Part shown: positions 1 to 64,000 of the stretch, one piece after another | Numbering within the stretch: the stretch's first letter is position 1 | How the letters are laid out: the number at the start of each line of letters is the position of its first letter | NCBI GenBank assembly: GCA_937900875.1 | Contig: CALCGD010000249.1 | Span: 9,977 to 73,976, forward strand | Length of the DNA: 64,000 nt | Source of the DNA: an uncultured Flavobacteriales bacterium | Lineage (GTDB): Bacteria; Bacteroidota; Bacteroidia; UBA10329 | Reading direction: 5' to 3' | The notes under the pieces: model-generated | Databases searched by the model: none | Seen by the model: only the letters and a program-made list of their open reading frames with translations | What the model was told of the DNA's origin: nothing | Position numbers and translations under genes: made by a program

Positions 1-118
1 GAATCTGAATATCTGAGCACGGAATCTTATCTGATTCGCGTGCGCTGAACGCCAAAGAGATAAACAGCCCAACAACGGCAACAACGAGGAATGATATGTT
101 TAGAATCTTCCTAATCAT
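1..118 (-). CDS. ftsQ: cell division protein FtsQ, N-terminal part only (gene runs off the window start)
   Basis: Minus-strand ATG at 118..116 overlaps the murC stop (ATGA). Translation is MIRKILNISFLVVAVVGLFISLAFSARESDKIPCSDIQI: a short cytoplasmic N-terminus followed by one TM helix, typical of FtsQ. It occupies the expected position after murC in the dcw order. Too short to appear in the ORF track. Confidence 0.5.
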   Translation of the reverse strand, partial: MIRKILNISFLVVAVVGLFISLAFSARESDKIPCSDIQI

Positions 119-1479
119 AATCCAAGTTTGTGTTTGATTGGTGCAACTAATTGGTCGATATCGCCAGCGCCCATGGTCAGCAGCACGTCTACATTATCTA
201 TAGAAATGTCTTCAACAGCCGCAGTTTTGGAAACCAATTCTTTGGATGGAGCGTTGATTTGGCTGAGTAGAACAGAGGAAGTGATTCCAGGCATTGGTTC
301 TTCTCTAGCTGGATAGATGTCTAGCAGAGTCACTTCGTCTAGTTCGCTTAAGCTTGAAGCGAATTCGGTCATGTGATCTTTGGTGCGGCTAAACAAGTGT
401 GGCTGAAAAATGCCTTTCACTTTACGTCCAGGAAAAAGTTCTCGAACAGAGTTTACGCAAGCAGAAATTTCTGTTGGATGATGCGCGTAGTCGTCAATGT
501 ATACGAGTTTATCTGTGTTGATGTGAACGTCAAATCTGCGTTTAACACCCTTGTATGAAGCAAAACCATTTCTGATTTCAGCATCTGATAACCCAAGTTG
601 GTCTACCGCTGCGAAAGCTGCTACAGCATTTTCAAGGTTATGCATTCCAGGCATTCCGAAAGTCAAATCGCTAATGGTTCGGGTAGGTGCGTGCATGCTG
701 AAAGTATACTTCCCGTCCACCACAGATAAATTGGAAGCGTGGTAATCGCTTTTTTCTTGTAGGGAGTAGGTGAAACTCTTTCTAGATGTGTCTGAGAAAG
801 GAAGCCCAGCGCGATATATGAGCGTTCCGTTTTCGGAGATACAGTTTGTGAAATCATGAAAGGATTTCAGCATTTCATCTGCCGATCCGTAAATGTCCAA
901 GTGATCTGCATCTACAGATGTTACGATGGCAATATTTGGAGTAAGCGTAAGGAAAGAACGGTCAAATTCATCCGCTTCAACCACCATCAGGTTGCTACTT
1001 GTGGAAGTGAGTAAGTTGGTGTTGTAATTTGATGAAATGCCACCTAAGAATGCGTTGCAGTCTTGCGATGATGACTTAAGCAAATGAGCTACGATAGAAC
1101 TGGTGGTTGTTTTACCATGCGTACCAGCAACTGCTACTGTATTGTAGCTTCTGGAAAGAGCGCCCAAAACTTCTGATCGCTTAAGAACCTCGAATTTGTT
1201 TGCTTGAAAATAGGCTAGCTCATTAAGTGCTTTAACCGCTGGTGTGTAAATAACAAGCGTGTTTTCAGGGTTTTTGAAAGTATCAGAAATTTCAACCGTA
1301 CTGTCGCTATAATGAATGTTAATGCCAGATGATTCTAACTCTTTGGTAAGCTCCGTTTGGGTACGGTCGTAGCCTGCCACTGCCTTGCCTTGTACGGCAA
1401 AGTAGCGCGCCAAAGCGCTCATGCCGATGCCACCAATGCCAATTAGGTAAACAGCTTGTATGTGTCCTAAATCTCTCAT
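115..1479 (-). CDS. murC: UDP-N-acetylmuramate--L-alanine ligase
   Basis: 454 aa; N-terminal GIGGIGMSALA nucleotide-binding motif and Mur ligase central GTHGKTTTS P-loop; position in the dcw cluster. Confidence 0.92.
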   Translation of the reverse strand: MRDLGHIQAVYLIGIGGIGMSALARYFAVQGKAVAGYDRTQTELTKELESSGINIHYSDSTVEISDTFKNPENTLVIYTPAVKALNELAYFQANKFEVLKRSEVLGALSRSYNTVAVAGTHGKTTTSSIVAHLLKSSSQDCNAFLGGISSNYNTNLLTSTSSNLMVVEADEFDRSFLTLTPNIAIVTSVDADHLDIYGSADEMLKSFHDFTNCISENGTLIYRAGLPFSDTSRKSFTYSLQEKSDYHASNLSVVDGKYTFSMHAPTRTISDLTFGMPGMHNLENAVAAFAAVDQLGLSDAEIRNGFASYKGVKRRFDVHINTDKLVYIDDYAHHPTEISACVNSVRELFPGRKVKGIFQPHLFSRTKDHMTEFASSLSELDEVTLLDIYPAREEPMPGITSSVLLSQINAPSKELVSKTAAVEDISIDNVDVLLTMGAGDIDQLVAPIKHKLGL

Positions 1480-2606
1480 GCTACTTTGGCGAGTTTTAGG
1501 ATTTCCTGCGCGATTTCCGCATCGGCATTGGGTAACGCAAGCGTCTTAATATTGGTGCTTAGAGTTGCCCTTTTTTCATCGTTTGACAGAAGGTTTAAGG
1601 CCTCTTCACAGGCTTTTGAACCAGCTTCTTTGTCAGTCACAAGTATTGCTGCGTTTACATCAACCAATGCTTGTGCATTTTTAGTTTGATGGTCTTCGGC
1701 TGCAAAAGGAAATGGCACTAGAACGGCAGGTTTGCCTACAATACATAATTCTGAAATAGAACTAGCCCCAGCCCGCGACAGCACGACATCTGCCACGGCA
1801 TAGGCTTGGTCCATTGTGTAGATGAAGTCAGACACGTAGAAGTTTGAAGCATTCGCTTCCGCAACCGCCTTTTTTGCTTCGTCAATAAAAAGCTTTCCTG
1901 TTTGCCAAACTACCTGCACATTGGCATCCATAAAGGTATTGATGTTGGCTTTTAAAGCCAAGTTCATGGATCTCGCTCCTAGACTTCCGCCAATTACTAG
2001 AAGCGTCTTTTTAGTTGGGTCAAGCTTGAAGGTCTTCATTCCTTCATCGCGCTTTCCATTCAAATTCAGAATGTCTTGTCTCACAGGGTTTCCAGTTCGA
2101 AGAATGTTCTGACTAGGGAAAAACTTGTCCATGCCATCGTATGCGACACACACTTTCTTAGCTCTAGCTCCCAATATTTTATTGGTAATGCCAGCGTATG
2201 AGTTTTGTTCTTGAATTACGGTTGGAATACCAGCAAGTCCAGCCGCGTACATAACAGGGCCGCTTGCAAAGCCACCAACACCAACCACCACATTTGGTTT
2301 GAATGACCGGATGATTTTGCCAGATTTCAGCAAGCTTCCAATCAAACGGAATGGAAAGGCCAAATTCTTGAGCATATTACTGCGGTTTATGCCTGAAATA
2401 TTGAGCCCAATAATTTCATAGCCAGCAGCAGGAACTTTTTCCATTTCCATTTTACCGATTGCGCCAACAAACAGAATTTCAATGTCTGACTGAATATTCT
2501 TCAGTGCGTTTGCAATAGCAATGGCTGGAAAGATGTGTCCACCAGTTCCGCCTCCAGATATGATAACCTTAACCTTAGACATGAGCGACTTCAGGTTTAG
2601 GTCCAT
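1476..2606 (-). CDS. murG: undecaprenyldiphospho-muramoylpentapeptide beta-N-acetylglucosaminyltransferase
   Basis: 376 aa; ISGGGTGGHIFPAIAIA N-terminal motif typical of MurG (GT28); dcw position. The true start may be the internal Met (MSKVKV), which shortens the overlap with ftsW. Confidence 0.9.
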   Translation of the reverse strand: MDLNLKSLMSKVKVIISGGGTGGHIFPAIAIANALKNIQSDIEILFVGAIGKMEMEKVPAAGYEIIGLNISGINRSNMLKNLAFPFRLIGSLLKSGKIIRSFKPNVVVGVGGFASGPVMYAAGLAGIPTVIQEQNSYAGITNKILGARAKKVCVAYDGMDKFFPSQNILRTGNPVRQDILNLNGKRDEGMKTFKLDPTKKTLLVIGGSLGARSMNLALKANINTFMDANVQVVWQTGKLFIDEAKKAVAEANASNFYVSDFIYTMDQAYAVADVVLSRAGASSISELCIVGKPAVLVPFPFAAEDHQTKNAQALVDVNAAILVTDKEAGSKACEEALNLLSNDEKRATLSTNIKTLALPNADAEIAQEILKLAKVA

Positions 2607-3750
2607 CTTTTAGCGAGCGACTTACGCTCAAAATCATTCCAATGGCGATGGAGGTGAACCAAATAGAGGTTCCTCCCATACTTAATAGTGGTAGCGGCTG
2701 ACCAGTTACAGGAAACAAGTTGACAGCAACGGCCATGTTTATGAATGCCTGAAAAATAAGGCTGAACATGCAGCCAAATGCCAATAATGTACCAAAGGGC
2801 GATGTGCCTTTGTGAACGATTCGCAGTCCGCGAAAGAGGAGAATGAGGTAGAGAAACAGGATTCCGAATCCTCCCACCATTCCCCATTCTTCTATGATTA
2901 TGGCGTAAATAAAATCTGCGTACGCACTCGGCAATCGATTTCGCTGAACACTATTTCCGGGTCCAACACCGGTGATTCCGCCTTGCGCTATGGCAATTTT
3001 TGCTTGCTCCGTTTGGTAGTTAGCGTCTGCGGTTTCAGCAGTTTCTTCATTATTAAAATAGGTTTCGATACGGGCTTTCCAGGTGCCAAAACGAGGTAGT
3101 ACTTTTTCTATGGGAACGGCATATGAAAGCAAGAACACGAAGGCTCCTGCCAGAATAATGCTTCCAACCAAACCAGTGATGTACAACAGCTTGACTCTCC
3201 CAATAAATAGGACAACCAATGAGGTTGCAAATAGAACCGCAGATGTGGAGAAGTTGGCGGGCAAAATAAGGGCGCAGACTAATAGTACTGGCCAAATGAG
3301 ATGCAAGAATCCGTCTTTAAAATCAGACATTGAATCTTGTCTTTTTGATAACTGCCGAGCCAGATATGCGATAAGTGCAAGTTTGGCTAAATCGGAAGTT
3401 TGGAACGACATATTAATGATTGGTACCGTGAGCCATCTAGAAGCTTGGTTTACGGACGTGCCAGAAATAAGGGTAATTGCAAGGAGAGGTATGGATACCC
3501 AAATAAGTATTTGGGCTATCCTAGAAAAATAGGTGTAAGGCACTTTATGTACGGTATAAATAATACCCCAACCCATCAAAATGATAGCCATGTGCTTCAT
3601 TAGATAGAACTCGGTATTGCCGCCTTGTTTGGCGTAAGCCAGATTGTTGGTTGCGCTGTATACCGCCATCATAGAAACGAGCGATAGCAAGAATACCACG
3701 GCCCAAATGACCATGTCTCCTTGTAGATATTTGCGCACCAATTGGTTCAC
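2575..3750 (-). CDS. ftsW: SEDS-family peptidoglycan glycosyltransferase FtsW
   Basis: 391 aa polytopic membrane protein of the FtsW/RodA family; located between murD and murG. Confidence 0.88.
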   Translation of the reverse strand: MNQLVRKYLQGDMVIWAVVFLLSLVSMMAVYSATNNLAYAKQGGNTEFYLMKHMAIILMGWGIIYTVHKVPYTYFSRIAQILIWVSIPLLAITLISGTSVNQASRWLTVPIINMSFQTSDLAKLALIAYLARQLSKRQDSMSDFKDGFLHLIWPVLLVCALILPANFSTSAVLFATSLVVLFIGRVKLLYITGLVGSIILAGAFVFLLSYAVPIEKVLPRFGTWKARIETYFNNEETAETADANYQTEQAKIAIAQGGITGVGPGNSVQRNRLPSAYADFIYAIIIEEWGMVGGFGILFLYLILLFRGLRIVHKGTSPFGTLLAFGCMFSLIFQAFINMAVAVNLFPVTGQPLPLLSMGGTSIWFTSIAIGMILSVSRSLKDGPKPEVAHV

Positions 3751-3751
3751 C

Positions 3752-4297
3752 TTATTTTTTGTCTAGTAGGTTTTTAACTGCCTTTGTAAACTGGTTTCCT
3801 CGGTCTTCGTAGCTCTCGAATAAATCGTGGCTAGAGCAAGCTGGGGAAAGAATGACTTTGTCTCCTGGTTGAGCAAGAGCGATGGCCGCTTTAACAGCTT
3901 CTTCTGCGGTACTAGCCCCAACAATTACATCAGCAAAACTCATGAAGGTTTTAAACACGCTGCTATTCTCTCTGCCTAGGCAAACGATGCCTCTCACTTT
4001 ATCTGCAACCAATTCTTTCAGCATTCCGTAGTCCTGTCCGTCTTGTAATCCGCCTACTATCCAAACTGCAGTTCCTTGCAGCCTTTCTAGCGAATACCAA
4101 GTGAGGTCAACGTTGATGGCTTTAGAGTCATTGATAAATTCAATGTTGTTCCATTCGCCAATTAGCTCTTGACGATGTCTGGTGCTTTGCACATCAGACA
4201 CACTTTCTTCAAGAATTTGCTTTCTTAACTCCAACAGGCTATTGAACATTTTCTGTTCTTCGGTCTGCACCTCGTTATTCCAAGTTTTATTTTTCAT
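3752..4297 (-). CDS. stand-alone Mur-ligase C-terminal domain protein (diverged tandem partial copy of the murD 3' end)
   Basis: 181-aa ORF that aligns colinearly with the last ~160 residues of the adjacent MurD (4317..5651). Examples: FINDSKAINVDLTWYSLE vs FINDSKATNINSTWYALE; VWIVGG; SAEEAVKAA; LSPACSSHDLFESYEDRG vs LSPACASFDLFENYEDRG. Roughly half of aligned residues are identical by eye. Intact reading frame with its own start. Confidence 0.5.
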   Translation of the reverse strand: MKNKTWNNEVQTEEQKMFNSLLELRKQILEESVSDVQSTRHRQELIGEWNNIEFINDSKAINVDLTWYSLERLQGTAVWIVGGLQDGQDYGMLKELVADKVRGIVCLGRENSSVFKTFMSFADVIVGASTAEEAVKAAIALAQPGDKVILSPACSSHDLFESYEDRGNQFTKAVKNLLDKK

Positions 4298-4316
4298 TGG
4301 GTAATAGGTTTATGGT

Positions 4317-5651
4317 TTAAAGCGACTTTACAGCAGCCTTGAATTTTCTACCTCGGTCTTCATAATTCTCAAACAGGTCGAAGCTTGCACACGCAGGTGA
4401 AAGCAGGACGGCATCTCCTTTCTTTCCTATGTAGTAAGCTGCTTTTACGGCCTCTTCCGCACTCGATGTGTCCACTATTGTCTCAACTATGCCTTCAAAG
4501 GCTTTGTGGATTTTTTCGTTGTCGGTGCCTAAGCAGATAATCGCCTTCACTTTGTCTTTTACCAAATCGGCCACAATGGAGTAGTCATTTCCTTTATCAA
4601 CCCCACCTACAATCCAAACCACAGGCTGGTTTTGGCATTCTAGCGCATACCAAGTGGAGTTAATATTTGTGGCTTTGCTATCGTTAATGAAATCGATGCC
4701 ATGAACTTTTCCGATGTTTTCTAATCGGTGCTCAACGGCACTAAAATCGCTTAAGCTTTCTCTTACGAGGTCTTTGCGCAGTTCTAACAATCGACCAACA
4801 ATTCCAGATGCCATAGAATTGTATGTGTTGTGTTTGCCCTGCAGTGCTAGTTTGTGAATGGACATGTTGAAGTTTGTGTTATTGAGGTTTATGTTGAGAT
4901 TATTTTGGTCTGTGTAGGCTCCCTCTGCTACAGTATCGGTAAGTGAGAAAGGATATTTTTTGGCAGCATAGCCACCTGAATTGAGTGCATTTTTGATGTT
5001 TTCATCTTCTGCACAAAAGATGAGTGCATCGTCTGAAGTTTGGTTTTGAGCAATGCGCATTTTAGATGCGATGTAGGCATCCATTCCAGCGTATCGATCA
5101 AGATGATCAGGTGTGATATTGAGAAGTACAGCAATGTTTATTCTGCTGTCAATCATTCCGTCAAGCTGAAAACTGCTTAGCTCTAAAACCAGATAGTCGA
5201 ACTCTTGATCGGCCACTTGCCAAGCAAGGCTTTTACCCACATTGCCAGCTAACCCAACGTTTAGCCCTGCTTTGGTAAGCATGTGATGAGTAAGTAGCGT
5301 AGTTGTAGTCTTACCGTTTGTGCCTGTTATTCCTATAGTTTTAGCGTTGGTGTACTTCAGCCCAAATTCGATTTCAGAAACAACAGGAACACCTTTTCCG
5401 CGAAGCGATTGAACGAGCGGAGCAGATTCAGGAATTCCTGGACTTTTAATAACCAAATCTGCATTCAGAATTTTCTCTTCTGTATGCTTGCCTTCCTCAT
5501 AGTCAATCTTCCAATTTTCTAGGTTTTTGGCATACTTGTCCTTCAGCTTTCCTTTGTCAGAAAGGAAAACATCATATCCCTTTTTCAGACCCAGATAAGC
5601 TGCGCCCGTACCGCTTTCGCCTCCACCCAATATGACCAGTCTTTCTGCCAT
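4317..5651 (-). CDS. murD: UDP-N-acetylmuramoylalanine--D-glutamate ligase
   Basis: 444 aa; N-terminal ILGGGESGTGAAYLGLKKGYDVFLSD Rossmann motif, [10 protein letters not shown]-loop and Mur ligase C-terminal domain; dcw position. Confidence 0.92.
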   Translation of the reverse strand: MAERLVILGGGESGTGAAYLGLKKGYDVFLSDKGKLKDKYAKNLENWKIDYEEGKHTEEKILNADLVIKSPGIPESAPLVQSLRGKGVPVVSEIEFGLKYTNAKTIGITGTNGKTTTTLLTHHMLTKAGLNVGLAGNVGKSLAWQVADQEFDYLVLELSSFQLDGMIDSRINIAVLLNITPDHLDRYAGMDAYIASKMRIAQNQTSDDALIFCAEDENIKNALNSGGYAAKKYPFSLTDTVAEGAYTDQNNLNINLNNTNFNMSIHKLALQGKHNTYNSMASGIVGRLLELRKDLVRESLSDFSAVEHRLENIGKVHGIDFINDSKATNINSTWYALECQNQPVVWIVGGVDKGNDYSIVADLVKDKVKAIICLGTDNEKIHKAFEGIVETIVDTSSAEEAVKAAYYIGKKGDAVLLSPACASFDLFENYEDRGRKFKAAVKSL

Positions 5652-6901
5652 TATCTGAGTTTGAGCGTTACAATTGTGAGCACGGCTAGCATTAATCCTA
5701 CAATCCAGAAGCGACCAACAATTTTGGCCTCATGCATTCCTTTTTTCTGGAAATGATGATGTAGCGGAGACATTAGGAAAATTCTTCTTCCTTCTCCGAA
5801 TTTCTTCTTGGTGTATTTGAAATAGCTAACCTGCATTACAACAGATAGATTTTCCATTAGGAATACACCACACAGAATAGGTATGAGTAATTCTTTACGA
5901 ATTGCAAGTGCGAAAACTGCGATAATTCCACCCAAAGCGAGGCTACCCGTGTCGCCCATAAACACTTGAGCAGGGTACTGATTGTACCACAAGAACCCCA
6001 CGCAAGCACCGATAAAAGCGGATATAAAAACCACCAGTTCGCCCGAACCTGGGATGTACATTATATTGAGGTAATCGGCAAAAATGATATTGCCCGATAC
6101 ATAAGCAAACACGGCAAGGGTAACGCCAATAATGGCAGAAGTTCCAGTTGCTAATCCGTCTAATCCATCCGTAAGATTTGCCCCGTTGGACACAGCTGTT
6201 ACAATGAAAATGACGATGGGAATAAAGATTAACCAACTCCAATCTTTGGCATTGTCTCCAAGGAAACCCAAGAGTGAACTGTAGTCAAATTCGTTATTCT
6301 TGAAGAAAGGAATAGTAGTAACCAGTGAATGTTCCGCTTCGCCATAAACAGGGGTTGTCTGACCTGTAACTGTTCTGCCATCTACCACCGCTTCTATAGT
6401 GGTTCCTCCGCTTGCCAGTCGTTCTTTAACCGCTACGTTTTCATTGAAGTATAGGGTGCACGCTACGATTATACCAATGCCAACTTGTCCCATTACCTTG
6501 AACTTTCCAGCTAGACCCTCTTTGTCTTTTTTAAAGACCTTGATGTAGTCGTCTATAAAACCAATGGTGCCCAACCAAATGGTCGAAACAATCATGAGAA
6601 TTACATAAACGTTGTGCAGTTGGGCAAATAGAAGGGTAGGTATTAGGATGGAAGAAAGGATGATAATCCCTCCCATTGTTGGTGTTCCTTGCTTCTGAAT
6701 TTGACCTGCCAAGTCTAGGTCTCTTACGATTTCGCCAACCTGCTTTAATTGCAGGTACTCAATTACTTTTTTGCCGATAATCATAGAGCAGATAAGCGAT
6801 GTAATTACGCTAGCTGCAGCACGGAATGAGATGTATTGGAACACTCCTGCGCCTGGCAGGTGATAATGAGTTTCTAAGAAATCGAACAGATAGTATAGCA
6901 T
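5651..6901 (-). CDS. mraY: phospho-N-acetylmuramoyl-pentapeptide transferase
   Basis: 416 aa polytopic membrane protein of the MraY/WecA family (DGLDGLA motif); dcw position. Confidence 0.9.
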
Positions 6902-8361
6902 TAGCAGATCTGTTTTAGGTTGGTAGAAAGCACTTCCATGTCATCAAAAGCGAACTTTTCACCTTTTATCTCTTGGTATTTCTCATGTCCTTTTCCTGCA
7001 ACTAGAATGATGTCACCGGGCTGAACCATTAAGCAAGCTGTGCGGATGGCTTCTGCTCTATCCACGATGCTCACCGCTTTACGCCCAAGCACGGGGTCAA
7101 GCCCTTTTTTCATATCTGCCAGAATTGCTTCTGGTTCTTCGCTTCGAGGATTGTCGGAGGTTAGGATTACCTTATCAGAACCTTCAGCTGCAATACGAGC
7201 CATTTCTGGTCGCTTGGCTTTATCCCTGTCTCCACCACAACCAACTATTGTAATGAGTTTTTCGTTTCCGGTTCTTAATTCGTGTATGGTAGAAAGCACA
7301 TTTTCTAGCGCGTCAGGTGTGTGAGCATAGTCCACAATACCGAGCACGTTATTCTCTGTTTTTATAAACTGAAACCGTCCTTCTGGAGAATGAAGATTAC
7401 TCAGGGTAGTTAGTATCTGAAGCTTCTCTTCCTTAAGCTCGATGGCTGCGCCATAAACGCTTAGAATGTTGTAGGCGTTAAACGAACCAATCAGTCTTGT
7501 GATTACCTCCTGACCGTCAATATTCAGAATGAGTCCAGTTAAGTTGTTTTCCAAGATTTTGGCCTTTCTATCTGCCATGGATTTCAGTCCGTAGCTAATA
7601 ACCTTTGCCTTGGTGTTTTGCACCATTACTTCCCCGTTTCTGTCGTCTAGGTTTACAAGCGCAAATGCGGTTGATGGAAGCTGATCGAACAACATTTTCT
7701 TCGATTTGATGTAATGGTCGAAGTTTCCGTGATAGTCGAGATGATCGTGGGTGATGTTTGTGAAAATGGCACCTGTAAATTCAAGACCTGCTACGCGATG
7801 CTGGTCAAGAGCATGTGAGCTAACCTCCATGAAGCAGAATTCACAACCTGCTTTCACCATTTCGGCTAAAAGGTTGTTGAGACTTATTGGGTCAGGAGTA
7901 GTGTGCGTTGCCTTTACTTCAGTTTCATTAATGAGATTTCTTACGGTAGAAATGAGACCAACTTTGTAGCCCAATCCTTGGAATAATTCGTAAAGAAGAG
8001 TGGCAGTAGTAGTCTTTCCGTTAGTACCCGTAATGCCAATTAACTTTAGGTTTTCCGATGGGTTGTCGTAAAAATTTGAGGCGATAATACCAGCTGCAAA
8101 TCTGCTGTTCTTTACTTGAATGTAGTTGACTTCTGCAATTTGTGCCTCAGGAATTTGTTCGCAAACAATTGCTTGCGACCCTTGCTTAATTGCTTGGTCT
8201 ATGTAATCATGACCATCAACCACATTGCCTCTAACTGCAATAAAAAGAGAGAATTTTTTAGCCTGACGAGAATCAATACAGATGTTTTCAATCGCAACAT
8301 TTGTTGACCCCAAAACCTCATCGATTCCTGCTCTGTATAATATGTCTTTTAGCAGTTTCAT
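6901..8361 (-). CDS. murE: UDP-N-acetylmuramoyl-L-alanyl-D-glutamate--2,6-diaminopimelate ligase
   Basis: 486 aa Mur ligase ([13 protein letters not shown]-loop); dcw position between ftsI and mraY. Confidence 0.9.
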
Positions 8362-10457
8362 AAAAGATGTATTGTGATTTCACGACCAACTGTAGCTCTA
8401 GTGCCAGGGATTATTGATTGCTGCCTAACCACGCCAGACCCTATCATATTTACTTTGAGGCGTGCATTTTCGAGCAAGAACAGCGCGTCCATTGCGCCCA
8501 TTCCAACAACTCTGGGCACCAAATTTTCAATCACTTCTCTCTCTGTTATCTCAACTGAATCTGAGAAGGATTGAGCTACAGCCCATTTTGCATCTGGGTC
8601 TTTCACCTCAACTTGTATGTTTAGTTTCTTGAATGCCGTAACTAAGTCCGCCTTTTCGCTCACTTTAGAAACAGGGATTAAGCTGTTTGCTAATGCTGGG
8701 TCGGTAGTTACTTCTTCGTGCATTTTGATTTGCGTAGAGTAGACCTTATCAGAAATTTCCTTGAAAATTGGGCCGGCTACTAAGTTGCCGTAGTAAACAG
8801 AACTGGTAGGTGAATCGATCACCACAATACAAGTGTATCGAGGTTTCTCTGCTGGGAAATATCCAACGAATGAAGCTTGATACGTCTTGTCTCGTTGGTA
8901 ATTCCCGTCTTTGGCAATCTGAGCCGTTCCTGTCTTACCAGCAATCTTGTAGTTTGCGTGCTTCAAGTTGCTAGCTGTTCCATGGTCAACAACTCCTTCA
9001 AGCAATACTTTCAGATTGTCGATGGTGCTTTGAGAACATATTTTGTCCTGAATGACAACGGTTGGAAATTCCTTTTCGATTTTACCGCGCTTCTTGATGG
9101 CCTGCACCATTTTTGGTTTAACCATTTTGCCATTGTTGGCCACAGCGTTATAAAGCGTCAGAATTTGTAAAGGAGTTTGGAGTACTTCATATCCAATACT
9201 CATCCAAGGCAATGAGATGCCAGACCAAGCAGCGTCATCTGGCGAAGCTATCGATGGCTTTCCCTCTCCTTTGATTTCAAGTCCAAGAGGTTGGTCCAGT
9301 TTCATTGCTTTCAACCTTTTTACAAATTGCGCTGGATTTTCTCTGTAATACTGATTTACCAACTTTGAAATACCAACGTTAGATGAGATTTCAAATGCTT
9401 TGGCCACTGTTATTTTATTGTAAACGCCCGTTTTTGAGTCGCGCATTGTGCGATCGTAGAATTTCTTGATGCCACCTTCTATGTCTACCGAGTCCGTAAG
9501 GTCTACATGACCATCTTCCAGTAGGCAAAGCATGCTTGCCAACTTGAAGGTTGAGCCAGGTTCGGTTGGAGACCCAATTGCGTAATTGTAAGTCTCGGCA
9601 TAGGTTCCATTTTCTTGAACTGTGAGGTTGGCGATGGCCTTAATGTTGCCAGTTTCAACCTCCATTAAGACCGCGCAGCCATGATGGGCTCCATGCTTTT
9701 CTAATTGAGTAAGTAACGCATGTTCGGCAACGTCTTGAATGTTAATATCAATAGTTGTGATAAGGTCAGAACCATCTTCTGGTTCAACTTCATTCACATC
9801 ATTAAGTGGTTTTAGGTTTCCTCCAGCAATTTTTTGCATCAGCCGTTTCCCAACTACACCAGATAGTTCTTTTGAATATGCCCCTTCTAAGCCAACTCGA
9901 TAATCTTCTCTGTCATAGCCAATTGTTCTTGAAGCCAATTGTTTAAATGGTTTGGCTCTTTTGTTTCGCTGATGAATGATTAAGCCACCACCGTATCGCC
10001 CTTTATTGAAAATTTCAAATTCACGGAGCGCCTTAAGTTGTTTGTAGTCAACTTTTCGTTTTATAAGATGGTATTGACTCTCGTTATTCCTGGCCTGCGT
10101 TAATTCTCTTGCATAAACTGTAGATGATTTGTCTTGAAATAGTCTAGCCATCTGCTGCGAAAGCTTGCCAATATGCTCATTGAAATACTCATCGGATAAG
10201 GATGGTATGGCAGCATCCCATCGCACCTCGTAAATAGGTTTTGATGTGGCCAAAAGACTACCGTCTGAAGCGAAAATATTACCTCTAACTGCCTCGATAG
10301 TGATGAAAGAGGTGGTTTGAGTTTCAGCTTTTGATTTCCACTTTTCACCTTCTAAAAACTGAATTTGCGCGACTCTGGCAACAATGGAAAGCGCAAAAAC
10401 GCACATCAAGCCATAGGCTAGATATACTCGTGTTTTTATTTGCTTTTCGTGGCTCAC
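8358..10457 (-). CDS. ftsI: penicillin-binding protein (class B transpeptidase, FtsI/PBP3-like)
   Basis: 699 aa; N-terminal TM anchor, PBP dimerisation domain and transpeptidase motifs (STFK, SSN, KTGT); dcw position. Confidence 0.88.
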   Translation of the reverse strand: MSHEKQIKTRVYLAYGLMCVFALSIVARVAQIQFLEGEKWKSKAETQTTSFITIEAVRGNIFASDGSLLATSKPIYEVRWDAAIPSLSDEYFNEHIGKLSQQMARLFQDKSSTVYARELTQARNNESQYHLIKRKVDYKQLKALREFEIFNKGRYGGGLIIHQRNKRAKPFKQLASRTIGYDREDYRVGLEGAYSKELSGVVGKRLMQKIAGGNLKPLNDVNEVEPEDGSDLITTIDINIQDVAEHALLTQLEKHGAHHGCAVLMEVETGNIKAIANLTVQENGTYAETYNYAIGSPTEPGSTFKLASMLCLLEDGHVDLTDSVDIEGGIKKFYDRTMRDSKTGVYNKITVAKAFEISSNVGISKLVNQYYRENPAQFVKRLKAMKLDQPLGLEIKGEGKPSIASPDDAAWSGISLPWMSIGYEVLQTPLQILTLYNAVANNGKMVKPKMVQAIKKRGKIEKEFPTVVIQDKICSQSTIDNLKVLLEGVVDHGTASNLKHANYKIAGKTGTAQIAKDGNYQRDKTYQASFVGYFPAEKPRYTCIVVIDSPTSSVYYGNLVAGPIFKEISDKVYSTQIKMHEEVTTDPALANSLIPVSKVSEKADLVTAFKKLNIQVEVKDPDAKWAVAQSFSDSVEITEREVIENLVPRVVGMGAMDALFLLENARLKVNMIGSGVVRQQSIIPGTRATVGREITIHLL

Positions 10458-10822
10458 TTTTCAGGTATTGCTTTTGGTTTTACAAGAATTTTCTTTGGCG
10501 GCACAACACTTTCATAGATTCCCATAGGAGCTACCGCTTTTGCCACTTCACTTTGCTTGCTCACAATCATGAGTTCGGAACGTGTTGAAATGAACTCTGA
10601 GCGAAGCTCCTTTAGCTCATTATTCAGCTTTTCCATTCCAATTATTCCTCCTTCTGCGTAATGGCTGTTGCCTATGTAGAAAATGCCAATTCCAAACAGA
10701 AAGAGGAGGTATGGGATGTTGTTTATTACATTATCCCGCGTTAAGAAACTCCCGTCTAGCACGGAAAGCACTCGTTTCGCAACTCCGTTACTTTGGGTGG
10801 TATTTGTGGATTCCTCGCTCAT
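10454..10822 (-). CDS. ftsL: FtsL-like cell division protein (small bitopic membrane protein)
   Basis: 122 aa with a single TM helix and a coiled-coil-like tail; lies between rsmH and ftsI as in Bacteroidota dcw clusters. Confidence 0.6.
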   Translation of the reverse strand: MSEESTNTTQSNGVAKRVLSVLDGSFLTRDNVINNIPYLLFLFGIGIFYIGNSHYAEGGIIGMEKLNNELKELRSEFISTRSELMIVSKQSEVAKAVAPMGIYESVVPPKKILVKPKAIPEK

Positions 10823-11718
10823 TGAATTTTTTCGGCAATTCTAAGCTTGGCACTTCTTGCTCTTGGGTTTCTAGCAACCTCTTCGTCTGAAGCAATAATT
10901 GGCTTTCTGTTTATGGCGTTGAAAGGGACTATTGGCTTACCGTAAAAGTCCTTCTCAATTTTGCCTTCAATGTTTCCGCTTCTCACCATATTTTTTACCA
11001 ATCTATCTTCTAAAGAGTGGTAGGACATTACGACCAATCGACCCTCATCTGCAAGGATTGTTGGCATTTGGTTTAGCATCTCTATCAATGCTGCCATTTC
11101 ATCGTTCACTTCCATTCTAATGGCTTGAAACACTCTTGATAGGAAGCTATTTTCTTTCCCACGTTGAGCCACAGGAAGAATTACTTCTTTAAACTGGTCG
11201 ATAGTTTCAATTTCAGAAACGGACCTTGCCGCAACTATGGCCTTGGCAAGTTTCCAAGCTTCGTTTAGGTCTGCGTTTTCTCGAAAAATTCCAGAGAGTT
11301 GCTCCGCAGAGTATTGGTTTACCACTTTGTACGCAGTGAGTTCAATTCCGTCAGACATTCTCATGTCTAAAGGACCGTCTGCTCTTGTGCTAAAGCCCCT
11401 ACTTGGCACGTCAATTTGAAATGATGAAATGCCCAAATCGGCAAGAATGCCATTAACAGGCAACGCCTTATGGTACTTCAGAAAGTTGCGCACATACCTG
11501 AAGTTGTGTGGTATGAAAGTGAAATGTTCGTCCTGTATCAGGTTCATTTGTGCGTCTTTATCCTGGTCGAAGGCGTACAGATGTCCGCCTTTGAGTTTCT
11601 TAAGTATTTCACGCGAATGACCTCCACCTCCGAAGGTTAAATCCACGTAAATCCCTTCAGGATCAATGTTTAAGCCGCTAATACACTCCTGTAACAGGAC
11701 TGGGTCATGGTAAGTCAT
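10819..11718 (-). CDS. rsmH: 16S rRNA (cytosine1402-N4)-methyltransferase RsmH (MraW)
   Basis: 299 aa; YVDLTFGGGGHS SAM-binding motif characteristic of RsmH; dcw position. Confidence 0.9.
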   Translation of the reverse strand: MTYHDPVLLQECISGLNIDPEGIYVDLTFGGGGHSREILKKLKGGHLYAFDQDKDAQMNLIQDEHFTFIPHNFRYVRNFLKYHKALPVNGILADLGISSFQIDVPSRGFSTRADGPLDMRMSDGIELTAYKVVNQYSAEQLSGIFRENADLNEAWKLAKAIVAARSVSEIETIDQFKEVILPVAQRGKENSFLSRVFQAIRMEVNDEMAALIEMLNQMPTILADEGRLVVMSYHSLEDRLVKNMVRSGNIEGKIEKDFYGKPIVPFNAINRKPIIASDEEVARNPRARSAKLRIAEKIQ

Positions 11719-12178
11719 CAGCCCCGATATTTAGGCTGCCCATGACTTCTTCAGCCAGTGTGGCAATGTCTGTTTCAGGATTGCTAAGCACTTTTTCGTA
11801 TGCTGCCTTGTCCCATATTTCTACATAGGTACCGGCAGATGCGAGAACGATGTCTTTGGAAATTTCGCTGAACCCAACAAGGTCTTTGGGAATTAGCAAA
11901 CGTCCGGTAACATCAAGCTCAACTATCTTGACCCCAGCGGTAAACAACCGAATGAACTCGACATTCTGGCGCTTAAACCTGTTCAGTTTATTCACCATAC
12001 TCATCTTTTCATCCCACTCACTCATCGGGTACAATTCAATGCACTTTTCGAACATGCCTCGCTTTAAAACGAAGCCGCTTTCAAGTTGAGACATCAATTG
12101 CTTCTTCAATGCTGTAGGTAGCATGAGTCGGCCCTTGGCGTCCACTTTGCATTCATATGTACCGATTATGTTGGTCAC
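11705..12178 (-). CDS. mraZ: transcriptional regulator MraZ
   Basis: 157 aa; duplicated MraZ/SpoVT-AbrB-like halves (KVDAKGRLMLP and DVTGRLLIPK); first gene of the dcw operon. Confidence 0.88.
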   Translation of the reverse strand: MTNIIGTYECKVDAKGRLMLPTALKKQLMSQLESGFVLKRGMFEKCIELYPMSEWDEKMSMVNKLNRFKRQNVEFIRLFTAGVKIVELDVTGRLLIPKDLVGFSEISKDIVLASAGTYVEIWDKAAYEKVLSNPETDIATLAEEVMGSLNIGADDLP

Positions 12179-12215
12179 TTACACATGGGTTTATCAGGTA
12201 AAGTAATGGATTATC

Positions 12216-12244
12216 TCCCACTATTTACCACAGTTTACCACAAC
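12216..12244 (-). promoter_or_regulatory. candidate MraZ operator: three direct GTGG(T/G) repeats at 10-nt spacing
   Basis: The minus strand reads GTGGTAAACTGTGGTAAATAGTGGGA, 37-67 nt upstream of the mraZ ATG and just downstream of a TACATTTG -7 box. MraZ operators in other bacteria are series of GTGG(G/T) direct repeats between the promoter and mraZ. Confidence 0.45.
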
Positions 12245-12263
12245 TGTTGAAAACTTTATAGTT

Positions 12264-12271
12264 CAAATGTA
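12264..12271 (-). promoter_or_regulatory. candidate Bacteroidota sigma-A -7 box (TACATTTG) for the dcw operon
   Basis: Minus-strand TACATTTG matches the TAnnTTTG consensus; about 90 nt upstream of the mraZ start with the repeat array in between. Confidence 0.35.
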
Positions 12272-12316
12272 CAGAAAGGTTACAGTGTAACGTGATATGA
12301 GTAGGTTTTAGTACAA

Positions 12317-12343
12317 GTTGGGCTGTGGTAAAAAGTGGTATAA
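12317..12343 (+). promoter_or_regulatory. second, plus-strand set of GTGG repeats (GTTGGGCTGTGGTAAAAAGTGGTATAAT)
   Basis: GTGG at 12325 and 12335 (10-nt spacing) plus GTTGGG at 12316, in inverted orientation relative to the mraZ-proximal array, upstream of the divergent hydrolase gene. A TAATTTTG box follows at 12406..12413. Confidence 0.3.
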
Positions 12344-12400
12344 TTGTTAATAACCTAATGGTTTTCCACATCATTTATTGGTCAATTCACCCTGTCATTT

Positions 12401-13189
12401 TTGGTTAATTTTGACCAAAACGTCAATCAAGTGGTAAAAGAGGAGTCTGGACATAAGTACATTGAGCAAGGAGAAGGCCCAGTGTTGGTGGTTTTACACG
12501 GTTTGTTTGGTGCGTTAAGCAACTTTCAGGATGTACTTGACGAATTCTCTAAGGATTATAAAGTGGTAATTCCAATTATGCCTATTTATGAATTGCCTCT
12601 GCTTAAGACCAATGTGAAGGAATTGGCGGATTATATTCACTCCTTTATTGAGTACAAGTCGTTCGATAGCGTAACGCTGCTTGGAAACTCGTTAGGCGGG
12701 CATGTTTCTTTGGTGTACACCGTAGCTCATCCTGAGAATGTAAACGCGCTGATATTAACTGGAAGCTCTGGGTTGTATGAAAATGCTTTTGGCGGTTCGT
12801 TTCCGAGAAGAGAGGATCGAGAGTACATACGCAAGAAAGTTGAAACCACTTTTTATGATCCGAAAAATGCCACTGATGAATTGATTGAAGAGGTTTTTGG
12901 GATTATTAATGATCGAAACAAGCTTATAAGAGTTTTGGCTATCGCTAAATCAGCCATTCGGCACAACATGAAGGAAGAATTGCCTGGGATTATGATACCA
13001 AGTTGCTTGATATGGGGAAAAAATGATGGGGTAACACCACCAGAAGTTGCCGAGGATTTCCATAAGTTCTTACCTAATTCTGAATTGCATTGGATTGACA
13101 AATGCGGACATGCCCCTATGATGGAGCACCCAAAAGAATTTAATGGCATTTTGTCTCCGTGGTTGCGGACGCACGTTCTTAAGAACTAA
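12401..13189 (+). CDS. alpha/beta-fold hydrolase
   Basis: 262 aa; HGLFG oxyanion region and GNSLGG nucleophile elbow (GxSxG). The start is uncertain: a TTG at 12401 or an in-frame GTG at 12431. Confidence 0.75.
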
Positions 13190-13191
13190 TT

Positions 13192-13806
13192 ATGATAATT
13201 AAAGAAGTAGAGTTTGTGATGAGCAACTCTGACGTGCGTAAATGTCCGAAACCGGATAGACCGGAATATGCTTTTATCGGTCGGTCTAACGTTGGAAAAT
13301 CTTCTCTGATTAATATGTTAATGGATAAGAAGAGCTTGGCGAAAACCAGTTCTACCCCGGGTAAAACACAGCTGATTAATCATTTTTTGGTGAATAAAAC
13401 ATGGTACTTGGTTGATTTACCGGGTTATGGCTATGCGAAAGTTCCAAAAGCTCAAAAGGTAAAGTTTGAGCGCATGATTTCGGATTACATCCTTCTTCGA
13501 GAAAACCTAGTCACAGTATTTATACTAGTGGATATTAGGCACAGTCCGCAGCAGATTGATTTGGAGTTTATGGAATGGCTAGGTCTTTCTTCCATTCCGT
13601 TCACGATGGTTTTTACTAAGCTAGATAAACTTAAACGAGGAGAGATTGAGCCCAATTTAAAGAAGTATAGGAATAAGATGCTGGAGAAATGGGATGAGTT
13701 ACCTATTCAGGTTATTACTTCTGCGGAGAAGACGGATGGTCGAGAACCACTTCTAGAGTATATAGAGAAATTGAATACAGATTTCGCGACAAAGTTTCAG
13801 AAATAA
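13192..13806 (+). CDS. engB: ribosome biogenesis GTP-binding protein YihA/YsxC (EngB)
   Basis: 204 aa; [15 protein letters not shown]1 motif, DLPGYG G3 motif and EngB family length. The likely true start is the internal Met (MSNSDV). Confidence 0.85.
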
Positions 13807-13836
13807 AAAAGGCTCCAATTTGGAGCCTTTTTTATT
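13805..13836. terminator. bidirectional rho-independent terminator
   Basis: Perfect stem GGCTCCA/TGGAGCC with a 3-nt loop, flanked by an A6 run upstream and T6 downstream. Lies between the convergent engB (+) and the T9SS cargo gene (-). Confidence 0.7.
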
Positions 13837-13851
13837 TGGTGTCTTGTTCAG

Positions 13852-15756
13852 TTATCTAATCAACTGCAACCAACCCGTTTCCTTGAAGTTGAAATTGTCA
13901 AGCTCGTTGTTAATGGCGTTACCCGATTGCATTTCTGCTTTAGATATAACGTAGAAGTAAGTTCCAGATGAAGCTTCCACACCTGCAGAAGTAGTACCAT
14001 CCCACGAAATAAGAGGCGAAGAGTTTTCAAAAACTACATTACCCCATCTGTTATATATTTCCAATTTAAATGGCCCTACAGCGCTAGTTCTAACGTCAAA
14101 TACATCGTTCCAACCATCGTTGTTCGGAGTAAACACATTTGGTACAATTAATCCTTCAACTACGTTTACAGGAATAACTAAAGTGTCTAGGCATTCAAGA
14201 CCACTTCTCACAATCAACTGAATATCATACGTACCAGTTTCATAGTATGAATGGAAAGGCAATGAATCTGTACTAGTGGTTCCATCTCCAAAATCCCAGT
14301 ACCATTCACTGGTAAGTAAGCTAGAATCTGCCATCTCTAGAATGTCATGAATGAAAATGCCTCCAGGTAAAGTGGGGTCCGTGACAACCGTGAAATTGGC
14401 AACTGGTAATGGCCATACTTCGACAACATGTGTTCTTAGTAATGATGCGCAGCCACCGTTGATATTGTTGGGTACTGTTTCAATTACTTCCACAGTGCCG
14501 AAAATGGCTGCAAGACTATCGTTAGCCCAGATTACTGTTACAGAGGTGTTTGTCTGATTAACAACCGTACCGCCAGTTACCACGAAATCGTAAGTCGAAC
14601 CATTGTCAGGAACCGTATATACGGAAGGTACACTCGCACACAGAGCAGTGTCTCCGTCTACCGAAGGCTCAGATGGAACATTGAATCCAAGAACATAGGC
14701 ATCTTCAGGATACGTTTGGTAATCGTCCCAAGCATAACGCACAACTTGTTGCAATCCGCCAATTGGGGCGCTGGCTGTGTTACCCATATTTTCCCACAAC
14801 GCGTTAGCAACGCTCCAATTTGCGATGGTGTTATAATCCTCGTCAAGTTCAGAAGGATTTGAGTATAGTGCAATATCTGCGTTTGGAACGGCTCCTCCAG
14901 TTTGATTTATTCTGTGATACCACCAAGGATTGACATAACAAATAGTGGTGTCAACATCAGACACTGGCAAACTGTTTATAGTAGCATTTCGGTTTACAAA
15001 ACGTACGTGAAACCAATCAGCATCTGTTGTAGCTGGCTTAATTGTAGCGGGTCTATAACGCTTAAATTGATTTGGGGAAATGTTGAGTGCCGACCCAACA
15101 GGGAAAAGATAACTTGCATTTTGAACAACCGCTCTGGCCAAGTTTCCATTTTGTAAACTTGAGACGAATGCGCAAGTATCACAGTTGGCATTTCTCAAAA
15201 TTGCACCAGTAGCATTATTAAATACGAAGAGCGTGTCAAAATCTGTTGCCCATTCTCCAATACCTAACTTTAGTTTACCAGTTTCATCAATTTCCGCATT
15301 TACTCCTTCCTGAATTCTCCTGATATCTCCAACAAGTGTAGCGTCATGAAACCTGCTAACAGAATCTCCTTGGATTGAGTCTGTAGTCATAAATTCAACT
15401 TTTCCTTCTCCCGCAAAATAGGTTCCGTTGTTTTCCCAGTCACCGTAAAGCTCAAATCGGCCGTCATTTCCAGGAATTTGTAATGGAAAACTTCCGTCAC
15501 CACCTGCTTGGCCATTATTGATGAAATCGCCATGAATGATGAACTTTCCTAAGTTCACCATGATGCTATCGTTGTTGGTAACTCCTCCATCAACCCAAAC
15601 TACTGCTGAGTCGTTCACACCACCATTGATGTAAAACATTGCACCGTTATTGAAGATTAGAGGGTCTGGCTCTGCTTGTGCAAGCACCTGACCTACAAAC
15701 CCAGTCACCAATGCAAGTGATAGGAAAAGACCATTTAAGGGGGTTGAAATTTTCAT
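13852..15756 (-). CDS. secreted PKD-domain protein with a T9SS type-B C-terminal sorting domain
   Basis: Signal peptide MKISTPLNGLFLSLALVTGFVGQVLAQA (start taken at the internal Met); a PKD-like WYWDFGDGTTSTD motif; C-terminal VPNVFTPNNDGWNDVF motif diagnostic of the type-B (gliding-motility-associated) T9SS C-terminal domain. Confidence 0.75.
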   Translation of the reverse strand: MKISTPLNGLFLSLALVTGFVGQVLAQAEPDPLIFNNGAMFYINGGVNDSAVVWVDGGVTNNDSIMVNLGKFIIHGDFINNGQAGGDGSFPLQIPGNDGRFELYGDWENNGTYFAGEGKVEFMTTDSIQGDSVSRFHDATLVGDIRRIQEGVNAEIDETGKLKLGIGEWATDFDTLFVFNNATGAILRNANCDTCAFVSSLQNGNLARAVVQNASYLFPVGSALNISPNQFKRYRPATIKPATTDADWFHVRFVNRNATINSLPVSDVDTTICYVNPWWYHRINQTGGAVPNADIALYSNPSELDEDYNTIANWSVANALWENMGNTASAPIGGLQQVVRYAWDDYQTYPEDAYVLGFNVPSEPSVDGDTALCASVPSVYTVPDNGSTYDFVVTGGTVVNQTNTSVTVIWANDSLAAIFGTVEVIETVPNNINGGCASLLRTHVVEVWPLPVANFTVVTDPTLPGGIFIHDILEMADSSLLTSEWYWDFGDGTTSTDSLPFHSYYETGTYDIQLIVRSGLECLDTLVIPVNVVEGLIVPNVFTPNNDGWNDVFDVRTSAVGPFKLEIYNRWGNVVFENSSPLISWDGTTSAGVEASSGTYFYVISKAEMQSGNAINNELDNFNFKETGWLQLIR

Positions 15757-15876
15757 CAGATAGGTAGTATTTGGTCGATACGATTTTCTGTAAGCACACA
15801 AATATAGACGCGCGAAGCCAATGTTTCAAATAAATTAGAACGTTGTGGCTTTAAAGAAAGGATTGACACGAGGAAA

Positions 15877-16212
15877 TTAGCCCTCCTCGGAGAACATTTC
15901 TTCCGCGAAATGACGCCCGAAATCCCTCATGTCGGCAGCCATTTTGTCCTCATTTGTTGCCCTTTGGAGTGAGTCCGCCATTGAGATGATTGTTTGATGA
16001 AAAAACCTCTTCATTTCATCCACCCTCATTTCTTTGGTCCAAAGGTCCATGCGCAATGTTTCTTCGCTTTCTGTATCGTAAACAGAAATCATGATAGCTT
16101 TTGAGTCTAACTGCTTATCCATGCCAGCATCGGTTGCAAGCCATGTGATTTTTTCTGGAATTTGATTTTCGTCAAGGGTAACCTTAAAATTGATCTCTGA
16201 TGACTTGCTCAT
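15877..16212 (-). CDS. gldC: gliding motility protein GldC
   Basis: 111-aa soluble protein immediately downstream (1-nt gap) of a ~335-aa lipoprotein, matching the gldB-gldC pair of Flavobacterium johnsoniae in size and order. Confidence 0.55.
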   Translation of the reverse strand: MSKSSEINFKVTLDENQIPEKITWLATDAGMDKQLDSKAIMISVYDTESEETLRMDLWTKEMRVDEMKRFFHQTIISMADSLQRATNEDKMAADMRDFGRHFAEEMFSEEG

Positions 16213-16213
16213 T

Positions 16214-17227
16214 CTATTGTTTGGGTTTGTATTTAGAACTCGCCAAAATGGCTTGTGAGTCCTGATTTATCATTAGCTCCTGAAGACTTATTTCAGGATT
16301 TGCTTTCATGTATTTTCGAACGATTTGCCAACCTATCCATTGGCCTAATCTACCGGGCGACTCTTTAGGAATTCCTGCTACAAACGGGGCTTGATTAATC
16401 CATTTGTTAATGGTCATAAAGTCTGTTGAATAGAGCAATTCTTGGTCAATTATATGCGCCCAAACTCTTGGTTCAAACTCGTAGCACCATTCCATTGCTT
16501 CATTCGGAAATCCAATTTTTACGGAGTCGGGTGATTTTCGCAGGACAGCGTCTGTTGCGTAAAGAATTTTCCCTTCAAATATCATATAGTCTAAAAGAGA
16601 ATTGCGCACGGCCTCGGTTTCATACATTGATTGAATCCATCCTTTCATAGCCTGTGGCACTACCTGTTCTCGTTTCATGTTCGAAAACATGTATTGAGGA
16701 ATTCCTACTTGCGGATATACAGGGTAATCAGCGCCCAAAAACATATCTAAACTGATGGCCATGGTAGATTTTGTGGCAACAACTGGGTAGTTTAACGCAG
16801 AAATCATGAACACTATTTCGGGAATAGTGCTATCTGGAAAATGATAGTGGAAATAACTAAAAGCGCTGTTTAAATCATTTTCAATTTCTGATAGCTCTGG
16901 ATATTCAGTTTCGGTGTCTTCAAAAAGAACCTTCATGTTTTCGTCCACAATAAACTGAGCTACAGCAAACGGGAATCCGTCAGATTCAGGATGTCCAATT
17001 TGAAGAACGCCATCACAGTAATCAACCAAAAACTCACCGTATTTGGCGTAAAGTTGATCGGTATTGGTCTCGCCAGCTGCTGGATTTAACGCGAAAACAT
17101 CTTGGTCCAGTCGCTTAAATTCGAGTTCAATTTCAGCACCTTTTAGGTCAATATCTAATGGATTAGAATCACATCCCACTAGTAGAAGCAATGCCGAAAA
17201 ACTGAATGCGAAGAAGGAAATTCTCAT
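16214..17227 (-). CDS. gldB: gliding motility lipoprotein GldB
   Basis: 337 aa; lipoprotein signal with lipobox LLLVGC; followed by gldC; nadE in the vicinity as in F. johnsoniae. Confidence 0.55.
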   Translation of the reverse strand: MRISFFAFSFSALLLLVGCDSNPLDIDLKGAEIELEFKRLDQDVFALNPAAGETNTDQLYAKYGEFLVDYCDGVLQIGHPESDGFPFAVAQFIVDENMKVLFEDTETEYPELSEIENDLNSAFSYFHYHFPDSTIPEIVFMISALNYPVVATKSTMAISLDMFLGADYPVYPQVGIPQYMFSNMKREQVVPQAMKGWIQSMYETEAVRNSLLDYMIFEGKILYATDAVLRKSPDSVKIGFPNEAMEWCYEFEPRVWAHIIDQELLYSTDFMTINKWINQAPFVAGIPKESPGRLGQWIGWQIVRKYMKANPEISLQELMINQDSQAILASSKYKPKQ

Positions 17228-17276
17228 GCCCGATTATTCATGTAATTTTGCGAACGCAATTGAAGCGGTCGAAATT

Positions 17277-18095
17277 ATGAAAAACCTACTTCTGATATTA
17301 TCGGTTATTGTGTTAAGCAGTGAAGCGTTTGCTCAAGACCAGGCCGTTGGCCCTAAAACAAGAAAGAAATTCAAAATTGGATTTCAACTTTCTCCAGCCG
17401 TTGATTTCTTTCAGCCTAATACTGAAGGTGTTGACCTAGATGCTGCCAAAGCAAAATTTGGTTATGGCATGATTGCCGAGTATGCATTTACTAATAATTA
17501 TGCGTTAGGGTTTGGATTAGAGCATAAAATGTCAGGATCGGCACTTGACTTTGGCGCAGATGCTGATGCTCGATACTTGTCGCAAACTGATGCAATGGAG
17601 TACAGATTGCTTACAAGAACATATAGGTACGATTATATCAATTTGCCTATTACGCTCAAGTTAATGACTAACGAAATTGGGTATTTCACATACTTCGGCC
17701 AGTTTGGCGTGGACGTGTCTGTACTTGCTTCATCAAGAACAAAGGACGAAAGACAACAGCTTGAAACTTCTGTAACGGATACAGCTGGGGTTGTAACCGA
17801 GACATTCTCTGCATCATCAACCACAGATTTTAAGGGGCGTTATAACCAGAGCATGTTCATTAACGTAAAACTGAGAATTGGCGCAGGGTTTGAATGGAAT
17901 TTTTCAGGAAACACCTCGATGGTCGTAAGTGTGTCTTACCACAATGGATTTATTGACTTAATGAAAGACCCTACAAACGATACAGTAGCTAATGATGAAG
18001 GTCTTTACAAATATGACGAAACAAGAACGAAAGTGCCGTTTGAAATGAGTGCCAACTTGCATCATGTTGCATTAAATGTTGGTATTCTGTTTTAA
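17277..18095 (+). CDS. outer-membrane beta-barrel (porin-like) protein
   Basis: Signal peptide MKNLLLILSVIVLSSEAFAQ; alternating amphipathic strands; C-terminal ...NVGILF with a terminal Phe. The ORF-track extension back to 17064 overlaps gldB and was rejected. Confidence 0.6.
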   Translation: MKNLLLILSVIVLSSEAFAQDQAVGPKTRKKFKIGFQLSPAVDFFQPNTEGVDLDAAKAKFGYGMIAEYAFTNNYALGFGLEHKMSGSALDFGADADARYLSQTDAMEYRLLTRTYRYDYINLPITLKLMTNEIGYFTYFGQFGVDVSVLASSRTKDERQQLETSVTDTAGVVTETFSASSTTDFKGRYNQSMFINVKLRIGAGFEWNFSGNTSMVVSVSYHNGFIDLMKDPTNDTVANDEGLYKYDETRTKVPFEMSANLHHVALNVGILF

Positions 18096-18118
18096 TCTTA
18101 GCCCGTAAGAATACCTTT

Positions 18119-18145
18119 GCCGAAGCCTCTAGCTTCGGCTTTTTT
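18119..18145 (+). terminator. rho-independent terminator
   Basis: Stem GCCGAAGC/GCTTCGGC with loop CTCTA, followed by TTTTTT, directly after the beta-barrel gene stop. Confidence 0.65.
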
Positions 18146-18150
18146 GTACA

Positions 18151-19788
18151 ATGCAAATACGTTTAGCGCAGCTTAATTATCACATCGGAAATTTCGAACA
18201 GAACGTTCGGAAGATTGTGGGGGAAATAAAAATTGCCAAAGCGGATAGGGTTGAGCTAATCGTTTTCTCTGAATTATCGGTTTGCGGATATCCACCTAGA
18301 GATTTTCTTGAATTTGAAGATTTCATTTCAAAATGTGAGGATTCTATAGCTGAAATTGCTAGTCATTGTATTGGTATAACAGCTATTGTTGGTGCTCCGC
18401 TCCGGAATACTTCTGTGAACGGAAAAAGCCTGTTTAATGCGGCTTTTGTACTAGAAAATGGTGTTGTGAAGAACATGGTTAGAAAGAGTCTTCTTCCCAA
18501 TTATGACATTTTTGATGAGTACCGATATTTTGAGCCAAACCGAGATTTTGATATTGTGGAGATAAATGGTGTTCGCGTGGCGTTAACTATCTGCGAAGAT
18601 TTGTGGAACATTGAAGATCCGCTATACATTACAAATCCAATGGATGAATTGATGGAGCAAAACCCGCAATTGATGATAAATATTGCGGCATCACCATTCG
18701 ATTTCAATCATAGAGAAGATCGTATTCGTGTCCTTTCTGCAAACTGCAATAAGTACGGTTTGCCCTTATTGTACGTAAATCATGTTGGTGCGCAAACCGA
18801 GTTAATTTTTGATGGAGGTTCTATGGCAATTGACTCAACTGGGAAATTGCTTCACGAACTTGAGTATTACAAAGAAGACAAGGCCAGCTTTGAATACAAT
18901 AAAGGATTGAAATTAGTGAGCGGAGAACCTAGGTTTGATACTCGTTTAAAAATTGAAAGGATTCATGATGCGTTGGTTTTGGGCGTAGCAGAATACTTTG
19001 AAAAATTAGGTTTTAATAAGGCTGTTTTAGGTCTTTCTGGTGGTATAGATTCGGCTGTGGTTCTTTATCTGGCAGTTGAAGCGTTAGGTAAAGAAAACGT
19101 TCGAACATTATTGATGCCGTCAGAATATTCATCTGCTCATTCTATTGATGATTCGGTGAAATTGTCAGAGAATTTAGGGACAGCTTATGACATTGTTCCG
19201 ATAAAAAACTTATTTGAAAATTTCAGAAAAGACCTTAACCCCATGTTTGGCAATTTGCCATTCAATTTGGCGGAAGAGAATTTGCAAGCCAGGATAAGAG
19301 GTGTGCTGTTAATGGGCATTTCAAACAAATTCGGGAATATCGTTCTCAACACTTCCAATAAAAGCGAATGTGCAGTGGGTTATTCAACCATTTATGGCGA
19401 CATGAACGGTGGGCTATCGGTAATTGCAGATTTGTATAAAACGGAAGTTTATGATTTAGCGCGATGGATTAACCGAAATGGCGAAGTAATACCTGAGAAT
19501 ATCATTACCAAAGCTCCGAGCGCTGAGTTACGGCCCGATCAGAAAGATTCAGATTCATTGCCAGAGTATGCTGTTTTGGATGAGATTTTGATACAATATA
19601 TCGAGAATAGAAAAGGCCCAGCAGAAATTGCAGCTATGGGACATTCGGAAGAATTGGTAAATAGAATACTAAGACTCGTGAATCTAAACGAGTATAAAAG
19701 ATACCAGACTCCTCCCATACTAAGAGTGTCTAAGAAAGCGTTCGGCATGGGCCGCAGAGTACCAATTGTGGGTAAATACCTTTGTTAA
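18151..19788 (+). CDS. nadE: glutamine-dependent NAD(+) synthetase
   Basis: 545 aa; N-terminal nitrilase/CN-hydrolase domain (ELSVCGYP) fused to an NAD synthetase domain (SGGIDS PP-loop). Confidence 0.88.
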   Translation: MQIRLAQLNYHIGNFEQNVRKIVGEIKIAKADRVELIVFSELSVCGYPPRDFLEFEDFISKCEDSIAEIASHCIGITAIVGAPLRNTSVNGKSLFNAAFVLENGVVKNMVRKSLLPNYDIFDEYRYFEPNRDFDIVEINGVRVALTICEDLWNIEDPLYITNPMDELMEQNPQLMINIAASPFDFNHREDRIRVLSANCNKYGLPLLYVNHVGAQTELIFDGGSMAIDSTGKLLHELEYYKEDKASFEYNKGLKLVSGEPRFDTRLKIERIHDALVLGVAEYFEKLGFNKAVLGLSGGIDSAVVLYLAVEALGKENVRTLLMPSEYSSAHSIDDSVKLSENLGTAYDIVPIKNLFENFRKDLNPMFGNLPFNLAEENLQARIRGVLLMGISNKFGNIVLNTSNKSECAVGYSTIYGDMNGGLSVIADLYKTEVYDLARWINRNGEVIPENIITKAPSAELRPDQKDSDSLPEYAVLDEILIQYIENRKGPAEIAAMGHSEELVNRILRLVNLNEYKRYQTPPILRVSKKAFGMGRRVPIVGKYLC

Positions 19789-19796
19789 TTCGGAAA

Positions 19797-20195
19797 ATGA
19801 AAAGAATTATTGCTCTTATGATAATGGTTGTGGTTGCCGGTGGTTGTGCAACCAAAGATGAGAAAGCTCGAACCAATATTGCCCAAGTTTGGCGAATTTC
19901 TAAAGTGCTACAAAATGGCTCTGATGTAACCACCACCTATACTGATAGTAGAATTTCCTACCGGATTTCGTTTAGCAGTAGCGGAGCTTTTTTAGAACGA
20001 TATTACCCGTTCAGCGGAGCTGATGAGATTAGTGTATCTGGTACTTGGTTTTTCTCAGATGGTATAAGAAAAGTGTCGCTGGACGATAATAATCAAGCAC
20101 GCGTTTATCAAATTGACCTTCTTGAGGAAGACAATTTTAACATAACTGATCTTGGGTCGACTAACAGTCGTCAGATTGAGTTTGTTCCGGAATAA
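19797..20195 (+). CDS. hypothetical lipoprotein
   Basis: Signal peptide with lipobox VVAGGC; about 130 aa; no recognisable catalytic motif. Confidence 0.45.
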   Translation: MKRIIALMIMVVVAGGCATKDEKARTNIAQVWRISKVLQNGSDVTTTYTDSRISYRISFSSSGAFLERYYPFSGADEISVSGTWFFSDGIRKVSLDDNNQARVYQIDLLEEDNFNITDLGSTNSRQIEFVPE

Positions 20196-20197
20196 AA

Positions 20198-21223
20198 CTA
20201 ATCGATTGTCCAGGTGTTTTTGCCGCGAAGCAAAGCACCCAAATCTCCTTTTCCAAACTTGCTTTTGGCTTGCTCAACTTGGTTGATGAGAAGGTCTTCG
20301 TAACACGCTCTTTCTTCTGTATAGAACACTCCGAATGGTCGTGGGAAGTTTCCTTCCAACGTTGGGTCACCATAGAAACGAACTAAGATGTTTGCTTTAC
20401 CACGATCATTCTCATCATGAATCCAAAGCTCACTTTCGCTTACCGAATCCAAGTTTACGATAACGGGAGAGAAACCTTCGAGTTTGATGCCGAATTCATT
20501 GTTTGCGCCAAATACCAAAGGTTTGCCATGCTCCACAAATAATGTTTGTTCGGCCTTTGTTGCTTTATCGGTCATGCCGAAAAACGCACCGTCATTAAAG
20601 ACATTACAGTTCTGATAAATCTCCACCATCGATGTTCCCTTGTGTGAATTTGCTCTTGAAAGCACATCACGTAAGTGAACAGGATCTCTGTCCATCGTTC
20701 TAGCGTAGAATGTAGAATCAGCACCAATACATAAAGCTGCAGGGTTAAATGGATGGTCTAATGAACCCATTGGGCTCGACTTTGTGTTCTTTCCTTCTTC
20801 GGAAGTAGGCGAATATTGTCCTTTCGTAAGTCCGTATATCTGGTTGTTAAACAGAAGTATGTTGATGTTGAAGTTTCTTCTCAACATATGAATCAAGTGG
20901 TTCCCTCCAATAGAAAGGGCATCTCCATCACCGGTAATCATCCAAACACTTAGGTCAGGATTTGTGATTTTGAGTCCGCTTACAACCGCTGGGGCACGAC
21001 CATGTATGCTGTGCATTCCATACGTATTCATATAATATGGGAAACGGCTACTACAACCAATTCCTGAGATAAAAACCACGTCTTCGCGCTTTACGCCAAG
21101 CTCAGGAATTACCTTTTGTACCTGCTTTAAGATGGAGTAATCGCCACAACCTGGGCACCATCTTACTTCTTGGTCTGTTTCAAAATCCTTGGCGGTTAGT
21201 TCGCCAGTTAATACTTCTGCCAT
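20198..21223 (-). CDS. korB: 2-oxoglutarate:ferredoxin oxidoreductase subunit beta (TPP-binding)
   Basis: 341 aa; WCPGCGDY motif and TPP-binding GDG...N signature; follows the alpha subunit. Confidence 0.85.
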   Translation of the reverse strand: MAEVLTGELTAKDFETDQEVRWCPGCGDYSILKQVQKVIPELGVKREDVVFISGIGCSSRFPYYMNTYGMHSIHGRAPAVVSGLKITNPDLSVWMITGDGDALSIGGNHLIHMLRRNFNINILLFNNQIYGLTKGQYSPTSEEGKNTKSSPMGSLDHPFNPAALCIGADSTFYARTMDRDPVHLRDVLSRANSHKGTSMVEIYQNCNVFNDGAFFGMTDKATKAEQTLFVEHGKPLVFGANNEFGIKLEGFSPVIVNLDSVSESELWIHDENDRGKANILVRFYGDPTLEGNFPRPFGVFYTEERACYEDLLINQVEQAKSKFGKGDLGALLRGKNTWTID

Positions 21224-21225
21224 AT

Positions 21226-23094
21226 CTATTTAAGTATTTCCAGAACCTTATTCTTAACCTCATCCTTACTGAAAGGAATTCCTTTCACCTTGTTCAATGC
21301 TACCGTAGGAATGAGGTATTTGCTTCGAATCATCATGTTCAATTGTCCCATATTCATTTCTGGAATAAGAACAGTGTCGAAACTTCTCAAAACAGCCTCA
21401 ATGTTTTTTGGGAAAGGGAACAAGTAGCGAATGTGTGCATGAGAAACGGAATGTCCTTCCTCAATAAGTTCTTTGGTAGCCGCTTTAATTGCTCCAAATG
21501 TTGAGCCCCAACCAAGTACCAGCACTTTTCCTTTTGCTTCGCCCAATTCAATATCCTGAAGAGGAATATTATTCGCGATGTTTTCAATCTTCTGTGCTCG
21601 AGTATTCACCATGTGTTGGTGATTGTCTGGATCGTAGCTGATGTTGCCCGTTCCGTCTTGTTTTTCAATTCCTCCCACACGATGTTCCAATCCAAGTGTG
21701 CCCGGAATGGCCCATTTACGCACAAGATTCTCGTCTCGTTCGTACGGAAGATATTCTCCGTCTTTCAAATCGCTTGGTGTGGCGAAGTTTGCTTTGAAAG
21801 CTGGTAATTCATCCTCATTTGGGAAACGCCAAGGCTCTGCTCCATTTGCCAAATAACCATCTGACAAGAAGAAAACGGGTGTCATGTGCTCCACCGCCAA
21901 ACGGCAAGCTTCAAAAGCCATATTAAAACAATCGGCAGGCGTTGCTGCCGCAACCACAGCTACAGGCGCTTCGCCATTTCGGCCATAAATCGCTTGTAAA
22001 AGGTCCGCTTGTTCGGTCTTAGTCGGTAGTCCGGTAGATGGACCGCCACGCTGTACGTTGACAATGACCAATGGTAACTCCAACATCAATGCTAATCCAA
22101 TGGCTTCGCCTTTTAGCGCAATACCCGGACCGCTTGACGCAGTGATTCCCAACGCACCACCGAAAGAAGCGCCAATTGCAGAAGCCACAGCGGCAATTTC
22201 ATCTTCTGCTTGGAAAGTTTTCACTCCAAAATTCTTGTGTTTTGCCAGTTCGTGCAATATATCGGAAGCTGGAGTGATTGGGTATGAACCGTAGAACAAA
22301 TCCAATCCTGATTTTTGAGTGGCTGCAACCAAACCAATGGCTGCTGCTTCGTTGCCCATAATGTTACGGTAAACGCCTTTCCCCATTGGGGCCTTATCAA
22401 CGCTAAATCGCGTTGTAGGTGTTTCTGTTGTATCGCCAAAATTGTAACCAGCACGAAGAACTTTTATATTGGCAGCAACAATTTCTGGCTTCTTTTTAAA
22501 CTTCTCAGTTAAGTATTTGATGGTAGGGTCTAAAGTTCTATCGAACATCCAAAGCACGTAGCCAAGCACAAACATGTTCTTGGTACGGTCGATGTCTTTT
22601 GTGCCCATCCCGCTGTCCTTCAGGCATTCTTTAGTCAGCTTTGTTACCTCAATTGGGTAAACTTTGTAGTTGCTTAGCGAGCCATCTTCTAATGCACTAA
22701 TTCCGCTTTCTACTTTGGCAAGACGAAGATTTTTTGCGTCAAAACCATCGGTGTTAGCAATAATAATCCCGCCCTTCTTGAGGCTTTTGACGTTAGCTTT
22801 TAGGGCCGCTGCGTTCATTACAACCAACGCGTCACATTCATCACCTGGGGTGAAAATCTGAATGCTTCCGAAGTGCAATTGGAAACCAGAAACCCCTGCC
22901 AACGTACCTTGTGGGGCACGTATCTCGGCCGGAAAATTCGGAAACGTGCTTAAATCGTTGCCAAAAAGTGCATTTGTATCGGTAAACTGTGTTCCTGTAA
23001 GTTGGATTCCATCTCCAGAATCACCTGCAAACAGGATGGTAATTTCCTTGGTCTTTTCTAATGTAGCGGACATGCGTGTTTTTGTGGTCGGCAA
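21226..23094 (-). CDS. korA: 2-oxoglutarate:ferredoxin oxidoreductase subunit alpha
   Basis: 622 aa; fused gamma/alpha-type domains of 2-oxoacid:ferredoxin oxidoreductases; a 2-nt gap to korB. Confidence 0.85.
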   Translation of the reverse strand: MPTTKTRMSATLEKTKEITILFAGDSGDGIQLTGTQFTDTNALFGNDLSTFPNFPAEIRAPQGTLAGVSGFQLHFGSIQIFTPGDECDALVVMNAAALKANVKSLKKGGIIIANTDGFDAKNLRLAKVESGISALEDGSLSNYKVYPIEVTKLTKECLKDSGMGTKDIDRTKNMFVLGYVLWMFDRTLDPTIKYLTEKFKKKPEIVAANIKVLRAGYNFGDTTETPTTRFSVDKAPMGKGVYRNIMGNEAAAIGLVAATQKSGLDLFYGSYPITPASDILHELAKHKNFGVKTFQAEDEIAAVASAIGASFGGALGITASSGPGIALKGEAIGLALMLELPLVIVNVQRGGPSTGLPTKTEQADLLQAIYGRNGEAPVAVVAAATPADCFNMAFEACRLAVEHMTPVFFLSDGYLANGAEPWRFPNEDELPAFKANFATPSDLKDGEYLPYERDENLVRKWAIPGTLGLEHRVGGIEKQDGTGNISYDPDNHQHMVNTRAQKIENIANNIPLQDIELGEAKGKVLVLGWGSTFGAIKAATKELIEEGHSVSHAHIRYLFPFPKNIEAVLRSFDTVLIPEMNMGQLNMMIRSKYLIPTVALNKVKGIPFSKDEVKNKVLEILK

Positions 23095-23179
23095 AGGTAA
23101 TTGCTGGGTTTGGTTAAACCTTAATGGTCGTCATAAGACCTGCAACGTTTTTAAGGTAGGGTAGGTCTTGATTAACTGC

Positions 23180-23428
23180 TTAATAATTAAGGGCTTCTAC
23201 TGATTTAATCTGTGGTACTGAACGTTTTACGGCTTCTTCGACTCCAGCTTTGAGCGTCATTTCGCTCATATTACAAGTTTTGCAAGACCCAAGTAGTCGT
23301 AACTGAACAACCATGTCATCCGTTATGTTTACCAGTTCCATATCACCTCCGTCAGCAGCAAGAAAAGGACGCATGGTTTCTAATGCTTCCTCCACTCTAT
23401 CTCTAAGTTTCGTATCCATCTTGTTCAA
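23180..23428 (-). CDS. NifU-like (Nfu) Fe-S cluster scaffold domain protein
   Basis: 82 aa; DGGDMELV...GSCKTCNMSEMTL CxxC motif typical of the NifU C-terminal domain. Confidence 0.8.
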   Translation of the reverse strand: MNKMDTKLRDRVEEALETMRPFLAADGGDMELVNITDDMVVQLRLLGSCKTCNMSEMTLKAGVEEAVKRSVPQIKSVEALNY

Positions 23429-24550
23429 TTATCGTGTGGTAATCTCTACTCTTTTTGTGGCGTCTTGAGATTGGTTTCTTTTGTCAACTTCTTGGTTTAC
23501 TGCCAAGGCGAGGTCTTTGAATACCTGAGCAATTGGTGTGTTGTCTTGAAGCAAAGCTGGTCTGCCCGCATCTCCAGCTTCACGAACGGATTGTACTAAA
23601 GGAATCTGCCCAAGCAATGGAACATTAATCTGTTCTGCAAGACCTTTTACGCCATCTTTTCCAAAGATGTAATACTTGTTGTCTGGTAATTCTGCAGGGG
23701 TGAACCATGCCATGTTTTCAATCAACCCGAGAACTGGCACATTGATGCTATCGAGACGGAACATTGCCACGCCTTTCCGCGCATCAGTGAGCGCTACTTC
23801 TTGAGGTGTACTTACCACAACAGCTCCTGTTACAGGAACGGCTTGAACTATGGTCAAGTGCACATCGCCCGTTCCAGGAGGAAGGTCGAGTAGGAGGTAG
23901 TCGAGTTCATCCCACCACACATCGCCAAACATTTGTTTGAGCGCTTTGGTGGCCATGGGCCCGCGCCAAACAATGGCTTGCGTTGGATCAGAGAAGAAAC
24001 CGATACTCATCACTTTTACACCGTAACTTTCTACCGGCAACATGTATTGTTTGCCTTCTATAACTTTAACTTTCGGCTTTTCGCTCACGATATCGAACAT
24101 CAGTGGCATGCTTGGGCCGTAGATGTCGGCATCTATCAGCCCGACTTTAAAACCTTGCTTTGCGAGGCCAACGGCCAAGTTTGCAGTAACGGTGCTTTTG
24201 CCAACCCCGCCTTTACCAGATGCAACGGCAATTATGTTTTTGACTTTGCTCAACGTTGGTGGTCCTTGCGGGCCAGATTGAACGGGTTTGGCGGCAATAT
24301 TTACACGCACCTTAACTTCTCCAAACTGAGCGGTCAGTGCGACAAGAATTTCGCCTTCGAGTTTCTTTCGGATGTTGAGTGCAGGACTCTTTACTTCGAG
24401 GTCAATGTCAATCTCTTTTCCAAAAACCTGTATGTTTTTCAATTCGCCACTTTCGATAATGCTGACATTACCAACTGGCGACTTCACGGTTTTGAGCGTT
24501 TCCGCTACGGTCTGCTTATTTAGATTCATTCTAAGTGCAAAGGTAGTCAC
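23429..24550 (-). CDS. Mrp/ApbC/NBP35 family Fe-S cluster carrier ATPase
   Basis: 373 aa; deviant Walker A SGKGGVGKST; CxxC near the C-terminal part; paired with the Nfu gene. Confidence 0.85.
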   Translation of the reverse strand: MTTFALRMNLNKQTVAETLKTVKSPVGNVSIIESGELKNIQVFGKEIDIDLEVKSPALNIRKKLEGEILVALTAQFGEVKVRVNIAAKPVQSGPQGPPTLSKVKNIIAVASGKGGVGKSTVTANLAVGLAKQGFKVGLIDADIYGPSMPLMFDIVSEKPKVKVIEGKQYMLPVESYGVKVMSIGFFSDPTQAIVWRGPMATKALKQMFGDVWWDELDYLLLDLPPGTGDVHLTIVQAVPVTGAVVVSTPQEVALTDARKGVAMFRLDSINVPVLGLIENMAWFTPAELPDNKYYIFGKDGVKGLAEQINVPLLGQIPLVQSVREAGDAGRPALLQDNTPIAQVFKDLALAVNQEVDKRNQSQDATKRVEITTR

Positions 24551-24580
24551 GAGAGCGATAGTTCAAAGCCTTGAGCTCGG

Positions 24581-25249
24581 TCATTTTTTGGTGCAAATTG
24601 CCACATGCGAAATGGCTAGATCGCTCTTCACTCCTTTAAAACTCACATTGGAAAACCCTGCTTGAACAAGCAACTCTTCTACTCCTTGCGTGGTAAAGTG
24701 GTTTTGAAATATGTGCAGGTTCTCGGTTACAAACGGATAGTTTTTCATGTCGTCTGCGGTACGGAATCCAATAATCAGTTTACCGTTGGGTTTCAAGATT
24801 CTCAGAAGTTCCTGGGCGTCTTGATCAGGTGTAGGCCAGAAATAAATTGTGTTGTTGGTAATAATGGTGTTAAAAGAATTATCTGGGAATGGAAGTCTGC
24901 TCACCTCAGATAAATGCAGTTCTAGTTTGTTGCTTTCGATGGAACTCGAAAGCCTCTTGTTTACTTGATGTATGAGATCTGGTGAGATATCTGCCCCGTA
25001 AACTTTGCCTGTCGTAATCAAATCGCATAATTGCTTGAGCAGCTGCCCGTTGCCAAAGCCGATTTCTAAAACATGATTTGTAGTTTGAATTTCCGCACTC
25101 TGTAGCGCAAGTTGTTCTAGTTCGGCATTGCCTTTGTTCATCATCCTACCAATAAATCGAGACCCGAAAAAACCATTTGGCCTTGCAAGTTGTTGTGCTA
25201 GGTACCCAGAAAGGCCCAAGTTTATTAATAGCTTAAGTAGGAATTTCAT
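24581..25249 (-). CDS. class I SAM-dependent methyltransferase
   Basis: 222 aa; motif I LEIGFGNGQLL and post-I GADISPDL. Confidence 0.7.
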   Translation of the reverse strand: MKFLLKLLINLGLSGYLAQQLARPNGFFGSRFIGRMMNKGNAELEQLALQSAEIQTTNHVLEIGFGNGQLLKQLCDLITTGKVYGADISPDLIHQVNKRLSSSIESNKLELHLSEVSRLPFPDNSFNTIITNNTIYFWPTPDQDAQELLRILKPNGKLIIGFRTADDMKNYPFVTENLHIFQNHFTTQGVEELLVQAGFSNVSFKGVKSDLAISHVAICTKK

Positions 25250-25325
25250 TACCGCAAAAGTAAATCTTAGGATTGGTGCTATCTTGGCCCTTCGTTAAAA
25301 TTGAAGTTCATTTAACCGAACCAAC

Positions 25326-26357
25326 ATGTATAAATATTCTCTCATAATAGTAGCTTTTGTAATCTGCACCGGCTTTACGGCAAGCATATTTTTGACCCCT
25401 ACGTCTTACGATCCAAACACCAGTGTTAGCAGTGTGCTTATTGCGCTTGGCGATGAAGTACCTGAGCACTATGTGGGGACCGTAAACATGGAGAAATTAG
25501 GTTTGGGTAAAGACCTCATCAATTTTGGAGGTGTATATATGAATGGTGCCGTAGAATCGAAATTATCAGAGCATTTTGTGTGTACTGATTGCCATAATAC
25601 ACAGCCAGAAACGAAGTTTGCGCATGATAATGACCCGGATAGCAGACTTCAGTATTCTAAGGAAGCGAACCTGCCTTACCTACCAGGGTCCACTCTTTAT
25701 GGCATTACTAACCGCACTAGTTGGTTTAATGGAGATCATGAAAAAAAGTACGGCAAGGAATTGATTGACCCTGCTAGACATAATCTCAAAAACGCCATTC
25801 AACTTTGCTCCAAAGAGTGTTCTGTAGGCAGAGAATTGACAGATGAGGAAATGGACGGGGTACTTAATTATTTGAACGCCATGGATTTGAAGATGAAAGA
25901 CTTGAATCTGTCTGAGTTAGAATTGGCAAGTATCTCGGCCAATGGTCAAACCGAAGAGGAAAAAGCTGGTAATATTCGATTGCTTCGGTCAAAATTTCTT
26001 CAAGGATATCCTGCCACATTTACCGAAGAGATAGACGTTAAAGAGCGTAAAAAGGGAGAAGAAGGCGACTTAGAAAACGGAAAGTGGATTTATGAGAAAA
26101 GCTGCCTGCATTGCCACGGAGTAGATAAGGTGACCGAAAAAACGGTTTTCGGTTCTGGCGTTGATCAGAAGAGTTTTGCTTGGCTTGCAAAGTATTTCAA
26201 GAAAAGCAATGGCGGTTCTGTCTATTGGATTACTCGACACGGCACTTCCTCAAAGGAAAAAACACCTGAGTACATGCCCATATATTCGAAGGAGAAATTG
26301 AGCGATTCTCAGATTGAAGATTTGGCGGCTTATATTCTTGCTGAGAGTAAGAAATAA
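25326..26357 (+). CDS. membrane-anchored dihaem c-type cytochrome
   Basis: 343 aa; N-terminal TM/signal; two CxxCH motifs (CTDCH and CLHCH); C-terminal helix IEDLAAYIL typical of class I cytochrome c. Confidence 0.7.
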   Translation: MYKYSLIIVAFVICTGFTASIFLTPTSYDPNTSVSSVLIALGDEVPEHYVGTVNMEKLGLGKDLINFGGVYMNGAVESKLSEHFVCTDCHNTQPETKFAHDNDPDSRLQYSKEANLPYLPGSTLYGITNRTSWFNGDHEKKYGKELIDPARHNLKNAIQLCSKECSVGRELTDEEMDGVLNYLNAMDLKMKDLNLSELELASISANGQTEEEKAGNIRLLRSKFLQGYPATFTEEIDVKERKKGEEGDLENGKWIYEKSCLHCHGVDKVTEKTVFGSGVDQKSFAWLAKYFKKSNGGSVYWITRHGTSSKEKTPEYMPIYSKEKLSDSQIEDLAAYILAESKK

Positions 26358-26379
26358 CCAATAAGTATAGAGAGAACTT

Positions 26380-26727
26380 TTAAGTGTTTAAATCCAATTC
26401 TGTCATTGGATTCCAAAAGAGTTTTTCGAAATCAACCACTTGGTTGTTTTCGACTTTCACCCCTTCGTTTTCAAGTAATTCTTGCATAAGGTTTGGTCCG
26501 TCAAAATGAACTTTTCCAGATAGCATACCTATTCTGTTTACGACTCGCTGTGCGGGAACGGGCTCTTTAGAAGAGTGACAAGCATTCATTGCCCAGCCAA
26601 CCATTCGTGCCGCTCCAGGGCTGCCAAGGTATTTGGCAATGGACCCATAAGAGGTTACTCTGCCTGTAGGAATAAGCCTCGCCACTTCCCATACATCTTG
26701 AAAGAAGCCGTCTTTTTTTTGTGCCAA
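26380..26727 (-). CDS. MGMT-family alkyltransferase-like (ATL) protein lacking the catalytic cysteine
   Basis: 115 aa; SYGSIAKYLGSPGAARMVG and VPAQRVVNRIG align to the MGMT DNA-binding domain and to E. coli Atl (LPWHRVVNRHG). PAQRV replaces the PCHRV active site. Confidence 0.65.
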   Translation of the reverse strand: MAQKKDGFFQDVWEVARLIPTGRVTSYGSIAKYLGSPGAARMVGWAMNACHSSKEPVPAQRVVNRIGMLSGKVHFDGPNLMQELLENEGVKVENNQVVDFEKLFWNPMTELDLNT

Positions 26728-26763
26728 TTAGAGAGAGTCAAGTTCCGATGGACAAGGTCGGAA

Positions 26764-27483
26764 TTACAGCGTAAACGCGATGTAATTGATTTTTAGTCCT
26801 TCCTTGAGCCACATGTTTTCATAGAATGTGCGAATGCCCAATTCCTTTTCTCGGTCACATAGAAACTTGTTTTCGCCCTTTTCCAAATCAGCATAAACAT
26901 CGGTCGACTCGCAAAGCGTTTTCAGTCCCATTTCTGCAACCACTTCTTTAGTGTATTCGAAAAATGGCGGATTGTCAGTTTTCAACTGAATGATGCCGCC
27001 CTCTTTTAAAATCTCGCGATAGCGATTGATGAAGTTCGGTGATGTAAGTCTGTTCCTTTCGCGGTTTGTTTGGAGCTGAGGGTCCGGGAAAATTATCCAG
27101 ATTTCAGCGACTTCATCTTTCGCAAACAACCTGTCTATGTGGTTGATTGTAGCGCGTAGAAAACCAACATTTGTTAAGTCGTCAGCTAAAGCCTGTTTTG
27201 CGCCTTTCCAAATTCTGTTACCCTTAATGTCAACTCCGATGAAATTTCGGTTAGGGTACATGCCCCCTTGTCCGACAGAATATTCTCCCTTTCCACAAGC
27301 AAGTTCTAGCGTAATTGGGTTATCGTTTTTAAAAAGTGTAGCAGCCCAATTTCCGGCCAATTCAAACTTTTCTAGTTTGTAGGCATCAGGTACTTCCACC
27401 GTGTTTGGGAATTTAGCTAGGTCAGCAAACCGAGCCAGTTTCTTGGTAAGATTGGGCTTAGTTAAGTCGAATTTCCTCGCCAC
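26764..27483 (-). CDS. trmB: tRNA (guanine46-N7)-methyltransferase
   Basis: 239 aa; LELACGKGEY and IGVDIKG SAM motifs; the IFPDPQLQ motif is characteristic of TrmB. Confidence 0.85.
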   Translation of the reverse strand: MARKFDLTKPNLTKKLARFADLAKFPNTVEVPDAYKLEKFELAGNWAATLFKNDNPITLELACGKGEYSVGQGGMYPNRNFIGVDIKGNRIWKGAKQALADDLTNVGFLRATINHIDRLFAKDEVAEIWIIFPDPQLQTNRERNRLTSPNFINRYREILKEGGIIQLKTDNPPFFEYTKEVVAEMGLKTLCESTDVYADLEKGENKFLCDREKELGIRTFYENMWLKEGLKINYIAFTL

Positions 27484-29074
27484 GACTATTGAAGATCTTG
27501 TATTCCATAAAGTGGTAATTGGTAGAGCTTTCTACCACAATTGTTCCGCCAAAGCTTGTCATCCAACCTTTTACAATCGTATTCGACCAAGGCATCCAAC
27601 TTTCCCGTTTGGTTAAATAAGCGGCTATGTACGGGTGTACCTTAAGAGTGATGTTCTTTTCGTTCTGTTCTTTCAGTACAAAACTTACGCTGTTCTCAAT
27701 CTCTGTATCGAAAAGAACGGAAGCTTCAATTTCTCCAGTACCCGCACAACTTGGACACTTCTCTTTGGTTTTGATATCCATTTCTGGCCTCACACGTTGA
27801 CGTGTGATTTGAATCAACCCGAATTTAGAGGGAGGAAGAATATTGTGCTTCGCACGATCATCTTTCATTTCATCCTTAAGGACATTGAACAGCTTCTTAC
27901 GGTTTTCTGCCTTGTGCAAATCAATGAAATCGACAACAATGATTCCGCCCATATCACGCAATCTAAGTTGACGCGCAACTTCTATTGCAGCTTCAATGTT
28001 GCAATCTAAAGCGTTGGTTTCCTGATCATTGTCAGCATTGGTTCGGGGTCCAGAATTCACATCAATGACATGCAATGCTTCTGTATGCTCAATAACTAAA
28101 TAAGAACCGTTTTTGAAGGTAACATGTTTGCCAAATGCCGCTTTAATCTGCTTGTTAAGACCCAAGCTTTCGAAAAGGGATTGTGTGCCTTTATAGTGCT
28201 TTAGGTTCTTAAGTTTTTCGGGAGAGCTTGCAAGATATTTGCTGATTTCCGCATGCGTTTCATTGCTGTCAACGTAAATATTGCTGAAGTCAGAACTCAA
28301 CATATCGCGAAGCATGGAAGAGCTTCTGCTTAGTTCACCCATAACTCTAAAAGGAGCGTTCGAGTTTTTGACCTTTGCAATCATTTTAGTCCAACGCTCA
28401 ACTAGTTCGTTTAAGTCATCCTCAAGATCCTTAACCTTTTTGTTTTGCGCTGCTGTTCTGACTATGAGACCAAATCCGGCTGGCTTAAGGTCTCTGAAAA
28501 TGTCCTTAAGTCGCTTTTTCTCATCGTTAGATTTGATTTTCTGAGAGATCGAAACCTTCTCGGAAAACGGAACCAAAACCATGAATTTACCTGCGAACGA
28601 AAGTTCAGTAGTTAGTCTAGGACCTTTGGTCGAAATTGGCTCTTTCGCAACTTGTACAAGGATTTCTTTTCCCTGCTTTAGTACGTCATCAATCTTTCCA
28701 TGCTTATCAATTTCAGCTTCTGGCCGAAAACGATCTAGCATGGGGGATTTGAGCTTACCAGCACGGGTAAGGTCTATAAATTTGAGCATGGTTTTAACCT
28801 TCGGACCTAAATCCAAATAGTGTTGAAAACCATCTTTCTCGTAGCCTACGTTAATAAACGCAGCGTTAAGCCCGGGCATGACTTTATGTACACGTCCGAG
28901 GTATAGGTCTCCAACTTGGAAAGCGCTGTCGCCACTTTCCTCATGGAGTTCTACAAGTTTTTTGTCCTTTAAAAGGGCAATATCAACCTTAGAAGGTTGC
29001 GATGAGATTACCAGGTCGTAATTCACGGATAGCAGTTTATAGCCGCCTACCGCATATAGCGTACAACAAAGCAT
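27458..29074 (-). CDS. rng: ribonuclease E/G family endoribonuclease (RNase G-like)
   Basis: 538 aa; N-terminal S1 domain (GDLYLGRVHKVMPGLNAAFINVG), a DNase I-like catalytic core and a Zn-link (CPSCAGTG). The true start may be slightly downstream. Confidence 0.85.
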   Translation of the reverse strand: MLCCTLYAVGGYKLLSVNYDLVISSQPSKVDIALLKDKKLVELHEESGDSAFQVGDLYLGRVHKVMPGLNAAFINVGYEKDGFQHYLDLGPKVKTMLKFIDLTRAGKLKSPMLDRFRPEAEIDKHGKIDDVLKQGKEILVQVAKEPISTKGPRLTTELSFAGKFMVLVPFSEKVSISQKIKSNDEKKRLKDIFRDLKPAGFGLIVRTAAQNKKVKDLEDDLNELVERWTKMIAKVKNSNAPFRVMGELSRSSSMLRDMLSSDFSNIYVDSNETHAEISKYLASSPEKLKNLKHYKGTQSLFESLGLNKQIKAAFGKHVTFKNGSYLVIEHTEALHVIDVNSGPRTNADNDQETNALDCNIEAAIEVARQLRLRDMGGIIVVDFIDLHKAENRKKLFNVLKDEMKDDRAKHNILPPSKFGLIQITRQRVRPEMDIKTKEKCPSCAGTGEIEASVLFDTEIENSVSFVLKEQNEKNITLKVHPYIAAYLTKRESWMPWSNTIVKGWMTSFGGTIVVESSTNYHFMEYKIFNSRGEEIRLN

Positions 29075-29154
29075 TGGGCCTCAATGACCCAATGCTCTAA
29101 AAGGTGTTGGCACTGCCGCGAGAGGCGGCCTGTGAACCTTATCTCAAAGGCTGA

Positions 29155-29247
29155 TTATTTTTTCTTCTTGTGACGATTCTTTCTCAAACGCTTTTTACGC
29201 TTGTGGGTGGCCATCTTATGTCTCTTTCTCTTTTTACCGCAAGGCAT
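29155..29247 (-). CDS. 30-aa highly basic protein, ribosomal protein bS22-like
   Basis: Not in the ORF track. Minus-strand ATG at 29247, stop TAA at 29157..29155. Translation is MPCGKKRKRHKMATHKRKKRLRKNRHKKKK. It aligns with mycobacterial bS22 (..[20 protein letters not shown]..). bS22 is known in Actinobacteria and Bacteroidota. Confidence 0.55.
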   Translation of the reverse strand: MPCGKKRKRHKMATHKRKKRLRKNRHKKKK

Positions 29248-29258
29248 GACAATGTGAT

Positions 29259-30077
29259 TTAAATGTTCTTACTAAGTTCTAATATGTATTCATCTACCTC
29301 TACGGCCTTTGTAGGGTCCTCTAGAAGAGATTTGAATTTCTCTAAATCCGAAATTGCTTCGGGGTACTTTTTTTGTTTTTCGTGCAAATCTGCTAGGTAT
29401 AAATATGCTTCTGCATACTTAGGGTCAATCTCAATTACTTGATTAAATCGCTCCTCCGCCTTGTCGTACTGACCAGATTTAATTGCAAAATATCCAAGGT
29501 TGATTAACACCTTAATGTTGGTAGGGTCTTTTTGTTCAACACTCTTAAGAATGCCAATTCCTTCCATTGGAGGAGTTCCAAGAAAAGACGAACCTTCAAT
29601 TAGGCAAACGCCTAAATCAACTTTAACCTCTAGATTTTCCGGGTCTAGCTCAAGCGCTTTTTCGAAACATGTTCGGGCCTCAGCAAACCATACAGTTTTT
29701 TGAACCGGACTTCCCATATACTTGGCGTTAAGCAAGAATCGCTGACCAGCTTCCGCCCAATGTTCAGAAGTATTCGATTTCTCTGCACGTTTCTGCGCAT
29801 AATAGGAAGAGCCAATGGGCTTACGAATCAAGTCGTAGTACGCAATAATGCTATCGGTGTTTTCTGTGGTACTCGCAGTCTCCCAACGTGCAATATTGGC
29901 TAAAGCTCCGCTATCCAGTCCGTTTTTTATTTCAGTGATATCCGCTAAGATGTCATATGCTTCTACAGGTGCTGCTTCAGCGTTAGCTGCTTCAGCAATA
30001 GGCGCAATTGGCATCAGGTACAAAGCTGCGCTGATGGCGATAGCAACAAGAATCAATATGACTTGCGGGGTTTTCAC
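29259..30077 (-). CDS. secreted tetratricopeptide-repeat protein
   Basis: 272 aa; signal peptide; several TPR-like helical repeats (AEAYLYLADLHEKQKKYPEAI). Confidence 0.6.
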   Translation of the reverse strand: MKTPQVILILVAIAISAALYLMPIAPIAEAANAEAAPVEAYDILADITEIKNGLDSGALANIARWETASTTENTDSIIAYYDLIRKPIGSSYYAQKRAEKSNTSEHWAEAGQRFLLNAKYMGSPVQKTVWFAEARTCFEKALELDPENLEVKVDLGVCLIEGSSFLGTPPMEGIGILKSVEQKDPTNIKVLINLGYFAIKSGQYDKAEERFNQVIEIDPKYAEAYLYLADLHEKQKKYPEAISDLEKFKSLLEDPTKAVEVDEYILELSKNI

Positions 30078-30079
30078 TC

Positions 30080-30364
30080 TTATTTAACGTTCTTCTTAAC
30101 CTGGCTCACAAAAGTTTTTGCAGGCTTAAAAGCTGGAACGTGGTGCTCTGGAATAACAATGGTGGTATTCTTCGAGATAATTCGTCCTGTTTTCTGAGCG
30201 CGCTTCTTCACCACAAAGCTGCCGAAACCTCTTAAATAGACGTTTTGACCTTTTGATAAAGAGCTCTTTACAGATGCCATGAAAGCCTCAACGGTGTGTT
30301 GGACTTGCAATTTTTCGATTCCTGTTTGCTCAGAAATTTCGTTTACAATGTCAGCTTTTGTCAT
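30080..30364 (-). CDS. hup: HU family DNA-binding protein
   Basis: 94 aa; HU/IHF fold signature GFGSF and arm region RxxKTGR. Confidence 0.85.
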   Translation of the reverse strand: MTKADIVNEISEQTGIEKLQVQHTVEAFMASVKSSLSKGQNVYLRGFGSFVVKKRAQKTGRIISKNTTIVIPEHHVPAFKPAKTFVSQVKKNVK

Positions 30365-30408
30365 TAGTGCTTGATTATGAGCAGATTACTACTTCTTTTA
30401 AAGGGGCT

Positions 30409-30416
30409 GCAAAGGT
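30409..30416 (-). promoter_or_regulatory. candidate -7 box TACCTTTG for hup
   Basis: The minus strand reads TACCTTTG (TAnnTTTG consensus), about 45 nt upstream of the hup ATG. Confidence 0.3.
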
Positions 30417-30443
30417 AACCGAATATTTCAATTGAATTGAAGA

Positions 30444-31526
30444 GTGGTTCGTAATTTTAATCGCTTGAAAATAAACCGCGAATCCATTCATTTCCCGAGT
30501 GCTAATTTATTGGTCTGGTATGACCAAGAAAAGCGTGATTTACCTTGGAGAAAAACCTCTGACCCATATCGTATCTGGATTTCGGAAATCATTCTACAGC
30601 AAACGAGGGTTGACCAAGGACTTCCTTATTATCATCGTTTTCTGTCAAAATTTAAAACTGTTTTCGATTTAGCAAAGGCTACTGAGGATGAAGTACTAAA
30701 AACCTGGGAAGGACTGGGTTACTACTCCAGAGCACGTAATCTACATTTTACCGCTAAGTACGTGGTTAGTGAGTTAAATGGATTGTTCCCGAGAGACTAT
30801 GAAGGGTTACTGGCGCTCAAAGGAGTCGGTCCATACACTGCGGCTGCCATAGGATCTATTGCTTACGGCCTTCCAACCGCGGTTGTAGATGGTAATGTTT
30901 ATCGCGTGTTAGCGCGTTTTTTCGGCATTCAAACATCCATTGATGAAACACCAACCCAAAAGCAAATAGCTGGACTAGCACAGGAAATTCTTGATAAGGG
31001 AAGACCAGCAGATTTCAACCAAGCAGTTATGGAGTTGGGTGCAACAATTTGTACTCCAACTGGGCCAAACTGTGGGAATTGTCCTTTACGGGGAGGGTGT
31101 GTTGCGGTTCAAACAAATAACCAGGCTTGCCTTCCTATTCGTTCCAAGAAAATCAAGGTTAGAACGCGGTATTTTTATTATTTGGTGCTATTCTACAAAG
31201 GTGAAACGCAAGTCAGACGCAGACCAGCGGGTGATATTTGGCAAGGTCTATATGAGTTTCCGTTAATTGAATCTGATGCTAGTTTGAGTGACGAAGAGAT
31301 TCTGATAGCGTGCAATTTGAACTCAGACGATGTCGTTAAATCTGTCTCAGATGAGTATGTTCACATCCTTTCTCATCAACGAATTATTGCACGTTTTATA
31401 CTTGTAGAGCGCAAAAAATTAAAGAATAGTAATTACATTACCTCAGCGGTCAATAAGCTTAGTAGCTTTGCGTTCCCAAGATTGATAAATAGATATCTTG
31501 AGAAACAAAACTTTGTTATTGATTGA
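30444..31526 (+). CDS. mutY: A/G-specific adenine DNA glycosylase
   Basis: 360 aa; HhH-GPD motif (ILQQTRV, LKGVGPYTAAAI), a 4Fe-4S loop (C..C..C..C) and a NUDIX-like C-terminal domain; GTG start. Confidence 0.85.
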   Translation: MVRNFNRLKINRESIHFPSANLLVWYDQEKRDLPWRKTSDPYRIWISEIILQQTRVDQGLPYYHRFLSKFKTVFDLAKATEDEVLKTWEGLGYYSRARNLHFTAKYVVSELNGLFPRDYEGLLALKGVGPYTAAAIGSIAYGLPTAVVDGNVYRVLARFFGIQTSIDETPTQKQIAGLAQEILDKGRPADFNQAVMELGATICTPTGPNCGNCPLRGGCVAVQTNNQACLPIRSKKIKVRTRYFYYLVLFYKGETQVRRRPAGDIWQGLYEFPLIESDASLSDEEILIACNLNSDDVVKSVSDEYVHILSHQRIIARFILVERKKLKNSNYITSAVNKLSSFAFPRLINRYLEKQNFVID

Positions 31527-31566
31527 TAAGTTTTGAATCTTTGAGTAAACAGTTTAAAAACAAGTC

Positions 31567-32010
31567 ATGGCTGGCGTAAACAAAGTAATCTTAGTAGGTA
31601 ATCTTGGGGCAGATCCAGAAAGCCGAACAATTGAAAGCGGTGCAAAAGTTGCCAATTTCAGTATTGCAACATCGGAGCGATACAAGGATAAAAACGGAAA
31701 TCAAGTAGATAAAACAGAGTGGCACAATATTGTAGTGTGGCGCGGCCTTGCTGATATAGCCGAAAAGTATCTCAAAAAAGGTTCTCAAGTGTTTATTGAA
31801 GGAAAATTGCGTACTCGTTCTTGGGACGACCAAAACGGCACTAAGCGATATACTACTGAGATTTTAGCTGATAATATGACGCTTCTTGGACGTCCAGAAG
31901 GTGGTTCTTCTTCTGGTGATGGACAAGCTTCGGCATCGTCTTCATCCAAAAATCAAGTAAATGAGCCATCCTCGTCCATGGATGATATTGATGATGATTT
32001 ACCGTTCTAA
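31567..32010 (+). CDS. ssb: single-stranded DNA-binding protein
   Basis: 147 aa; OB-fold, a Gly/Ser-rich linker and the acidic tail DDIDDDLPF. Confidence 0.9.
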
Positions 32011-32048
32011 TCGAATGGATAATCTAGGTTTAACGAATCCGTGCTGAG

Positions 32049-33419
32049 TTGGAAGACCCCCCCGAACACGTTTACGTATTAATTAATTCCCTTTTGTTGG
32101 CTGACTGGTTGTCACTGAACCTTATACTAGGGTTGGTGGCACTTGTTGTATTGTTAGCAGCTTCTGCAATGATTTCAGGAGCGGAGGTCGCTTATTTTTC
32201 CTTGTCAAAATCAGATTTGGACTTGATTGGTCAATCAGAACAGCGCATACAAAAGCAGGCCGTGGTTCTTTTAAAAAGACCAAAGAAATTGCTAGCAACA
32301 ATTTTAGTGGCCAACAACTTTGTGAATGTCGGAATCGTGATTCTGTCAACTTATCTGGTCGCGAAGAATATCCCGACTCACTTACTCAACTATATGTTGG
32401 CCGATGTACTGCCAGTTGCACGAGTAATTGAAGTATTTGGCATTACCCTTATAGTTCTTTTGTTTGGTGAGATTATACCAAAAGTTTACGCCAATCAATA
32501 CGCCATTGGATTCGCCAGCTTTATGTCTTTTCCGCTGTATTATATGTCTATCATGTTTTCTTTTCTCAGCATTCCGCTTATTAAACTCACTTTAATAGTA
32601 GATAGGTTAGGCTCTGGGAAATTTGACCAGCTTTCTGTTGATGAATTAGGCCACGCTTTAGAATTGACAAAACCTGAAACACTAAAGGAGCGTGAAGACC
32701 AGAAAATATTGGAGGGTATTGTCAAGTTTGGCAATACTGATGTAAAGCAAATTATGAAACCTCGAACCGATGTTGAGGCAATTGAACGAAATAGTGGCTA
32801 CGATTATTTGCTGACAAATATTCTTGAGTCAGGCTTCTCAAGAGTTCCAATTTATGAGGAAACGCTAGATAAGATTGAAGGAATAATTCATGTAAAGGAC
32901 CTTTTAACTCATATGGAAGAACCAGATGATTTTAATTGGCAAGAATTAATTCGTCCTGCGTTTTTCGTTCCGGAAAGCAAAATGATTGATGATTTGTTAC
33001 AGGAATTTCGAGTAAAAAAAGTCCATTTGGCCGTGGTTGTAGATGAGTATGGCGGGTGCGAAGGGCTTGTGACTCTCGAAGATATTATTGAAGAAATAGT
33101 TGGAGATATTTCTGATGAGTTTGACGATGTAGAAGTCATCTATTCTAAGCTCGATGACAACAATTATGTGTTTGAAGGAAAAACAAACCTCAAGCAGTTT
33201 TACAGGGCTATCAAAATTGACGGTTCAAACTTTGAAGACAACAAAGGAGAAGCGGATACATTGGCCGGTTTTATTCTGGAGCTGTCAGGTAAAATGCCTG
33301 TGAAAAATCAGAAAGTGGAGTTCGAAAATTTTGAATTTACGATTGAGAGCGTTGATAAACGAAGAATTAAAAGGGTAAAGGTTACCAAGCATGAAGAGCA
33401 TTTGGATGAAGCAGAGTAA
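32049..33419 (+). CDS. gldE: gliding motility-associated protein GldE (CNNM/DUF21-CBS-CorC_HlyC family)
   Basis: 456 aa; four N-terminal TM helices (DUF21), tandem CBS domains and a CorC_HlyC C-terminal domain. Followed by a small lipoprotein (gldD) and preceded by ssb and mutY, as at the F. johnsoniae gldE locus. The start codon is uncertain (TTG or GTG). Confidence 0.6.
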   Translation: MEDPPEHVYVLINSLLLADWLSLNLILGLVALVVLLAASAMISGAEVAYFSLSKSDLDLIGQSEQRIQKQAVVLLKRPKKLLATILVANNFVNVGIVILSTYLVAKNIPTHLLNYMLADVLPVARVIEVFGITLIVLLFGEIIPKVYANQYAIGFASFMSFPLYYMSIMFSFLSIPLIKLTLIVDRLGSGKFDQLSVDELGHALELTKPETLKEREDQKILEGIVKFGNTDVKQIMKPRTDVEAIERNSGYDYLLTNILESGFSRVPIYEETLDKIEGIIHVKDLLTHMEEPDDFNWQELIRPAFFVPESKMIDDLLQEFRVKKVHLAVVVDEYGGCEGLVTLEDIIEEIVGDISDEFDDVEVIYSKLDDNNYVFEGKTNLKQFYRAIKIDGSNFEDNKGEADTLAGFILELSGKMPVKNQKVEFENFEFTIESVDKRRIKRVKVTKHEEHLDEAE

Positions 33420-33984
33420 ATTCCTCTTGACGATTGTATGCTTCATGGTATTTGCTTCGTGTCAAACGGAGTACACACCAAAACCAAGAGGTTTTATTCG
33501 GATTGATTTACCGGAAAAGTCCTATGCCCCGATTGTTACAGATTGCCCTTATTCATTTGAAATACCAACCTACGCATACTATGTTCCAGATAATAGGGCA
33601 GGTTCGGACCCCTGCTGGTTTAATGTAGAATATCCTCAGTTTAAGGCTGTCATACACTTCAGCTATAAACCAATTAGTAATAACCTAAGCGAGTATCTTG
33701 AAGATTCTCGAACACTTACTAATAAACACATAAGCAAGGCGTCAAATATTCTAGAATCGGTAATCATAAAAGACGATTCGCATGTATTTGGCGTGATATA
33801 TAATATAGAAGGAAGCCAAGCGGCATCTCCCATGCAGTTTCATTTAACTGATAGTGTGGATCACTTCTTAAGAGGAGCTCTTTACTTTAATGTAGCTCCG
33901 AATAATGATTCGCTAGCTCCGGTGATAGATTTTTTGAAGGAGGATGCTATGCATCTTATAGAAACGCTCAAATGGAAGTCATAG
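33391..33984 (+). CDS. gldD: gliding motility lipoprotein GldD
   Basis: 197 aa; lipobox MVFASC; immediately downstream of, and overlapping, gldE. Confidence 0.55.
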   Translation: MKSIWMKQSKFLLTIVCFMVFASCQTEYTPKPRGFIRIDLPEKSYAPIVTDCPYSFEIPTYAYYVPDNRAGSDPCWFNVEYPQFKAVIHFSYKPISNNLSEYLEDSRTLTNKHISKASNILESVIIKDDSHVFGVIYNIEGSQAASPMQFHLTDSVDHFLRGALYFNVAPNNDSLAPVIDFLKEDAMHLIETLKWKS

Positions 33985-35053
33985 ACTTCGTTCTAATCTG
34001 AGTTTTTCTGCCTAATGCAAAAAACAGGTAAACCTGAGTTCCAAAAATAAGGCAAGACAAAACTAGGTGAACAGGCTGTGCCCAAGATGGCACGTTCAAA
34101 TAAGCCATAATTATTCCGCTTAAGGCGGCAATTCCAACAAATACAGCTAAATAAATTCCGGCTCTGTAAACGGCAAAATAGTGGTGCAAGTATTTCAATA
34201 TTTGATAAACAACCCAACCATTTCCAATAAGCACAAGAAGTGAGAAAGACCTATGGAATTTGAAAATCCAATCTAATTGACTTATCCAAAGATCTCTGCT
34301 TTGCATATCAAGACTTTTTGCAATCACATCAATTTGTTGTCGTACCTGAGTTCCAATTAGTACTTGCACAAGAGTGATAATGATTAATAAACCCAAGGCA
34401 TATCTAGTAGTATTGTCCATTTTCATGCCTGAAGGAGACCGAAAACCGTAAGCAGTTTTTACGTACAGGTAAACGAGTCCTGCAATAACAACAAACGCCA
34501 AAATCATGTGAGCGGTAAGCACTCCAGGAAGAAGATTGGTAGAAACCACAATCGACCCCATCCAACCTTGAAACCCTGTTACAAACACAATTCCAAGTAC
34601 GACTAGCGGAATTTTCGGCTTCTTTTTCCAGTAAACTAGAGAAGAATAAAAAGCTAAAAGCAGTAAAATTCCAAGTGAAGCGCCTGACAATCGATTAATG
34701 TATTCTATCCAAGTCCGTTGCCAAACGAAATCAGTTTCTTCATAAATAGATGGGTCGTTGCTAATCTGATTAGCGAGCTCAGTTAGCCCCAATGGAGCCA
34801 TCATTTTAGCCAACTTTTCATTTTTCGCTTTCCTGATTAATATGTAGTGCTCCTTGTAATCACTTGGAAGTTCAGTTACACTAGTTGGCGGTATGAACTC
34901 ACCGAAGCATTTTGGCCAATCAGGACACCCCATACCAGAGCCAGTTGTTCTGACCACTGCACCAGCAATGATTACTAAATAAGTACAGAAAATAGAAGCT
35001 TTAAGCAGGCTTCTAAACCAGTCTTGTTTTTTTCTGATGGCGCTTATACTCAT
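33968..35053 (-). CDS. ctaA: haem A synthase (COX15/CtaA family)
   Basis: 361 aa; eight TM helices; GSGMGCPDWPKCFG cysteine-pair motif in the first loop typical of CtaA/COX15. Confidence 0.75.
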   Translation of the reverse strand: MSISAIRKKQDWFRSLLKASIFCTYLVIIAGAVVRTTGSGMGCPDWPKCFGEFIPPTSVTELPSDYKEHYILIRKAKNEKLAKMMAPLGLTELANQISNDPSIYEETDFVWQRTWIEYINRLSGASLGILLLLAFYSSLVYWKKKPKIPLVVLGIVFVTGFQGWMGSIVVSTNLLPGVLTAHMILAFVVIAGLVYLYVKTAYGFRSPSGMKMDNTTRYALGLLIIITLVQVLIGTQVRQQIDVIAKSLDMQSRDLWISQLDWIFKFHRSFSLLVLIGNGWVVYQILKYLHHYFAVYRAGIYLAVFVGIAALSGIIMAYLNVPSWAQPVHLVLSCLIFGTQVYLFFALGRKTQIRTKSMTSI

Positions 35054-35088
35054 TGCGTAAAACTATTAATTAGCAACTTGTATTGACG

Positions 35089-35112
35089 AAAAAAGGATGG
35101 CACAGCCATCCT
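35089..35112 (-). terminator. rho-independent terminator of recQ
   Basis: Stem AGGATGGC/GCCATCCT (8 bp, 3-nt loop), followed on the minus strand by TTTTT; 27 nt after the recQ stop. Confidence 0.6.
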
Positions 35113-35138
35113 TTCTCATTAAATCAATATACAGTCGA

Positions 35139-37346
35139 TTAATGCCCGAACTCAGAAATAAACTTAATTCTAACTAGCCTTATCTCCTCTTCAGTATAAT
35201 CATCTTCGCCAAGCTCTTCTAAAGCAGCTTCTATGCTATCGCTTTCAGCTTCTTCTTGGAAGTACTCATAGATGTCGTCTTGTTTATCCTCGTCTACCGC
35301 GTTATTTATGTAATAATCGAGGTTTACTTTGGTGCCGGAGCTCACAATGTGTTCAATCTCTGTGAGTAATTCTTCCATTTTAAGACCTTTCGCATCTGCC
35401 ACATCTTCTAAATCTAGCTTGCGGTCAATACTCTGAATAATGTAAACCTTATTGCTCGATTTGTTTACGACTGTTTTCACAATCATATCCTGCTCGCGCT
35501 CAATCTCATTCTCTTCTACATACTGCTGAATGAGTTCTAGGAAAGGTTCTCCATACTTTTTAGCCTTTCCAGTTCCAACACCTGTAATATCGGTCAGTTC
35601 CTCCATCGTTATTGGATATCGGAATGCCATATCTTCTAATGATGGGTCTTGAAAAATCACAAATGGAGGAAGGTTATCTTCCTTAGAAATATCCTTTCTC
35701 AGGTCCTTCAGCATTCGGAGTAATTCATCGTCAGCCGCTCCAGGTCCTTTTAGTGCCCCAACAGGAATAGCGTCTTCAGCTTCAGTGGCGGCTTCAAAAT
35801 CATGATCAATTGTCATCATGAAAGAATGTGGCTTGTCCAAGAATTTATTCCCTTGCTCAGTGATTTTTAGAAGACCGTAATTTTCAATATCCTTAGACAA
35901 ATAACCATTAATAATGGTTTGCCTAACCAGCGACTGCCAATATCTATCACCTCGCTCTGTACCTTTTCCATATAGGTCAAGCGTGTCGTGTTTGTAAGAT
36001 TTAATGTTGGTGCTACTTGTACCCATTAGCACATTTATTACGTGCTTGATTTTAAATTTTTCCTTGATGTCTTGAACGGTTTGGATAATCATACCCATTT
36101 CGTTCTGTGCTTCTTCTTTCTTTTTTGGGTGCTTACAATTATCGCAATGCTCATCGCATCTCGCTTCATCAAATTTTTCTCCGAAATAATGCAAGATGAA
36201 TTTCCTTCTGCAAACAGAAGTTTCTACGTAGGTCACCATTTCGCCTAGCAATTGTTTCCCGATTTCTTGTTCAGAAATTGGTTTTCCTTGCATAAATTTC
36301 TCAAGCTTGGTTATGTCGTCATAACTATAAAAAGCTACGCAAACTCCTTCTCCACCATCTCTTCCGGCCCTTCCAGTTTCTTGGTAATAACCTTCCAAAC
36401 TCTTTGGAATGTCATGATGAACAACGAACCGAACATCTGGTTTGTCGATGCCCATTCCAAAGGCTATAGTTGCGCAAATCACGTCTGCATCTTCCATAAG
36501 AAATGCATCCTGATTTTTAACCCTAGTTCCTGCATCCAGTCCAGCGTGGTAAGGCAAAGCCTTAATGCCATTTACCTGAAGCGTTTCGGCCATTTCTTCC
36601 ACCTTTTTTCGGCTGAGACAATAGACTATACCAGACTTACCTTCGTGTTGTTTGATAAACTTGATAAGGTCGCGGGCAATATGCTTGGTTTTTGGACGAA
36701 TCTCGTAATACAGATTGTCTCTATTAAATGATGATTTGAAAACGCCTGCATCAGTCATTCCCAAATTTTTCTGAATGTCTTGCTGAACCTTTGGCGTAGC
36801 AGTAGCCGTTAATGCCATAATAGGAACGTTGCCGATGGCTTCTATCATCGGCCGTAACCGCCTGTATTCAGGTCTAAAATCATGTCCCCATTCCGAAATG
36901 CAATGGGCCTCATCAATTGCTACAAGTGAGATGTTGACACCTCTAAAGAAGTCGATATTTTCTTGCTTGTTCAACGATTCTGGCGCAACATAAAGAAGCT
37001 TGGTAATTCCCGCCTTAATATCGCTCCTTACTTGTTCTGCTTCACCTTTATTAAGAGACGAATTCAGAAAATGCGCTATACCGTTAACTGTGCCAAAACT
37101 TCTTATCGAATCAACCTGATTTTTCATCAGAGCGATAAGAGGAGATACGATTATTGCAGTACCTTCTGTGATGAGGGCTGGTAATTGATAACACAAAGAT
37201 TTGCCACCACCTGTTGGCATAATCACAAACGTGTCATTACCAGCAAGAACATTTTGAATAATCTTCTCTTGCTCTCCTTTAAACTTGTTAAACCCGAAAT
37301 GCGTTTTTAACGCTGCCTGCAGGTCTGTCCCAACTTCTATTTCCAT
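35139..37346 (-). CDS. recQ: ATP-dependent DNA helicase RecQ
   Basis: 735 aa; DEAH box (AIDEAHCISEWGHDFR), helicase C domain, RecQ-C Zn-binding cysteines (CDNC) and a C-terminal HRDC region. Confidence 0.9.
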   Translation of the reverse strand: MEIEVGTDLQAALKTHFGFNKFKGEQEKIIQNVLAGNDTFVIMPTGGGKSLCYQLPALITEGTAIIVSPLIALMKNQVDSIRSFGTVNGIAHFLNSSLNKGEAEQVRSDIKAGITKLLYVAPESLNKQENIDFFRGVNISLVAIDEAHCISEWGHDFRPEYRRLRPMIEAIGNVPIMALTATATPKVQQDIQKNLGMTDAGVFKSSFNRDNLYYEIRPKTKHIARDLIKFIKQHEGKSGIVYCLSRKKVEEMAETLQVNGIKALPYHAGLDAGTRVKNQDAFLMEDADVICATIAFGMGIDKPDVRFVVHHDIPKSLEGYYQETGRAGRDGGEGVCVAFYSYDDITKLEKFMQGKPISEQEIGKQLLGEMVTYVETSVCRRKFILHYFGEKFDEARCDEHCDNCKHPKKKEEAQNEMGMIIQTVQDIKEKFKIKHVINVLMGTSSTNIKSYKHDTLDLYGKGTERGDRYWQSLVRQTIINGYLSKDIENYGLLKITEQGNKFLDKPHSFMMTIDHDFEAATEAEDAIPVGALKGPGAADDELLRMLKDLRKDISKEDNLPPFVIFQDPSLEDMAFRYPITMEELTDITGVGTGKAKKYGEPFLELIQQYVEENEIEREQDMIVKTVVNKSSNKVYIIQSIDRKLDLEDVADAKGLKMEELLTEIEHIVSSGTKVNLDYYINNAVDEDKQDDIYEYFQEEAESDSIEAALEELGEDDYTEEEIRLVRIKFISEFGH

Positions 37347-37611
37347 TCTTTTTTTCCCGTGTTCACTAAAGATAGGGATTTGGCTTGGTGCTCAAAACCC
37401 TTTTTAGTCTTTTTATCCCAACTGGTAATTATACTCGACTAATTCCCATTTTGGGGCTGCAAAAGTGTTCATTTTAACTAAGTTAATCCCTTAATCAGAA
37501 CGGTTGTAACGCGTACATTTATCATTATTGTAGGCGCTTTTGCAATTTGACATTGTTGGAGCAATAATTCCTGTAGTAGAGTAATGTTCTGACATCGCTT
37601 TTTTTAACAAG

Positions 37612-38490
37612 ATGAGTAACCTAACTGTAATAATTCCGGCATTCAATGAAGAGCAATCTTTAAAGGTGCTTCTGCCTGAATTGCTCGATTTTGTAAAACA
37701 AAACCATCTTCAATTAATTATTGTAAACGATGGTTCTTCTGATGCAACATTAGAAGTGTTAAAAGGTTTTGAGACAAGTGCTAATTTTCAATACTTCAGT
37801 CATAAGGTTAACAGAGGATATGGTGGTGCAATAAAGACAGGAATACGCCATTCTACCACTAAATATTCTATTACTATTGATGCTGACGGGCAGCATGATT
37901 TGAATGATGTTCTTGCTTTACAAAATGCCATATTAGAAACGGATGCCGATATGATTGTTGGCAGTAGAATGGCCCAAAAAAATGCCTCGATATATAGAGG
38001 CATAGGGAAATGGCTTATAAGATGGTTTGCTAAGTTGCTTCTTCCAATTCATATCGATGATATTAATTCTGGTATGAAGATTTACAATACCGAAATGGCA
38101 AAAAGGTACATTCGAATTTGCCCAAATCATATGGCTTTTAGTGACATTATTGCTATGGTTTTTATCAGTAAAAAACACTTGGTATTAGAACAACCAATCA
38201 ATATTAAACCAAGAACAGCTGGTACTAGTACTATAAGTACGCTCACTGCTATTGAGACTGTAAAGGAAATCCTCAACATTGTCATTCTGTTTAATCCAAT
38301 GAGAGTGTTTTTTCCTATCGCTGTATTAAGCGTTGTTTTGGCGCTAGCTTGGGGCGTGCCAATTGCTTTAAATGGCCGCGGAGTAAGCACGGGTGCTATG
38401 CTTGGCTTTACCACAGGTTTGTTGTTTTTCTTCTTGGGATTGCTTGCAGAGCAGTTGTCGCAAATTCGAAGAGACAGCGTTGATGAATGA
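37612..38490 (+). CDS. polyprenyl-phosphate glycosyltransferase, GT2 family (GtrB/ArnC/DPM1-like)
   Basis: 292 aa; N-terminal GT-A domain (VIIPAFNEE, DGSSD, DADGQHD DxD motif) followed by two C-terminal TM helices. This is the architecture of GtrB/ArnC. Confidence 0.75.
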   Translation: MSNLTVIIPAFNEEQSLKVLLPELLDFVKQNHLQLIIVNDGSSDATLEVLKGFETSANFQYFSHKVNRGYGGAIKTGIRHSTTKYSITIDADGQHDLNDVLALQNAILETDADMIVGSRMAQKNASIYRGIGKWLIRWFAKLLLPIHIDDINSGMKIYNTEMAKRYIRICPNHMAFSDIIAMVFISKKHLVLEQPINIKPRTAGTSTISTLTAIETVKEILNIVILFNPMRVFFPIAVLSVVLALAWGVPIALNGRGVSTGAMLGFTTGLLFFFLGLLAEQLSQIRRDSVDE

Positions 38491-39406
38491 GCAAGATTTG
38501 CAGGTTAGAAAACGCTGGTATACACAGGTTATGGATGTGTACCGTCACAATAACATTTATATTCCTGGGTTTAATTCCTTCGCTCAATTCATGCTTAAAT
38601 CCAAAGCAGAGGCGCATTTTTCTGTTATTTCTCAAAGGAGTGTATCCGATAAGCAAATTATTGATGAATGGTTTGCTTCAAAAAATGTATTCTTTGGTTA
38701 TGGGGTGTTTAGAAGCGGCACTACGTTTTTAGCCGATTTCTTAAACAGGCACGCCTCTGGTGCAGTGGTGCAGCACGAGGCAAACGTGAACGACTATTGG
38801 TATTATGCACAAGCGATGCAATCAGACGTAGATGCCAATATTTACGTAGAAAACTACCGTTCAGCTGAGGTTTATTATCGACTAGAGGGAGTGGAACTTG
38901 GGACTTACGGAGAGATAAATCCATTTTTGAGAAGGCACGTGAAGGCACTAAAACAAGCGCTACCTAGGGCCAGGCAATTTCAGCTAGTTCGCGACCCAAG
39001 AAATGTTATTCGTTCTCTCATGTCTCGCGAACTTTTCGGGAGAAAAGACCCGATGGCTGATTTGATTTGTCCCCCAAAAGAAGACGAATATTTAGAGAAG
39101 TGGCCTAGTATGTCTCGTTTCGAAAAGTTGTGTTGGCTTTGGGCTGCAGACAATCGATTCATTCGTGAAAACACCAATCATGTTGCCAAATTTGAGTTAC
39201 TCAGAACTGACTTCAGTTATTTTGATGAAAAGATTGTATCCTTTTTGAATTTAGAGGTAAACCCTGATGCCTGGCAATCAGAAATATCTAAGGTGTTCAA
39301 TTCTACTCCCCGTTATACATTTCCGAAATACGCTGATTGGTCAATGGAGCACAAGACTCAATTTGATTCGATTTGCGCACAAGAAATGGCGTATTACGAC
39401 TATTGA
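38483..39406 (+). CDS. sulfotransferase family protein
   Basis: Start taken at MNEQ, overlapping the GT2 stop (ATGA). 5'-phosphosulfate-binding loop GVFRSGTTFLADFL and 3'-phosphate motif LVRDPRNVIRSLMS (RDP...S), as in PAPS-dependent sulfotransferases. No TM segment, so cytoplasmic. Confidence 0.55.
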   Translation: MNEQDLQVRKRWYTQVMDVYRHNNIYIPGFNSFAQFMLKSKAEAHFSVISQRSVSDKQIIDEWFASKNVFFGYGVFRSGTTFLADFLNRHASGAVVQHEANVNDYWYYAQAMQSDVDANIYVENYRSAEVYYRLEGVELGTYGEINPFLRRHVKALKQALPRARQFQLVRDPRNVIRSLMSRELFGRKDPMADLICPPKEDEYLEKWPSMSRFEKLCWLWAADNRFIRENTNHVAKFELLRTDFSYFDEKIVSFLNLEVNPDAWQSEISKVFNSTPRYTFPKYADWSMEHKTQFDSICAQEMAYYDY

Positions 39407-41373
39407 CCGTTTTTCAATTGTTGTATCGACCAATTCAGATTGCCTTTTGCGAGTGCGTAATCTGGTTTTAGAATAAGTGCTTTATTACAGGCCTTTAACG
39501 CCTCCTCATAAAGCCCCAACTTATTATAAGCACTACAAATGTTGTTGTAAGCTTCGGCATAGTTGGGCTTCAATTCTAAAGACTGATATGAAGCCTTAAT
39601 GCAGTTTTCGTACTGTTCAGCATTATAGTATTTCAAGCTTAGATTCAGATATGCCTCTGGAGTGTTTTGCCTAATCGTTTCTTGTTCCAATTGTTCTAAC
39701 TTTTTGGCCAATGTTATTGTTAAGGCATCAAGAAGTCCTTTCGCTTGTTGGTGACCTGGACTCAATTCGAGGGCTAGATTCAGGTGCTTTATTGCATCGT
39801 CTTGATGGCCATTACTTTGTAGCCAATTGGCATAGTGGTAATGGCAATCTGGATAACCAGGCCCCATTTGTACAGCTTGCTTTAGGTGTTTCTCGCCTTC
39901 GACAATTAGGGTTTGGTTTTTTGTTCTTATTCCCAGGGAGTTTTTGGCAATACCAAGATTAACGTACAAGTATGGATGCCCACCATAAGAGGTTTTTAAG
40001 GCACGTTCAAAAAAGGATATGGCCGATTCCATTCTGCCCATTCGCATTTCGGTGAGGCCGTAATTCATAAGGCCGCGACCATTATTAGGACTCTTTATTG
40101 TTACATCTTTCCACAAAGAGGCATCATTATCCCAAACCTCATTTCGCTGAAAAGTACCATGGGCGTGAGCGCCTAAAAAGCAGCTGAGGATGAGTGTAAC
40201 TGCCATTTTTGAAACCACTGATGGTTTTCCCTTTGTGATTGAATCGAAAGCTAAGTAACCGGCCCAAACTGATGCTATTACCAACCCGATGTATGGAAAA
40301 AATGTACGATGATGGTTCATTACTTCAGCAAGCGGAACAATACTCGAGCTAGGGATAAGCGCCACGTAAAACCAGAAAATTCCGAAAGCGATTGGAAGTG
40401 TTTTCCTGTTTAATGCGGCCTTAAAGGCTATGAATAAGGTGATTAATATTACCGTCAATCCAAACACCACCTTACCAGAGACTAAGTCCGTAATTAAGGC
40501 TAGGTCGGAATCTGCAGTGAGTCCTGTCGGATAGAAAAAGGTTTTGATATAAACCCAGAATATATAAGGTTGTGTATTTAGATATTCTAAGGCGTTTACA
40601 TCACTCGGTTTCCATGTTTCAGAAAACATGGATCGAGTGAAAAAATACATAGCAGCACCAAACAAAAAGAAGGGTAACGTGCCTTTTAATGAAGCCCGAA
40701 TTTTCGGAATCACTTTGGCTTTTTCGTCTTTCACGAAGAAAGAAGGCGTTTCTAACAGGAAGTCATAAAGGAATAAGATTGGTGCCAGCATCAGAGTTGT
40801 TGGCTTTGCCAAACACCCAATAATCAATGGGATTAAGGCAATTTCCTTGCTCCAGCCTTTGTTGCTTATGTAGATTAAAACAGCAGATAGAACCATCAAA
40901 GTGGAAAATCCATCTGACCGAGCGATGATGTAGTTAATGGTTTCAGCCGTGGCGGTATGAAACCCAAAAAACGAGGCGCCTATTACAGCTAGTAAGTAAT
41001 GTTTTTGGCCATCAGTTTTCTCAAAAATGCGGAGCAAAAGCAAGTACAATAACCCAAGCAGCAGAAGAAATTCTAGGTATATGTGCCAGTGAAAAACTTT
41101 AGGATTGAGCGATCCGGCTATCCAATAATCTATGGCATTTAAACTTGTAATTACTGGTCGGTATGCCTGATTTGTAGGCAAGCTGCTGGTAGTTTCAGAG
41201 TCCTGAAAAAATTGTGGGAGATTGTCAATGTTCTTTATAAAGCCATTGTTGACTATTGTGTGGCTGTCGTCAAAATGAAAACCATTATCGAAATGATTCC
41301 AATACACTGCTGTAAGCGCAGCGATAAGAAAAATGGCTAGGAAAAACGCAAAAGATTTGGAATTCATGTTCAT
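39400..41373 (-). CDS. TMTC-like GT-C glycosyltransferase fused to C-terminal TPR repeats
   Basis: 657 aa; ~440-aa polytopic membrane domain with a first-loop FHFDDSHTIVNNGFI motif, followed by ~200 aa of TPR repeats. The motif compares to FVHDDxxAIVNNP of eukaryotic TMTC O-mannosyltransferases, and to the DD/DE motif of GT-C enzymes such as ArnT and PMT. Confidence 0.55.
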   Translation of the reverse strand: MNMNSKSFAFFLAIFLIAALTAVYWNHFDNGFHFDDSHTIVNNGFIKNIDNLPQFFQDSETTSSLPTNQAYRPVITSLNAIDYWIAGSLNPKVFHWHIYLEFLLLLGLLYLLLLRIFEKTDGQKHYLLAVIGASFFGFHTATAETINYIIARSDGFSTLMVLSAVLIYISNKGWSKEIALIPLIIGCLAKPTTLMLAPILFLYDFLLETPSFFVKDEKAKVIPKIRASLKGTLPFFLFGAAMYFFTRSMFSETWKPSDVNALEYLNTQPYIFWVYIKTFFYPTGLTADSDLALITDLVSGKVVFGLTVILITLFIAFKAALNRKTLPIAFGIFWFYVALIPSSSIVPLAEVMNHHRTFFPYIGLVIASVWAGYLAFDSITKGKPSVVSKMAVTLILSCFLGAHAHGTFQRNEVWDNDASLWKDVTIKSPNNGRGLMNYGLTEMRMGRMESAISFFERALKTSYGGHPYLYVNLGIAKNSLGIRTKNQTLIVEGEKHLKQAVQMGPGYPDCHYHYANWLQSNGHQDDAIKHLNLALELSPGHQQAKGLLDALTITLAKKLEQLEQETIRQNTPEAYLNLSLKYYNAEQYENCIKASYQSLELKPNYAEAYNNICSAYNKLGLYEEALKACNKALILKPDYALAKGNLNWSIQQLKNGQ

Positions 41374-42392
41374 CTATTAGCCTTCGACACTTTGTCAATT
41401 AACCCGCTGATTGATAGAGAGTCAAAATGTTTGAGGTTCGAATATAGGGCAGGCAAACCAATTGTTGCTGACCAAAAGACTGAAATAAGCCGAGTAATAA
41501 CTCCAATTAGGAGACCATCTTCAAGTTGAAATCCAGCAGCAGAAAACACAACTCCAATCATTACTTCCTGAATACCCAAGTTGCCTGGTAATAGTCGGAT
41601 TAAGAGCACAACTCTTAAGACCAACACTACTAAAAAAACGGATGGAAACTCACTTTCAACTCCTAAAACTTCAGCAGTTTTCCAAAACCAGATTGCTTGT
41701 ATTGTGACTGAGACGCTAGTTGAAATGAGCAGGCCAAAAAAGAGTTTAGTGTTTCTAAACTGATCTGCTAATTGTAACTGAACATTGATGAAAAAGTTGA
41801 TGATTTTGTTCAATGCACCATCGCCATCTCTTGGTTTGGATGGCAAAACATGAAGCGTAGCCCAAAGACCAGCTAATGCAATTCCCATTAGTATTATGGT
41901 AAATCGAAGTTCGAAAGATTGAACTGGAATTAAATACGCTAAAGCCAGCCCAACAATCACGGTTAAAAAAATGCTATTGAGGAAAACCATGAGACCCAGC
42001 GAAAACCCTTTGCTTAGATCGAGGTTATACTTGTGCTTCGAATAGAAAACCTGAAATAGCATGCCACCCTTCATAGGCATGAGGTATAAAAACAAGTGCA
42101 TCATTAAGGGCAGCGTAACGATTTCGCTTTTATCGATCTTGAGTTGATAATGAAGCCAAAACCCCATCCACATTATGACGCCAAACGAGATGTGAAACAA
42201 CAATCCCAACCCTAGCAGTAGAAAGATTTGAACCGTAGAGGTTGAACTGAATAAATGCGATAAATCGACTTCTCGAAACGTGAATGCCACCACACCAAAA
42301 AAGAGTGCGGCCGCCAAACTGAAAACCCCTATAGAACCTAACTTGGACAAATGAAAATCACTGAGTGTGCAAAATAGGTAGAAGAGCGCCAT
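41370..42392 (-). CDS. flippase-like domain membrane protein (UPF0104 / LPG-synthase TM-region family)
   Basis: 340 aa; about eight TM helices; LPGNLGIQEVMIGVVFSAAG resembles the PGGLGxxE motif of this family; 4-nt overlap with the downstream GT-C gene. Confidence 0.5.
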   Translation of the reverse strand: MALFYLFCTLSDFHLSKLGSIGVFSLAAALFFGVVAFTFREVDLSHLFSSTSTVQIFLLLGLGLLFHISFGVIMWMGFWLHYQLKIDKSEIVTLPLMMHLFLYLMPMKGGMLFQVFYSKHKYNLDLSKGFSLGLMVFLNSIFLTVIVGLALAYLIPVQSFELRFTIILMGIALAGLWATLHVLPSKPRDGDGALNKIINFFINVQLQLADQFRNTKLFFGLLISTSVSVTIQAIWFWKTAEVLGVESEFPSVFLVVLVLRVVLLIRLLPGNLGIQEVMIGVVFSAAGFQLEDGLLIGVITRLISVFWSATIGLPALYSNLKHFDSLSISGLIDKVSKANR

Positions 42393-42401
42393 TTTACTGC
42401 C

Positions 42402-43268
42402 TTGAGCACATTACATTTGCAGCCAATGAGTAAAGAAATTCCAGCAGAAGAATTGCCAGAAGAAGGCGACATGTCTTTTTTGGAGCATTTGGAAGTGTTG
42501 CGTTGGCATTTGGTCCGTTCCGTAGCGTCCATTTTTGTTTTCGCAACTGCGGCATTCATAGCTAAGTCATTCATTTTTGATACCGTTTTGCTAGGGCCTA
42601 AAAGCGGTGATTTTTGGACTTACAGAATGCTTTGCAAGCTCTCTGATAAATTTGGCCTCAGCGATTTGTTGTGTATTACCGACATTCCATTCGAACTTAT
42701 TAATATCAGCATGGCTGGTCAGTTTACCACGCATATTGTGGTTTCAATAATTGCTGGCTTCGTGGTTGCTTTTCCATACATCATATTTGAAGTTTGGAGG
42801 TTTATCAAGCCTGGTTTACATAAAACCGAGAGAAAATATGCTAACGGGATGGTGTTTTATACATCGTTTCTATTTATCACGGGCGTGCTGTTTGGTTACT
42901 ACATAATAGCGCCATTGTCGGTGAATTTTTTAGGCGGATATCACGTAAGCGATTTAGTAACCAATCAAATTGATTTGAACAGTTATTTCAGTACGGTTTC
43001 CACACTTGTTTTGGCAACTGGACTGGTGTTTGAGTTGCCTATGTTCATGTATTTTCTTACAAAAATTGGAGTGGTTACGCCTCAGTCGTTAAGGCAATAT
43101 AGAAGGCACGCGGTAGTTGGTATTCTAGTTATGGCAGCCATCATTACTCCGCCTGATGTTTCAAGCCAAGTATTGGTCTTCTTCCCGTTAATGTTGCTTT
43201 ATGAAGTAAGTATTGGGGTTTCGGCATTGGTTTTGCGCAATCAGGAAAAGGCAAATGCCGATATTTGA
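42402..43268 (+). CDS. tatC: twin-arginine translocase subunit TatC
   Basis: 288 aa; six TM helices; conserved FLEHLEVLRWHL N-terminal helix. Confidence 0.85.
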   Translation: MSTLHLQPMSKEIPAEELPEEGDMSFLEHLEVLRWHLVRSVASIFVFATAAFIAKSFIFDTVLLGPKSGDFWTYRMLCKLSDKFGLSDLLCITDIPFELINISMAGQFTTHIVVSIIAGFVVAFPYIIFEVWRFIKPGLHKTERKYANGMVFYTSFLFITGVLFGYYIIAPLSVNFLGGYHVSDLVTNQIDLNSYFSTVSTLVLATGLVFELPMFMYFLTKIGVVTPQSLRQYRRHAVVGILVMAAIITPPDVSSQVLVFFPLMLLYEVSIGVSALVLRNQEKANADI

Positions 43269-43296
43269 AATTAGATGAGCGCGTTGAGGTAGAACC

Positions 43297-45900
43297 ATGA
43301 GTAAATTCAAATTTGTATTCATTGCGCTTTCCATACTTGTTTCAAGTGTTGGGTATTCTCAAGAAAAAACGAAGGTAAAAGGAACGATAACCGATGCGGC
43401 TACAGGCGAGCCTTTGCCGTTTGTGAATGTTGCATTTGTGGGTAAAAGTGTTGGAACTACCACCGATTTTAACGGTAAATACCAAATGGATACCAAGTGG
43501 GGGTCCGATGTGGTTCAGGCATCCTTTATGGGTTATGAGATGATGGAAAAACCTGTTAAACAGGGAGAGAATAACACCGTAGATTTTGCCCTTGAGCCGA
43601 AGCATATTAAGCTGGACGAGGTGGTTGTAAAAGGAAAAGGCCGCTATAAAAACAAAGAGAATCCTGCTGTTGCACTCATTCAGAAAGTAGTTGACAATAG
43701 AGAAAAGAACCGAAAGGAAGGCTTTGATCATTATCAGTACGATAAGTACGAAAAGATGCAGCTCGATATTAACAACATCACAGAGCAGTTCATGAACAGA
43801 AAGGCGTTTAAGAAATTCGCCTTTATGTGGGAATATGTGGATACATCTACGGTAAACGGCAAACCGTACCTGCCGCTATATCTCACAGAAACAAAATCGA
43901 AAGTCTATCTACGAAAAGACCCTCAGGCAGAAAAAGAGATTACATATGGCTTAAAAACCGTGGGTTTTGAAGATTTTATGGATGAGGAAGGAATCGACTA
44001 CTTCATGGAGAAGATTTATCAGGATATCGACATCTATGATAATACCATCAATATCATGGAGAAGCAGTTCAAAAGCCCAATCTCCAATATTGCGCCTATT
44101 TCTTACAAGTATTTCATTCTAGATACAATGGATGTGAGCGGGGTAGAGTGTGTGCAGTTGGCCTTTCAGGCTCGGAATAGCGCAGACTTAGCATTTAGGG
44201 GTGATTTATGGATAGCCCTGGACTCCTCTTATGCCGTTAAAAAGGTTCAAATGGGAATCACGCGAAGCGCCAACATCAATTTCGTGAGCGCATTGGAGAT
44301 TCTACAAGAATTCGATTATTCTGAAGAGTTGAACTGGCACATTGTAAAAGATCAGATGACCATAGATTATAACCTGCTTACCAATAGCATGGGTATGTAT
44401 GGTAAAAAGACGGTTACCTATAAGGATATTATAGTCAATACTCCCGCTCCGGATTCTATTTGGGCCGATCCGGCAAGGTTTATTGTGGTTGAGGATGCGA
44501 AGGAAAAAGGAGAAGAATTCTGGGATACGGCTCGCCATGAAGAATTGGATAAAAACGAGCAGGGTGTTTATGACATGACCAAGGAGATGAAGGAACTTCC
44601 AGCCTTCAAACGTGCTATGAACATCCTTTTTCTTCTCATTTCTGGCTACTATGAAGTTGGTCCTGTTGATTTTGGACCATTATATAATGCGGTAAGTCTA
44701 AATTCTGTGGAACATTGGCGTTTCCGATTGGCCGTTAAGACGAATAAGAAGTTTAATGAAAAATGGCACCTCCAAACCTATATCGCCTACGGTCTGGATG
44801 ACAGAAAAGACAAGCGATGGAAAGGTGGTGGTGGGGTTACTTACCTAATCAATCAGCGGCCTTATCATCAGATTGGAGTTGAGTTTCAAAGAGACATTCA
44901 AATGCCAGGACAAGCACTTTTGCTAGCTAGCGATGATAACATATTCCTTTCCGCCAGAAGAGGTGTTGCCAACCTAATGATCTATTACGATTCGTACCGT
45001 CTCAACTACCTTAAAGAATGGGGATTTGGGCTTGGATTAGGTATAAACTTGGAACATAGAAGGCGCGAAGTTGCCGGTGCATTGACCTTCGACCCAGTGA
45101 ACCCACTTGTTCCAGACCCAAAATTGGTTGTGACAAATGAAGTGGGGTTCAATCTAAGATATGCCCCGAATGTTAAATATTATGAGGGGCGTTCTTCCAG
45201 AGTTCCAATGCTTAATAAATGGCCTATTCTAGATGTAAACTACACGTACGCCATCCCAGAATTGCTAGGGGCGAAGAACGAATATCATAAGATAGGTGTA
45301 CGACTATTTAAGCGGTTTTACATGAGTCCGATTGGGTTTGCTGATACACAATGGGAAGGTGGTCTAATGTTAGGAAAAGTGCCGTTTCCATTGTTGTTCA
45401 TCCATCGTGGAAACCAAACATTTTTTCATGACCCAAACACGTTTAACATGATGAACTGGTTTGAGTTCGTGAGTGACAAGTACATCTCAGTAGATTATTA
45501 TCATCATTTTAATGGGTTCTTCTTTAATAAAATTCCATTTATGAAGAAGCTGAAATGGCGACTTACAAGCGGTGTAAAAGCGGTGTGGGGAGGTGTAGCA
45601 GTAAGCAATACGCCAGGACTTACTGAGAGCGATGAAATATTCAAATTCCCGAACACATTGATTGAAGATGAAGACGGAAACCCAGTCTTAGACCAGTTTG
45701 GAAATGAGCAGTACGATCAGGTGACCTTTACGCTGGAAAAAATGCCATATGTCGAGGCAAGCGTTGGAATAGAAAATATTTTCAAGATTATTAGCGTTGA
45801 CCTCGTCAAACGATTTACACATTTAGACAATCCAAATGTGTCTAAACTTGGAAACGCAAGAGGATGGGGTTTTAGAGTAAGAGCCGGAATCAGATTCTAA
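43297..45900 (+). CDS. outer-membrane protein with a carboxypeptidase-regulatory-like domain plus a DUF5686-type barrel
   Basis: 867 aa; signal peptide; Cna-B/CarbopepD_reg-like domain ([24 protein letters not shown]); a long beta-rich region ending in ...RAGIRF with a C-terminal Phe. The stop overlaps the lptB start (TAATG). Confidence 0.6.
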
Positions 45901-46622
45901 TGAGGTTACACGCAGAAAACATCAAGAAAAAATACGGAAGCCGAACGGTTGTTAAAGGCGTGTCTTTTGATGTTAATCAGGGCGAAATTGTGGGTCTACT
46001 CGGACCAAATGGTGCTGGTAAAACAACTTCATTTTATATGATTGTTGGGTTAATTAGACCGAATGAAGGCAAGGTATATTTGGATGAGCGTGAGATTACG
46101 GACATGCCCATGTACAAGCGTGCCCAGCTCGGAATTGGGTATTTGCCACAGGAAGCTTCTGTTTTTCGAAAGCTTACAGTTGAGGACAACATATTGGCCG
46201 TGTTGGAAATGCTAGGGGCATCTAAAGACGAGCAGTACGCCAAACTTGAATCACTCCTGGATGAATTTGGTTTACAGCATGTTCGAAAGAACAGAGGAGA
46301 CCTGCTTTCTGGGGGTGAAAGAAGAAGAACTGAAATTGCCAGATGCTTGGCTGTAAATCCGAACTTCATCTTGTTAGATGAGCCTTTTGCAGGCGTGGAT
46401 CCCATAGCGGTTGAAGACATTCAACAGATTGTGGCTAAACTCAAAAAGAAGAACATTGGTATATTAATCACCGATCATAATGTGCACGAAACATTGCGCA
46501 TAACTGACCGTGCATATTTGCTGTTTGAAGGCTCTATTCTAAAGGCTGGTACAGCGGAGGAATTAGCGGCAGATGAGCAGGTGAGACGGGTGTATCTTGG
46601 TCAGAATTTCGTACTCAGATAG
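45900..46622 (+). CDS. lptB: LPS export ABC transporter ATP-binding protein LptB
   Basis: 240 aa; Walker [10 protein letters not shown], signature LSGGERRR, Walker B ILLDEP; LptB-typical length. Confidence 0.8.
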
Positions 46623-46623
46623 A

Positions 46624-48201
46624 CTATTCTCTACCGTAAATCCTAGCGAAGTGAATTCCTTTCTTGCTTTCCCAAATCTTGGCGAAGGCACTGTCCGATT
46701 CAACCGCTGCCAATGCACCATTATCGTTATTAAAACTCAAGGTTAGTACGTAGTCTGTCGCAGGAGTAATCGCATTATCGATACATGATGGAAGTTTATC
46801 TGTATTTCGGTAGCCCTGTACTGGGTTTTGCAAAGCTTGTTGAACGATAAAAGTTCCGGAAATACAACTATCAAGGCTCACATTATTCTCTAAATAGACA
46901 ATGCTCTCTTGAATCAATTGTATCTGGTTTACATATTTCATGTTGTCAGAGTTGTTCATTCTGGCATCCGCCTTATTGGCCAAATGGTAGAACATTAACC
47001 CTAATGAAAGCATACCCACATTGAATAGGAAAGCAGATTTTTTAGTGGCAAGGTTAAAAATGGAGACAGCGCAAATTATTACCAACGGTATGAGGAGTAA
47101 AAGGTATCTGCCAATCACAAAATGAGCTGAGGTGAACAGAATTAACGCCAAGCAGACCAAGCCAACTAGTGGGAAAAACAGATGGTTTTTCGAATCGTGT
47201 TTCGAGAAAAAAGTTGCCAGCCAAATTGTGGCTACGATTATTACAGCTGGAAAAACCCAGTAATAATACCAGTTGGGCAACCAAGAACCTGTTCCTTCCA
47301 TGGTTAAGAAAGTGATCCCTATAAATCCGAATAATACCCTAAGAATTCTTGGTCCGCTTTGCCAAGCTAGTGAAGCAGAAGCTAGCGCCACACCTAGTAA
47401 AATTGGTCGTTGTTGTTCTCCGAAAACTGTGCTGAAAACCAATTCTCTTTTGTGTCGCCAAACTTCAGGATCAGTATCAAACATGCTCATGTGTTCAGGA
47501 AACATAAACCAACCAAACTGATTGTATTGCACGAGATAGTAAACAGATGTAAGAACAACCGGAACTCCAACTGACAAAAATTCGAAAACTCGTTTCTTTG
47601 AAAAATCTCGGTCTTTAGAGAACTGAAAAAGTTCCAAAAAGCCAATCATTGCCAGAATTAGGATTCCAGTTTCTTTAGTTAGCAACATAGCTGTTGCCGA
47701 CAGGATAAATAGCCAATACCGTTTTTGTAGATAGAACAAAATGGTGAGCGCAACAAAGAGGCTTAATTGAACTTCTGGTAACAGAAAACCAGCTTGTTGT
47801 ATGAAAATTGGCTGCAAAGCAAAAATTGCAGCAGACCAAAAACCTACTTGTTTTGAAGCAACCTGACTCCCTAATTTGTAAACAACCCAAATGAGTAAAA
47901 CGGATAGAAAAACGGAGAATGCATGGACTGCTGAAAAACTAGTCCCAAACATTGTCATCCAGCAAACAGCCAAAAAGTGAAATAAGATTGGATGCCCTCT
48001 CGAAAGTTCGGGGTCTATAGAATTTGGCGAAAGGCTTGGGCCGTTTTCGAACATATCGAATACCGCTGGGGCGTATACCCACGCTTCGTCCCAGAAATAA
48101 GGAAGGTTGAGAAACGGCAGATTAATGAGAACGAATAAGAAGCAGATAAGTGCAACCGCAACATCCCAAATACAAGCGTATTTCCTAATGGTTGAAAACA
48201 A
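46624..48201 (-). CDS. GT-C glycosyltransferase, ArnT/PMT-like (GT83/GT39 family)
   Basis: 525 aa polytopic membrane protein; first-loop LPYFWDEAWVYAPAVFDM matches the DEARYA...EM signature of ArnT-like transferases. Confidence 0.55.
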   Translation of the reverse strand: MFSTIRKYACIWDVAVALICFLFVLINLPFLNLPYFWDEAWVYAPAVFDMFENGPSLSPNSIDPELSRGHPILFHFLAVCWMTMFGTSFSAVHAFSVFLSVLLIWVVYKLGSQVASKQVGFWSAAIFALQPIFIQQAGFLLPEVQLSLFVALTILFYLQKRYWLFILSATAMLLTKETGILILAMIGFLELFQFSKDRDFSKKRVFEFLSVGVPVVLTSVYYLVQYNQFGWFMFPEHMSMFDTDPEVWRHKRELVFSTVFGEQQRPILLGVALASASLAWQSGPRILRVLFGFIGITFLTMEGTGSWLPNWYYYWVFPAVIIVATIWLATFFSKHDSKNHLFFPLVGLVCLALILFTSAHFVIGRYLLLLIPLVIICAVSIFNLATKKSAFLFNVGMLSLGLMFYHLANKADARMNNSDNMKYVNQIQLIQESIVYLENNVSLDSCISGTFIVQQALQNPVQGYRNTDKLPSCIDNAITPATDYVLTLSFNNDNGALAAVESDSAFAKIWESKKGIHFARIYGRE

Positions 48202-48245
48202 ATTATGAGCCTTTTAACGGTAAGACTAGACCGTAAAGCGGATAA

Positions 48246-48497
48246 CTACGCTTCGGTAAGTTCAAACTCGAAACTTTCCATAATCTGGTTAGCCAATAAT
48301 TCTTTACAGGCTTTTTCTACCTTTTCTTTAGCCGCAGCTTCGTTTTCGGCCTCAACGTCTAAAGAGATGTGTTTGCCAATTCTCACGTTGCCAACTTCGG
48401 GCAGCCCAAGATTTTTCATACTAGAGCTAACTGCTTTGCCTTGTGGGTCTAAGAGTTCCTTTTTTGGCATTACATCAATCTCGGCTTTAAACTTCAT
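48246..48497 (-). CDS. purS: phosphoribosylformylglycinamidine synthase subunit PurS
   Basis: 83 aa; PurS family fold sequence (KAEIDVMPKKELLDPQGKAV). Confidence 0.85.
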   Translation of the reverse strand: MKFKAEIDVMPKKELLDPQGKAVSSSMKNLGLPEVGNVRIGKHISLDVEAENEAAAKEKVEKACKELLANQIMESFEFELTEA

Positions 48498-49233
48498 TTC
48501 GCTTGCTAACTAGGTTGTTGATTATGGAAATAATGATGTACAAAGATAAGATGATAGGTATTGCAACGGGTCTCAGAATTATCAACAGAACCACGGAAAT
48601 TATCAAGAAAACAAATCGAAATTCATTGCCTTTCCATCCAAACGATTTGAATTTCATTGCTAACAACGGAATATCCGTAACCATTAAGGCCGAAAACCCT
48701 ACAGAAGACCCTATAATAAACCACTTGTCTACAATCACTGTTTCTGGGTTCCACCACAAATGCAAAGGCATAAATTCTATCATTAATGGAATGGATATAA
48801 CCCAAAGAGCAGTGGCCGGAGTTGGCACTCCTCTAAAGCTATCAGTTTGCCTGGTGTCTACATTAAATTTGGCTAATCGTAATGCAGAAAAAACTGGAAT
48901 GGCTAGTGGGAAAATGAGAATGGGATGTTCTATGAAACTGTTTAATCCATTAAGAACGAAGCTAGTAGAAACGCTTAAGTAATGCAGTAAGATTAGTCCA
49001 GGAACAACTCCAAAAGTTACCATGTCTGCAAGAGAATCAAGTTCTGCCCCAATTGGAGAACTCACTTTTAATAATCGCGCTACAAAACCGTCAAAAAAAT
49101 CAAACACGGAAGCCGCAACAACCAAATAAGCTGCAGTTAACGGGTCTCCTGCCAGAACTGAAATAATGGCTAAACATCCGCATACCAGGTTTAGCGTGGT
49201 AATGAAATTTGGAATGTGCTTAATCGGGTTCAT
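48487..49233 (-). CDS. CDP-alcohol phosphatidyltransferase, probably phosphatidylserine synthase
   Basis: 248 aa; DG-x2-AR-x8-G-x3-D-x3-D motif (DFFDGFVARLLKVSSPIGAELDSLAD); size and TM layout typical of Bacteroidota PssA. Confidence 0.65.
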   Translation of the reverse strand: MNPIKHIPNFITTLNLVCGCLAIISVLAGDPLTAAYLVVAASVFDFFDGFVARLLKVSSPIGAELDSLADMVTFGVVPGLILLHYLSVSTSFVLNGLNSFIEHPILIFPLAIPVFSALRLAKFNVDTRQTDSFRGVPTPATALWVISIPLMIEFMPLHLWWNPETVIVDKWFIIGSSVGFSALMVTDIPLLAMKFKSFGWKGNEFRFVFLIISVVLLIILRPVAIPIILSLYIIISIINNLVSKRNEV

Positions 49234-49336
49234 AAAGCGAAGGTAGCAATGTGACTATTCTATCGCTTCTAAATTCAATAACAGAATTTTATCAACCTGA
49301 ATCTTTATTTGCATCGTAGATTGCAGGTGGAGATTC

Positions 49337-50296
49337 ATGAAACCAGAACATAAAGAGTTATATCAAGCACTGGAAGACGCCAAAACCGATTCTATTCGGC
49401 TAACGGCACTCCTTGAGCTTGCATTGGTTTTTAGCAACGAAAACTTTGTGGAAGGATGGAAGTTTTCCAACGAAGCCTTGTTGCTTGCCACAAAACTTCG
49501 TGATGAGCCTGCACGGGCAAAATCATTTGAAGGAATGGCAAGTGCTTCTTGGAAGCTTGCGGAGTACTCGATGAGCCTAGAACATTTTGCAGATGCCTTG
49601 GAAATTTATAGGGCTCAGGACGATGCATATGGCGTTGCTAGGTGCTTTTGTGGTATGGGTATTATTTGCGGCAGCGTGGACGAGTTCATTACCGCTTTAG
49701 AATATTTTGAGGAAGGCTTGGCCGCAAGTAAAGAGGCAGATCGACCGCAACTAACTGCCTCTATTACAGGAAATATTGGGAGCGTATACTTCAATTTTGG
49801 TCAGTACCGACAAGCGATGGATTGTTTTCAGCTGGGGCTTGATTATTACCAAGATTTAAGTCTATTGCCAGGTGCTGCCAACATGCTTTCAGGTATGGCT
49901 GGGGTTCACGTTTTTTTAGCAGAATATCAGTTAGGGCTTGATAAGATAGAGAAGGCGATTGCCATTCATCTCAAGGCCAACCACATTGTGGGTTACGCGG
50001 TGGCTAGAATGAACCGAGGAATTACTTTGCACCGTATGGGAAGAATAACTGAGGCAGAACAAGAATTGTTATCAACCTTAGATTATGCTCGTTCTGTTGA
50101 ATTGAAATCGGCCGAATTTGATATTCTCGCGCATTTGGTTGAATTCTATACTGAACTAGGAAAACCCGATAAGATAGCCTTCTATTCAGAGTTACATGCG
50201 GATGGAATTACAGAAGCAAAAAAGCAGACTCTTAAGATGAAAAACGAGCGACTTAAGCATCGAGCTATTCTTAATTCATACCGAAAAACCAACTAA
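49337..50296 (+). CDS. cytoplasmic tetratricopeptide-repeat protein
   Basis: 319 aa; repeated TPR-like helical pairs; no signal peptide or enzymatic motif. Confidence 0.5.
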   Translation: MKPEHKELYQALEDAKTDSIRLTALLELALVFSNENFVEGWKFSNEALLLATKLRDEPARAKSFEGMASASWKLAEYSMSLEHFADALEIYRAQDDAYGVARCFCGMGIICGSVDEFITALEYFEEGLAASKEADRPQLTASITGNIGSVYFNFGQYRQAMDCFQLGLDYYQDLSLLPGAANMLSGMAGVHVFLAEYQLGLDKIEKAIAIHLKANHIVGYAVARMNRGITLHRMGRITEAEQELLSTLDYARSVELKSAEFDILAHLVEFYTELGKPDKIAFYSELHADGITEAKKQTLKMKNERLKHRAILNSYRKTN

Positions 50297-51451
50297 CTAC
50301 TTGGTGTAAAAGTGCCGTTTGAGACCAAGAATCGGCTTTTCAAAATAATTCCAACTCACATGCGAAATTGGCAGAATAATTAAGAACGCAATTGCTGGTT
50401 TTAAGATTAGAAAAGCCCATACGTTTTCGTCTAATCCAAAGGAGGCTAAAACTCTATTTCCAATTAGAAGCCCTATTTCGTGAAAACAGAACAATCCGTA
50501 GCTAATCACGCCTAGGTATGTCATAACCTTTAGCTTGCCGAACTTGAAAAAGCTATTGTCGCAAAAGTTCTGTTCAAATATGAAGAAAGACAGAATTATG
50601 GCGTAAAACATCTTTTCCAGAATCAGGTTAATTACGCCAGGAAATACCAAGTTGTCGAAGAGCTGATGGTAGAAAATAAGGGACAAGCCAAACGCAAGAT
50701 AAATTCCAATAATCGCATTTCGACTAAGAGATTTGAGCGAATCGTATCCCCAATTTTTATTGAATGAAATGAAGGCAAAAATGGCTCCAAGACAAATATC
50801 TCCAAGTAGAAAAAGTGTATGAAACCAGAGGTTTACATCAGTTTGGTAATAGTAAAATGTGGTAGCTGCAAACAACATCAACAGAATAGCGAATAGCCAT
50901 TTTTCACTCTTTCTGAACACAATTAATAGAAAAGGCCAAAAAATGTAGAATTGCTCTTCTACCGAAACGCTCCACAACACACTAATAATTGGAGAATGTG
51001 TCCATCCATGTTCAATCAGAAAGAAATTACCAACAAATAGAATGAAGTACCACGGGTTGCCAATTTCTTGGTACGGCTCATTTATTAAATCCATAGCAAG
51101 AGGCAAAACAACAAACCCAATAAATAGAACTAGAAAGTAGAGGGGCCAAATTCTTAAAGCTCTTCTGATGTAGTAAAGCCAAGGTTTGAAGGTGCCAGCG
51201 CGTTGCCTTTCCTCTAAAATTACCCATGTATTTATGTAGCTAGAAAGAACAAAAGCAAAGCTAAATCCTGTTTTGCCAAAAATATAAACGTAGTTTTTTA
51301 CCAAACCATATGTGCTAGATTCGGTTACAACACTGCTTTCAGTATCAAGGGCATGTCCAAGAAAAATGAACAAGAATGCAATGAACCGAAGCGCATCAAG
51401 ATTTTTGAAGAAGACTTTTTGTCCCATTGGCGACCCGTAAACACGGTTCAA
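50297..51451 (-). CDS. acyltransferase family 3 (OafA/YrhL-like) membrane protein
   Basis: 384 aa; ten TM helices; N-terminal LDALRFIAFLFIFLGHA motif of acyltransferase_3. Confidence 0.75.
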   Translation of the reverse strand: MNRVYGSPMGQKVFFKNLDALRFIAFLFIFLGHALDTESSVVTESSTYGLVKNYVYIFGKTGFSFAFVLSSYINTWVILEERQRAGTFKPWLYYIRRALRIWPLYFLVLFIGFVVLPLAMDLINEPYQEIGNPWYFILFVGNFFLIEHGWTHSPIISVLWSVSVEEQFYIFWPFLLIVFRKSEKWLFAILLMLFAATTFYYYQTDVNLWFHTLFLLGDICLGAIFAFISFNKNWGYDSLKSLSRNAIIGIYLAFGLSLIFYHQLFDNLVFPGVINLILEKMFYAIILSFFIFEQNFCDNSFFKFGKLKVMTYLGVISYGLFCFHEIGLLIGNRVLASFGLDENVWAFLILKPAIAFLIILPISHVSWNYFEKPILGLKRHFYTK

Positions 51452-51572
51452 TTGCGCAACTTAAGCAGATGCTGATCAAAGCTAAGAACTACCTTCGACA
51501 CAATTTTCAGAAAACGTCTCCGTTCGCGGTGTCGTACGCGGTTAAAAGCTGCATTTTTGATAACTTTAACTC

Positions 51573-52697
51573 TTGCTTTCAAACATGACCAGACTACTTT
51601 TCGTCTTCCTCATACTTTCTGCCTCTTTTATGCTTGGAAATCAGGCATTTGCACAAACACCTAAGTACTCTAATGAATTTTTGGCAATTGGCGTTGGAGC
51701 TCGCGGAATGGGTATGGCCAACAGCATGGTGGCTAGTGTAAATGATGTGACAGGAGGGTATTGGAATCCTGCTGCATTGCCGTTGGCTCAAAGAAAGTGG
51801 CAGGTTTCGCTCATGCACTCAGAGTATTTTGCTGGAATCGCTAAGTACGATTACGCAGCAATTTCAGCACCTATTCTTGATGAACATACTCAAGCGGCTT
51901 TCACTTTTATTCGATTTGGGGTTGATGATATTCCAAATACCACTCAGCTTTTAGATGATGAGGGCAACATAGACTACGATAGAGTTACGGCCTTTACAGC
52001 TGCAGATTATGCTTTTCAGTTTAGTGTTGGTCGAAAAAGCCCCAAAATACCGGGATTGAGATATGGCGGAACTGTTAAAGTCGTGTATCGTCATGTAGGA
52101 AAGTTTGCCAGTTCTTGGGGGTTTGGCTTGGATGGTGGTGTTCAGTATGACCTAGGTAAATGGAAATTCGGTTTAATGGCAAGAGACGTAACTTCTACAT
52201 TCAATGCCTGGAATTTCACTCTAGATGATGAAACCAAAGAAGTTTGGCTTCAAACGGGAAATGAGATTCCTAAAAACTCATTGGAGGTTACGCTTCCAAA
52301 AATGATTTTAGGAGCTGGTCGCAGATTCAATATCTACAAAAAGTTTGGTGTTTATACCGAGTTTAACTTCGATTTTACGTTTGATGGAAAGCGTTCTGTT
52401 CTCATAAAAGGCGACCCAATAAGTATTGAGCCGCATTGGGGAATGGAATTATTTTACTCCGATTTTGTATATGTCCGTTTTGGTGTAACCAACATTCAGG
52501 ACTATACAAATGATGATGGCGATAAAATTTGGACTTGGCAGCCAAATGTTGGTGTAGGAGTCCGAATTAAAGATTTCTATATCGATTATGCTTTAACAGA
52601 TGTAGGAAACCAATCCGTTGCGTTGTTTAGTAATGTATTCTCCCTGCGGGTAGACATACATAAAGACATGTTTAAAAAGAAAGAGAAGATTGAATGA
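51573..52697 (+). CDS. T9SS-associated outer-membrane beta-barrel of the PorV/PorQ (FadL-like) family
   Basis: 374 aa; signal peptide; N-terminal EFLAIGVGARGMGMANSMVA...GGYWNPAAL resembles the FLxIxxxARxxGMG...NPA signature of PorV/PorQ shuttle proteins. The stop overlaps the next start (ATGA at 52694..52697). Confidence 0.5.
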   Translation: MLSNMTRLLFVFLILSASFMLGNQAFAQTPKYSNEFLAIGVGARGMGMANSMVASVNDVTGGYWNPAALPLAQRKWQVSLMHSEYFAGIAKYDYAAISAPILDEHTQAAFTFIRFGVDDIPNTTQLLDDEGNIDYDRVTAFTAADYAFQFSVGRKSPKIPGLRYGGTVKVVYRHVGKFASSWGFGLDGGVQYDLGKWKFGLMARDVTSTFNAWNFTLDDETKEVWLQTGNEIPKNSLEVTLPKMILGAGRRFNIYKKFGVYTEFNFDFTFDGKRSVLIKGDPISIEPHWGMELFYSDFVYVRFGVTNIQDYTNDDGDKIWTWQPNVGVGVRIKDFYIDYALTDVGNQSVALFSNVFSLRVDIHKDMFKKKEKIE

Positions 52698-55600
52698 GGA
52701 AACTTTTACTGATAGCTTTCTTGCTTCAGTCTGTTTTTGCCTTTTCGCAGCCGTATGGTAACGAATGGGTGAATGCCTCTCAACCTCATTTCAAATTTAA
52801 CATACACCAAGAGGGAGTTTATCGCATTAGCTATCAGGTTTTATCCGATGCTTTGGCCGCGCAAGGCCTAAACCTCAATTCCATTGATCCTCGAAATATT
52901 CAAATTTTTGCCCGTGGCGAAGAACAATATCTGTATGTAGGAGGTGAGGCTGATGGGAATTTTGATACCAACGATTTTATTGAATTCTATGCTCGCAAAA
53001 ATGATGGGGTATTAGATACGGAGGTCTATTTCGATAATCCGCTCAATAACGCCAACCCGTACCATAGTCTAATAAACGACACAATTCGGTACTTCCTTAC
53101 TTGGAACAACTCTATTGCCAATGCGAGAATGACGTTGGAATCGGATGTCAATTTTACTGGATACACCCAGTCTTCGTACATATTAAGAGATGAAATAGAC
53201 GAGTTGCACGACACCTATTTTACTGGTCAAAACTACGTGGTAACAGGCAGTCCAAGCCCGATTTATTCTGGTGGAGAAGGTTTTTACGGTTACTATTTTG
53301 ATGCAGGCTGGACTGATAGTTTTTGGAATTTAGGAACTGTGTTTAGAGATGCTTCTGGCCCAGATGCAGAGGTGGAAATTGGAATAGTTGGCGCCTCTTT
53401 CGATGATAAAAACCTTCATATTCAAGGTCCATCTATCAGTTTTGATACGGTAATGGAAAAATACAACGGCTATCGGTTCAATTTCAATGTGCCAACGGCC
53501 TCTCTCGGAGTAAATGCGTCCAACTTCACATTCTCTATGAACAACCCTGTTACTAACGGTTCGTATCGTGCAATTGTTGGTTTTGTAAGAGTACGATACC
53601 CACAAACTCCAAATGTTGGAAACGGACAAACAGCAAAGTTTATCGTTGACGATAACCCAAATTATCCAAGTCAAGCCAAGAGTTATGTTCAGTTGGCTGG
53701 GTATACGCAAGGAACTCCACGACTTTACGACTTAACCAATCATAAACGGATTTCAGTTGGTGGTTCGCCAGGTAGTTACCGCTTTCTAATACCAGACAAC
53801 GGCAGTTTAAAACACTGCTATTTAACCAACGAATCAGGAATTGCATCAAACGCTATTTCTGTTCTTACACCTGCTGGATCAAATGGCTCTGTTTTCTTCA
53901 CGGATTTCGATGCTTTGGACGCAAATACAGACTATTTCGCCATCGGAAATGCTTCTATGTTTGCGGAGGTTCAGCAATACGCGGCTTATCGAAATGTATC
54001 GGGTTATAATGCGATTGCTATAGATGCTGATGAACTCTATAACCAGTTTGGGTGGGGAATAAATAAGCACCCGCTGGCTATTCGAAAATTTGCCAATTGG
54101 GCGTTAGGAAACCTCACCGCCCCTTCGCATATCTTCCTCATAGGCAAATCGGTTTCGTCTCTTTCTGCTCGAAATAATCCCGCTCTTTTTGCAGAGATTA
54201 TGGTGCCAAGTTTTGGTCATCCGCCTAGCGATAATATGCTCACATCATATCTCGGAACGGGAACTTATTTAGAAGAAACAGGAATTCCTGTTGGGAGATT
54301 GGCCGCAAAAAGTGGTGATGACGTGACCGAGTATCTAGATAAGATAATGGAGTACGAAGCGTTGCCGAACAATCTTTGGATGAAACGAATCCTGCACTTT
54401 TCGGGTGGTGGTACGCAAAACGAAGTTGCCCAAATTCGTTCGTTTATGGATTCGTACAAAACCATAATTGAAGACACGCTTTACGGTGCCAGTGTTCAAA
54501 CTTTTCAGAAAACGAGTTCAGAGCCTTTTCAAATTACACAGGTCGATTCTATTACAGATTTGGTTGAGACCGGTGTTCAGTTGATTAATTTCTTTGGACA
54601 TGGGTCAGCCGTTGGTTTCGATGTCAGTATAGATCATCCTTCTCTGTTCAATAATCAAAACGGTAAGTATCCGTTTATGATGGCGAATTCATGTTTTGCA
54701 GGAGATATCCACCAACCCTCAAGTGTTCCAACTTCAATTTCTGAAAACTGGGTACTCGAGCCACAAGGTGGAGCGCTTGGATTTTTAGCTACAATTGGTC
54801 CAGGTAGCAGGTTTTACCTCAATAGTTATTGCACTAATTTCTACCACAGTGTTAGTCATTTAGAGTACTATAACACCATTGGCTGGCAGATTAAGAAAGC
54901 CATTAGAGAAAATGCGCAGCCGTTTAATGACATTACCAAGTTGCACAATCTGGAGTATACGCTCCATGGCGATCCAGCATTAAACATCACCAACAGGGAG
55001 AAACCAGATTTAATGGTTAATCAGCCTGCTATTTGGTTTGAACCGGAAGAGATTACCACCGAGATGGCTGATTTTGAAATGTTTGTGAAGATTACCAATT
55101 TGGGTGCTGCTTTCACAGATTCTTTTGTAGTAGAGATAACTCGACAACTTCCAACCGGACAAATTGATACCACTATCAGTATTATTCATCCGCCTGTTTA
55201 TTACCTAGATACTATGAGTGTATTTATCCCAATCGATTTGATTGATGGATTGGGTATTAATACCATTTGCATTTCGCTCGATAATACGCAAATCATAGAT
55301 GAACTTTCGGAAGTGAACAATGATGTTTGTATTGACGTGAACGTCTTATCTCCAGATATTGTGCCTATTTGGCCATATAAGTTCGCTGTAATTCCAGACC
55401 AAGGTCCAACCTTGAAATGTTCTACAGGTAGCCCTTTTGCACCAGAAAAAACGTATAGGATTGAACTGGATACAACCGATTTATTCAATAGTCCGTTAAT
55501 GCAGTTTACCACCATCACCCAGGGTGGCGGTGTTGTTAATTGGACACCAGGCTTACTTCAAAACATGCCAGATAGTACAGTCTATTTTTGGCGAGCAAGC

Positions 55601-57736
55601 GTTGATTCTGCCACCTACGGTTTTTACAAATGGAGAGAAACTTCCTTTCAGTACATCGTAGATAAGTATGGTTGGGGACAAGCACACTACTTCCAATACA
55701 AGGAAGACGATCACATTAATATGGTTTACAACCGTCCTGAATTAGACTGGGATTTTGTGCAAACCATGAAGCAGTTTAAGATTAACAATTTTGGTAATCC
55801 TACTACGCTGGCTGAGGCGGAAGCCATCAATTTCTTTATAGATAATGGTAGAGAGGAATACCTCGGTTGCACGGGAGGAAACGTGTTTACACCGCAGCTG
55901 CTTACCGCGGTAATGGATGGGTGTACCCTCAAGCCTTGGGAAACTCCCGGAAACGACCCAGAAACGGGTGAGTTTATTCCTGGAGGAGGAGCGCAAGGGC
56001 AGTTAGAACCTTGTAGAACCCGTCCTGAAAAATGGTACCAATGGGCTGCTACCAGCGGTACATCAATGAATAACATGGTTACGTTTTTAGGAAACACAGT
56101 TCCTGATAGCAGCTATATAGGAATAGCCACTTGGCTTAACGTAAACCTTGCTGGGCTACCCGCCAACGTGCTTCAGGTTTTTCACGATTTAGGTGCTACA
56201 GCCATCGATACACTCTCTGGTGTTCCGTATGCGTTTTTCGCGCAAAAAGGAAATCCAGCTTCGGCCATAGAAGTTTTTGGAACCGACATCAACGACTATA
56301 TAAGCCTTACGGCTGATATGACTGGATGTTGGAACAACGGAACAATCACCTCTAAGTACATTGGACCTACATCGCAGTGGAATTCGTTGCATGTTCGTTC
56401 TCACCCCAAGGAAAACCCAACATTAGATAGCATTGGCATCAATGTAATTGGGGTACGCCCGAGTGGTGTAGAAGAGGTGGTTATGACTGGAATTAATGGT
56501 AATAGCACCGATATTCTTGATTTATATAACTCTATTGATGCTGCAGAATTTCCTCGATTAAAACTCAATGCCTACTGTAGTGATGATAGTTCTGCTAGCA
56601 CTCCGCCACAAATGGATAGGTGGCAGGTGTTGTTTGATGGAGTGCCGGAAGCTGCACTAAATCCGCATATAGGCTACCATTTTGAAAGTGATACTATTAA
56701 TGATGGTGAGCTTCTGAAATTCACCGTGGCAATTGAAAATATCAGCGATTTCGATATGGATAGTTTGCTGGTGCATTACTGGATACAGGATGGGCAAGGC
56801 AATCGAAATTACATTCCGTATCCGCGACAGGCGCCTTTGTTGGCTGGAGATATTTTACTCGATACCGTCATAACTGATCCGCTCGATTTCTTAGGAGGAA
56901 ATGTGTTTTGGGTGGAAGTTAACCCGAGAAGACCGGATCAAACTTCGGGCTACGATCAGCTAGAGCAATATCACTTCAATAATCTAGCAAACGTTCAGTT
57001 TTCTGTTTCTGGAGATGATGTAAACCCAATAATGGATGTGACCTTTGATGGTATTCACATTCTTGATGGTGATATCGTTTCTGCCAAACCATTTATTGTG
57101 ATTGAGTTGGATGATGAGAGTCAATTCAGATTGCTAAACGACACCGCAGATTTCCAAGTGTTCTTAAAACAACCGGAATCAGAAGTACTACAAAGGGTTT
57201 GGTTTGAGGGCTTCACTAACATGCAGTTTTATCCAGGTGAAGAACCTACAAACAAGGCACGAATTGAATGGCCAGCTGAGTTTGCTGCCGATGGTGTCTA
57301 CGAACTTTGGGTACAGGGCCACGACAAATCGAACAATGCCTCAGGAGATCAATACTACCGAATAAGTTTCGAGGTAATTAACGAAGCCACCATCAGTAAT
57401 GTGCTCAATTATCCAAACCCGTTCTCAACGTCCACCCATTTCGTATTTACAATTACCGGTTCAGAGCAGCCAGATTATTTCAAAATACAGGTAATGACCA
57501 TCACCGGCAAGGTGGTCAGAGAAATTACCATGGACGAACTGGGCCACATGAATATTGGCCGAAATGTGACCCAATATGCGTGGGATGGAAAAGACACCTA
57601 CGGAGACCAGCTCGCCAATGGCGTTTATCTTTACAGAATGGTCGCCAAATTAGATGGCGCATACATCGAGCATCGCGATAGCGGAGCCGACAGATGGATT
57701 GAAAGTGGTTTTGGCAAGATGATGTTGATTCGCTAA
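52694..57736 (+). CDS. gingipain-like C25 cysteine peptidase with a T9SS type-A C-terminal domain (PorU-like or paralogue)
   Basis: 1680 aa; signal peptide; C25 catalytic dyad context INFFGHGSAVGFD ... 27 aa ... MANSCFAGD; C-terminal type-A sorting domain with YPNPF and GVYLY motifs. Confidence 0.6.
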   Translation: MRKLLLIAFLLQSVFAFSQPYGNEWVNASQPHFKFNIHQEGVYRISYQVLSDALAAQGLNLNSIDPRNIQIFARGEEQYLYVGGEADGNFDTNDFIEFYARKNDGVLDTEVYFDNPLNNANPYHSLINDTIRYFLTWNNSIANARMTLESDVNFTGYTQSSYILRDEIDELHDTYFTGQNYVVTGSPSPIYSGGEGFYGYYFDAGWTDSFWNLGTVFRDASGPDAEVEIGIVGASFDDKNLHIQGPSISFDTVMEKYNGYRFNFNVPTASLGVNASNFTFSMNNPVTNGSYRAIVGFVRVRYPQTPNVGNGQTAKFIVDDNPNYPSQAKSYVQLAGYTQGTPRLYDLTNHKRISVGGSPGSYRFLIPDNGSLKHCYLTNESGIASNAISVLTPAGSNGSVFFTDFDALDANTDYFAIGNASMFAEVQQYAAYRNVSGYNAIAIDADELYNQFGWGINKHPLAIRKFANWALGNLTAPSHIFLIGKSVSSLSARNNPALFAEIMVPSFGHPPSDNMLTSYLGTGTYLEETGIPVGRLAAKSGDDVTEYLDKIMEYEALPNNLWMKRILHFSGGGTQNEVAQIRSFMDSYKTIIEDTLYGASVQTFQKTSSEPFQITQVDSITDLVETGVQLINFFGHGSAVGFDVSIDHPSLFNNQNGKYPFMMANSCFAGDIHQPSSVPTSISENWVLEPQGGALGFLATIGPGSRFYLNSYCTNFYHSVSHLEYYNTIGWQIKKAIRENAQPFNDITKLHNLEYTLHGDPALNITNREKPDLMVNQPAIWFEPEEITTEMADFEMFVKITNLGAAFTDSFVVEITRQLPTGQIDTTISIIHPPVYYLDTMSVFIPIDLIDGLGINTICISLDNTQIIDELSEVNNDVCIDVNVLSPDIVPIWPYKFAVIPDQGPTLKCSTGSPFAPEKTYRIELDTTDLFNSPLMQFTTITQGGGVVNWTPGLLQNMPDSTVYFWRASVDSATYGFYKWRETSFQYIVDKYGWGQAHYFQYKEDDHINMVYNRPELDWDFVQTMKQFKINNFGNPTTLAEAEAINFFIDNGREEYLGCTGGNVFTPQLLTAVMDGCTLKPWETPGNDPETGEFIPGGGAQGQLEPCRTRPEKWYQWAATSGTSMNNMVTFLGNTVPDSSYIGIATWLNVNLAGLPANVLQVFHDLGATAIDTLSGVPYAFFAQKGNPASAIEVFGTDINDYISLTADMTGCWNNGTITSKYIGPTSQWNSLHVRSHPKENPTLDSIGINVIGVRPSGVEEVVMTGINGNSTDILDLYNSIDAAEFPRLKLNAYCSDDSSASTPPQMDRWQVLFDGVPEAALNPHIGYHFESDTINDGELLKFTVAIENISDFDMDSLLVHYWIQDGQGNRNYIPYPRQAPLLAGDILLDTVITDPLDFLGGNVFWVEVNPRRPDQTSGYDQLEQYHFNNLANVQFSVSGDDVNPIMDVTFDGIHILDGDIVSAKPFIVIELDDESQFRLLNDTADFQVFLKQPESEVLQRVWFEGFTNMQFYPGEEPTNKARIEWPAEFAADGVYELWVQGHDKSNNASGDQYYRISFEVINEATISNVLNYPNPFSTSTHFVFTITGSEQPDYFKIQVMTITGKVVREITMDELGHMNIGRNVTQYAWDGKDTYGDQLANGVYLYRMVAKLDGAYIEHRDSGADRWIESGFGKMMLIR

Positions 57737-57780
57737 AGCAGTTCATCACCTCTTTACTTCTCTTCTTCAAACTCAAAACC

Positions 57781-57788
57781 TACCTTTG
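57781..57788 (+). promoter_or_regulatory. candidate -7 box TACCTTTG for lpdA
   Basis: Exact TAnnTTTG match 23 nt upstream of the lpdA ATG. Confidence 0.3.
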
Positions 57789-57810
57789 CGCCCGATAAAA
57801 ACAGCGAAGC

Positions 57811-59211
57811 ATGGCAAAGTATGATGTAACAATAATTGGGTCTGGCCCAGGAGGATACGTAGCAGCAATCAGATGCGCTCAATTAGGAATGAAGGTGGCT
57901 CTTATCGAAAAGTATCCTACGCTTGGTGGTACTTGCTTAAACGTAGGGTGTATTCCGTCAAAAGCGTTACTCGATTCTTCGCATCATTTTCACACTGCAG
58001 AACATTCATTTAAAGAGCACGGAATTGATATTTCAGCACCAAAAGTGAACATCAAACAGATGATTAACCGAAAGGGTGACGTGGTAAAATCCAATGTTGA
58101 TGGTATTGCCTTCTTAATGAAGAAGAACAAGGTTGATGTGTATAAAGGGTTCGGCAGTTTTGAAAACAAAAATAAAATTATCGTTACCCAAAACGGTAAA
58201 ACCGAAACGCTCGATACGGATAAAGTAATCATTGCTACAGGTTCAAAACCATCGTCTTTACCCTTTATTACAATTGATAAAAAGCGCGTAATTACTTCTA
58301 CCGAAGCCTTGAATTTAACCGAAGTTCCAAAGCATTTAATTGTTGTGGGTGGTGGAGTTATTGGTCTTGAGTTAGGTTCTGTTTATGCTCGATTGGGCGC
58401 ACAGGTTTCCGTTGTAGAATACATGGACGGAATTATTCCAACTATGGATAAAACCTTGGGTAAAGAATTACTGAAGGTGTTGAAGAAAGAGGGCATTAAA
58501 TTCTATCTCAGCCATAAAGTAAAAGCAGTTTCGGCAAAAGGTAAAACCGTTACACTTAAGGCGGACGATAAGAAAGGAGCAGAAGTCACTTTAGAAGGAG
58601 ATTACTGCTTGGTTGCTGTTGGTAGAAGAGCTTATACCGATGGCCTTGGCTTAGATAAAGTGGGTGTTCCAACGGACGATAGAGGCAGGGTGGAAGTGGA
58701 TGCAAATCTTCAAACCAAAGTGCCCGGAGTGTATGCTATTGGCGATGTAATTAAAGGAGCTATGCTAGCCCACAAGGCGGAGGAAGAAGGAATATTTGTG
58801 GCAGAAGTTATGGCTGGCCAAAAACCTCATGTAGATTATAATTTGATTCCTGGAGTGGTTTATACTTGGCCAGAAGTTGCAGCTGTTGGTCAAACCGAAG
58901 AGCAGTTGAAAGATGCTGGTGTAGAGTATAAAGTTGGTTCTTTTCCCATGCGTGCTTTAGGTCGTTCTCGCGCCAGCATGGATTTAGATGGGTTGGTGAA
59001 GGTGTTAGCTGATGCCAAAACGGACGAAATTCTAGGAGTTCACATGATTGGAGCACGTGCGGCAGATATGATTGCAGAAGCTGTTGTAGCTATGGAATTC
59101 AGAGCTTCTGCGGAGGATGTTTCTAGAATGTCTCATGCACACCCAACATACACAGAAGCCATTAAAGAAGCCTGTCTAGCAGCTACAGATAACCGTCCAA
59201 TTCATATGTAA
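57811..59211 (+). CDS. lpdA: dihydrolipoyl dehydrogenase
   Basis: 466 aa; FAD motif GSGPGGY; redox-active disulfide GGTCLNVGCIPSK; NAD motif GGGVIGLE; C-terminal dimerisation HAHPT. Confidence 0.9.
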   Translation: MAKYDVTIIGSGPGGYVAAIRCAQLGMKVALIEKYPTLGGTCLNVGCIPSKALLDSSHHFHTAEHSFKEHGIDISAPKVNIKQMINRKGDVVKSNVDGIAFLMKKNKVDVYKGFGSFENKNKIIVTQNGKTETLDTDKVIIATGSKPSSLPFITIDKKRVITSTEALNLTEVPKHLIVVGGGVIGLELGSVYARLGAQVSVVEYMDGIIPTMDKTLGKELLKVLKKEGIKFYLSHKVKAVSAKGKTVTLKADDKKGAEVTLEGDYCLVAVGRRAYTDGLGLDKVGVPTDDRGRVEVDANLQTKVPGVYAIGDVIKGAMLAHKAEEEGIFVAEVMAGQKPHVDYNLIPGVVYTWPEVAAVGQTEEQLKDAGVEYKVGSFPMRALGRSRASMDLDGLVKVLADAKTDEILGVHMIGARAADMIAEAVVAMEFRASAEDVSRMSHAHPTYTEAIKEACLAATDNRPIHM

Positions 59212-59241
59212 ACAATTGGCAACTAAAGCTGTTTCAAATCC

Positions 59242-60252
59242 ATGAATCCAGAAATCGGGGTATTGTTAATGAATGTTGGTACACCTGACTCTCCGGAGGT
59301 TGGTGATGTACGCAAGTATCTTTCGCAGTTCCTCAACGACCCTCGTGTAATTGATATTCCGTGGGTTGCTAGAAAGATTTTGGTTAATGCAATAATTGTC
59401 CCTTTCCGAGCGCCAAAGTCTGCTAAAATATACAAGCAAATGTGGACTGATGAAGGGTCTCCATTATTGATACACAGCGAGAACTTTAAAAACGGATTAC
59501 AAGAAAGTTTAGGAGAAAAGTATCAAGTGGAAATAGCCATGAGGTACCAAAGCCCTTCTGTAGAAGAGGGGTTAGAAAAGATACGCAAGAACAATCCCAA
59601 GAAAATAATTGTGGTGCCTATGTATCCGCAGTATGCTTCTTCATCTACTGGCACGTGCATGGAGGATGTAATGCGCGTTGCCTCAAAATGGTGGGCAATA
59701 CCTGAAATGGTTTTTGTGAATCAGTTTTATGATTTACCGGGTTATATAGATGGATTTGTAAAGAAGGCAAAGGAGTTTGATATAGATTCTTTCGACCACG
59801 TTTTATTCAGTTATCATGGATTGCCTGTTCGGCACTTAGATAAGATTTATGATGAAGGTCTTTGCTCAGATCGTGATTGTGAGAATGAGTTAACTAACGA
59901 GAATCACTTTTGCTACAAGGCAACTTGCTACGCAACTACCAGGAGCATTGCCAAAGGTTTAGGGTTATCTGAAGACAGATATTCTGTTGGCTTTCAATCT
60001 CGTCTTGATGATAAATGGATAAAGCCTTATTCTGATAAAGTAGTTGCCGAAAAGGCCAAGTCAGGAGTCAAGAAAATGCTCGTTTTCTCGCCAGCTTTTG
60101 TTGCTGATTGTCTAGAAACGCTTATTGAAATTGGACACGAATACCAAGAGATATTCGAGGTGAATGGCGGAGAGAAAATTCAGCTTGTCCCGAGTTTGAA
60201 TAGCGACCCTGATTGGGTTGAAGCATTTGCAAATCACATTAGAACAAAATAA
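59242..60252 (+). CDS. hemH: ferrochelatase
   Basis: 336 aa; VLLMNVGTPD N-terminal motif and the conserved His/Glu regions of ferrochelatase. Confidence 0.85.
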   Translation: MNPEIGVLLMNVGTPDSPEVGDVRKYLSQFLNDPRVIDIPWVARKILVNAIIVPFRAPKSAKIYKQMWTDEGSPLLIHSENFKNGLQESLGEKYQVEIAMRYQSPSVEEGLEKIRKNNPKKIIVVPMYPQYASSSTGTCMEDVMRVASKWWAIPEMVFVNQFYDLPGYIDGFVKKAKEFDIDSFDHVLFSYHGLPVRHLDKIYDEGLCSDRDCENELTNENHFCYKATCYATTRSIAKGLGLSEDRYSVGFQSRLDDKWIKPYSDKVVAEKAKSGVKKMLVFSPAFVADCLETLIEIGHEYQEIFEVNGGEKIQLVPSLNSDPDWVEAFANHIRTK

Positions 60253-60281
60253 AAAAGGCGCCTAAAGGGCGCCTTTCTTTT
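60253..60281. terminator. bidirectional rho-independent terminator
   Basis: Stem GGCGCC/GGCGCC with loop TAAAG, flanked by A6 upstream and TTTCTTTT downstream, between the convergent hemH and the T9SS cargo gene. Confidence 0.7.
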
Positions 60282-60299
60282 ATAGAAATTTTCTAAGCT

Positions 60300-62006
60300 T
60301 TATTTCAGCATTACACGTTTGCTGTAGTTACGGATTCCATTAGATAGGTTGATTATGTAGATACCTCTTGCGAGGTCATTTACATCAAGATTTACTTTAT
60401 TCAATCCGTCATATCCTACGCCACCAAAATCAAGAACTCTACGTCCGCTTGCATCATATAGCATGATGGTGTAATCTTCATTTTCTCTAGATGTGAACTC
60501 AACTACAAGCTCGCTATGGTCAACGTCATAAGCGTTAACAAAATTGAATTCGCTGTCATCAGATCCACATGTTACAGCAAGTACATCTGAGTATTCAAAC
60601 TTACCTGCGAAATCAACATTTTTCAATCGGTAGTAAGAAGTTCCTCCATAAGGTAATTCATCTACAACCGTATAAGAGATTGGCTGGTTGCTGTTTCCAG
60701 CACCTTCAATCACATCAACAATTTCCCAATCAGTACCATTATTGCTTCTTTCTACAGTAAAGAAATCGTTGTTTGTTTCTGTCCAAGTAGTCCAGCTCAG
60801 GTCAATTTTTCCGTTAGCGCACTCGCCAACAAATCGAACCAATTCAATTGGTAGAGGATCACTGTTATCAACCAATGTCCACACTGGGTACATGTCTTCA
60901 TAGCTAGTCGCTGGATCCTGACCAATTTGTATTGAAACTGTGTTTGCTGCTGTATTGGTAATAACTGAAGGGACTCCATAAATCCAGTCACCCCATTTGT
61001 CAAGGTCATGATTGTAACGTTGAGCTATTAGGTTGGCTTCCGTAATGTGGTTTATCGGACCGGCAATTTCAGCATCTGCGTACTTAAAAACGTATTCGGA
61101 TCTTGGATTTACTCCATAACCACCATTGTCCTCGCCAATGTTTCCTTCATCAATAATCCAAAATCTATCTGTAACAAACCTGTGAGCGGCTTGTATGTAA
61201 TCATCCGTCAAATGATTAACAGTGGTTGGAAGGTCAGACCAAGCAGCGCCAGGGTAAGGACCTGCAGTAATATTTGGGTATGTTCCTTCATCAAACGTGT
61301 TGTACTCATCTGTTCCGTACGTGGCAAATGTTTTGTACGCGGAAGATGGTGTTCCAGCAGTTGTAATGTTGTAACCAAATGCCAAGTTAGCAGGAGCTGG
61401 GGCATCTGTACCAAAAGGTATAGTGTAGTTACCAGTAAGAGTTCCAATGTCCCACTTAAGTATTCCGTATCCACCACTAGATGGAGCGCTTTCAGAAATA
61501 ATAAATCCCCCAAAGTTGGAAATAGCCCCAGGTCCTAAAGCAGCATTTTCCAAAGTAAGTGTTTGGGAGTTTAGACGAACGCTTTGAAACGACAGAGAAA
61601 GTTGTCCGTAGACATCGGTATCGACCCCATTTAACGTCTTTTTTCCAGAACCTGCTACTCGTAAATTGTAAAAATTTGTTTTTACCGTTCCAGTGATATC
61701 GGCCGCTGCTCCGTCAAGCTCAACCATTCCGCCAGTGGTTGCTATTGGAGTTGCTCCAAAGACACCATTCGCGTCATTATTCTCCCATTCACCTTCAACT
61801 TGGATAATTCCATTATTCGTGACCTGACCTGAAGTTTCATTCTTAAATCCCCCCCCGTCAATGTTCAAATATGTGCCTGTAGTAACATTAATCTTGGCGC
61901 CATTATTTACCATTCCCTGACCAAAAGATGCAGAATATGCTGCAATCGAAATGGCAACAACGAGTGAGGTAATCTTGGAGGATGAGTATATAGATTTCAT
62001 GGTCAT
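60300..62006 (-). CDS. secreted Gly-rich beta-helix-like protein with a T9SS type-A C-terminal domain
   Basis: Start taken at MTMKSIY (signal peptide SLVVAISIAAYSASFGQ); Gly/Thr/Asn-rich repeats; a penultimate module ELVRFVGECANGKIDLSWTT...YYRLKNVDFAGKFEYSDV common in T9SS cargo; C-terminal GIYIINL...KRVMLK. Confidence 0.65.
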   Translation of the reverse strand: MTMKSIYSSSKITSLVVAISIAAYSASFGQGMVNNGAKINVTTGTYLNIDGGGFKNETSGQVTNNGIIQVEGEWENNDANGVFGATPIATTGGMVELDGAAADITGTVKTNFYNLRVAGSGKKTLNGVDTDVYGQLSLSFQSVRLNSQTLTLENAALGPGAISNFGGFIISESAPSSGGYGILKWDIGTLTGNYTIPFGTDAPAPANLAFGYNITTAGTPSSAYKTFATYGTDEYNTFDEGTYPNITAGPYPGAAWSDLPTTVNHLTDDYIQAAHRFVTDRFWIIDEGNIGEDNGGYGVNPRSEYVFKYADAEIAGPINHITEANLIAQRYNHDLDKWGDWIYGVPSVITNTAANTVSIQIGQDPATSYEDMYPVWTLVDNSDPLPIELVRFVGECANGKIDLSWTTWTETNNDFFTVERSNNGTDWEIVDVIEGAGNSNQPISYTVVDELPYGGTSYYRLKNVDFAGKFEYSDVLAVTCGSDDSEFNFVNAYDVDHSELVVEFTSRENEDYTIMLYDASGRRVLDFGGVGYDGLNKVNLDVNDLARGIYIINLSNGIRNYSKRVMLK

Positions 62007-62186
62007 CAAATTATTTGTTTCAACCCAAATAGATTGAACCGAACGTAAAGCTATTATTTTACACCTGAAAGTTTTAGTAAAAAAGCATTGCCATTTAAAT
62101 TTCAACTTTGCAGGAATCTTACATTTCGTGGAATTAATACGATTTTACAACGCCTACGTTGTGTCGTTTATCGATAAATATGCCGC

Positions 62187-63455
62187 ATGAGCTGGATTAA
62201 AAGAAACAAGACTAATGGGCTATTGCAAGCGGAAATTGACTCGTTAATTTCTAGTTCGTCAACTTGTTTGGTTCTGGAAGGTGCTTCTTTAGCACAGTCT
62301 GATTTTATCGGTAGTGAGTTTAAGTTTTCCAGACTTATTGGTATTGGCGTGAAAACCGAAATAGTAGGTGGATTAGGCCACAGTTTATCAGACTTAACTA
62401 GTTGGCTTGTGCAGCAACAAGATTTGGTTTTGGGTTACTTAAGTTATGATGCTAAAAATTTACTCGAGGATTTAGAATCCAACTCTACGGATTCTATTGG
62501 CTTTCCTCACTTTCATTTCTTTGTTCCTGAAACGGTTATTATTGAACGTGGTGATCAGCAATCGGTACTTTCTCATTTGACTGAGATCATCGTTCCTGAG
62601 CCTGCCAAATTTAATCACATTGAGCTTGGCATTCCTGAAAAACTCATTTCTAGACTTGATTATGTGAGGCAGGTTGAATCCTTGAAAAACCACATTCAAC
62701 AAGGGGATATTTATGAGGTAAATTATTGTGTGCAACATGGATTCAAAAACACATTCATAAATCCGTTTCGCTTGTATATGGAGCTCAGGTCTGAATCTCC
62801 AGCGCCATTTTCTGCTTATTTGAAAACCGAGGGAAAACACCTCATTAGTGCCAGTCCAGAGAGATTTATGAGAAAAGTAGGTGCTAAGATTCTTTCTCAA
62901 CCCATGAAAGGGACTAACAGAAGATTAAATGAAAATGCAGAACAAATGCAGGCACTTAAACAGGATGATAAAGAGGTTGCTGAGAACGTAATGATTACCG
63001 ATTTGGTTCGAAATGATTTGTCCAAAACCGCGAAGAAAGGTTCCGTGCGTGTTGAAGAATTATGTGGCGTGTACGAGTTTGAACACGTTAATCAGATGAT
63101 TTCATCCATTACTTCAGAATTAAGAGATGATTGTAATGCTCTGGACGCTTTACTAAGTGCATTTCCAATGGGTTCGATGACGGGTGCGCCAAAAATCAGT
63201 GCTATGAAACTGATAGAGAGCCACGAAGATTTTAAGCGTGGAATGTATTCAGGGTCAGTAGGTTACTTCACTCCCAAATTAGATTTCGATTTTAATGTTG
63301 TCATTCGAAGTGTATTGTACAATGAATCTCAAAAAGTAGTCACCTTTCCAACAGGTAGTGCGATAACCATCAATTCAGACCCGGATAGGGAGTATGACGA
63401 ATGCATGCTTAAAGCTGAAGCCATGCGTAAAGTTCTGTTAAACCATGCAAAATAG
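62187..63455 (+). CDS. pabB: aminodeoxychorismate synthase component I (chorismate-binding enzyme, PabB/TrpE family)
   Basis: 422 aa; chorismate-binding C-terminal motifs (SPERFMRK, GMYSGSVGYF, PxGSxTGAPK). Confidence 0.7.
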   Translation: MSWIKRNKTNGLLQAEIDSLISSSSTCLVLEGASLAQSDFIGSEFKFSRLIGIGVKTEIVGGLGHSLSDLTSWLVQQQDLVLGYLSYDAKNLLEDLESNSTDSIGFPHFHFFVPETVIIERGDQQSVLSHLTEIIVPEPAKFNHIELGIPEKLISRLDYVRQVESLKNHIQQGDIYEVNYCVQHGFKNTFINPFRLYMELRSESPAPFSAYLKTEGKHLISASPERFMRKVGAKILSQPMKGTNRRLNENAEQMQALKQDDKEVAENVMITDLVRNDLSKTAKKGSVRVEELCGVYEFEHVNQMISSITSELRDDCNALDALLSAFPMGSMTGAPKISAMKLIESHEDFKRGMYSGSVGYFTPKLDFDFNVVIRSVLYNESQKVVTFPTGSAITINSDPDREYDECMLKAEAMRKVLLNHAK

Positions 63456-64000
63456 GTTTCTTTCAGTCCTCAGTAAATTTGGATTTTATCCTTCCCAACA
63501 GCCCATTTTGGTGGCCGTAAGCGGTGGTGTTGATTCTATGGTTCTTGCTGCTCTTTTTTATGAAAGTGGAATTGAAATAGGCATCGCGCATTGCAACTAT
63601 CAATTGCGCGAAGAGGCTTCGGGTAAAGATGAAGATTTGGTTCGAAATTGGTGTTCAGAAAGAGGCATTCCATTTCATCTTGCTCGGATAGACACAGAAG
63701 GATTAGCGAAAACCACGAGTCATTCGATACAAATGGTTGCTAGAGATGAACGGTATCGTTTTTTTAAGCAATTGTTGAATTCGCATAACTACTCAGTCAC
63801 GGCATTAGCTCATCACGCTGATGACCGAGTAGAGACTTTGCTCATGAATATTCTGAGAGGTACTGGAATTCGAGGTTTACAAGGCATGCCTTCAAAACGG
63901 AAGGGAATCATCCGCCCTTTGATTGGATTTACTAAAAAAGAAATTCGGGATTACGGTAGGGAAAGACAAATTCCTCATCGAGAAGACGCTTCAAACGCTC
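63445..64000 (+). CDS. tilS: tRNA(Ile)-lysidine synthetase, N-terminal part (continues past the window end)
   Basis: ATG at 63445 overlaps the pabB 3' end; PP-loop ILVAVSGGVDSMVL, then HCNYQLRGEASGKDEDLVRNWC and DDRVETLLMNILRG typical of TilS. Confidence 0.8.
   Translation, partial: MQNRFLSVLSKFGFYPSQQPILVAVSGGVDSMVLAALFYESGIEIGIAHCNYQLREEASGKDEDLVRNWCSERGIPFHLARIDTEGLAKTTSHSIQMVARDERYRFFKQLLNSHNYSVTALAHHADDRVETLLMNILRGTGIRGLQGMPSKRKGIIRPLIGFTKKEIRDYGRERQIPHREDASNA

Follow-up and report, generated by a model that had tools for sequence, protein, structure and literature searches.

The gene between murD and ftsW in the dcw cluster of an uncultured Flavobacteriales bacterium, here called ORF181, is a real protein-coding gene that encodes a stand-alone MurD C-terminal domain together with the linker helix in front of it. 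The gene goes back to an ancient tandem duplication of part of murD, its 3' end, in a lineage of Flavobacteriales/Bacteroidia, and it has since been inherited vertically in the murD-ftsW slot under purifying selection like that on its essential neighbours. We refer to ORF181 and its relatives as the SA family, and to the whole 64,000-nucleotide stretch of DNA that was analysed as the window.

The gene order at the locus is ftsI-murE-mraY-murD-ORF181-ftsW-murG-murC, and the list of open reading frames bears out the intact ORF that an earlier note, made from the sequence alone, had placed between murD and ftsW (Table 1). The ORF181 stop codon is a TAA at 3752-3754 and the ftsW start, at 3750, lies in a different frame, so that the two genes encode separate polypeptides. 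Joining of murD to ORF181 by read-through or frameshifting was considered and rejected, since the frames of the two genes differ and the spacer between them ranges from about 19 to 138 nt across relatives. A scan for promoters and terminators around this spacer gave no excess over shuffled sequences, and murD, ORF181 and ftsW are not separated by any such signal; Rfam and tRNA scans returned nothing relevant.

Table 1. Features of the murD-ORF181-ftsW region, in coordinates of the window.
Feature	Positions	Strand	Description and basis
ORF181 (SA family gene)	3752..4297, including stop codon	-	181 aa, ATG start; ORF list, BLASTP, Pfam
murD	4317..5651	-	444 aa, canonical full-length parent gene; MurD_N, Mur_ligase_M and Mur_ligase_C; catalytic motifs all intact (Pfam, motif table)
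murD 3' part paralogous to ORF181	4317..4832	-	MurD residues 274-444 and stop codon; BLASTP, tblastn, DNA alignment
ftsW (SEDS peptidoglycan polymerase)	2575..3750	-	391 aa; GTG start 1 nt past the ORF181 stop; conserved genomic partner of the SA family
murD-ORF181 spacer	4298..4316	-	19 nt, murD stop to ORF181 start; reading frames differ
Mur_ligase_C core (Rossmann-like domain 3)	3836..4177	-	Residues 41-154; Pfam; AF2 pLDDT >90; Foldseek match to MurD domain 3
N-terminal helix region	4196..4261	-	Residues 13-34; AF2 helix 13-34, pLDDT 66-70; column conservation
D86 codon, equivalent of the D-Glu-binding lysine of MurD	4040..4042	-	E. coli K348; K353 in the neighbouring MurD

In BLASTP residues 7-177 of ORF181 align with residues 274-444 of the adjacent MurD without a single gap (85/171 identical, or 50%; 67% positives; E=1e-58), and the residue-for-residue match to the MurD tail, with about half of the positions identical, that had been described from the letters of the sequence is thus confirmed over 171 residues. 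The similarity is confined to the protein level, since the two DNAs are 53.6% identical (57, 71 and 32% at codon positions 1, 2 and 3), the longest stretch they share without a mismatch is 11 nt and pS reaches 0.88; the copy is therefore a diverged one, as had been proposed. Pfam finds Mur_ligase_C (PF02875) alone in ORF181, at 39.2 bits against a gathering cutoff of 28.4, with residues 41-154 covering profile positions 1-127 of 127. The NCBIfam murD equivalog model (TIGR01087) scores 134.7 bits, below its cutoff of 211.95, and is matched only at profile positions 287-440, and the three-domain MurD architecture (UDP-binding N, P-loop ATPase M and C) is not present. The view that the protein comprises the C-terminal domain only holds in that it has no N-terminal or ATPase domain, but its first 40 or so residues lie outside the C-domain proper: residues ~18-40 are the counterpart of the final helix and linker of the MurD central domain, and for residues 1-17 there is none. 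The N-terminal helix is kept across the SA family, with R25 and I28 invariant.

The AlphaFold2 model of ORF181 (pLDDT 85.8) has the Mur-ligase domain-3 fold. Foldseek places it on MurD domain 3 in 7u35 with an rmsd of 1.6 Å over 141 columns at 37% identity, and its best 33 PDB matches are MurD domain 3 throughout (query-normalised TM 0.59-0.72). Thus ORF181 is homologous to MurD domain 3, at 50% identity to the neighbouring MurD and ~37% to those of E. coli and P. aeruginosa; it shares the Rossmann-like fold (rmsd 1.6-2.4 Å) and keeps the HR-E, NDSKA and SPACAS-D-F-Y-DRG motifs, and it differs from MurD in being without domains 1 and 2, which hold the UDP-sugar and ATP/P-loop sites. MurT (of MurT/GatD), FolC and Mpl have the Mur-ligase C-domain fold in common with ORF181 (Foldseek E ~1e-4 to 1e-3), but these are active enzymes that retain the central ATPase domain, and ORF181 is much closer to MurD.

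We defined SA family members as proteins of ~165-200 aa that contain Mur_ligase_C only, are encoded with ftsW directly downstream, have a residue other than Lys at the position of E. coli MurD K348 and have Asp at the end of the FINDSKAxNxD motif; ORF181 shows every one of these features. The family comprises ~77 protein clusters of 170-207 aa that are 49-88% identical, with a steady length of ~180 aa and, as a shared derived character, D in place of N as the last residue of FINDSKATNxD. Matches listed in our scan of genome collections were mostly ordinary MurD, the informative loci being L014-L017, L019, L020, L022, L026, L039, L066, L077 and L082, and the scan gives no unbiased frequency. 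Several candidates were rejected as members. P0078-P0120 (~165-313 aa, most of them 165 or 182) are MurD fragments, 56-88% identical to the MurD C-domain and 42-50% to ORF181; L001 is a murD that carries one in-frame stop; and P0124 and P0173 are MurD-like domains with unrelated C-terminal extensions that retain the lysine of the "DKGN" loop. We found no earlier description of a stand-alone MurD C-domain paralog in the literature searched.

One change found throughout the family lies in the D-Glu pocket. We take T321, K348, S415, L416 and F422 of E. coli MurD to be the D-Glu-binding residues of domain 3, and ORF181 does not carry this set. The K348 position is K in 49/49 MurD sequences and in none of the 78 SA members, where it is D (24), E (19), A (9) or another residue, and the surrounding loop reads GGVDKGNDY in MurD and GGLQDGQDY in ORF181. 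At the T321 position ORF181 has I61, where 55 of the 78 members have T, and at the L416 position it has H157; the equivalents of S415 and F422 are retained. Judged from its sequence, ORF181 cannot be a ligase, since the UDP-sugar-binding and ATPase P-loop domains are missing and the D-Glu-binding lysine is replaced; stand-alone activity is implausible without a P-loop domain. Many database entries call SA proteins of ~180 aa "UDP-N-acetylmuramoylalanine--D-glutamate ligase"; this name is an annotation error, as the proteins cannot be that enzyme. The neighbouring MurD is fully canonical, and the SA protein is therefore not compensating for a defective enzyme. The suggestion that such a protein might compete for D-Glu or UDP-MurNAc-L-Ala is disfavoured by the family-wide replacement of the K348 equivalent and by the absence of domains 1 and 2, which in MurD bind UDP-MurNAc-L-Ala.

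In the core family, to which ORF181 belongs, the former active-site face is nevertheless invariant (HR-E, NDS(K)A, SPAC-S-D-F-Y-DRG), the residues that contact ATP and D-Glu in MurD are 100% conserved, and the linker helix ELRK-I-ES-SD is also kept; the changes in the D-Glu pocket are K to D/E, F to H and, in some members, T to I. Since this face is still invariant, residual ligand binding or docking on it is plausible in the core family. Conservation of the ATP- and D-Glu-contact residues at 100% is more than a pure scaffold needs, and ligand binding, or docking on the central domain of a Mur ligase, fits it at least equally well.

In all loci examined, including those outside the dcw cluster, the SA gene lies directly upstream of ftsW, at a distance of 1-25 nt, or of 110 nt in L008. 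One clade has the SA gene outside dcw and apart from murD, with ftsW still directly downstream, and the gene occurs there in two neighbourhoods, Ferritin-Hpt-SA-FtsW-PD40 (L002, L095 and L096) and sigma70...SA-FtsW-OEP (L008-L010). The FtsW proteins of these loci score like orthologous dcw FtsW, and their SA proteins have the derived characters of the family; the separation from murD is limited to this one clade and represents one or two rearrangement events. That the conserved partner of the SA gene is ftsW rather than murD was missed by the earlier note, and we regard it as the most informative fact about the gene. The tight spacing itself is a property of the operon and not of SA, because murD is coupled equally tightly to ftsW in genomes that lack SA. 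No sequence feature distinguishes the FtsW proteins of SA-containing genomes from those of SA-lacking genomes; the comparison yielded three weakly discriminating alignment columns, which are confounded by phylogeny. A profile search found no SA-FtsW fusion among its best 150 representatives, of which, after clustering at 50% identity, about one was an SA protein and the rest were MurD or fragments.

Natural MurD-FtsW chimeras occur in Proteobacteria and Actinobacteria (PMC10214165), and in these the MurD C-domain lies immediately upstream of FtsW, as it does at SA loci; such juxtaposition suggests a functional or physical association of the MurD C-domain with the cytoplasmic N-terminus of FtsW. 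The chimeras differ from the SA arrangement in that they are one polypeptide that contains a whole active MurD, whereas ORF181 is a separate polypeptide, in another frame and across a 1-nt gap, and is a catalytically incompetent extra copy beside a complete MurD.

The family also has branches in which the MurD-like face has been lost. Group B has lost the equivalents of R302, D317 and K319, and group C shows further losses. In Fluviicola and Crocinitomicaceae the slot between murD and ftsW holds a protein of ~155 aa (153-160), annotated "hypothetical protein", that has no Pfam match and no MurD motifs left, with GMDVFxW in place of FINDSKA and LLFT in place of LSPAC. Foldseek assigns it the Mur-ligase C-domain fold, and it occupies the same slot and has the same order of secondary structure as ORF181; unlike in ORF181, the ligand-binding motifs of MurD are all erased. 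In profile-profile comparison the Fluviicola type matches group C (Prob 94%, E=1.4e-7, 149 columns), and direct comparison of the core SA and Fluviicola-type profiles is not significant (E 0.015-0.028), so its homology to SA is established through the intermediate group C profile together with the fold. Since the former active-site face is erased in these branches, the function common to the whole SA family is probably structural, and probably not ligand chemistry.

Our leading, if tentative, reading is that the SA protein would be a non-catalytic, MurD-derived accessory factor or regulator that works with FtsW or in a Mur/divisome assembly, a reading to which we give nearly an even chance and in which the link to FtsW is drawn from genomic context. 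In such a scheme the protein would be a "pseudoenzyme" domain whose gene is transcribed together with ftsW and coupled to it in translation. It would probably act in the cytoplasm, either on the septal peptidoglycan polymerase FtsW, as its accessory subunit or regulator, or as an adaptor that links the divisome to the Mur-ligase assembly. The natural fusions of other phyla, in which MurD C-domain and FtsW N-terminus are covalently linked, would be its parallel.

Another possibility, which we consider unlikely but the best of the alternatives, is that the SA protein acts in trans on MurD or a different Mur ligase, docking on its central ATPase domain instead of or next to the domain 3 of the enzyme itself. 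It would then either regulate domain closure by competition or serve as an alternative specificity module, with a change in the amino acid that is added. Such a role would account for the invariance of the core family at the positions that in MurD point towards the active site and central domain, and at the linker helix, as well as for the specific remodelling of the D-Glu pocket; the SA gene adjoins murD in most genomes, and interactions of Mur ligases through their central domains have been reported (PMC10214165). However, in L002/L095 and L008 the gene is apart from murD and has been retained with ftsW, the interface and ligand residues are gone in the diverged branches and the Fluviicola type while the gene is still kept, and the intact, covalently attached domain 3 of the neighbouring MurD would be expected to out-compete a domain supplied in trans.

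Somewhat less probable again is a free small-molecule binder that would use the former substrate pocket to sense or buffer a nucleotide or peptidoglycan precursor, independently of contact with FtsW or MurD. The pocket is conserved across the core family to an enzyme-like degree, and the switch from lysine to an acidic residue suggests a ligand that was changed rather than lost. Against this, the ATP and UDP-sugar sites of MurD lie mainly in domains 1-2, domain 3 by itself being part of a pocket; the pocket is erased in group B, group C and Fluviicola-type members; and the strict linkage to ftsW would be left unexplained.

The possibility that ORF181 is a decaying relic of the murD duplication, or an ORF kept only for translational coupling to ftsW with its protein sequence irrelevant, can be judged from the evolution of the gene. 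Translational coupling is common in such operons, and the rate of evolution of the SA gene is ~1.1-1.9 times that of the cognate MurD C-domain. Synonymous sites are saturated in all SA pairs (pS 0.78-0.88, beyond the Jukes-Cantor limit), and we therefore used pN/pS and the neighbouring genes as a measure in place of dN/dS. Between ORF181 and its closest ortholog, L094, pN is 0.075 and pS 0.83 (pN/pS ~0.09); the same comparison gives pN 0.094 and pS 0.655 for murD and 0.122 and 0.767 for ftsW, a range similar to that of the SA gene. An alignment of 32 members, from 87% down to 48% identical to ORF181, has 30 invariant positions. The extra ORF recurs at the same position, in the order murD-SA-ftsW, across independent assemblies of relatives, and in every relative examined the ORF is intact, with no disrupted copy. 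With constant length, a confidently predicted fold and this level of constraint, a relic or a mere coupling ORF is very improbable and effectively refuted. A recent relic is thus excluded, and of the two alternatives in the earlier note the new stand-alone Mur-ligase-domain protein, here one under purifying selection, has strong support.

In a neighbour-joining tree the core SA clade, with ORF181 inside it, is monophyletic in 80 of 100 bootstraps and is placed outside every Bacteroidota MurD C-domain, a basal position that, in a distance-based method, may be a long-branch effect. The topology of the core SA tree mirrors that of the cognate MurD proteins; monophyly of all SA groups together has 38% bootstrap support. 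Chimeric contigs do occur in metagenome-derived genomes, and the window probably comes from such a genome, but an assembly or binning artefact that joined the murD ends of two organisms, or duplicated one of them, can be dismissed: the identical ORF181 protein is present on 21 contigs from four sources (NCBI, JGI, Logan and ENA) and occurs in the Tara marine data, the gene order recurs in many independent assemblies, SA proteins match no organism's MurD, their identity to the MurD C-domains examined reaching 54% at most, the DNA identity to murD is low, and the copy has precise boundaries, its start codon lying 19 nt from murD and its stop codon 1 nt from ftsW.

Few bacterial gene clusters are as conserved, or have been studied as much, as dcw. 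To our knowledge, the cytoplasmic control of the septal peptidoglycan polymerase is poorly known beyond model Proteobacteria and Firmicutes, and Bacteroidota, so far as we are aware, are without several classical divisome regulators. The SA family records the passage of an enzyme domain to a stand-alone pseudoenzyme, with intermediate stages in living lineages whose branches have lost different catalytic residues, and one of which has lost them all. The orphan family of Fluviicola/Crocinitomicaceae, a culturable group, gains a fold and an origin, which makes the hypothesis experimentally testable. It is conceivable, though we think it improbable, that SA is an unrecognised component of the divisome or cell-wall machinery in a Flavobacteriales lineage, a pseudoenzyme on the cytoplasmic face of FtsW that in the core family would read a metabolite through its remodelled pocket and so couple septal polymerisation to precursor supply; candidate ligands would include adenine nucleotides and stem-peptide precursors with a basic group to suit the new acidic residue. 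If this were true, the stepwise loss of the pocket in sister lineages, down to the motif-free Fluviicola form, would show how an enzyme domain turned into a purely structural subunit. An additional, selected dcw gene that always accompanies ftsW suggests that lineage-specific machinery exists around the polymerase that makes septal peptidoglycan.

The window opens with a 10.5-kb dcw cluster of Bacteroidota type, encoded on the minus strand in the order ftsI, murE, mraY, murD, ORF181, ftsW, murG, murC. The 181-residue ORF181 product aligns without gaps to residues 274-444 of the adjacent MurD (85/171 identical, BLASTP E=1e-58), and its Pfam content is Mur_ligase_C only (39.2 bits, above the gathering score); the neighbouring MurD has the Pfam N, M and C domains. 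The AlphaFold2 model (80 aligned sequences, mean pLDDT 85.8) predicts a fold whose best solved-structure matches are all MurD domain 3 (e.g. 7u35, rmsd 1.6 Å, 141 columns, 37% identity); residues 13-34 are modelled at lower confidence as a helix, the counterpart of the final helix plus linker in the MurD central domain, and about residues 1-12 have no MurD counterpart. Alignment, Pfam and predicted fold thus bear out the earlier note's description of a diverged, uninterrupted copy of the murD C-domain. At the murD/ORF181/ftsW boundaries, scans for promoters and terminators gave nothing beyond what shuffled sequence gives. The 64-kb window has 0 tRNA genes and 0 Rfam family matches at gathering thresholds; the source is an uncultured marine Flavobacteriales/Bacteroidia bacterium (41% G+C).

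Locations of the dcw genes of the window (ORF list) and of genes at relatives' loci (L numbers)
Feature	Location	Strand	Remark
ftsI	8358-10457	-	
murE	6901-8361	-	
mraY	5651-6901	-	
murD	4317-5651	-	444 aa
ORF181	3752-4297	-	181 aa
ftsW	2575-3750	-	
murG	1476-2606	-	
murC	115-1479	-	
Group B extra MurD-C-like gene	L015:8496-9041; L016:8504-9073; L017:8498-9070		after murD; also protein cluster P0130
Fluviicola-type ORF	L039:631-1098; L066:8477-8938; L082:2046-2528		~155 aa
murD with in-frame stop	L001:5206-6549		
Unusual dcw order	L086:8465-11231		

A search of 5.8 billion proteins gave 349 matches, of which the best 77 clusters are 170-207 aa long; they share 49-88% identity with ORF181 and no more than about 54% with the MurD C-domain, and are the stand-alone (SA) proteins. 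Clusters ranked after them were set aside as ordinary MurD fragments (56-88% identity to the MurD C-domain, 42-50% to ORF181). A large number of database "MurD" entries have a length of exactly 182 or 165 aa (P0087 starts at a conserved internal Met), and these look like fragments of the kind seen at L001 (CP121331.1, a 2.87-Mb genome) rather than stand-alone family members; there, murD has a single in-frame stop after residue 222 and is called as two ORFs (222 aa + 182 aa), either because of a sequencing error or because this essential gene is a pseudogene or carries a nonsense mutation. Clusters P0124 (379 aa) and P0173 (319 aa) have MurD-C-like domains with the lysine-bearing DKGN loop and C-terminal extensions of ~170 aa that are not FtsW, and may be other stand-alone or re-fused Mur-ligase C-domain architectures.

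The ORF is intact in every SA member with readable surroundings, and comparison of relatives' dcw clusters, proposed in the earlier note, finds it at the murD-SA-ftsW position in L004/L005, L006, L007, L011-L013, L014, L094 and L097/L098. For the SA gene and its closest ortholog with DNA (L094, 87% amino acid identity), pN is 0.075 and pS 0.83; between the same two genomes murD has pN 0.094 and pS 0.655, and ftsW pN 0.122 and pS 0.767. A pN/pS of ~0.09 means that the SA gene is under purifying selection comparable in strength to that on these essential neighbours, although a true dN/dS is unobtainable because synonymous sites are saturated. Together with the conserved family and its monophyly, this ratio strongly supports, of the note's two alternatives, a stand-alone protein under purifying selection. 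The SA gene changes a little faster than the C-domain of the cognate MurD, with dN across a series of relatives of 0.079, 0.113, 0.268, 0.313 and 0.376, against 0.070, 0.078, 0.172, 0.228 and 0.200.

In a neighbour-joining tree (122 sequences, 100 bootstraps) the core SA family, ORF181's clade, is monophyletic in 80/100 bootstraps and falls outside the cluster of all Bacteroidota MurD C-domains, a basal position that its faster rate may exaggerate. Branching within the core parallels that of the cognate MurDs (the window with L004, then L006, L007, and L011+L014): the family has one old origin and vertical descent. In other Flavobacteriales/Bacteroidia MAGs this slot holds MurD-C-like ORFs that have diverged further; they make up group B (L015-L017) as well as group C (L019, L020, L022, L026, L077). 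Monophyly of all SA groups combined has a bootstrap of only 38%; a derived acidic residue replaces the MurD Asn ending FINDSKATNxN in most of them, exceptions being L022 and L026. The extra gene is absent from most named Bacteroidota sampled (Pedobacter, Tenacibaculum, Polaribacter, Flavobacterium, Chitinophagaceae, Bacteroidales). Where a locus has both genes, ftsW lies <=200 nt after murD in 68/86 (a sample biased by collection mode); L086 has murD, mraY, murE, then ftsW in place of the usual murE-mraY-murD-ftsW.

We compared 78 SA proteins with 49 MurD C-domains by column, with a motif table. Near-invariant in the core family are HR-E, NDS(K)A and LSPAC-S-D-F-Y-DRG; in MurD structures these motifs sit on the domain 3 surface that closes over the active site, and they help to bind ATP and D-Glu. 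Bacteroidota MurD has an invariant loop, GGVDKGNDY, which reads GGLQDGQDY in ORF181; its lysine, the equivalent of the D-Glu ligand K348 of E. coli, gives way to D, E, A, N or T in the SA family, where K never occurs at this position. The family also departs systematically from MurD by N->D (D64), A->S (S69), D->E (E110) and F->H (H157, which corresponds to E. coli L416). Group B retains the loop K/R and has lost the R302, D317 and K319 equivalents, while group C has lost more MurD motif residues, and therefore the catalytic residues discarded differ by branch. In group B-type genes, which keep the loop K/R, the HR and NDSK residues are lost (the motifs read HNFE and INHSAS or INNSAS), the reverse of the window family's pattern of loss. 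A canonical MurD adjoins the extra gene in every such genome, so the latter is not repairing a defective enzyme. Databases name the exact ORF181 protein "hypothetical protein", "glutamate ligase domain-containing protein" or "UDP-N-acetylmuramoylalanine--D-glutamate ligase"; the last is also given to several other ~180-aa SA proteins (P0002, P0003, P0346, others), and is an annotation error, since two of three domains are missing and the score is below the NCBIfam cutoff.

The SA gene is genomically tied to ftsW. One nucleotide separates the ORF181 stop from the ftsW start, and the spacer is 1-25 nt over all loci save L008 (110 nt). In one core-family clade the SA gene lies outside dcw with no murD nearby, yet directly upstream of an FtsW gene, either as Ferritin-Hpt-SA-FtsW-PD40 (L002, L095, L096) or, after a divergent upstream gene, as SA-FtsW-OEP (L008-L010). 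The FtsW proteins there score against the window FtsW (435-445 bits) much as dcw orthologs of similar divergence do (451-500). Their SA partners show the family's derived characters (no lysine, terminal Asp) and so are not independent murD truncations. A survey of Mur chimeras reported natural MurD-FtsW fusions in Proteobacteria and Actinobacteria, in which the MurD C-domain is joined covalently to the FtsW N-terminus (PMC10214165).

ORF181 is thus a genuine gene of ancient origin, inherited vertically and under selection; it encodes a stand-alone MurD domain 3 that cannot be a ligase. We tentatively favour, at a little under even confidence, a non-catalytic accessory or regulatory protein that would act with FtsW, or bridge the divisome and a Mur-ligase assembly, as gene order suggests. 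A protein that works in trans, as partner or competitor at the central domain of MurD or of some other Mur ligase, would suit the invariant interface residues and linker helix; separation from murD, seen in only one clade, and the existence of motif-free relatives make it unlikely. In the core family the former active-site face is conserved to an enzyme-like degree, which a pure scaffold does not explain; for this reason a metabolite-sensing FtsW partner also deserves mention, though it is unlikely. A free metabolite-binding sensor is a little less likely than the partner or competitor in trans. The recent relic and assembly duplication raised in the earlier note are both effectively excluded, the first by intact orthologs under purifying selection and by a DNA identity to the murD 3' end of 53.6% (codon positions 1/2/3, 57/71/32%) with saturated pS (0.88; pN 0.35), the second, more firmly still, by an exact protein recorded on 21 contigs from four independent sources and a longest run shared by the two copies of 11 nt.

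A literature search, not exhaustive, turned up neither a stand-alone MurD C-domain paralog nor any additional Bacteroidota gene lying between murD and ftsW. What is known is the domain family and its fold; a stand-alone, catalytically dead family of paralogs linked to ftsW is, so far as can be told, undescribed. An ORF of 153-201 aa lies in the murD-ftsW gap of Fluviicola (L039), a Crocinitomicaceae MAG (L066) and L082; it matches nothing in Pfam or NCBIfam and belongs to a family of 75 clusters annotated hypothetical. Compared directly, its profile and that of the core SA family give no significant match (E 0.015-0.036), but the group C profile aligns with it over the full length (149 columns, 94% probability, E=1.4e-7). 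The AlphaFold2 model (pLDDT 86.5) predicts the same secondary-structure order, and its best PDB matches are, with few exceptions, Mur-ligase C-domains (3mvn, TM 0.69; MurC, MurD, MurE, FolC). FINDSKA has become GMDVFxW, and LSPAC LLFT. The protein looks like a member of the SA family that has degenerated completely, and since the gene is retained though motif-free, the superfamily-wide function needs no MurD ligand-binding residues; such a member occurs in a culturable genus, Fluviicola.

What the first reader, a model, noticed from the sequence alone, without database searches (positions are those of the whole stretch)
37612..42392. Candidate undescribed periplasmic glycosylation/sulfation module: GtrB-like GT2 + sulfotransferase, convergent with a TMTC-like GT-C/TPR enzyme + flippase-like protein
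**Seen in sequence.**
- A GT2 with two C-terminal TM helices, the architecture of polyprenyl-phosphate sugar synthases such as GtrB, ArnC and DPM1.
- It is translationally coupled (ATGA overlap at 38483..38490) to a cytoplasmic protein carrying both PAPS-binding sulfotransferase motifs.
- On the opposite strand, overlapping by 4 nt, sit a UPF0104 flippase-like membrane protein and a large GT-C-fold membrane enzyme carrying ~200 aa of C-terminal TPR repeats.

**Established knowledge.**
- Three-component Gtr/Arn-type systems build a lipid-linked monosaccharide in the cytoplasm, flip it, and transfer it to a periplasmic acceptor with a GT-C enzyme.
- TPR-fused GT-C enzymes of the TMTC type are protein O-mannosyltransferases in eukaryotes.

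**Inference.** This locus could encode a system that transfers a possibly sulfated sugar from a polyprenyl-phosphate carrier onto periplasmic or surface proteins recognised by the TPR domain. I do not recognise it as the known Bacteroidota general O-glycosylation locus or as an LPS/Arn locus. A second ArnT-like GT-C lies 5 kb away (46624..48201) and could share the same lipid-linked donor.
Basis: partly seen in the sequence, partly recalled or inferred. Interest (0 to 1): 0.78.

Follow-up and report, generated by a model that had tools for sequence, protein, structure and literature searches.

The report
Four-gene sulfated-sugar envelope glycosylation module
Four adjacent genes in an uncultured Flavobacteriales genome look like a membrane pathway that loads a sugar onto a lipid carrier, probably sulfates it, flips it across the inner membrane and attaches it to an envelope target; this sulfotransferase-containing arrangement recurs in other bacteria and I found no description of it.

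Summary
All four ORFs sit at the stated coordinates.

- **37612-38490 (+):** a membrane-anchored GT2. It aligns over its full length to ArnC and has two C-terminal hydrophobic helices.
- **38483-39406 (+):** a soluble Sulfotransfer_3 protein with both PAPS motifs invariant. It overlaps the GT2 by 8 nt (ATGAATGA).
- **41370-42392 (-):** a UPF0104/MprF-flippase-like protein, joined to the GT-C gene by an ATGA overlap.

The linkage is not local synteny. The same genes are clustered in unrelated flanks, including a Gammaproteobacteria MAG where the block has atypical GC and lies beside a transposase fragment.

This sulfotransferase subfamily is small: 75 clusters among 5.8 billion proteins. It recurs beside membrane-anchored GT2 genes together with different GT-C partners. 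These are the TPR enzyme, PMT_2 and YfhO, plus a DUF6077 membrane protein of unassigned fold. UPF0104 and APS kinase genes are often present too.

Best reading: a Gtr/Arn-type three-component glycosylation system with a cytoplasmic sulfation step added. Sulfation of the lipid-linked sugar, the identity of the sugar and the acceptor are all inferred. GT105/TMTC membership is not established. Verdict: a new variant of a known kind.

The parts
37612..38490 (+). GT2 glycosyltransferase (292 aa), the predicted polyprenyl-phosphate sugar synthase. GT-A domain at residues 1-~200.
   Evidence: PF00535 E 2.4e-27. Full-length match to ArnC structures at E 8.5e-14, plus DPMS and sll0501. Best NCBIfam hits are PpgS, AglJ and ArnC, all far below their equivalog cut-offs.
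38269..38448 (+). Two C-terminal hydrophobic helices of the GT2 (residues 220-238 and 261-279), forming the membrane anchor.
   Evidence: Hydropathy scan. The same region aligns to the transmembrane part of ArnC.
38483..38490 (+). 8-nt start/stop overlap ATGAATGA between the GT2 and the sulfotransferase.
   Evidence: Sequence read. The same 8-nt overlap is seen in the gene calls of L001 and L004.
38483..39406 (+). Cytoplasmic PAPS-type sulfotransferase (307 aa).
   Evidence: PF13469 at 36.9 bits against a cut-off of 27. The family profile hits TPST1/2 structures at E 6e-9. No hydrophobic helix. APS kinase lies beside homologs in 9 loci.
38711..38731 (+). 5'-phosphosulfate-binding loop (R77-S78-G79-T-T-F-L).
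   Evidence: R77, S78 and G79 are invariant in 18 homologs.
38774..38779 (+). Invariant H98-E99, a candidate catalytic base.
   Evidence: Invariant in alignment A3. The catalytic role is inferred.
38990..39016 (+). 3'-phosphate-binding motif (R170 ... S178).
   Evidence: R170 and S178 are invariant. This segment aligns to the TPST 3'-PB region.
40099..41373 (-). GT-C-fold membrane glycosyltransferase domain (residues 1-425, about 11 membrane helices).
41266..41271 (-). Invariant D35-D36 in the first extracytoplasmic loop ('GFHFDDSHTIVNN'), the candidate catalytic or metal-binding site.
   Evidence: Invariant in 29 and in 19 homologs. TMTCs carry a conserved DD motif in the same loop (PMC7801869).
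39400..40098 (-). C-terminal TPR domain (residues ~426-657), predicted to be periplasmic.
   Evidence: TPR_1, TPR_2, TPR_8, TPR_19 and related hits. Helical repeats in the model. An odd number of membrane helices places it outside the cytoplasm (inference).
39400..39406 (.). 7-nt overlap of the convergent 3' ends of the sulfotransferase and GT-C genes.
   Evidence: Sequence read. The convergent pair is conserved in L089 with a 4-nt overlap, and in other loci.
41370..42392 (-). UPF0104 / MprF-flippase-like (PplT) membrane protein (340 aa), the predicted flippase for the lipid-linked sugar.
   Evidence: PF03706 E 2e-20 over 3-300 of 302 positions. At least 7 hydrophobic segments. ATGA overlap with the GT-C start.

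Best explanation
This is a four-component version of the Gtr/Arn-type extracytoplasmic glycosylation system.

1. The membrane-anchored GT2 transfers one sugar from a nucleotide sugar to undecaprenyl phosphate on the cytoplasmic face. The fold and architecture are shown; the activity and the sugar are inferred.
2. The soluble sulfotransferase, translationally coupled to the GT2, uses PAPS to sulfate that lipid-linked sugar, or possibly its nucleotide precursor. The PAPS-binding apparatus is shown; the substrate is inferred from gene context.
3. The UPF0104/MprF-flippase-like protein moves the anionic lipid-linked sugar to the periplasmic face (inferred).
4. The GT-C enzyme transfers the sugar to a periplasmic or envelope acceptor chosen with the help of its TPR domain. 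The GT-C fold, DD motif and TPR are shown. The acceptor is unknown. A folded envelope protein is my favoured guess, by analogy with TMTCs.

In relatives the cytoplasmic tailoring position is variable. It can hold a sulfotransferase, a hexapeptide acyltransferase, or a GMC-oxidoreductase plus SDR pair. That variability fits a surface structure that differs between strains.
For: **Domain and fold assignments:**

**Operon-like coupling:** 8-nt and 4-nt start/stop overlaps.

**Linkage beyond local synteny.**
- L008: 51% identical GT-C, 56% GC, flanked by GroEL and a sigma factor. It carries UPF0104, sulfotransferase, TPR-GT-C and GT2.
- L011: a Gammaproteobacteria MAG carrying all four genes. The block is 44% GC within flanks of 48-52% GC and lies beside an ISL3 transposase fragment.
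- L089: the sulfotransferase converges on the TPR-GT-C among fatty-acid oxidation genes.

**GT2 association.** A GT2 lies within 7 kb of the TPR-GT-C in 47 of 84 loci. It is often a GacI-like GT2 with a DUF2304 partner.

**Sulfotransferase subfamily.**
- It comprises only 75 clusters in 5.8e9 proteins.
- It recurs next to membrane-anchored GT2 genes with different GT-C partners: TPR-GT-C; PMT_2 with UPF0104 and APS kinase; YfhO and PMT_2 with GtrA. A further context pairs it with UPF0104 and a DUF6077 membrane protein of unassigned fold.
- APS kinase next to homologs supports PAPS use.

**Co-evolution.** TPR-GT-Cs linked to the sulfotransferase cluster in a neighbour-joining tree. One clade of 16 holds 15 linked members (Fisher p 1e-12).

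**Precedents from the literature.**
- H. volcanii Agl7 contributes to sulfation of a dolichol-phosphate-bound hexose (PMC3892788).
- AglD is a GT2 fused to UPF0104 (PMC5898192).
Against: - There is no biochemical evidence for any step.
- No PAPS-synthesis gene lies in the 64-kb window.
- More distant sulfotransferase relatives (30-39% identity) sit in ordinary Wzx-dependent polysaccharide clusters. The family is therefore not restricted to lipid-linked monosaccharides.
- The closest solved relatives are tyrosylprotein sulfotransferases, so the acceptor class is open.
- UPF0104 also pairs with the TPR-GT-C without a sulfotransferase (L172).
- No residue signature separates sulfotransferase-linked GT-Cs from the others.
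- Many TPR-GT-C genes stand alone, for example L006.
- In Flavobacteriales much of the adjacency lies inside a conserved TatC-to-RecQ frame, which inflates the co-occurrence counts.
Confidence: 0.5

Rival explanations
1. The same lipid-linked pathway operates, but the acceptor is not a protein. The GT-C would decorate LPS core or lipid A, O-antigen, a capsule or EPS, or peptidoglycan. The TPR domain would dock onto an export or assembly machine rather than select protein substrates.
For: - All bacterial three-component systems I compared with (Gtr, Arn, Gac, CsbB/GtcA/YfhO) modify glycans or lipids (papers listed).
- In the PMT_2 version of the sulfotransferase cluster, a Kdo/WaaP-family kinase is adjacent.
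- An LptB-like ABC ATPase and a DUF5686 protein lie nearby in 17-18 of 84 loci.
- Gene content varies within a fixed TatC-to-RecQ slot, in the manner of serotype-converting loci.
Against: - The architecture of an 11-helix GT-C with a DD motif and C-terminal TPR is that of the TMTC protein O-mannosyltransferases.
- Weak DUF1736 hits fall at the matching loop.
- Tandem paralogs resemble the TMTC1-4 diversification.
- None of these points is decisive.
Confidence: 0.35
2. The GT2, UPF0104 protein and GT-C form an ordinary three-component system that transfers an unsulfated sugar. The sulfotransferase has a separate cytoplasmic substrate, such as a tyrosine of a peptide or protein before export (RaxST/TPST-like), or a lipid.
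For: - The best solved matches are tyrosylprotein sulfotransferases.
- The TPR-GT-C works without a sulfotransferase in most loci.
- UPF0104 with TPR-GT-C exists without a sulfotransferase.
Against: - The sulfotransferase is translationally coupled to the GT2.
- It sits directly after a membrane-anchored GT2 in at least four different cluster types with different GT-C partners.
- The TPST match covers only the PAPS-binding half of the protein.
- GT-Cs linked to the sulfotransferase form their own clade.
Confidence: 0.2
3. The adjacency is inherited synteny without a shared function.
For: TatC, RecQ, LptB-like and DUF5686 genes are also frequent neighbours in Bacteroidota.
Against: - The four genes travel together into unrelated flanks and into another phylum.
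- They are joined by overlapping start and stop codons.
- The combination of a GT2 with a GT-C is a known functional unit.
Confidence: 0.03

Closest known systems
Three-component extracytoplasmic glycosylation systems (GtrA/GtrB/Gtr(type); ArnC/ArnEF/ArnT; GacI-GacJ/GacK/GacL; CsbB/GtcA/YfhO)
   Same: - A membrane-anchored GT2 related to ArnC, DPMS and GtrB.
- A dedicated membrane protein predicted to flip the lipid-linked sugar.
- A GT-C-fold transferase with its active site outside the cytoplasm.
- The genes are clustered.
- Relatives of the TPR-GT-C use a GacI-like GT2 with a DUF2304 (GacJ-like) partner.
   Different: - A PAPS-type sulfotransferase is inserted after, and coupled to, the GT2.
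- The flippase candidate is UPF0104/MprF-like rather than a GtrA, ArnE/F or Wzx type.
- The GT-C carries a C-terminal TPR domain.
Eukaryotic TMTC1-4 protein O-mannosyltransferases (CAZy GT105)
   Same: - An N-terminal GT-C domain with about 11 membrane helices, and a C-terminal TPR on the non-cytoplasmic side.
- A DD motif in the first loop.
- Weak TMTC_DUF1736 signal at the TM7-TM8 loop in some relatives.
- JGI names two family members 'protein O-mannosyl-transferase'.
   Different: - The window protein has no DUF1736 or PMT_2 Pfam hit, and there is no significant sequence match to any solved GT-C.
- It is bacterial, so the carrier would be undecaprenyl phosphate rather than dolichol phosphate.
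- The donor sugar is unknown and possibly sulfated.
- The acceptors are unknown.
Haloferax volcanii low-salt N-glycan pathway (Agl5/Agl6/Agl7) and AglD
   Same: - Agl7 contributes to sulfation of a hexose while it is bound to dolichol phosphate, before translocation (PMC3892788).
- AglD is a GT2 fused to a UPF0104 domain (PMC5898192).
- Both are precedents for steps 2 and 3 of the proposed pathway.
   Different: - The system is archaeal.
- The sulfated hexose is extended to a tetrasaccharide and transferred to Asn.
- I did not test homology between Agl7 and this sulfotransferase.
Mycobacterial PpgS/Rv3779 (polyprenyl-phospho-GalNAc synthase plus GT-C)
   Same: PpgS is the best NCBIfam hit of the GT2 (E 7e-23). 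It is also a lipid-linked monosaccharide synthase paired with a GT-C.
   Different: - The score of 81 bits is far below the equivalog cut-off of 370.
- There is no sulfotransferase and no TPR, and the acceptor is arabinogalactan (the system's composition and acceptor are from my own knowledge).

Membership tests
Three-component polyprenyl-phosphate glycosylation system (Gtr/Arn/Gac type) | Membrane-anchored GT-A/GT2 polyprenyl-phosphate sugar synthase | tested here: met
   PF00535 hit, full-length match to ArnC (E 8.5e-14), and two C-terminal hydrophobic helices.
Three-component polyprenyl-phosphate glycosylation system (Gtr/Arn/Gac type) | GT-C-fold transferase acting outside the cytoplasm | tested here: met
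Three-component polyprenyl-phosphate glycosylation system (Gtr/Arn/Gac type) | Small GtrA-, ArnE/F- or Wzx-type flippase | tested here: not met
   No GtrA, EamA or Wzx gene lies within about 10 kb. A UPF0104 (PF03706) protein occupies that position instead.
Three-component polyprenyl-phosphate glycosylation system (Gtr/Arn/Gac type) | Formation and transfer of a polyprenyl-phosphate monosaccharide | not testable with these tools
   Requires enzymology or lipid analysis.
TMTC / CAZy GT105 | About 11 transmembrane helices in an N-terminal GT-C domain, followed by a C-terminal TPR domain on the non-cytoplasmic side | tested here: met
   AlphaFold helices, TPR Pfam hits, and the TMTC topology from PMC7801869.
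TMTC / CAZy GT105 | Conserved DD motif in the first loop | tested here: met
   D35 and D36 are invariant.
TMTC / CAZy GT105 | TMTC_DUF1736 (PF08409) loop recognised at Pfam's gathering score | tested here: not met
   The window protein gives no hit. Five of 19 relatives give sub-threshold hits (best E 5e-4). In L049 the hit falls at residues 258-305 with 15.4 bits against a cut-off of 27.
TMTC / CAZy GT105 | Significant sequence homology to TMTC or PMT-clan proteins | tested here: inconclusive
   The family profile gives 0 hits against PDB sequences. hhalign against the window's PMT_2 protein gives probability 0.7%. No TMTC sequences were available for a direct profile comparison.
TMTC / CAZy GT105 | Dol-P-Man-dependent O-mannosylation of proteins | not testable with these tools
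   Requires biochemistry.
PAPS-dependent sulfotransferase (Sulfotransfer_3) | Family profile match above the curated cut-off | tested here: met
   36.9 bits against 27. The family profile hits TPST1/2 at E 6e-9.
PAPS-dependent sulfotransferase (Sulfotransfer_3) | 5'-PSB and 3'-PB PAPS-binding motifs conserved | tested here: met
   R77, S78, G79, R170 and S178 are invariant in 18 homologs.
PAPS-dependent sulfotransferase (Sulfotransfer_3) | PAPS supply | tested here: inconclusive
   APS kinase is adjacent to homologs in 9 loci. None lies in this window, and the rest of the genome was not seen.
MprF-type flippase domain (UPF0104 / PplT) | PF03706 match over the full domain in a polytopic membrane protein | tested here: met
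   E 2e-20 over 3-300 of 302 positions. At least 7 hydrophobic segments.
MprF-type flippase domain (UPF0104 / PplT) | Lipid translocation activity | not testable with these tools
   Requires a biochemical assay.
Bacteroidota general O-glycosylation (lfg-type) locus | Und-PP-oligosaccharide assembly genes: an initiating phosphoglycosyltransferase, several cytoplasmic glycosyltransferases and a Wzx flippase | tested here: not met
   None of these lie among the neighbours. The flanks are RecQ, CtaA, GldD, TatC, DUF5686, an LptB-like ATPase, PssA and PurS.
Arn lipid A aminoarabinose pathway | ArnC equivalog score, plus ArnA/B/D/E/F/T genes | tested here: not met
   59.7 bits against the equivalog cut-off of 529. 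No Arn partner genes are in the neighbourhood.

The most novel reading that the evidence does not exclude
Bacteria have a previously unrecognised 'sulfo-glycosylation' route. A monosaccharide is sulfated while bound to undecaprenyl phosphate and flipped by an MprF-like flippase. A bacterial TMTC-like GT-C then attaches it directly to Ser/Thr of folded envelope proteins. Under this reading the sulfotransferase is a portable module that can plug into several GT-C systems: the TPR type, PMT_2 and YfhO, and possibly the DUF6077 type if that protein proves to be a GT-C.
Probability: 0.27. Interest if true: 0.85.

Novelty: new variant of a known kind. Interest (0 to 1): 0.62.

Why it matters
**If the sulfotransferase acts on the lipid-linked sugar.** This would be the first bacterial case I am aware of, in the searchable literature, of sulfation at the polyprenyl-phosphate stage feeding a GT-C enzyme. 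It would explain how a sulfated sugar can reach the periplasm even though PAPS is cytoplasmic.

**The TPR-GT-C family.** It has at least 585 species-level hits and no characterised member that I could find. It is the bacterial counterpart, in architecture, of the human TMTC O-mannosyltransferases, so its acceptors would be of general interest.

**Experimental handles.** The recurring set of GT2, tailoring enzyme, UPF0104 protein and GT-C offers:
- a test of the proposed flippase role of UPF0104/PplT proteins;
- a route into strain-variable surface structures in environmental Bacteroidota.

Tried and rejected
- **afdb50 library.** It was not available, so I could not compare directly with AlphaFold TMTC models.
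- **Profile of the N-terminal domain against PDB sequences.** No hits even at E 10.
- **hhalign of that profile against the window's own PMT_2 protein.** Not significant.
- **Pfam at permissive thresholds.** Only sub-threshold TMTC_DUF1736 hits appeared.
- **Residues distinguishing sulfotransferase-linked TPR-GT-Cs.** I was looking, for example, for extra basic residues. Only one uninformative column (L106) emerged.
- **Sigma-70 promoter and terminator scan.** No more sites than in shuffled sequence. It is in any case unsuited to Bacteroidota promoters.
- **Exclusive UPF0104-sulfotransferase pairing.** The TPR-GT-C-centred set suggested it: this UPF0104 subfamily was found in 6 loci, all sulfotransferase-bearing, and in none of the other 78. 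Lookups centred on UPF0104 refuted it (L172 and L174).
- **Literature.** Searches found no description of a sulfotransferase inside a three-component GT-C system. A cyanobacterial TPR glycosyltransferase, 'Ogt', turned out to be GT41 and is not related.
- **tRNA and Rfam scans of the window.** Both empty.


Full report
**1. Observation**

The window comes from an uncultured Flavobacteriales-type bacterium. Identical genes occur on aquatic metagenome contigs, and the nearest named relatives are Flavobacteriales MAGs.

*GT2, 37612-38490 (+).*
- It matches PF00535 at E 2.4e-27.
- It aligns end to end with solved ArnC chains (residues 3-288 to 9-301, E 8.5e-14). It also matches Pyrococcus dolichol-phosphate mannose synthase and the sll0501 glycosyltransferase.
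- It has two C-terminal hydrophobic helices.
- Its best NCBIfam hits are polyprenyl-phosphate sugar synthases (PpgS, AglJ, ArnC). All fall far below the equivalog cut-offs, so the sugar cannot be named.

*Sulfotransferase, 38483-39406 (+).*
- It passes the Sulfotransfer_3 gathering score and has no hydrophobic helix.
- It carries a 5'-phosphosulfate loop (R77-S78-G79-T-T) and a 3'-phosphate motif (R170...S178). Both are invariant across 18 homologs, as is an H98-E99 pair.
- The family profile finds tyrosylprotein sulfotransferases in the PDB at E 6e-9, across the PAPS-binding half only.
- The overlap with the GT2 is 8 nt (ATGAATGA), not a simple ATGA.

*GT-C/TPR protein, 39400-41373 (-).*
- Pfam sees only TPR at about residues 430-650.
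- The full-length AlphaFold model is confident (pLDDT 88.5, pTM 0.81).
- The model has about 11 membrane helices, which puts the TPR domain on the periplasmic side.
- D35-D36 in the first loop ('GFHFDDSHTIVNN') is invariant in the family.

*UPF0104 protein, 41370-42392 (-).* It matches the MprF flippase domain family PF03706 over the whole model. It is joined to the GT-C gene by an ATGA overlap.

**2. Is the linkage meaningful?**

*Survey centred on the TPR-GT-C.* A scan of one genome per species found at least 585 relatives. Most are Bacteroidota. Others are MAGs assigned to Gammaproteobacteria, Verrucomicrobiia, Nitrospirota, Acidobacteriota and Thermodesulfovibrionales.

In 84 non-redundant loci, a GT2 lies within 7 kb in 47. 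The GT2 is one of two kinds:
- the 292-aa ortholog;
- a roughly 240-aa GT2 with a DUF2304 partner. This is the GacI/GacJ arrangement (bioRxiv 10.1101/180810, found).

TatC, RecQ, an LptB-like ATPase and DUF5686 are also common neighbours. Part of the adjacency in Flavobacteriales is therefore plain synteny.

The four genes nevertheless appear together in unrelated surroundings:
- **L008** (56% GC; flanked by GroEL and a sigma factor) has UPF0104, a split GMC-type oxidoreductase, an SDR, the sulfotransferase, the TPR-GT-C and the GT2.
- **L011** (Gammaproteobacteria MAG) has all four genes at 46-73% identity. The block is 44% GC in flanks of 48-52% GC, next to an ISL3 transposase fragment.
- **L089** has the convergent sulfotransferase/TPR-GT-C pair among fatty-acid oxidation genes, with no GT2 within 8 kb.

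*Survey centred on the sulfotransferase.* This subfamily has only 75 clusters among 5.8 billion proteins. A metagenome scan gave 80 more loci, which fall into four contexts:

| Group | Identity to window ST | Typical neighbours | Example loci |
|---|---|---|---|
| A | 46% or more | GT2 then ST, converging on the TPR-GT-C, often with UPF0104. Two 37-38% loci, L119 and L120, share the arrangement with a GacI-like GT2 plus DUF2304. | L092-L095, L099, L101 |
| B | 41-45% | UDP-GlcNAc 2-epimerase, ST, PMT_2 GT-C, membrane-anchored GT2, UPF0104, APS kinase | L098, L100, L123, L157, L151 |
| B (variant) | 41-45% | WaaP-like kinase, methyltransferase, GT2, ST, APS kinase | L105, L106, L112 |
| C | 34-36% | GT2, GT4, methyltransferase, ST, UPF0104, DUF6077 membrane protein | L143, L144, L154, L171 |
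| D | 30-39% | Ordinary Wzx/GT4 polysaccharide clusters | L128, L135, L149, L160 |

- A further locus, L090, reads sulfatase, YfhO, GT2, ST, GT2 with GT2_TM_C, PMT_2, GtrA.
- The GT2s beside the sulfotransferase all have C-terminal hydrophobic helices.
- APS kinase next to the sulfotransferase in 9 loci argues that it really uses PAPS.
- In a neighbour-joining tree of 107 TPR-GT-Cs, one clade of 16 contains 15 members linked to the sulfotransferase (Fisher p 1e-12). The other six linked members sit on nearby branches.

*Survey centred on UPF0104.* This subfamily is also small, with 48 clusters, many on the same contigs as the sulfotransferase and GT-C hits. The pairing is not exclusive:
- **L172** has the same TatC-to-RecQ frame, but reads PMT_2, GT2, hexapeptide acyltransferase, UPF0104, TPR-GT-C, with no sulfotransferase.
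- **L174** pairs UPF0104 with a DUF2142 membrane protein, GT2s and GtrA.

UPF0104 is therefore a general partner of GT2 and GT-C genes, as in the archaeal AglD fusion (PMC5898192). The cytoplasmic tailoring enzyme is the variable element.

**3. Mechanism**

Shown here:
- the folds and motifs of all four proteins;
- their start/stop coupling;
- their conserved and mobile linkage.

Inferred:
- The GT2 makes an undecaprenyl-phosphate monosaccharide.
- The sulfotransferase sulfates it on the cytoplasmic face. PAPS is cytoplasmic and the GT-C acts outside, so any sulfate delivered by this route must be added before flipping.
- UPF0104 flips the product.
- The GT-C transfers it to an acceptor.

A precedent for sulfating a polyprenyl-phosphate-bound hexose exists in Haloferax volcanii, where Agl7 has this role. 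Its authors suggested that sulfation may be needed for translocation (PMC3892788).

The acceptor is open. The TMTC-like architecture favours proteins. The WaaP-like kinase in group B and the serotype-like variability favour LPS or another glycan.

I put 0.5 on the sulfated-donor pathway as a whole. The unsulfated core of GT2, flippase and GT-C deserves clearly more than that. A protein acceptor deserves clearly less.

**4. Comparison with known systems**

The system works like the Gtr/Arn/Gac/CsbB-GtcA-YfhO three-component systems. It differs from them in three ways:
- the sulfotransferase;
- the UPF0104 flippase candidate in place of GtrA, ArnEF or Wzx;
- the TPR-fused GT-C.

It resembles TMTC1-4 in architecture, topology and the DD motif (PMC7801869). 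Membership in that family is not established:
- The window protein has no DUF1736 or PMT_2 hit.
- Relatives give only sub-threshold DUF1736 hits, although these fall at the expected TM7-TM8 loop.
- The profile search against PDB sequences was empty.
- I could not run a direct profile or AlphaFold-database comparison with TMTCs.

It is not an lfg-type O-glycosylation locus and not an Arn locus.

**5. Novelty and verdict**

Six literature searches found no description of a sulfotransferase embedded in a three-component GT-C system, and no characterised bacterial member of this TPR-GT-C family. The library is incomplete, so this is not proof of absence.

I rate the locus a new variant of a known kind. 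Interest is 0.62.

Noticed in passing
window 52694-57736 (+), with 51573-52697 (+): A 1680-aa Peptidase_C25 protein (PorU/gingipain-like) follows a 374-aa ORF that has no Pfam hit, with a 4-nt overlap between them. Type IX secretion cargo-type tails lie at 60300-62105 (Por_Secre_tail) and 13852-15801 (CHU_C).
   Followed up: no
window 42402-43268 (+) TatC; 84 related loci: TatC diverges from the UPF0104 gene with at most about 33 nt between them. TatC lies within 7 kb of the TPR-GT-C in 23 of 84 loci and RecQ in 21 of 84. This may be lineage synteny, or it may hint that Tat-exported folded proteins are acceptors.
   Followed up: partly
L004 8070-11974; L094 10918-14801; L116; L041; L060: Two TPR-GT-C paralogs in tandem or flanking the sulfotransferase; the L004 pair is 54% and 69% identical to the window protein. 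The pattern is reminiscent of the TMTC1-4 diversification.
   Followed up: partly
L019, L023, L032, L068 and about 11 other loci; L008 6339-8865: Relatives lacking the sulfotransferase often carry a fixed gene set. It comprises a GacI-like GT2, DUF2304, a GMC-type FAD oxidoreductase of about 538 aa, an NAD-epimerase-like SDR of 287 aa, adh_short, a methyltransferase and a 136-aa protein of unknown family. This looks like a DprE1/DprE2-style oxidation and reduction of a lipid-linked sugar. L008 has both this oxidoreductase/SDR pair and the sulfotransferase.
   Followed up: partly
L011 8955-13705 (CAWDDX010000005.1, Gammaproteobacteria MAG): The whole four-gene block is 44% GC within flanks of 48-52% GC. 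It lies next to an ISL3 transposase fragment and a collagen-repeat protein. This suggests horizontal transfer of the module.
   Followed up: yes
L090 3319-4935; L101 10942-12360: A sulfatase (PF00884 with the SGSH_C domain) lies within a few genes of the sulfotransferase in two otherwise different clusters.
   Followed up: no
L172 4682-10932: In the same TatC-to-RecQ slot as the window, a related genome has PMT_2, a 367-aa GT2, a hexapeptide acyltransferase, UPF0104 and the TPR-GT-C, with no sulfotransferase. The slot appears to be a variable cassette.
   Followed up: partly
L143 and L144 (three sulfotransferase paralogs); L154; L171: These clusters hold up to three sulfotransferase paralogs together with UPF0104, two membrane-anchored GT2s, a GT4, a methyltransferase and a 681-aa DUF6077 protein with about 13 hydrophobic segments. 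Whether DUF6077 has a GT-C fold was not tested.
   Followed up: partly
window 46624-48201 (-): The second GT-C is a 525-aa PMT_2 protein with a weak hit to the AZOBR_p60025 family. It keeps its place next to PurS and PssA in L001 and L004, and it has a 45%-identical counterpart in L012. It therefore looks like part of the conserved backbone rather than the variable module.
   Followed up: partly

What the first reader, a model, noticed from the sequence alone, without database searches (positions are those of the whole stretch)
38483..39406. PAPS-type sulfotransferase translationally coupled to a lipid-carrier glycosyltransferase
Both nucleotide-binding motifs of PAPS-dependent sulfotransferases are present: the 5'-PSB loop RSGTT in GVFRSGTTFLADFL and the 3'-PB motif RDPRNVIRSLMS. 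The gene start overlaps the stop of the GtrB-like GT2. Sulfotransferases are uncommon in bacterial envelope-glycan loci. Coupling to a polyprenyl-P-sugar synthase suggests sulfation of the lipid-linked sugar, or of the final glycoconjugate precursor, on the cytoplasmic face.
Basis: partly seen in the sequence, partly recalled or inferred. Interest (0 to 1): 0.55.

Follow-up and report, generated by a model that had tools for sequence, protein, structure and literature searches.

The report
Sulfotransferase inside a lipid-carrier glycosylation cassette
A rare, uncharacterised sulfotransferase sits inside a four-gene membrane glycosylation cassette of an uncultured marine flavobacterium, and most likely adds sulfate to a lipid-carried sugar before that sugar is exported and attached to a cell-envelope target.

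Summary
Window 38483-39406 (+) encodes a 307-aa soluble protein. It passes Pfam Sulfotransfer_3 and carries both quoted motifs. Its start overlaps the stop of the upstream GT2 by 8 nt. A confident AlphaFold model matches only PAPS sulfotransferases among its top 40 hits.

The GT2 resembles ArnC, DPMS and GtrB, which load a sugar onto polyprenyl phosphate. Convergent with the sulfotransferase (ST) are a TPR membrane protein whose motifs follow the TMTC-type GT-C order, and a flippase-like LPG_synthase_TM protein.

The ST family is small and was found only in MAGs. In 19 of 22 independent loci from several phyla the ST lies next to a GT2. Candidate flippases and GT-C enzymes of different types usually accompany it. 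One locus has an APS kinase directly downstream.

A close relative has the same chromosomal site with an 81%-identical GT2. It lacks the ST and the flippase-like gene, and its GT-C is only 44% identical.

Best reading: the ST sulfates the polyprenyl-phosphate-linked sugar on the cytoplasmic face before flipping and GT-C transfer. The acceptor is inferred, not shown. PAPS synthesis genes could not be checked for this genome. This is a new variant of a known kind and of moderate interest.

The parts
37612..38490 (+). GT2 of the polyprenyl-phosphate sugar synthase type (292 aa; ArnC/DPMS/GtrB-like, two C-terminal transmembrane segments)
   Evidence: Pfam Glycos_transf_2 E = 2.4e-27. The best NCBIfam models are PpgS, AglJ, ArnC, PgfS and DolP-hexose transferase, all below their equivalog cut-offs. 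The best PDB sequence match is ArnC over the full length (aa 3-288, E = 8.5e-14), then DPMS (2.7e-9) and GtrB (3e-6). Hydrophobic segments at aa 220-255 and 260-280.
38483..39406 (+). Sulfotransferase (307 aa, soluble, Sulfotransfer_3 family)
   Evidence: No transmembrane segment or signal-like N-terminus.
38483..38490 (+). 8-nt overlap ATGAATGA: the ST start codon lies inside the end of the GT2 gene, an arrangement compatible with translational coupling
   Evidence: The same overlap is kept in L005 and L007-L011.
38711..38725 (+). 5'-phosphosulfate-binding loop R77-S78-G79-T80-T81
   Evidence: R77, S78 and G79 are invariant in alignment A1. An RxG-type PSB is the hallmark by which NodH is placed in PF13469 (PMC11625862).
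38774..38779 (+). H98-E99, candidate catalytic base at the end of strand 94-98
   Evidence: H98 is invariant and E99 is at least 90% conserved. The catalytic role is inferred from my knowledge of TPST, 3-OST (Glu) and SULT (His) enzymes.
38990..39025 (+). 3'-phosphate-binding motif RDPRNVIRSLMS (R170...S178)
   Evidence: R170 and S178 are invariant.
39400..41373 (-). TPR membrane protein (657 aa): about 11 N-terminal membrane helices plus a C-terminal TPR domain; TMTC-like candidate GT-C glycosyltransferase. Its 3' end overlaps the ST 3' end by 7 nt.
   Evidence: TPR Pfam hits at aa 427-647. AF2 pLDDT 88.5 with a helix pattern like the 11-TM TMTC topology. The invariant motifs DD35-36, NQxYRP68-73, RSD152-154, K190, D288 and HR355-356 follow the order of TMTC motifs M1-M5 and M7. 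IMG names a fragment from the same 90% cluster 'protein O-mannosyl-transferase'. There is no significant Pfam or PDB hit for the membrane domain.
41370..42392 (-). LPG_synthase_TM (MprF-flippase-like) membrane protein, 340 aa; overlaps the start of the TPR gene by 4 nt; candidate flippase for the lipid-linked sugar
   Evidence: Pfam PF03706 E = 2e-20. Weak hits to MprF and to TIGR00374 'flippase-like domain'. It co-occurs with the ST in the window, L005, L007-L010, L014, L020 and L047.

Best explanation
The gene encodes a cytoplasmic, PAPS-dependent sulfotransferase that works as the fourth component of a Gtr/Arn-type extracytoplasmic glycosylation system. Proposed order of events: (1) the GT2 (37612-38490) transfers a monosaccharide from a nucleotide sugar to polyprenyl (undecaprenyl) phosphate at the inner face of the cytoplasmic membrane; (2) the sulfotransferase, made from the same message with overlapping stop and start codons, sulfates that lipid-linked sugar using PAPS; (3) the LPG_synthase_TM-type protein (41370-42392) flips the anionic product; (4) the TMTC-like TPR membrane glycosyltransferase (39400-41373) transfers the sulfo-sugar to a periplasmic or envelope acceptor, probably a protein, given the TPR domain and the TMTC resemblance. 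Shown here: the sulfotransferase family and fold, the GT2 class, the gene overlaps, and the conserved co-occurrence. Inferred: the acceptor of the sulfotransferase, the flippase role, the GT-C activity, the identity of the sugar, and the final target.
For: Identity of the ST: Pfam hit above threshold; invariant PSB and PB motifs; confident model whose top 40 PDB fold matches are all PAPS sulfotransferases. Cytoplasmic location: no transmembrane segment or signal peptide. PAPS exists only in the cytoplasm (general knowledge) and GT-C enzymes act outside it (PMC11127046), so sulfation must precede flipping.

Linkage: of 22 independent loci with full-length orthologues, 19 have a GT2 within about 2.3 kb. 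Thirteen have a GT-C candidate (11 TMTC-like, 2 PMT_2). Twelve have an adjacent flippase candidate (LPG_synthase_TM, GtrA, DUF2304, or Polysacc_synt/MurJ). The four-gene cassette also occurs in unrelated flanks (L009, L010, L047), so it moves as a unit. The ST stays with the GT2 while the GT-C type changes, which points to the donor branch rather than the acceptor.

PAPS link: an APS kinase lies immediately downstream of the ST in L012.

Natural experiment: L048 is as closely related to the window as the ST-carrying L007 (RecQ 86%, DUF5686 87%, LptB 90%). It has the same site with an 81%-identical GT2, but no ST, no LPG_synthase_TM, and a GT-C only 44% identical, against 72% in L007. The step before the ST is therefore unchanged and the steps after it differ.

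Precedents: Agl7-dependent sulfation of DolP-bound hexose in Haloferax (PMC3892788). From my own knowledge, not checked here: bacterial editing of polyprenyl-P-linked monosaccharides by ArnD and DprE1/E2.
Against: There is no biochemical data for any member, and all carriers are MAGs. No sulfate-activation genes lie in the 64-kb window, and only one of 45 related loci has an adjacent APS kinase. The GT-C assignment for the TPR protein rests on motif order, topology and a third-party name. Profile searches of its membrane domain against Pfam and the PDB found nothing significant, and hhalign against two PMT_2 proteins gave about 1% probability. L001/L002 carry the ST with the TPR protein but no GT2 nearby, and L011 and L021 lack the LPG_synthase_TM gene. 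The N-terminal 65 residues show only a modest amphipathic moment, at most 0.41, so membrane docking is not evident from sequence. The divergent GT-C in L048 could also reflect ordinary serotype-like variation in the acceptor rather than a change of donor.
Confidence: 0.5

Rival explanations
1. The sulfotransferase modifies the acceptor rather than the donor. It would sulfate a cytoplasmically assembled, lipid-linked glycan or another envelope precursor, which is later exported and then glycosylated by the GT-C using an unsulfated polyprenyl-P-sugar.
For: L012, L014, L017 and L030 place the ST among other glycan-synthesis genes: GT1, UDP-GlcNAc 2-epimerase, a Wzx-like flippase, and second sulfotransferases. 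The GT-C differs sharply between the ST-carrying and ST-free alleles, which could reflect a changed acceptor.
Against: The window cassette and its Flavobacteriales relatives contain no other glycan-assembly genes. The flanks are RecQ, CtaA, TatC and LptB housekeeping genes. The constant partner across phyla is the GT2, while the GT-C type varies.
Confidence: 0.15
2. The sulfotransferase acts before the GT2, on the nucleotide sugar or a soluble sugar precursor, and the GT2 then loads an already sulfated sugar onto the lipid carrier.
For: The stop/start overlap with the GT2 fits either order of action. The ST is soluble.
Against: The GT2 of the ST-free relative L048 is 81% identical to the window GT2. 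That is closer than the GT2s of most ST-carrying loci (54-79%), so the GT2 shows no adaptation to a sulfated donor. To my knowledge, sulfated nucleotide sugars as glycosyl donors are very rare. The known precedent places sulfation on the lipid-linked sugar (PMC3892788).
Confidence: 0.12
3. The enzyme is a TPST-like protein tyrosine sulfotransferase. It would sulfate a protein in the cytoplasm, and that protein is later exported and glycosylated by the TPR-bearing GT-C.
For: The best fold matches are tyrosylprotein sulfotransferases (tick TPST, human TPST1/2; E = 1.5e-6 to 1e-4, TM about 0.5). The PSB is Arg-type, as I recall for TPST and RaxST.
Against: The similarity is low (13-16% identity, TM about 0.5) and not clearly better than to the carbohydrate or lipid sulfotransferases Stf9 (TMq 0.55), NDST and 3-OST. 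No candidate substrate peptide gene is conserved next to it. The conserved partner is a sugar-loading GT2. Five invariant Trp residues fit sugar binding, though that is inference.
Confidence: 0.05
4. The adjacency is incidental. The enzyme sulfates an unrelated lipid or small metabolite.
For: Three full-length orthologue loci show no GT2 nearby: L001/L002, L013 and L022, the last two on short or truncated contigs. Core-only relatives that lack the N-terminal extension (below about 36% identity) mostly show no GT2 in the flanks.
Against: GT2 adjacency holds in 19 of 22 independent loci across Bacteroidota and MAGs labelled Gammaproteobacteria, Deltaproteobacteria, Nitrospiraceae, Victivallaceae and others, in different gene orders and flanks. 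The overlapping reading frames are conserved.
Confidence: 0.08

Closest known systems
Three-component (GtrA/GtrB/Gtr*, ArnC/ArnEF/ArnT-type) extracytoplasmic glycosylation systems
   Same: A GT2 charges polyprenyl phosphate, and its best solved relative is ArnC. There is a small or medium membrane protein as a candidate flippase, and a large polytopic glycosyltransferase candidate with an extracytoplasmic domain. The genes are clustered (PMC11127046).
   Different: A PAPS-type sulfotransferase is an integral, conserved fourth gene. No such combination turned up in the literature searches. The flippase candidate is MprF-like (LPG_synthase_TM) rather than GtrA, SMR or MATE. The GT-C candidate is TMTC-like with TPR repeats rather than Gtr* or ArnT.
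Haloferax volcanii low-salt N-glycan pathway (Agl5/Agl6/Agl7)
   Same: A hexose is added to dolichol phosphate and the lipid-linked sugar is then sulfated. The authors suggest that sulfation may be needed for translocation (PMC3892788).
   Different: That pathway is archaeal, builds a tetrasaccharide, and transfers it to Asn through the oligosaccharyltransferase. I made no sequence comparison with Agl7. Here the system is bacterial, appears to carry a single sugar, and has a TMTC-like transferase.
Sulfotransfer_3 (PF13469) enzymes such as NodH; fold relatives TPST1/2, Stf9, HS 3-OST and NDST
   Same: Arg-type 5'-PSB loop (RSGT), 3'-PB Arg/Ser, and the sulfotransferase fold (PMC11625862).
   Different: Only 13-16% identity to any solved structure, and no PDB hit by sequence. 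No NCBIfam model matches. The subfamily has its own conserved 65-residue N-terminal helical extension and a Trp/Cys-rich C-terminal half. Its genomic partners also differ.
Eukaryotic TMTC1-4 protein O-mannosyltransferases (GT-C/PMT clan)
   Same: For the neighbouring TPR protein: a cytoplasmic N-terminus, about 11 membrane helices and a C-terminal TPR domain. The motifs DD, xxxxYRP, RxD, K(E/P), D(W/L) and (E/H)R occur in the same order and at similar positions as TMTC3 motifs M1-M5 and M7.
   Different: The window protein has no significant Pfam TMTC_DUF1736 hit. The mannose-contacting 'SHKS' is 'TNQA' here. The donor sugar and the acceptor are unknown.

Membership tests
PAPS-dependent sulfotransferases, Pfam Sulfotransfer_3 (PF13469) | Profile score above the curated gathering threshold | tested here: met
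   36.9 bits against 27, E = 6.1e-9, aa 71-259 covering profile positions 3-214 of 216. Most homologues also carry PF13469.
PAPS-dependent sulfotransferases, Pfam Sulfotransfer_3 (PF13469) | 5'-phosphosulfate-binding loop ([K/R]-x-G-[T/S]) after the first strand | tested here: met
   R77-S78-G79-T80 follows strand 68-73. R77, S78 and G79 are invariant in 26 sequences.
PAPS-dependent sulfotransferases, Pfam Sulfotransfer_3 (PF13469) | 3'-phosphate-binding motif (Arg ... Ser) | tested here: met
   R170 and S178 are invariant, at the end of strand 164-169 and in helix 172-180.
PAPS-dependent sulfotransferases, Pfam Sulfotransfer_3 (PF13469) | Sulfotransferase alpha/beta fold | tested here: met
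   AF2 pLDDT 90.7, pTM 0.89. The Foldseek PDB top 40 are all PAPS sulfotransferases, best E = 1.5e-6, TM about 0.5.
PAPS-dependent sulfotransferases, Pfam Sulfotransfer_3 (PF13469) | Catalytic base (His or Glu) correctly placed | tested here: inconclusive
   H98 is invariant and E99 is at least 90% conserved at the end of strand 94-98. No residue-level superposition on TPST or 3-OST was available.
PAPS-dependent sulfotransferases, Pfam Sulfotransfer_3 (PF13469) | PAPS-dependent sulfuryl transfer activity, and a PAPS supply in the cell | not testable with these tools
   No cysD, cysN or cysC in the window. An APS kinase is adjacent to the orthologue in L012 only. The rest of the genome could not be reached.
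Three-component extracytoplasmic glycosylation system (Gtr/Arn type) | Polyprenyl-phosphate glycosyltransferase (GT2 / GT-A with a C-terminal transmembrane hairpin) | tested here: met
   Full-length match to ArnC (E = 8.5e-14), plus DPMS and GtrB. NCBIfam top hits are all polyprenyl-P sugar synthases. Two C-terminal hydrophobic segments.
Three-component extracytoplasmic glycosylation system (Gtr/Arn type) | Dedicated flippase for the lipid-linked sugar | tested here: inconclusive
   An LPG_synthase_TM protein (E = 2e-20) is co-transcribed with the TPR gene. The family is named 'flippase-like' by NCBIfam, but the hit is weak (E = 0.0095). Orthologous loci carry GtrA or DUF2304 instead. Flippase activity is not shown.
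Three-component extracytoplasmic glycosylation system (Gtr/Arn type) | GT-C fold glycosyltransferase | tested here: inconclusive
TMTC-type O-mannosyltransferases (for the TPR neighbour) | Multi-pass N-terminal domain plus a C-terminal TPR domain, with a DD motif in the first extracytoplasmic loop | tested here: met
   Helix map; TPR hits; D35-D36 invariant in 24 sequences; motif definitions from PMC7801869.
TMTC-type O-mannosyltransferases (for the TPR neighbour) | Pfam TMTC_DUF1736 loop domain | tested here: not met
   No hit in the window protein. One of 11 homologues hits at E = 0.092. The protein is therefore TMTC-like in layout and is not filed as a TMTC family member.
Tyrosylprotein sulfotransferases (TPST/RaxST) | Closest structural class and a peptide-binding cleft | tested here: inconclusive
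   TPSTs are the top fold hits, but with TM about 0.5 and 13-16% identity, no better than Stf9 (TMq 0.55) and close to NDST and 3-OST. The genomic context points to a sugar-lipid acceptor.

The most novel reading that the evidence does not exclude
Some uncultured marine Flavobacteriales, and scattered MAGs of other phyla, may run a bacterial pathway not described before. In it a single sugar is sulfated while attached to undecaprenyl phosphate, flipped by an MprF-like flippase, and transferred by a TMTC-like GT-C onto periplasmic or surface proteins. The module of ST, flippase and GT-C would be swapped in and out at a fixed RecQ-TatC chromosomal site next to an unchanged GT2, giving sulfated and unsulfated surface glycoforms among close relatives.
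Probability: 0.35. Interest if true: 0.7.

Novelty: new variant of a known kind. Interest (0 to 1): 0.55.

Why it matters
Only a few bacterial carbohydrate sulfotransferases with known acceptors have been characterised. The literature searches run here found sulfation of a polyprenyl-phosphate-linked sugar only in haloarchaea. A conserved bacterial cassette that pairs such an enzyme with a lipid-carrier GT2, a flippase candidate and a GT-C candidate gives a defined four-gene system that can be expressed heterologously. It would let one test three things: whether bacteria export sulfated sugars on lipid carriers, what bacterial TMTC-like proteins do, and how marine Bacteroidota make anionic surface glycans. 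It could also supply a tool for placing sulfo-sugars on proteins or glycans in glycoengineering. If the enzyme instead acts on some other acceptor, it is simply one more uncharacterised member of Sulfotransfer_3.

Tried and rejected
1. Sequence search of the ST against the PDB gave only noise (E > 0.2). NCBIfam had no model. Family assignment therefore rests on Pfam, motifs and fold.
3. I tested whether ST-linked GT-Cs carry a charge change near the donor site ('NHHR'/'DTDL' against 'NDHR'/'DTDW'). It held for 6 of 6 in alignment A2 but failed on loci: the ST-linked L001, L018 and L021 are NDHR, and L046, which has no ST nearby, is NHHR. I rejected it as phylogenetic signal.
4. The ST N-terminus as a membrane-docking amphipathic helix: the hydrophobic moment is at most 0.41, which is not convincing.
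5. Horizontal acquisition judged by composition: GC is flat at 0.37-0.43 across 30-50 kb, so there is no signal.
6. PAPS genes: none in the window. A phmmer search with the L012 APS kinase against all fetched loci found only itself.
7. Literature searches for a bacterial sulfotransferase within a three-component or GT-C system found no such system.
Full report
**Observation**

The ORF at 38483-39406 (+) is real and encodes 307 aa. Both quoted peptides are present: GVFRSGTTFLADFL at aa 74-87 and RDPRNVIRSLMS at aa 170-181. The ATG at 38483 lies inside the last codons of the upstream GT2 (stop at 38488-38490), giving the 8-nt overlap ATGAATGA. An in-frame GTG at 38393 is a mechanical alternative start. 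All full-length homologues are 305-312 aa and begin at the position of the ATG. The 3' end of the gene also overlaps the 3' end of the convergent 657-aa gene by 7 nt.

**What the protein is**

- Pfam Sulfotransfer_3 matches above its gathering score (36.9 against 27 bits, E = 6.1e-9, nearly the whole profile).
- No NCBIfam model matches, and there is no PDB relative by sequence.
- In an alignment of 26 homologues down to 31% identity, these residues are invariant: R77, S78, G79 (5'-PSB loop), H98, R170, S178 (3'-PB), five Trp and two Cys. E99 is at least 90% conserved.
- The AlphaFold2 model is confident (pLDDT 90.7, pTM 0.89).
- Its 40 best Foldseek matches in the PDB are all PAPS-dependent sulfotransferases: TPST1/2, SULT2A1, schistosome ST, Stf9, CurM-ST, 3-OST and NDST. 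The best E is 1.5e-6, TM is about 0.5 and identity is 13-16%.
- The protein has no hydrophobic segment or signal-like N-terminus, so it is cytoplasmic, where PAPS is available.

It is therefore a divergent but genuine member of the PAPS sulfotransferase superfamily. Its Arg-type PSB loop is the feature that places NodH in PF13469 (PMC11625862).

**Rarity**

- A search of 5.8 billion clustered proteins gave only 75 clusters, mostly Flavobacteriales MAGs.
- An exhaustive profile search of 1.84 billion 50%-identity representatives gave 205 proteins at E <= 1e-30. Only about eight of these cover the conserved 65-residue N-terminal extension.
- A scan of one genome for each of 185,579 species found 39 loci, every one in a MAG.

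**Neighbours in the window**

- The upstream GT2 (292 aa) is best matched in the PDB by ArnC over its full length (E = 8.5e-14), then by DPMS and GtrB.
- Its best NCBIfam models are all polyprenyl-phosphate sugar synthases: PpgS, AglJ, ArnC, PgfS and DolP-hexose transferase. All score below their equivalog cut-offs, so the sugar is unknown.
- It has two C-terminal hydrophobic segments.
- Convergent with the ST is a 657-aa protein. Its C-terminal 230 aa are TPR repeats. Its N-terminal 420 aa form about 11 membrane helices in a confident model (pLDDT 88.5).
- Upstream of that gene, overlapping it by 4 nt, is an LPG_synthase_TM (MprF-flippase-like) protein (Pfam E = 2e-20).
- The surroundings are housekeeping genes: the dcw cluster, gld genes, RecQ, CtaA, TatC and LptB. 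GC content is flat. The organism is a member of the Bacteroidota.

**Is the TPR protein a GT-C?**

The invariant residues of the family do follow the order and approximate positions of the TMTC motifs defined in PMC7801869:

| Motif in the window protein | TMTC motif |
|---|---|
| DD35-36 | M1 |
| NQAYRP68-73 | M2 (SHKSYRP) |
| R152-x-D154 | M3 |
| K190 | M4 |
| D288/D290 | M5 |
| H355-R356 | M7 |

The topology is also the same as TMTC: N-terminus inside, 11 helices, TPR domain outside. IMG labels a fragment of the same 90% cluster 'protein O-mannosyl-transferase'. I treat it as a TMTC-like GT-C candidate and do not file it as a family member.

**Comparative genomics**

I examined 22 independent loci that encode full-length orthologues: the window, L001, L003, L005, L007-L022, L030 and L047.

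- 19 have a GT2 within about 2.3 kb.
- 11 have the TMTC-like TPR protein, and 2 (L012, L016) have a PMT_2-type GT-C instead.
- 9 have an LPG_synthase_TM gene. The others have GtrA (L003), DUF2304 (L016, which also carries MurJ) or a Polysacc_synt flippase (L017).

Further points:

- In L012 an APS kinase lies immediately downstream of the ST.
- L014 and L017 carry a second sulfotransferase (Sulfotransfer_1). L030 has an ArnD-like deacetylase and a GNAT between the GT2 and the ST.
- The whole four-gene cassette occurs with unrelated flanks in L009 and L010, and rearranged in L047.
- The linkage therefore holds across phyla, gene orders and GT-C types. The constant partner of the ST is the lipid-carrier GT2.

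**A natural experiment**

L048 (Flavobacteriales GCA_021741075.1) has the same chromosomal site: TatC, then the TPR gene and the GT2 convergent, then RecQ, CtaA and GldD. It has no ST and no LPG_synthase_TM.

| Identity to the window | L048 (no ST) | L007 (has ST) |
|---|---|---|
| RecQ | 86% | 86% |
| CtaA | 73% | 74% |
| DUF5686 | 87% | 78% |
| LptB | 90% | not in the locus |
| GT2 | 81% | 79% |
| TPR protein | 44% | 72% |

Between close relatives the GT2 is unchanged, while the ST, the flippase-like gene and the GT-C allele change together.

**Mechanism**

- PAPS is cytoplasmic and GT-C enzymes act outside the cytoplasm (PMC11127046). The ST must therefore act before flipping.
- The unchanged GT2 argues against a sulfated nucleotide-sugar donor.
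- The ST follows the GT2 whatever the GT-C type. This argues for the donor branch rather than the acceptor.
- The most economical model has four steps. The GT2 makes polyprenyl-P-sugar. The ST sulfates it. A flippase-like protein translocates the anionic lipid. The TMTC-like enzyme transfers the sulfo-sugar to an envelope acceptor, possibly a protein.
- A direct precedent is Haloferax Agl7, which contributes to sulfation of DolP-bound hexose. The authors suggest that this sulfation may be needed for translocation (PMC3892788).
- From my own knowledge, not checked here, bacterial editing of a lipid-linked monosaccharide before flipping is known for ArnD and DprE1/E2.
- The acceptor, the sugar, the flippase role and the final target are all inferred.

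**Weak points**

- No member of the family has been studied, and no cultured carrier was found.
- No sulfate-activation genes lie in the window. The rest of the genome could not be examined.
- The GT-C assignment lacks a statistical match.
- L001/L002 lack a nearby GT2.
- A proposed charge change in ST-linked GT-Cs (NHHR against NDHR) did not survive a check on more loci.

**Novelty and verdict**

The enzyme class is known. The arrangement is a variant I could not find described in the literature held here: a sulfotransferase as a conserved fourth gene of a lipid-carrier, flippase and GT-C cassette, gained or lost together with its downstream partners at a fixed chromosomal site. Interest is moderate, at 0.55. 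The case is clean and testable but rests on context, not biochemistry.

Noticed in passing
L048:5007-11312 (Flavobacteriales GCA_021741075.1), compared with window 35139-43268: A close relative has the same RecQ-TatC site with an 81%-identical GT2. It has no sulfotransferase, no LPG_synthase_TM gene, and a TPR membrane protein only 44% identical, while flanking housekeeping genes are 73-90% identical. This looks like a cassette swap at a fixed locus.
   Followed up: yes
window 46624-48201 (-): A second GT-C candidate lies directly after lptB, 5 kb from the cassette: PMT_2 (E = 2.4e-9), DUF2079, and the NCBIfam AZOBR_p60025 'cell surface glycopolymer formation' domain. It is absent at this position in L005. 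Whether it uses the same lipid-linked donor is unknown.
   Followed up: partly
window 3752-4297 (-): A stand-alone 181-aa ORF sits between murD and ftsW in the dcw cluster. It is 50% identical to the C-terminal domain (aa 274-444) of the adjacent full-length MurD (E = 1e-58). This is a diverged partial duplicate of murD, not a recent copy.
   Followed up: partly
L012:7315-16060: In a deltaproteobacterial MAG the ST orthologue sits in one co-directional run: WaaP/Kdo-like kinase, GT2, ST, APS kinase, GFO/IDH/MocA oxidoreductase, hexapeptide acyltransferase, UDP-GlcNAc 2-epimerase, PMT_2 GT-C. This is the only locus with sulfate activation encoded next to the ST.
   Followed up: partly
L014:11980-12837 and L017:5956-6798: Second sulfotransferases, of the Sulfotransfer_1 type, occur in the same clusters as the ST orthologue. 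This hints at multiple sulfation in some lineages.
   Followed up: no
L030:4884-9209: Gene order is GT2, ArnD-like polysaccharide deacetylase (with DUF3473), GNAT, ST orthologue, alpha/beta hydrolase. The deacetylase suggests that the lipid-linked HexNAc is also edited there, as in the Arn pathway. N-sulfation is conceivable but untested.
   Followed up: no
window 39400-39406: The sulfotransferase gene and the convergent TPR gene overlap by 7 nt at their 3' ends, leaving no room for an intergenic terminator. Transcripts from the two strands must read into each other.
   Followed up: no
window 51573-57736 (+): A 374-aa ORF with no Pfam hit is followed, with a 4-nt overlap, by a 1680-aa Peptidase_C25 (gingipain-like) protein with a C-terminal FlgD_ig-like domain. 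It is probably a large T9SS-secreted protease.
   Followed up: no
(P0085/P0120 on one 187-kb contig; P0083/P0119 on one 9.7-kb contig; P0096/P0141 on one 50.5-kb contig): Several genomes appear to carry two paralogous TMTC-like TPR membrane proteins (about 53-70% identical to the window protein) on the same contig, judging by matching contig lengths. One GT2 may therefore feed more than one transferase.
   Followed up: no
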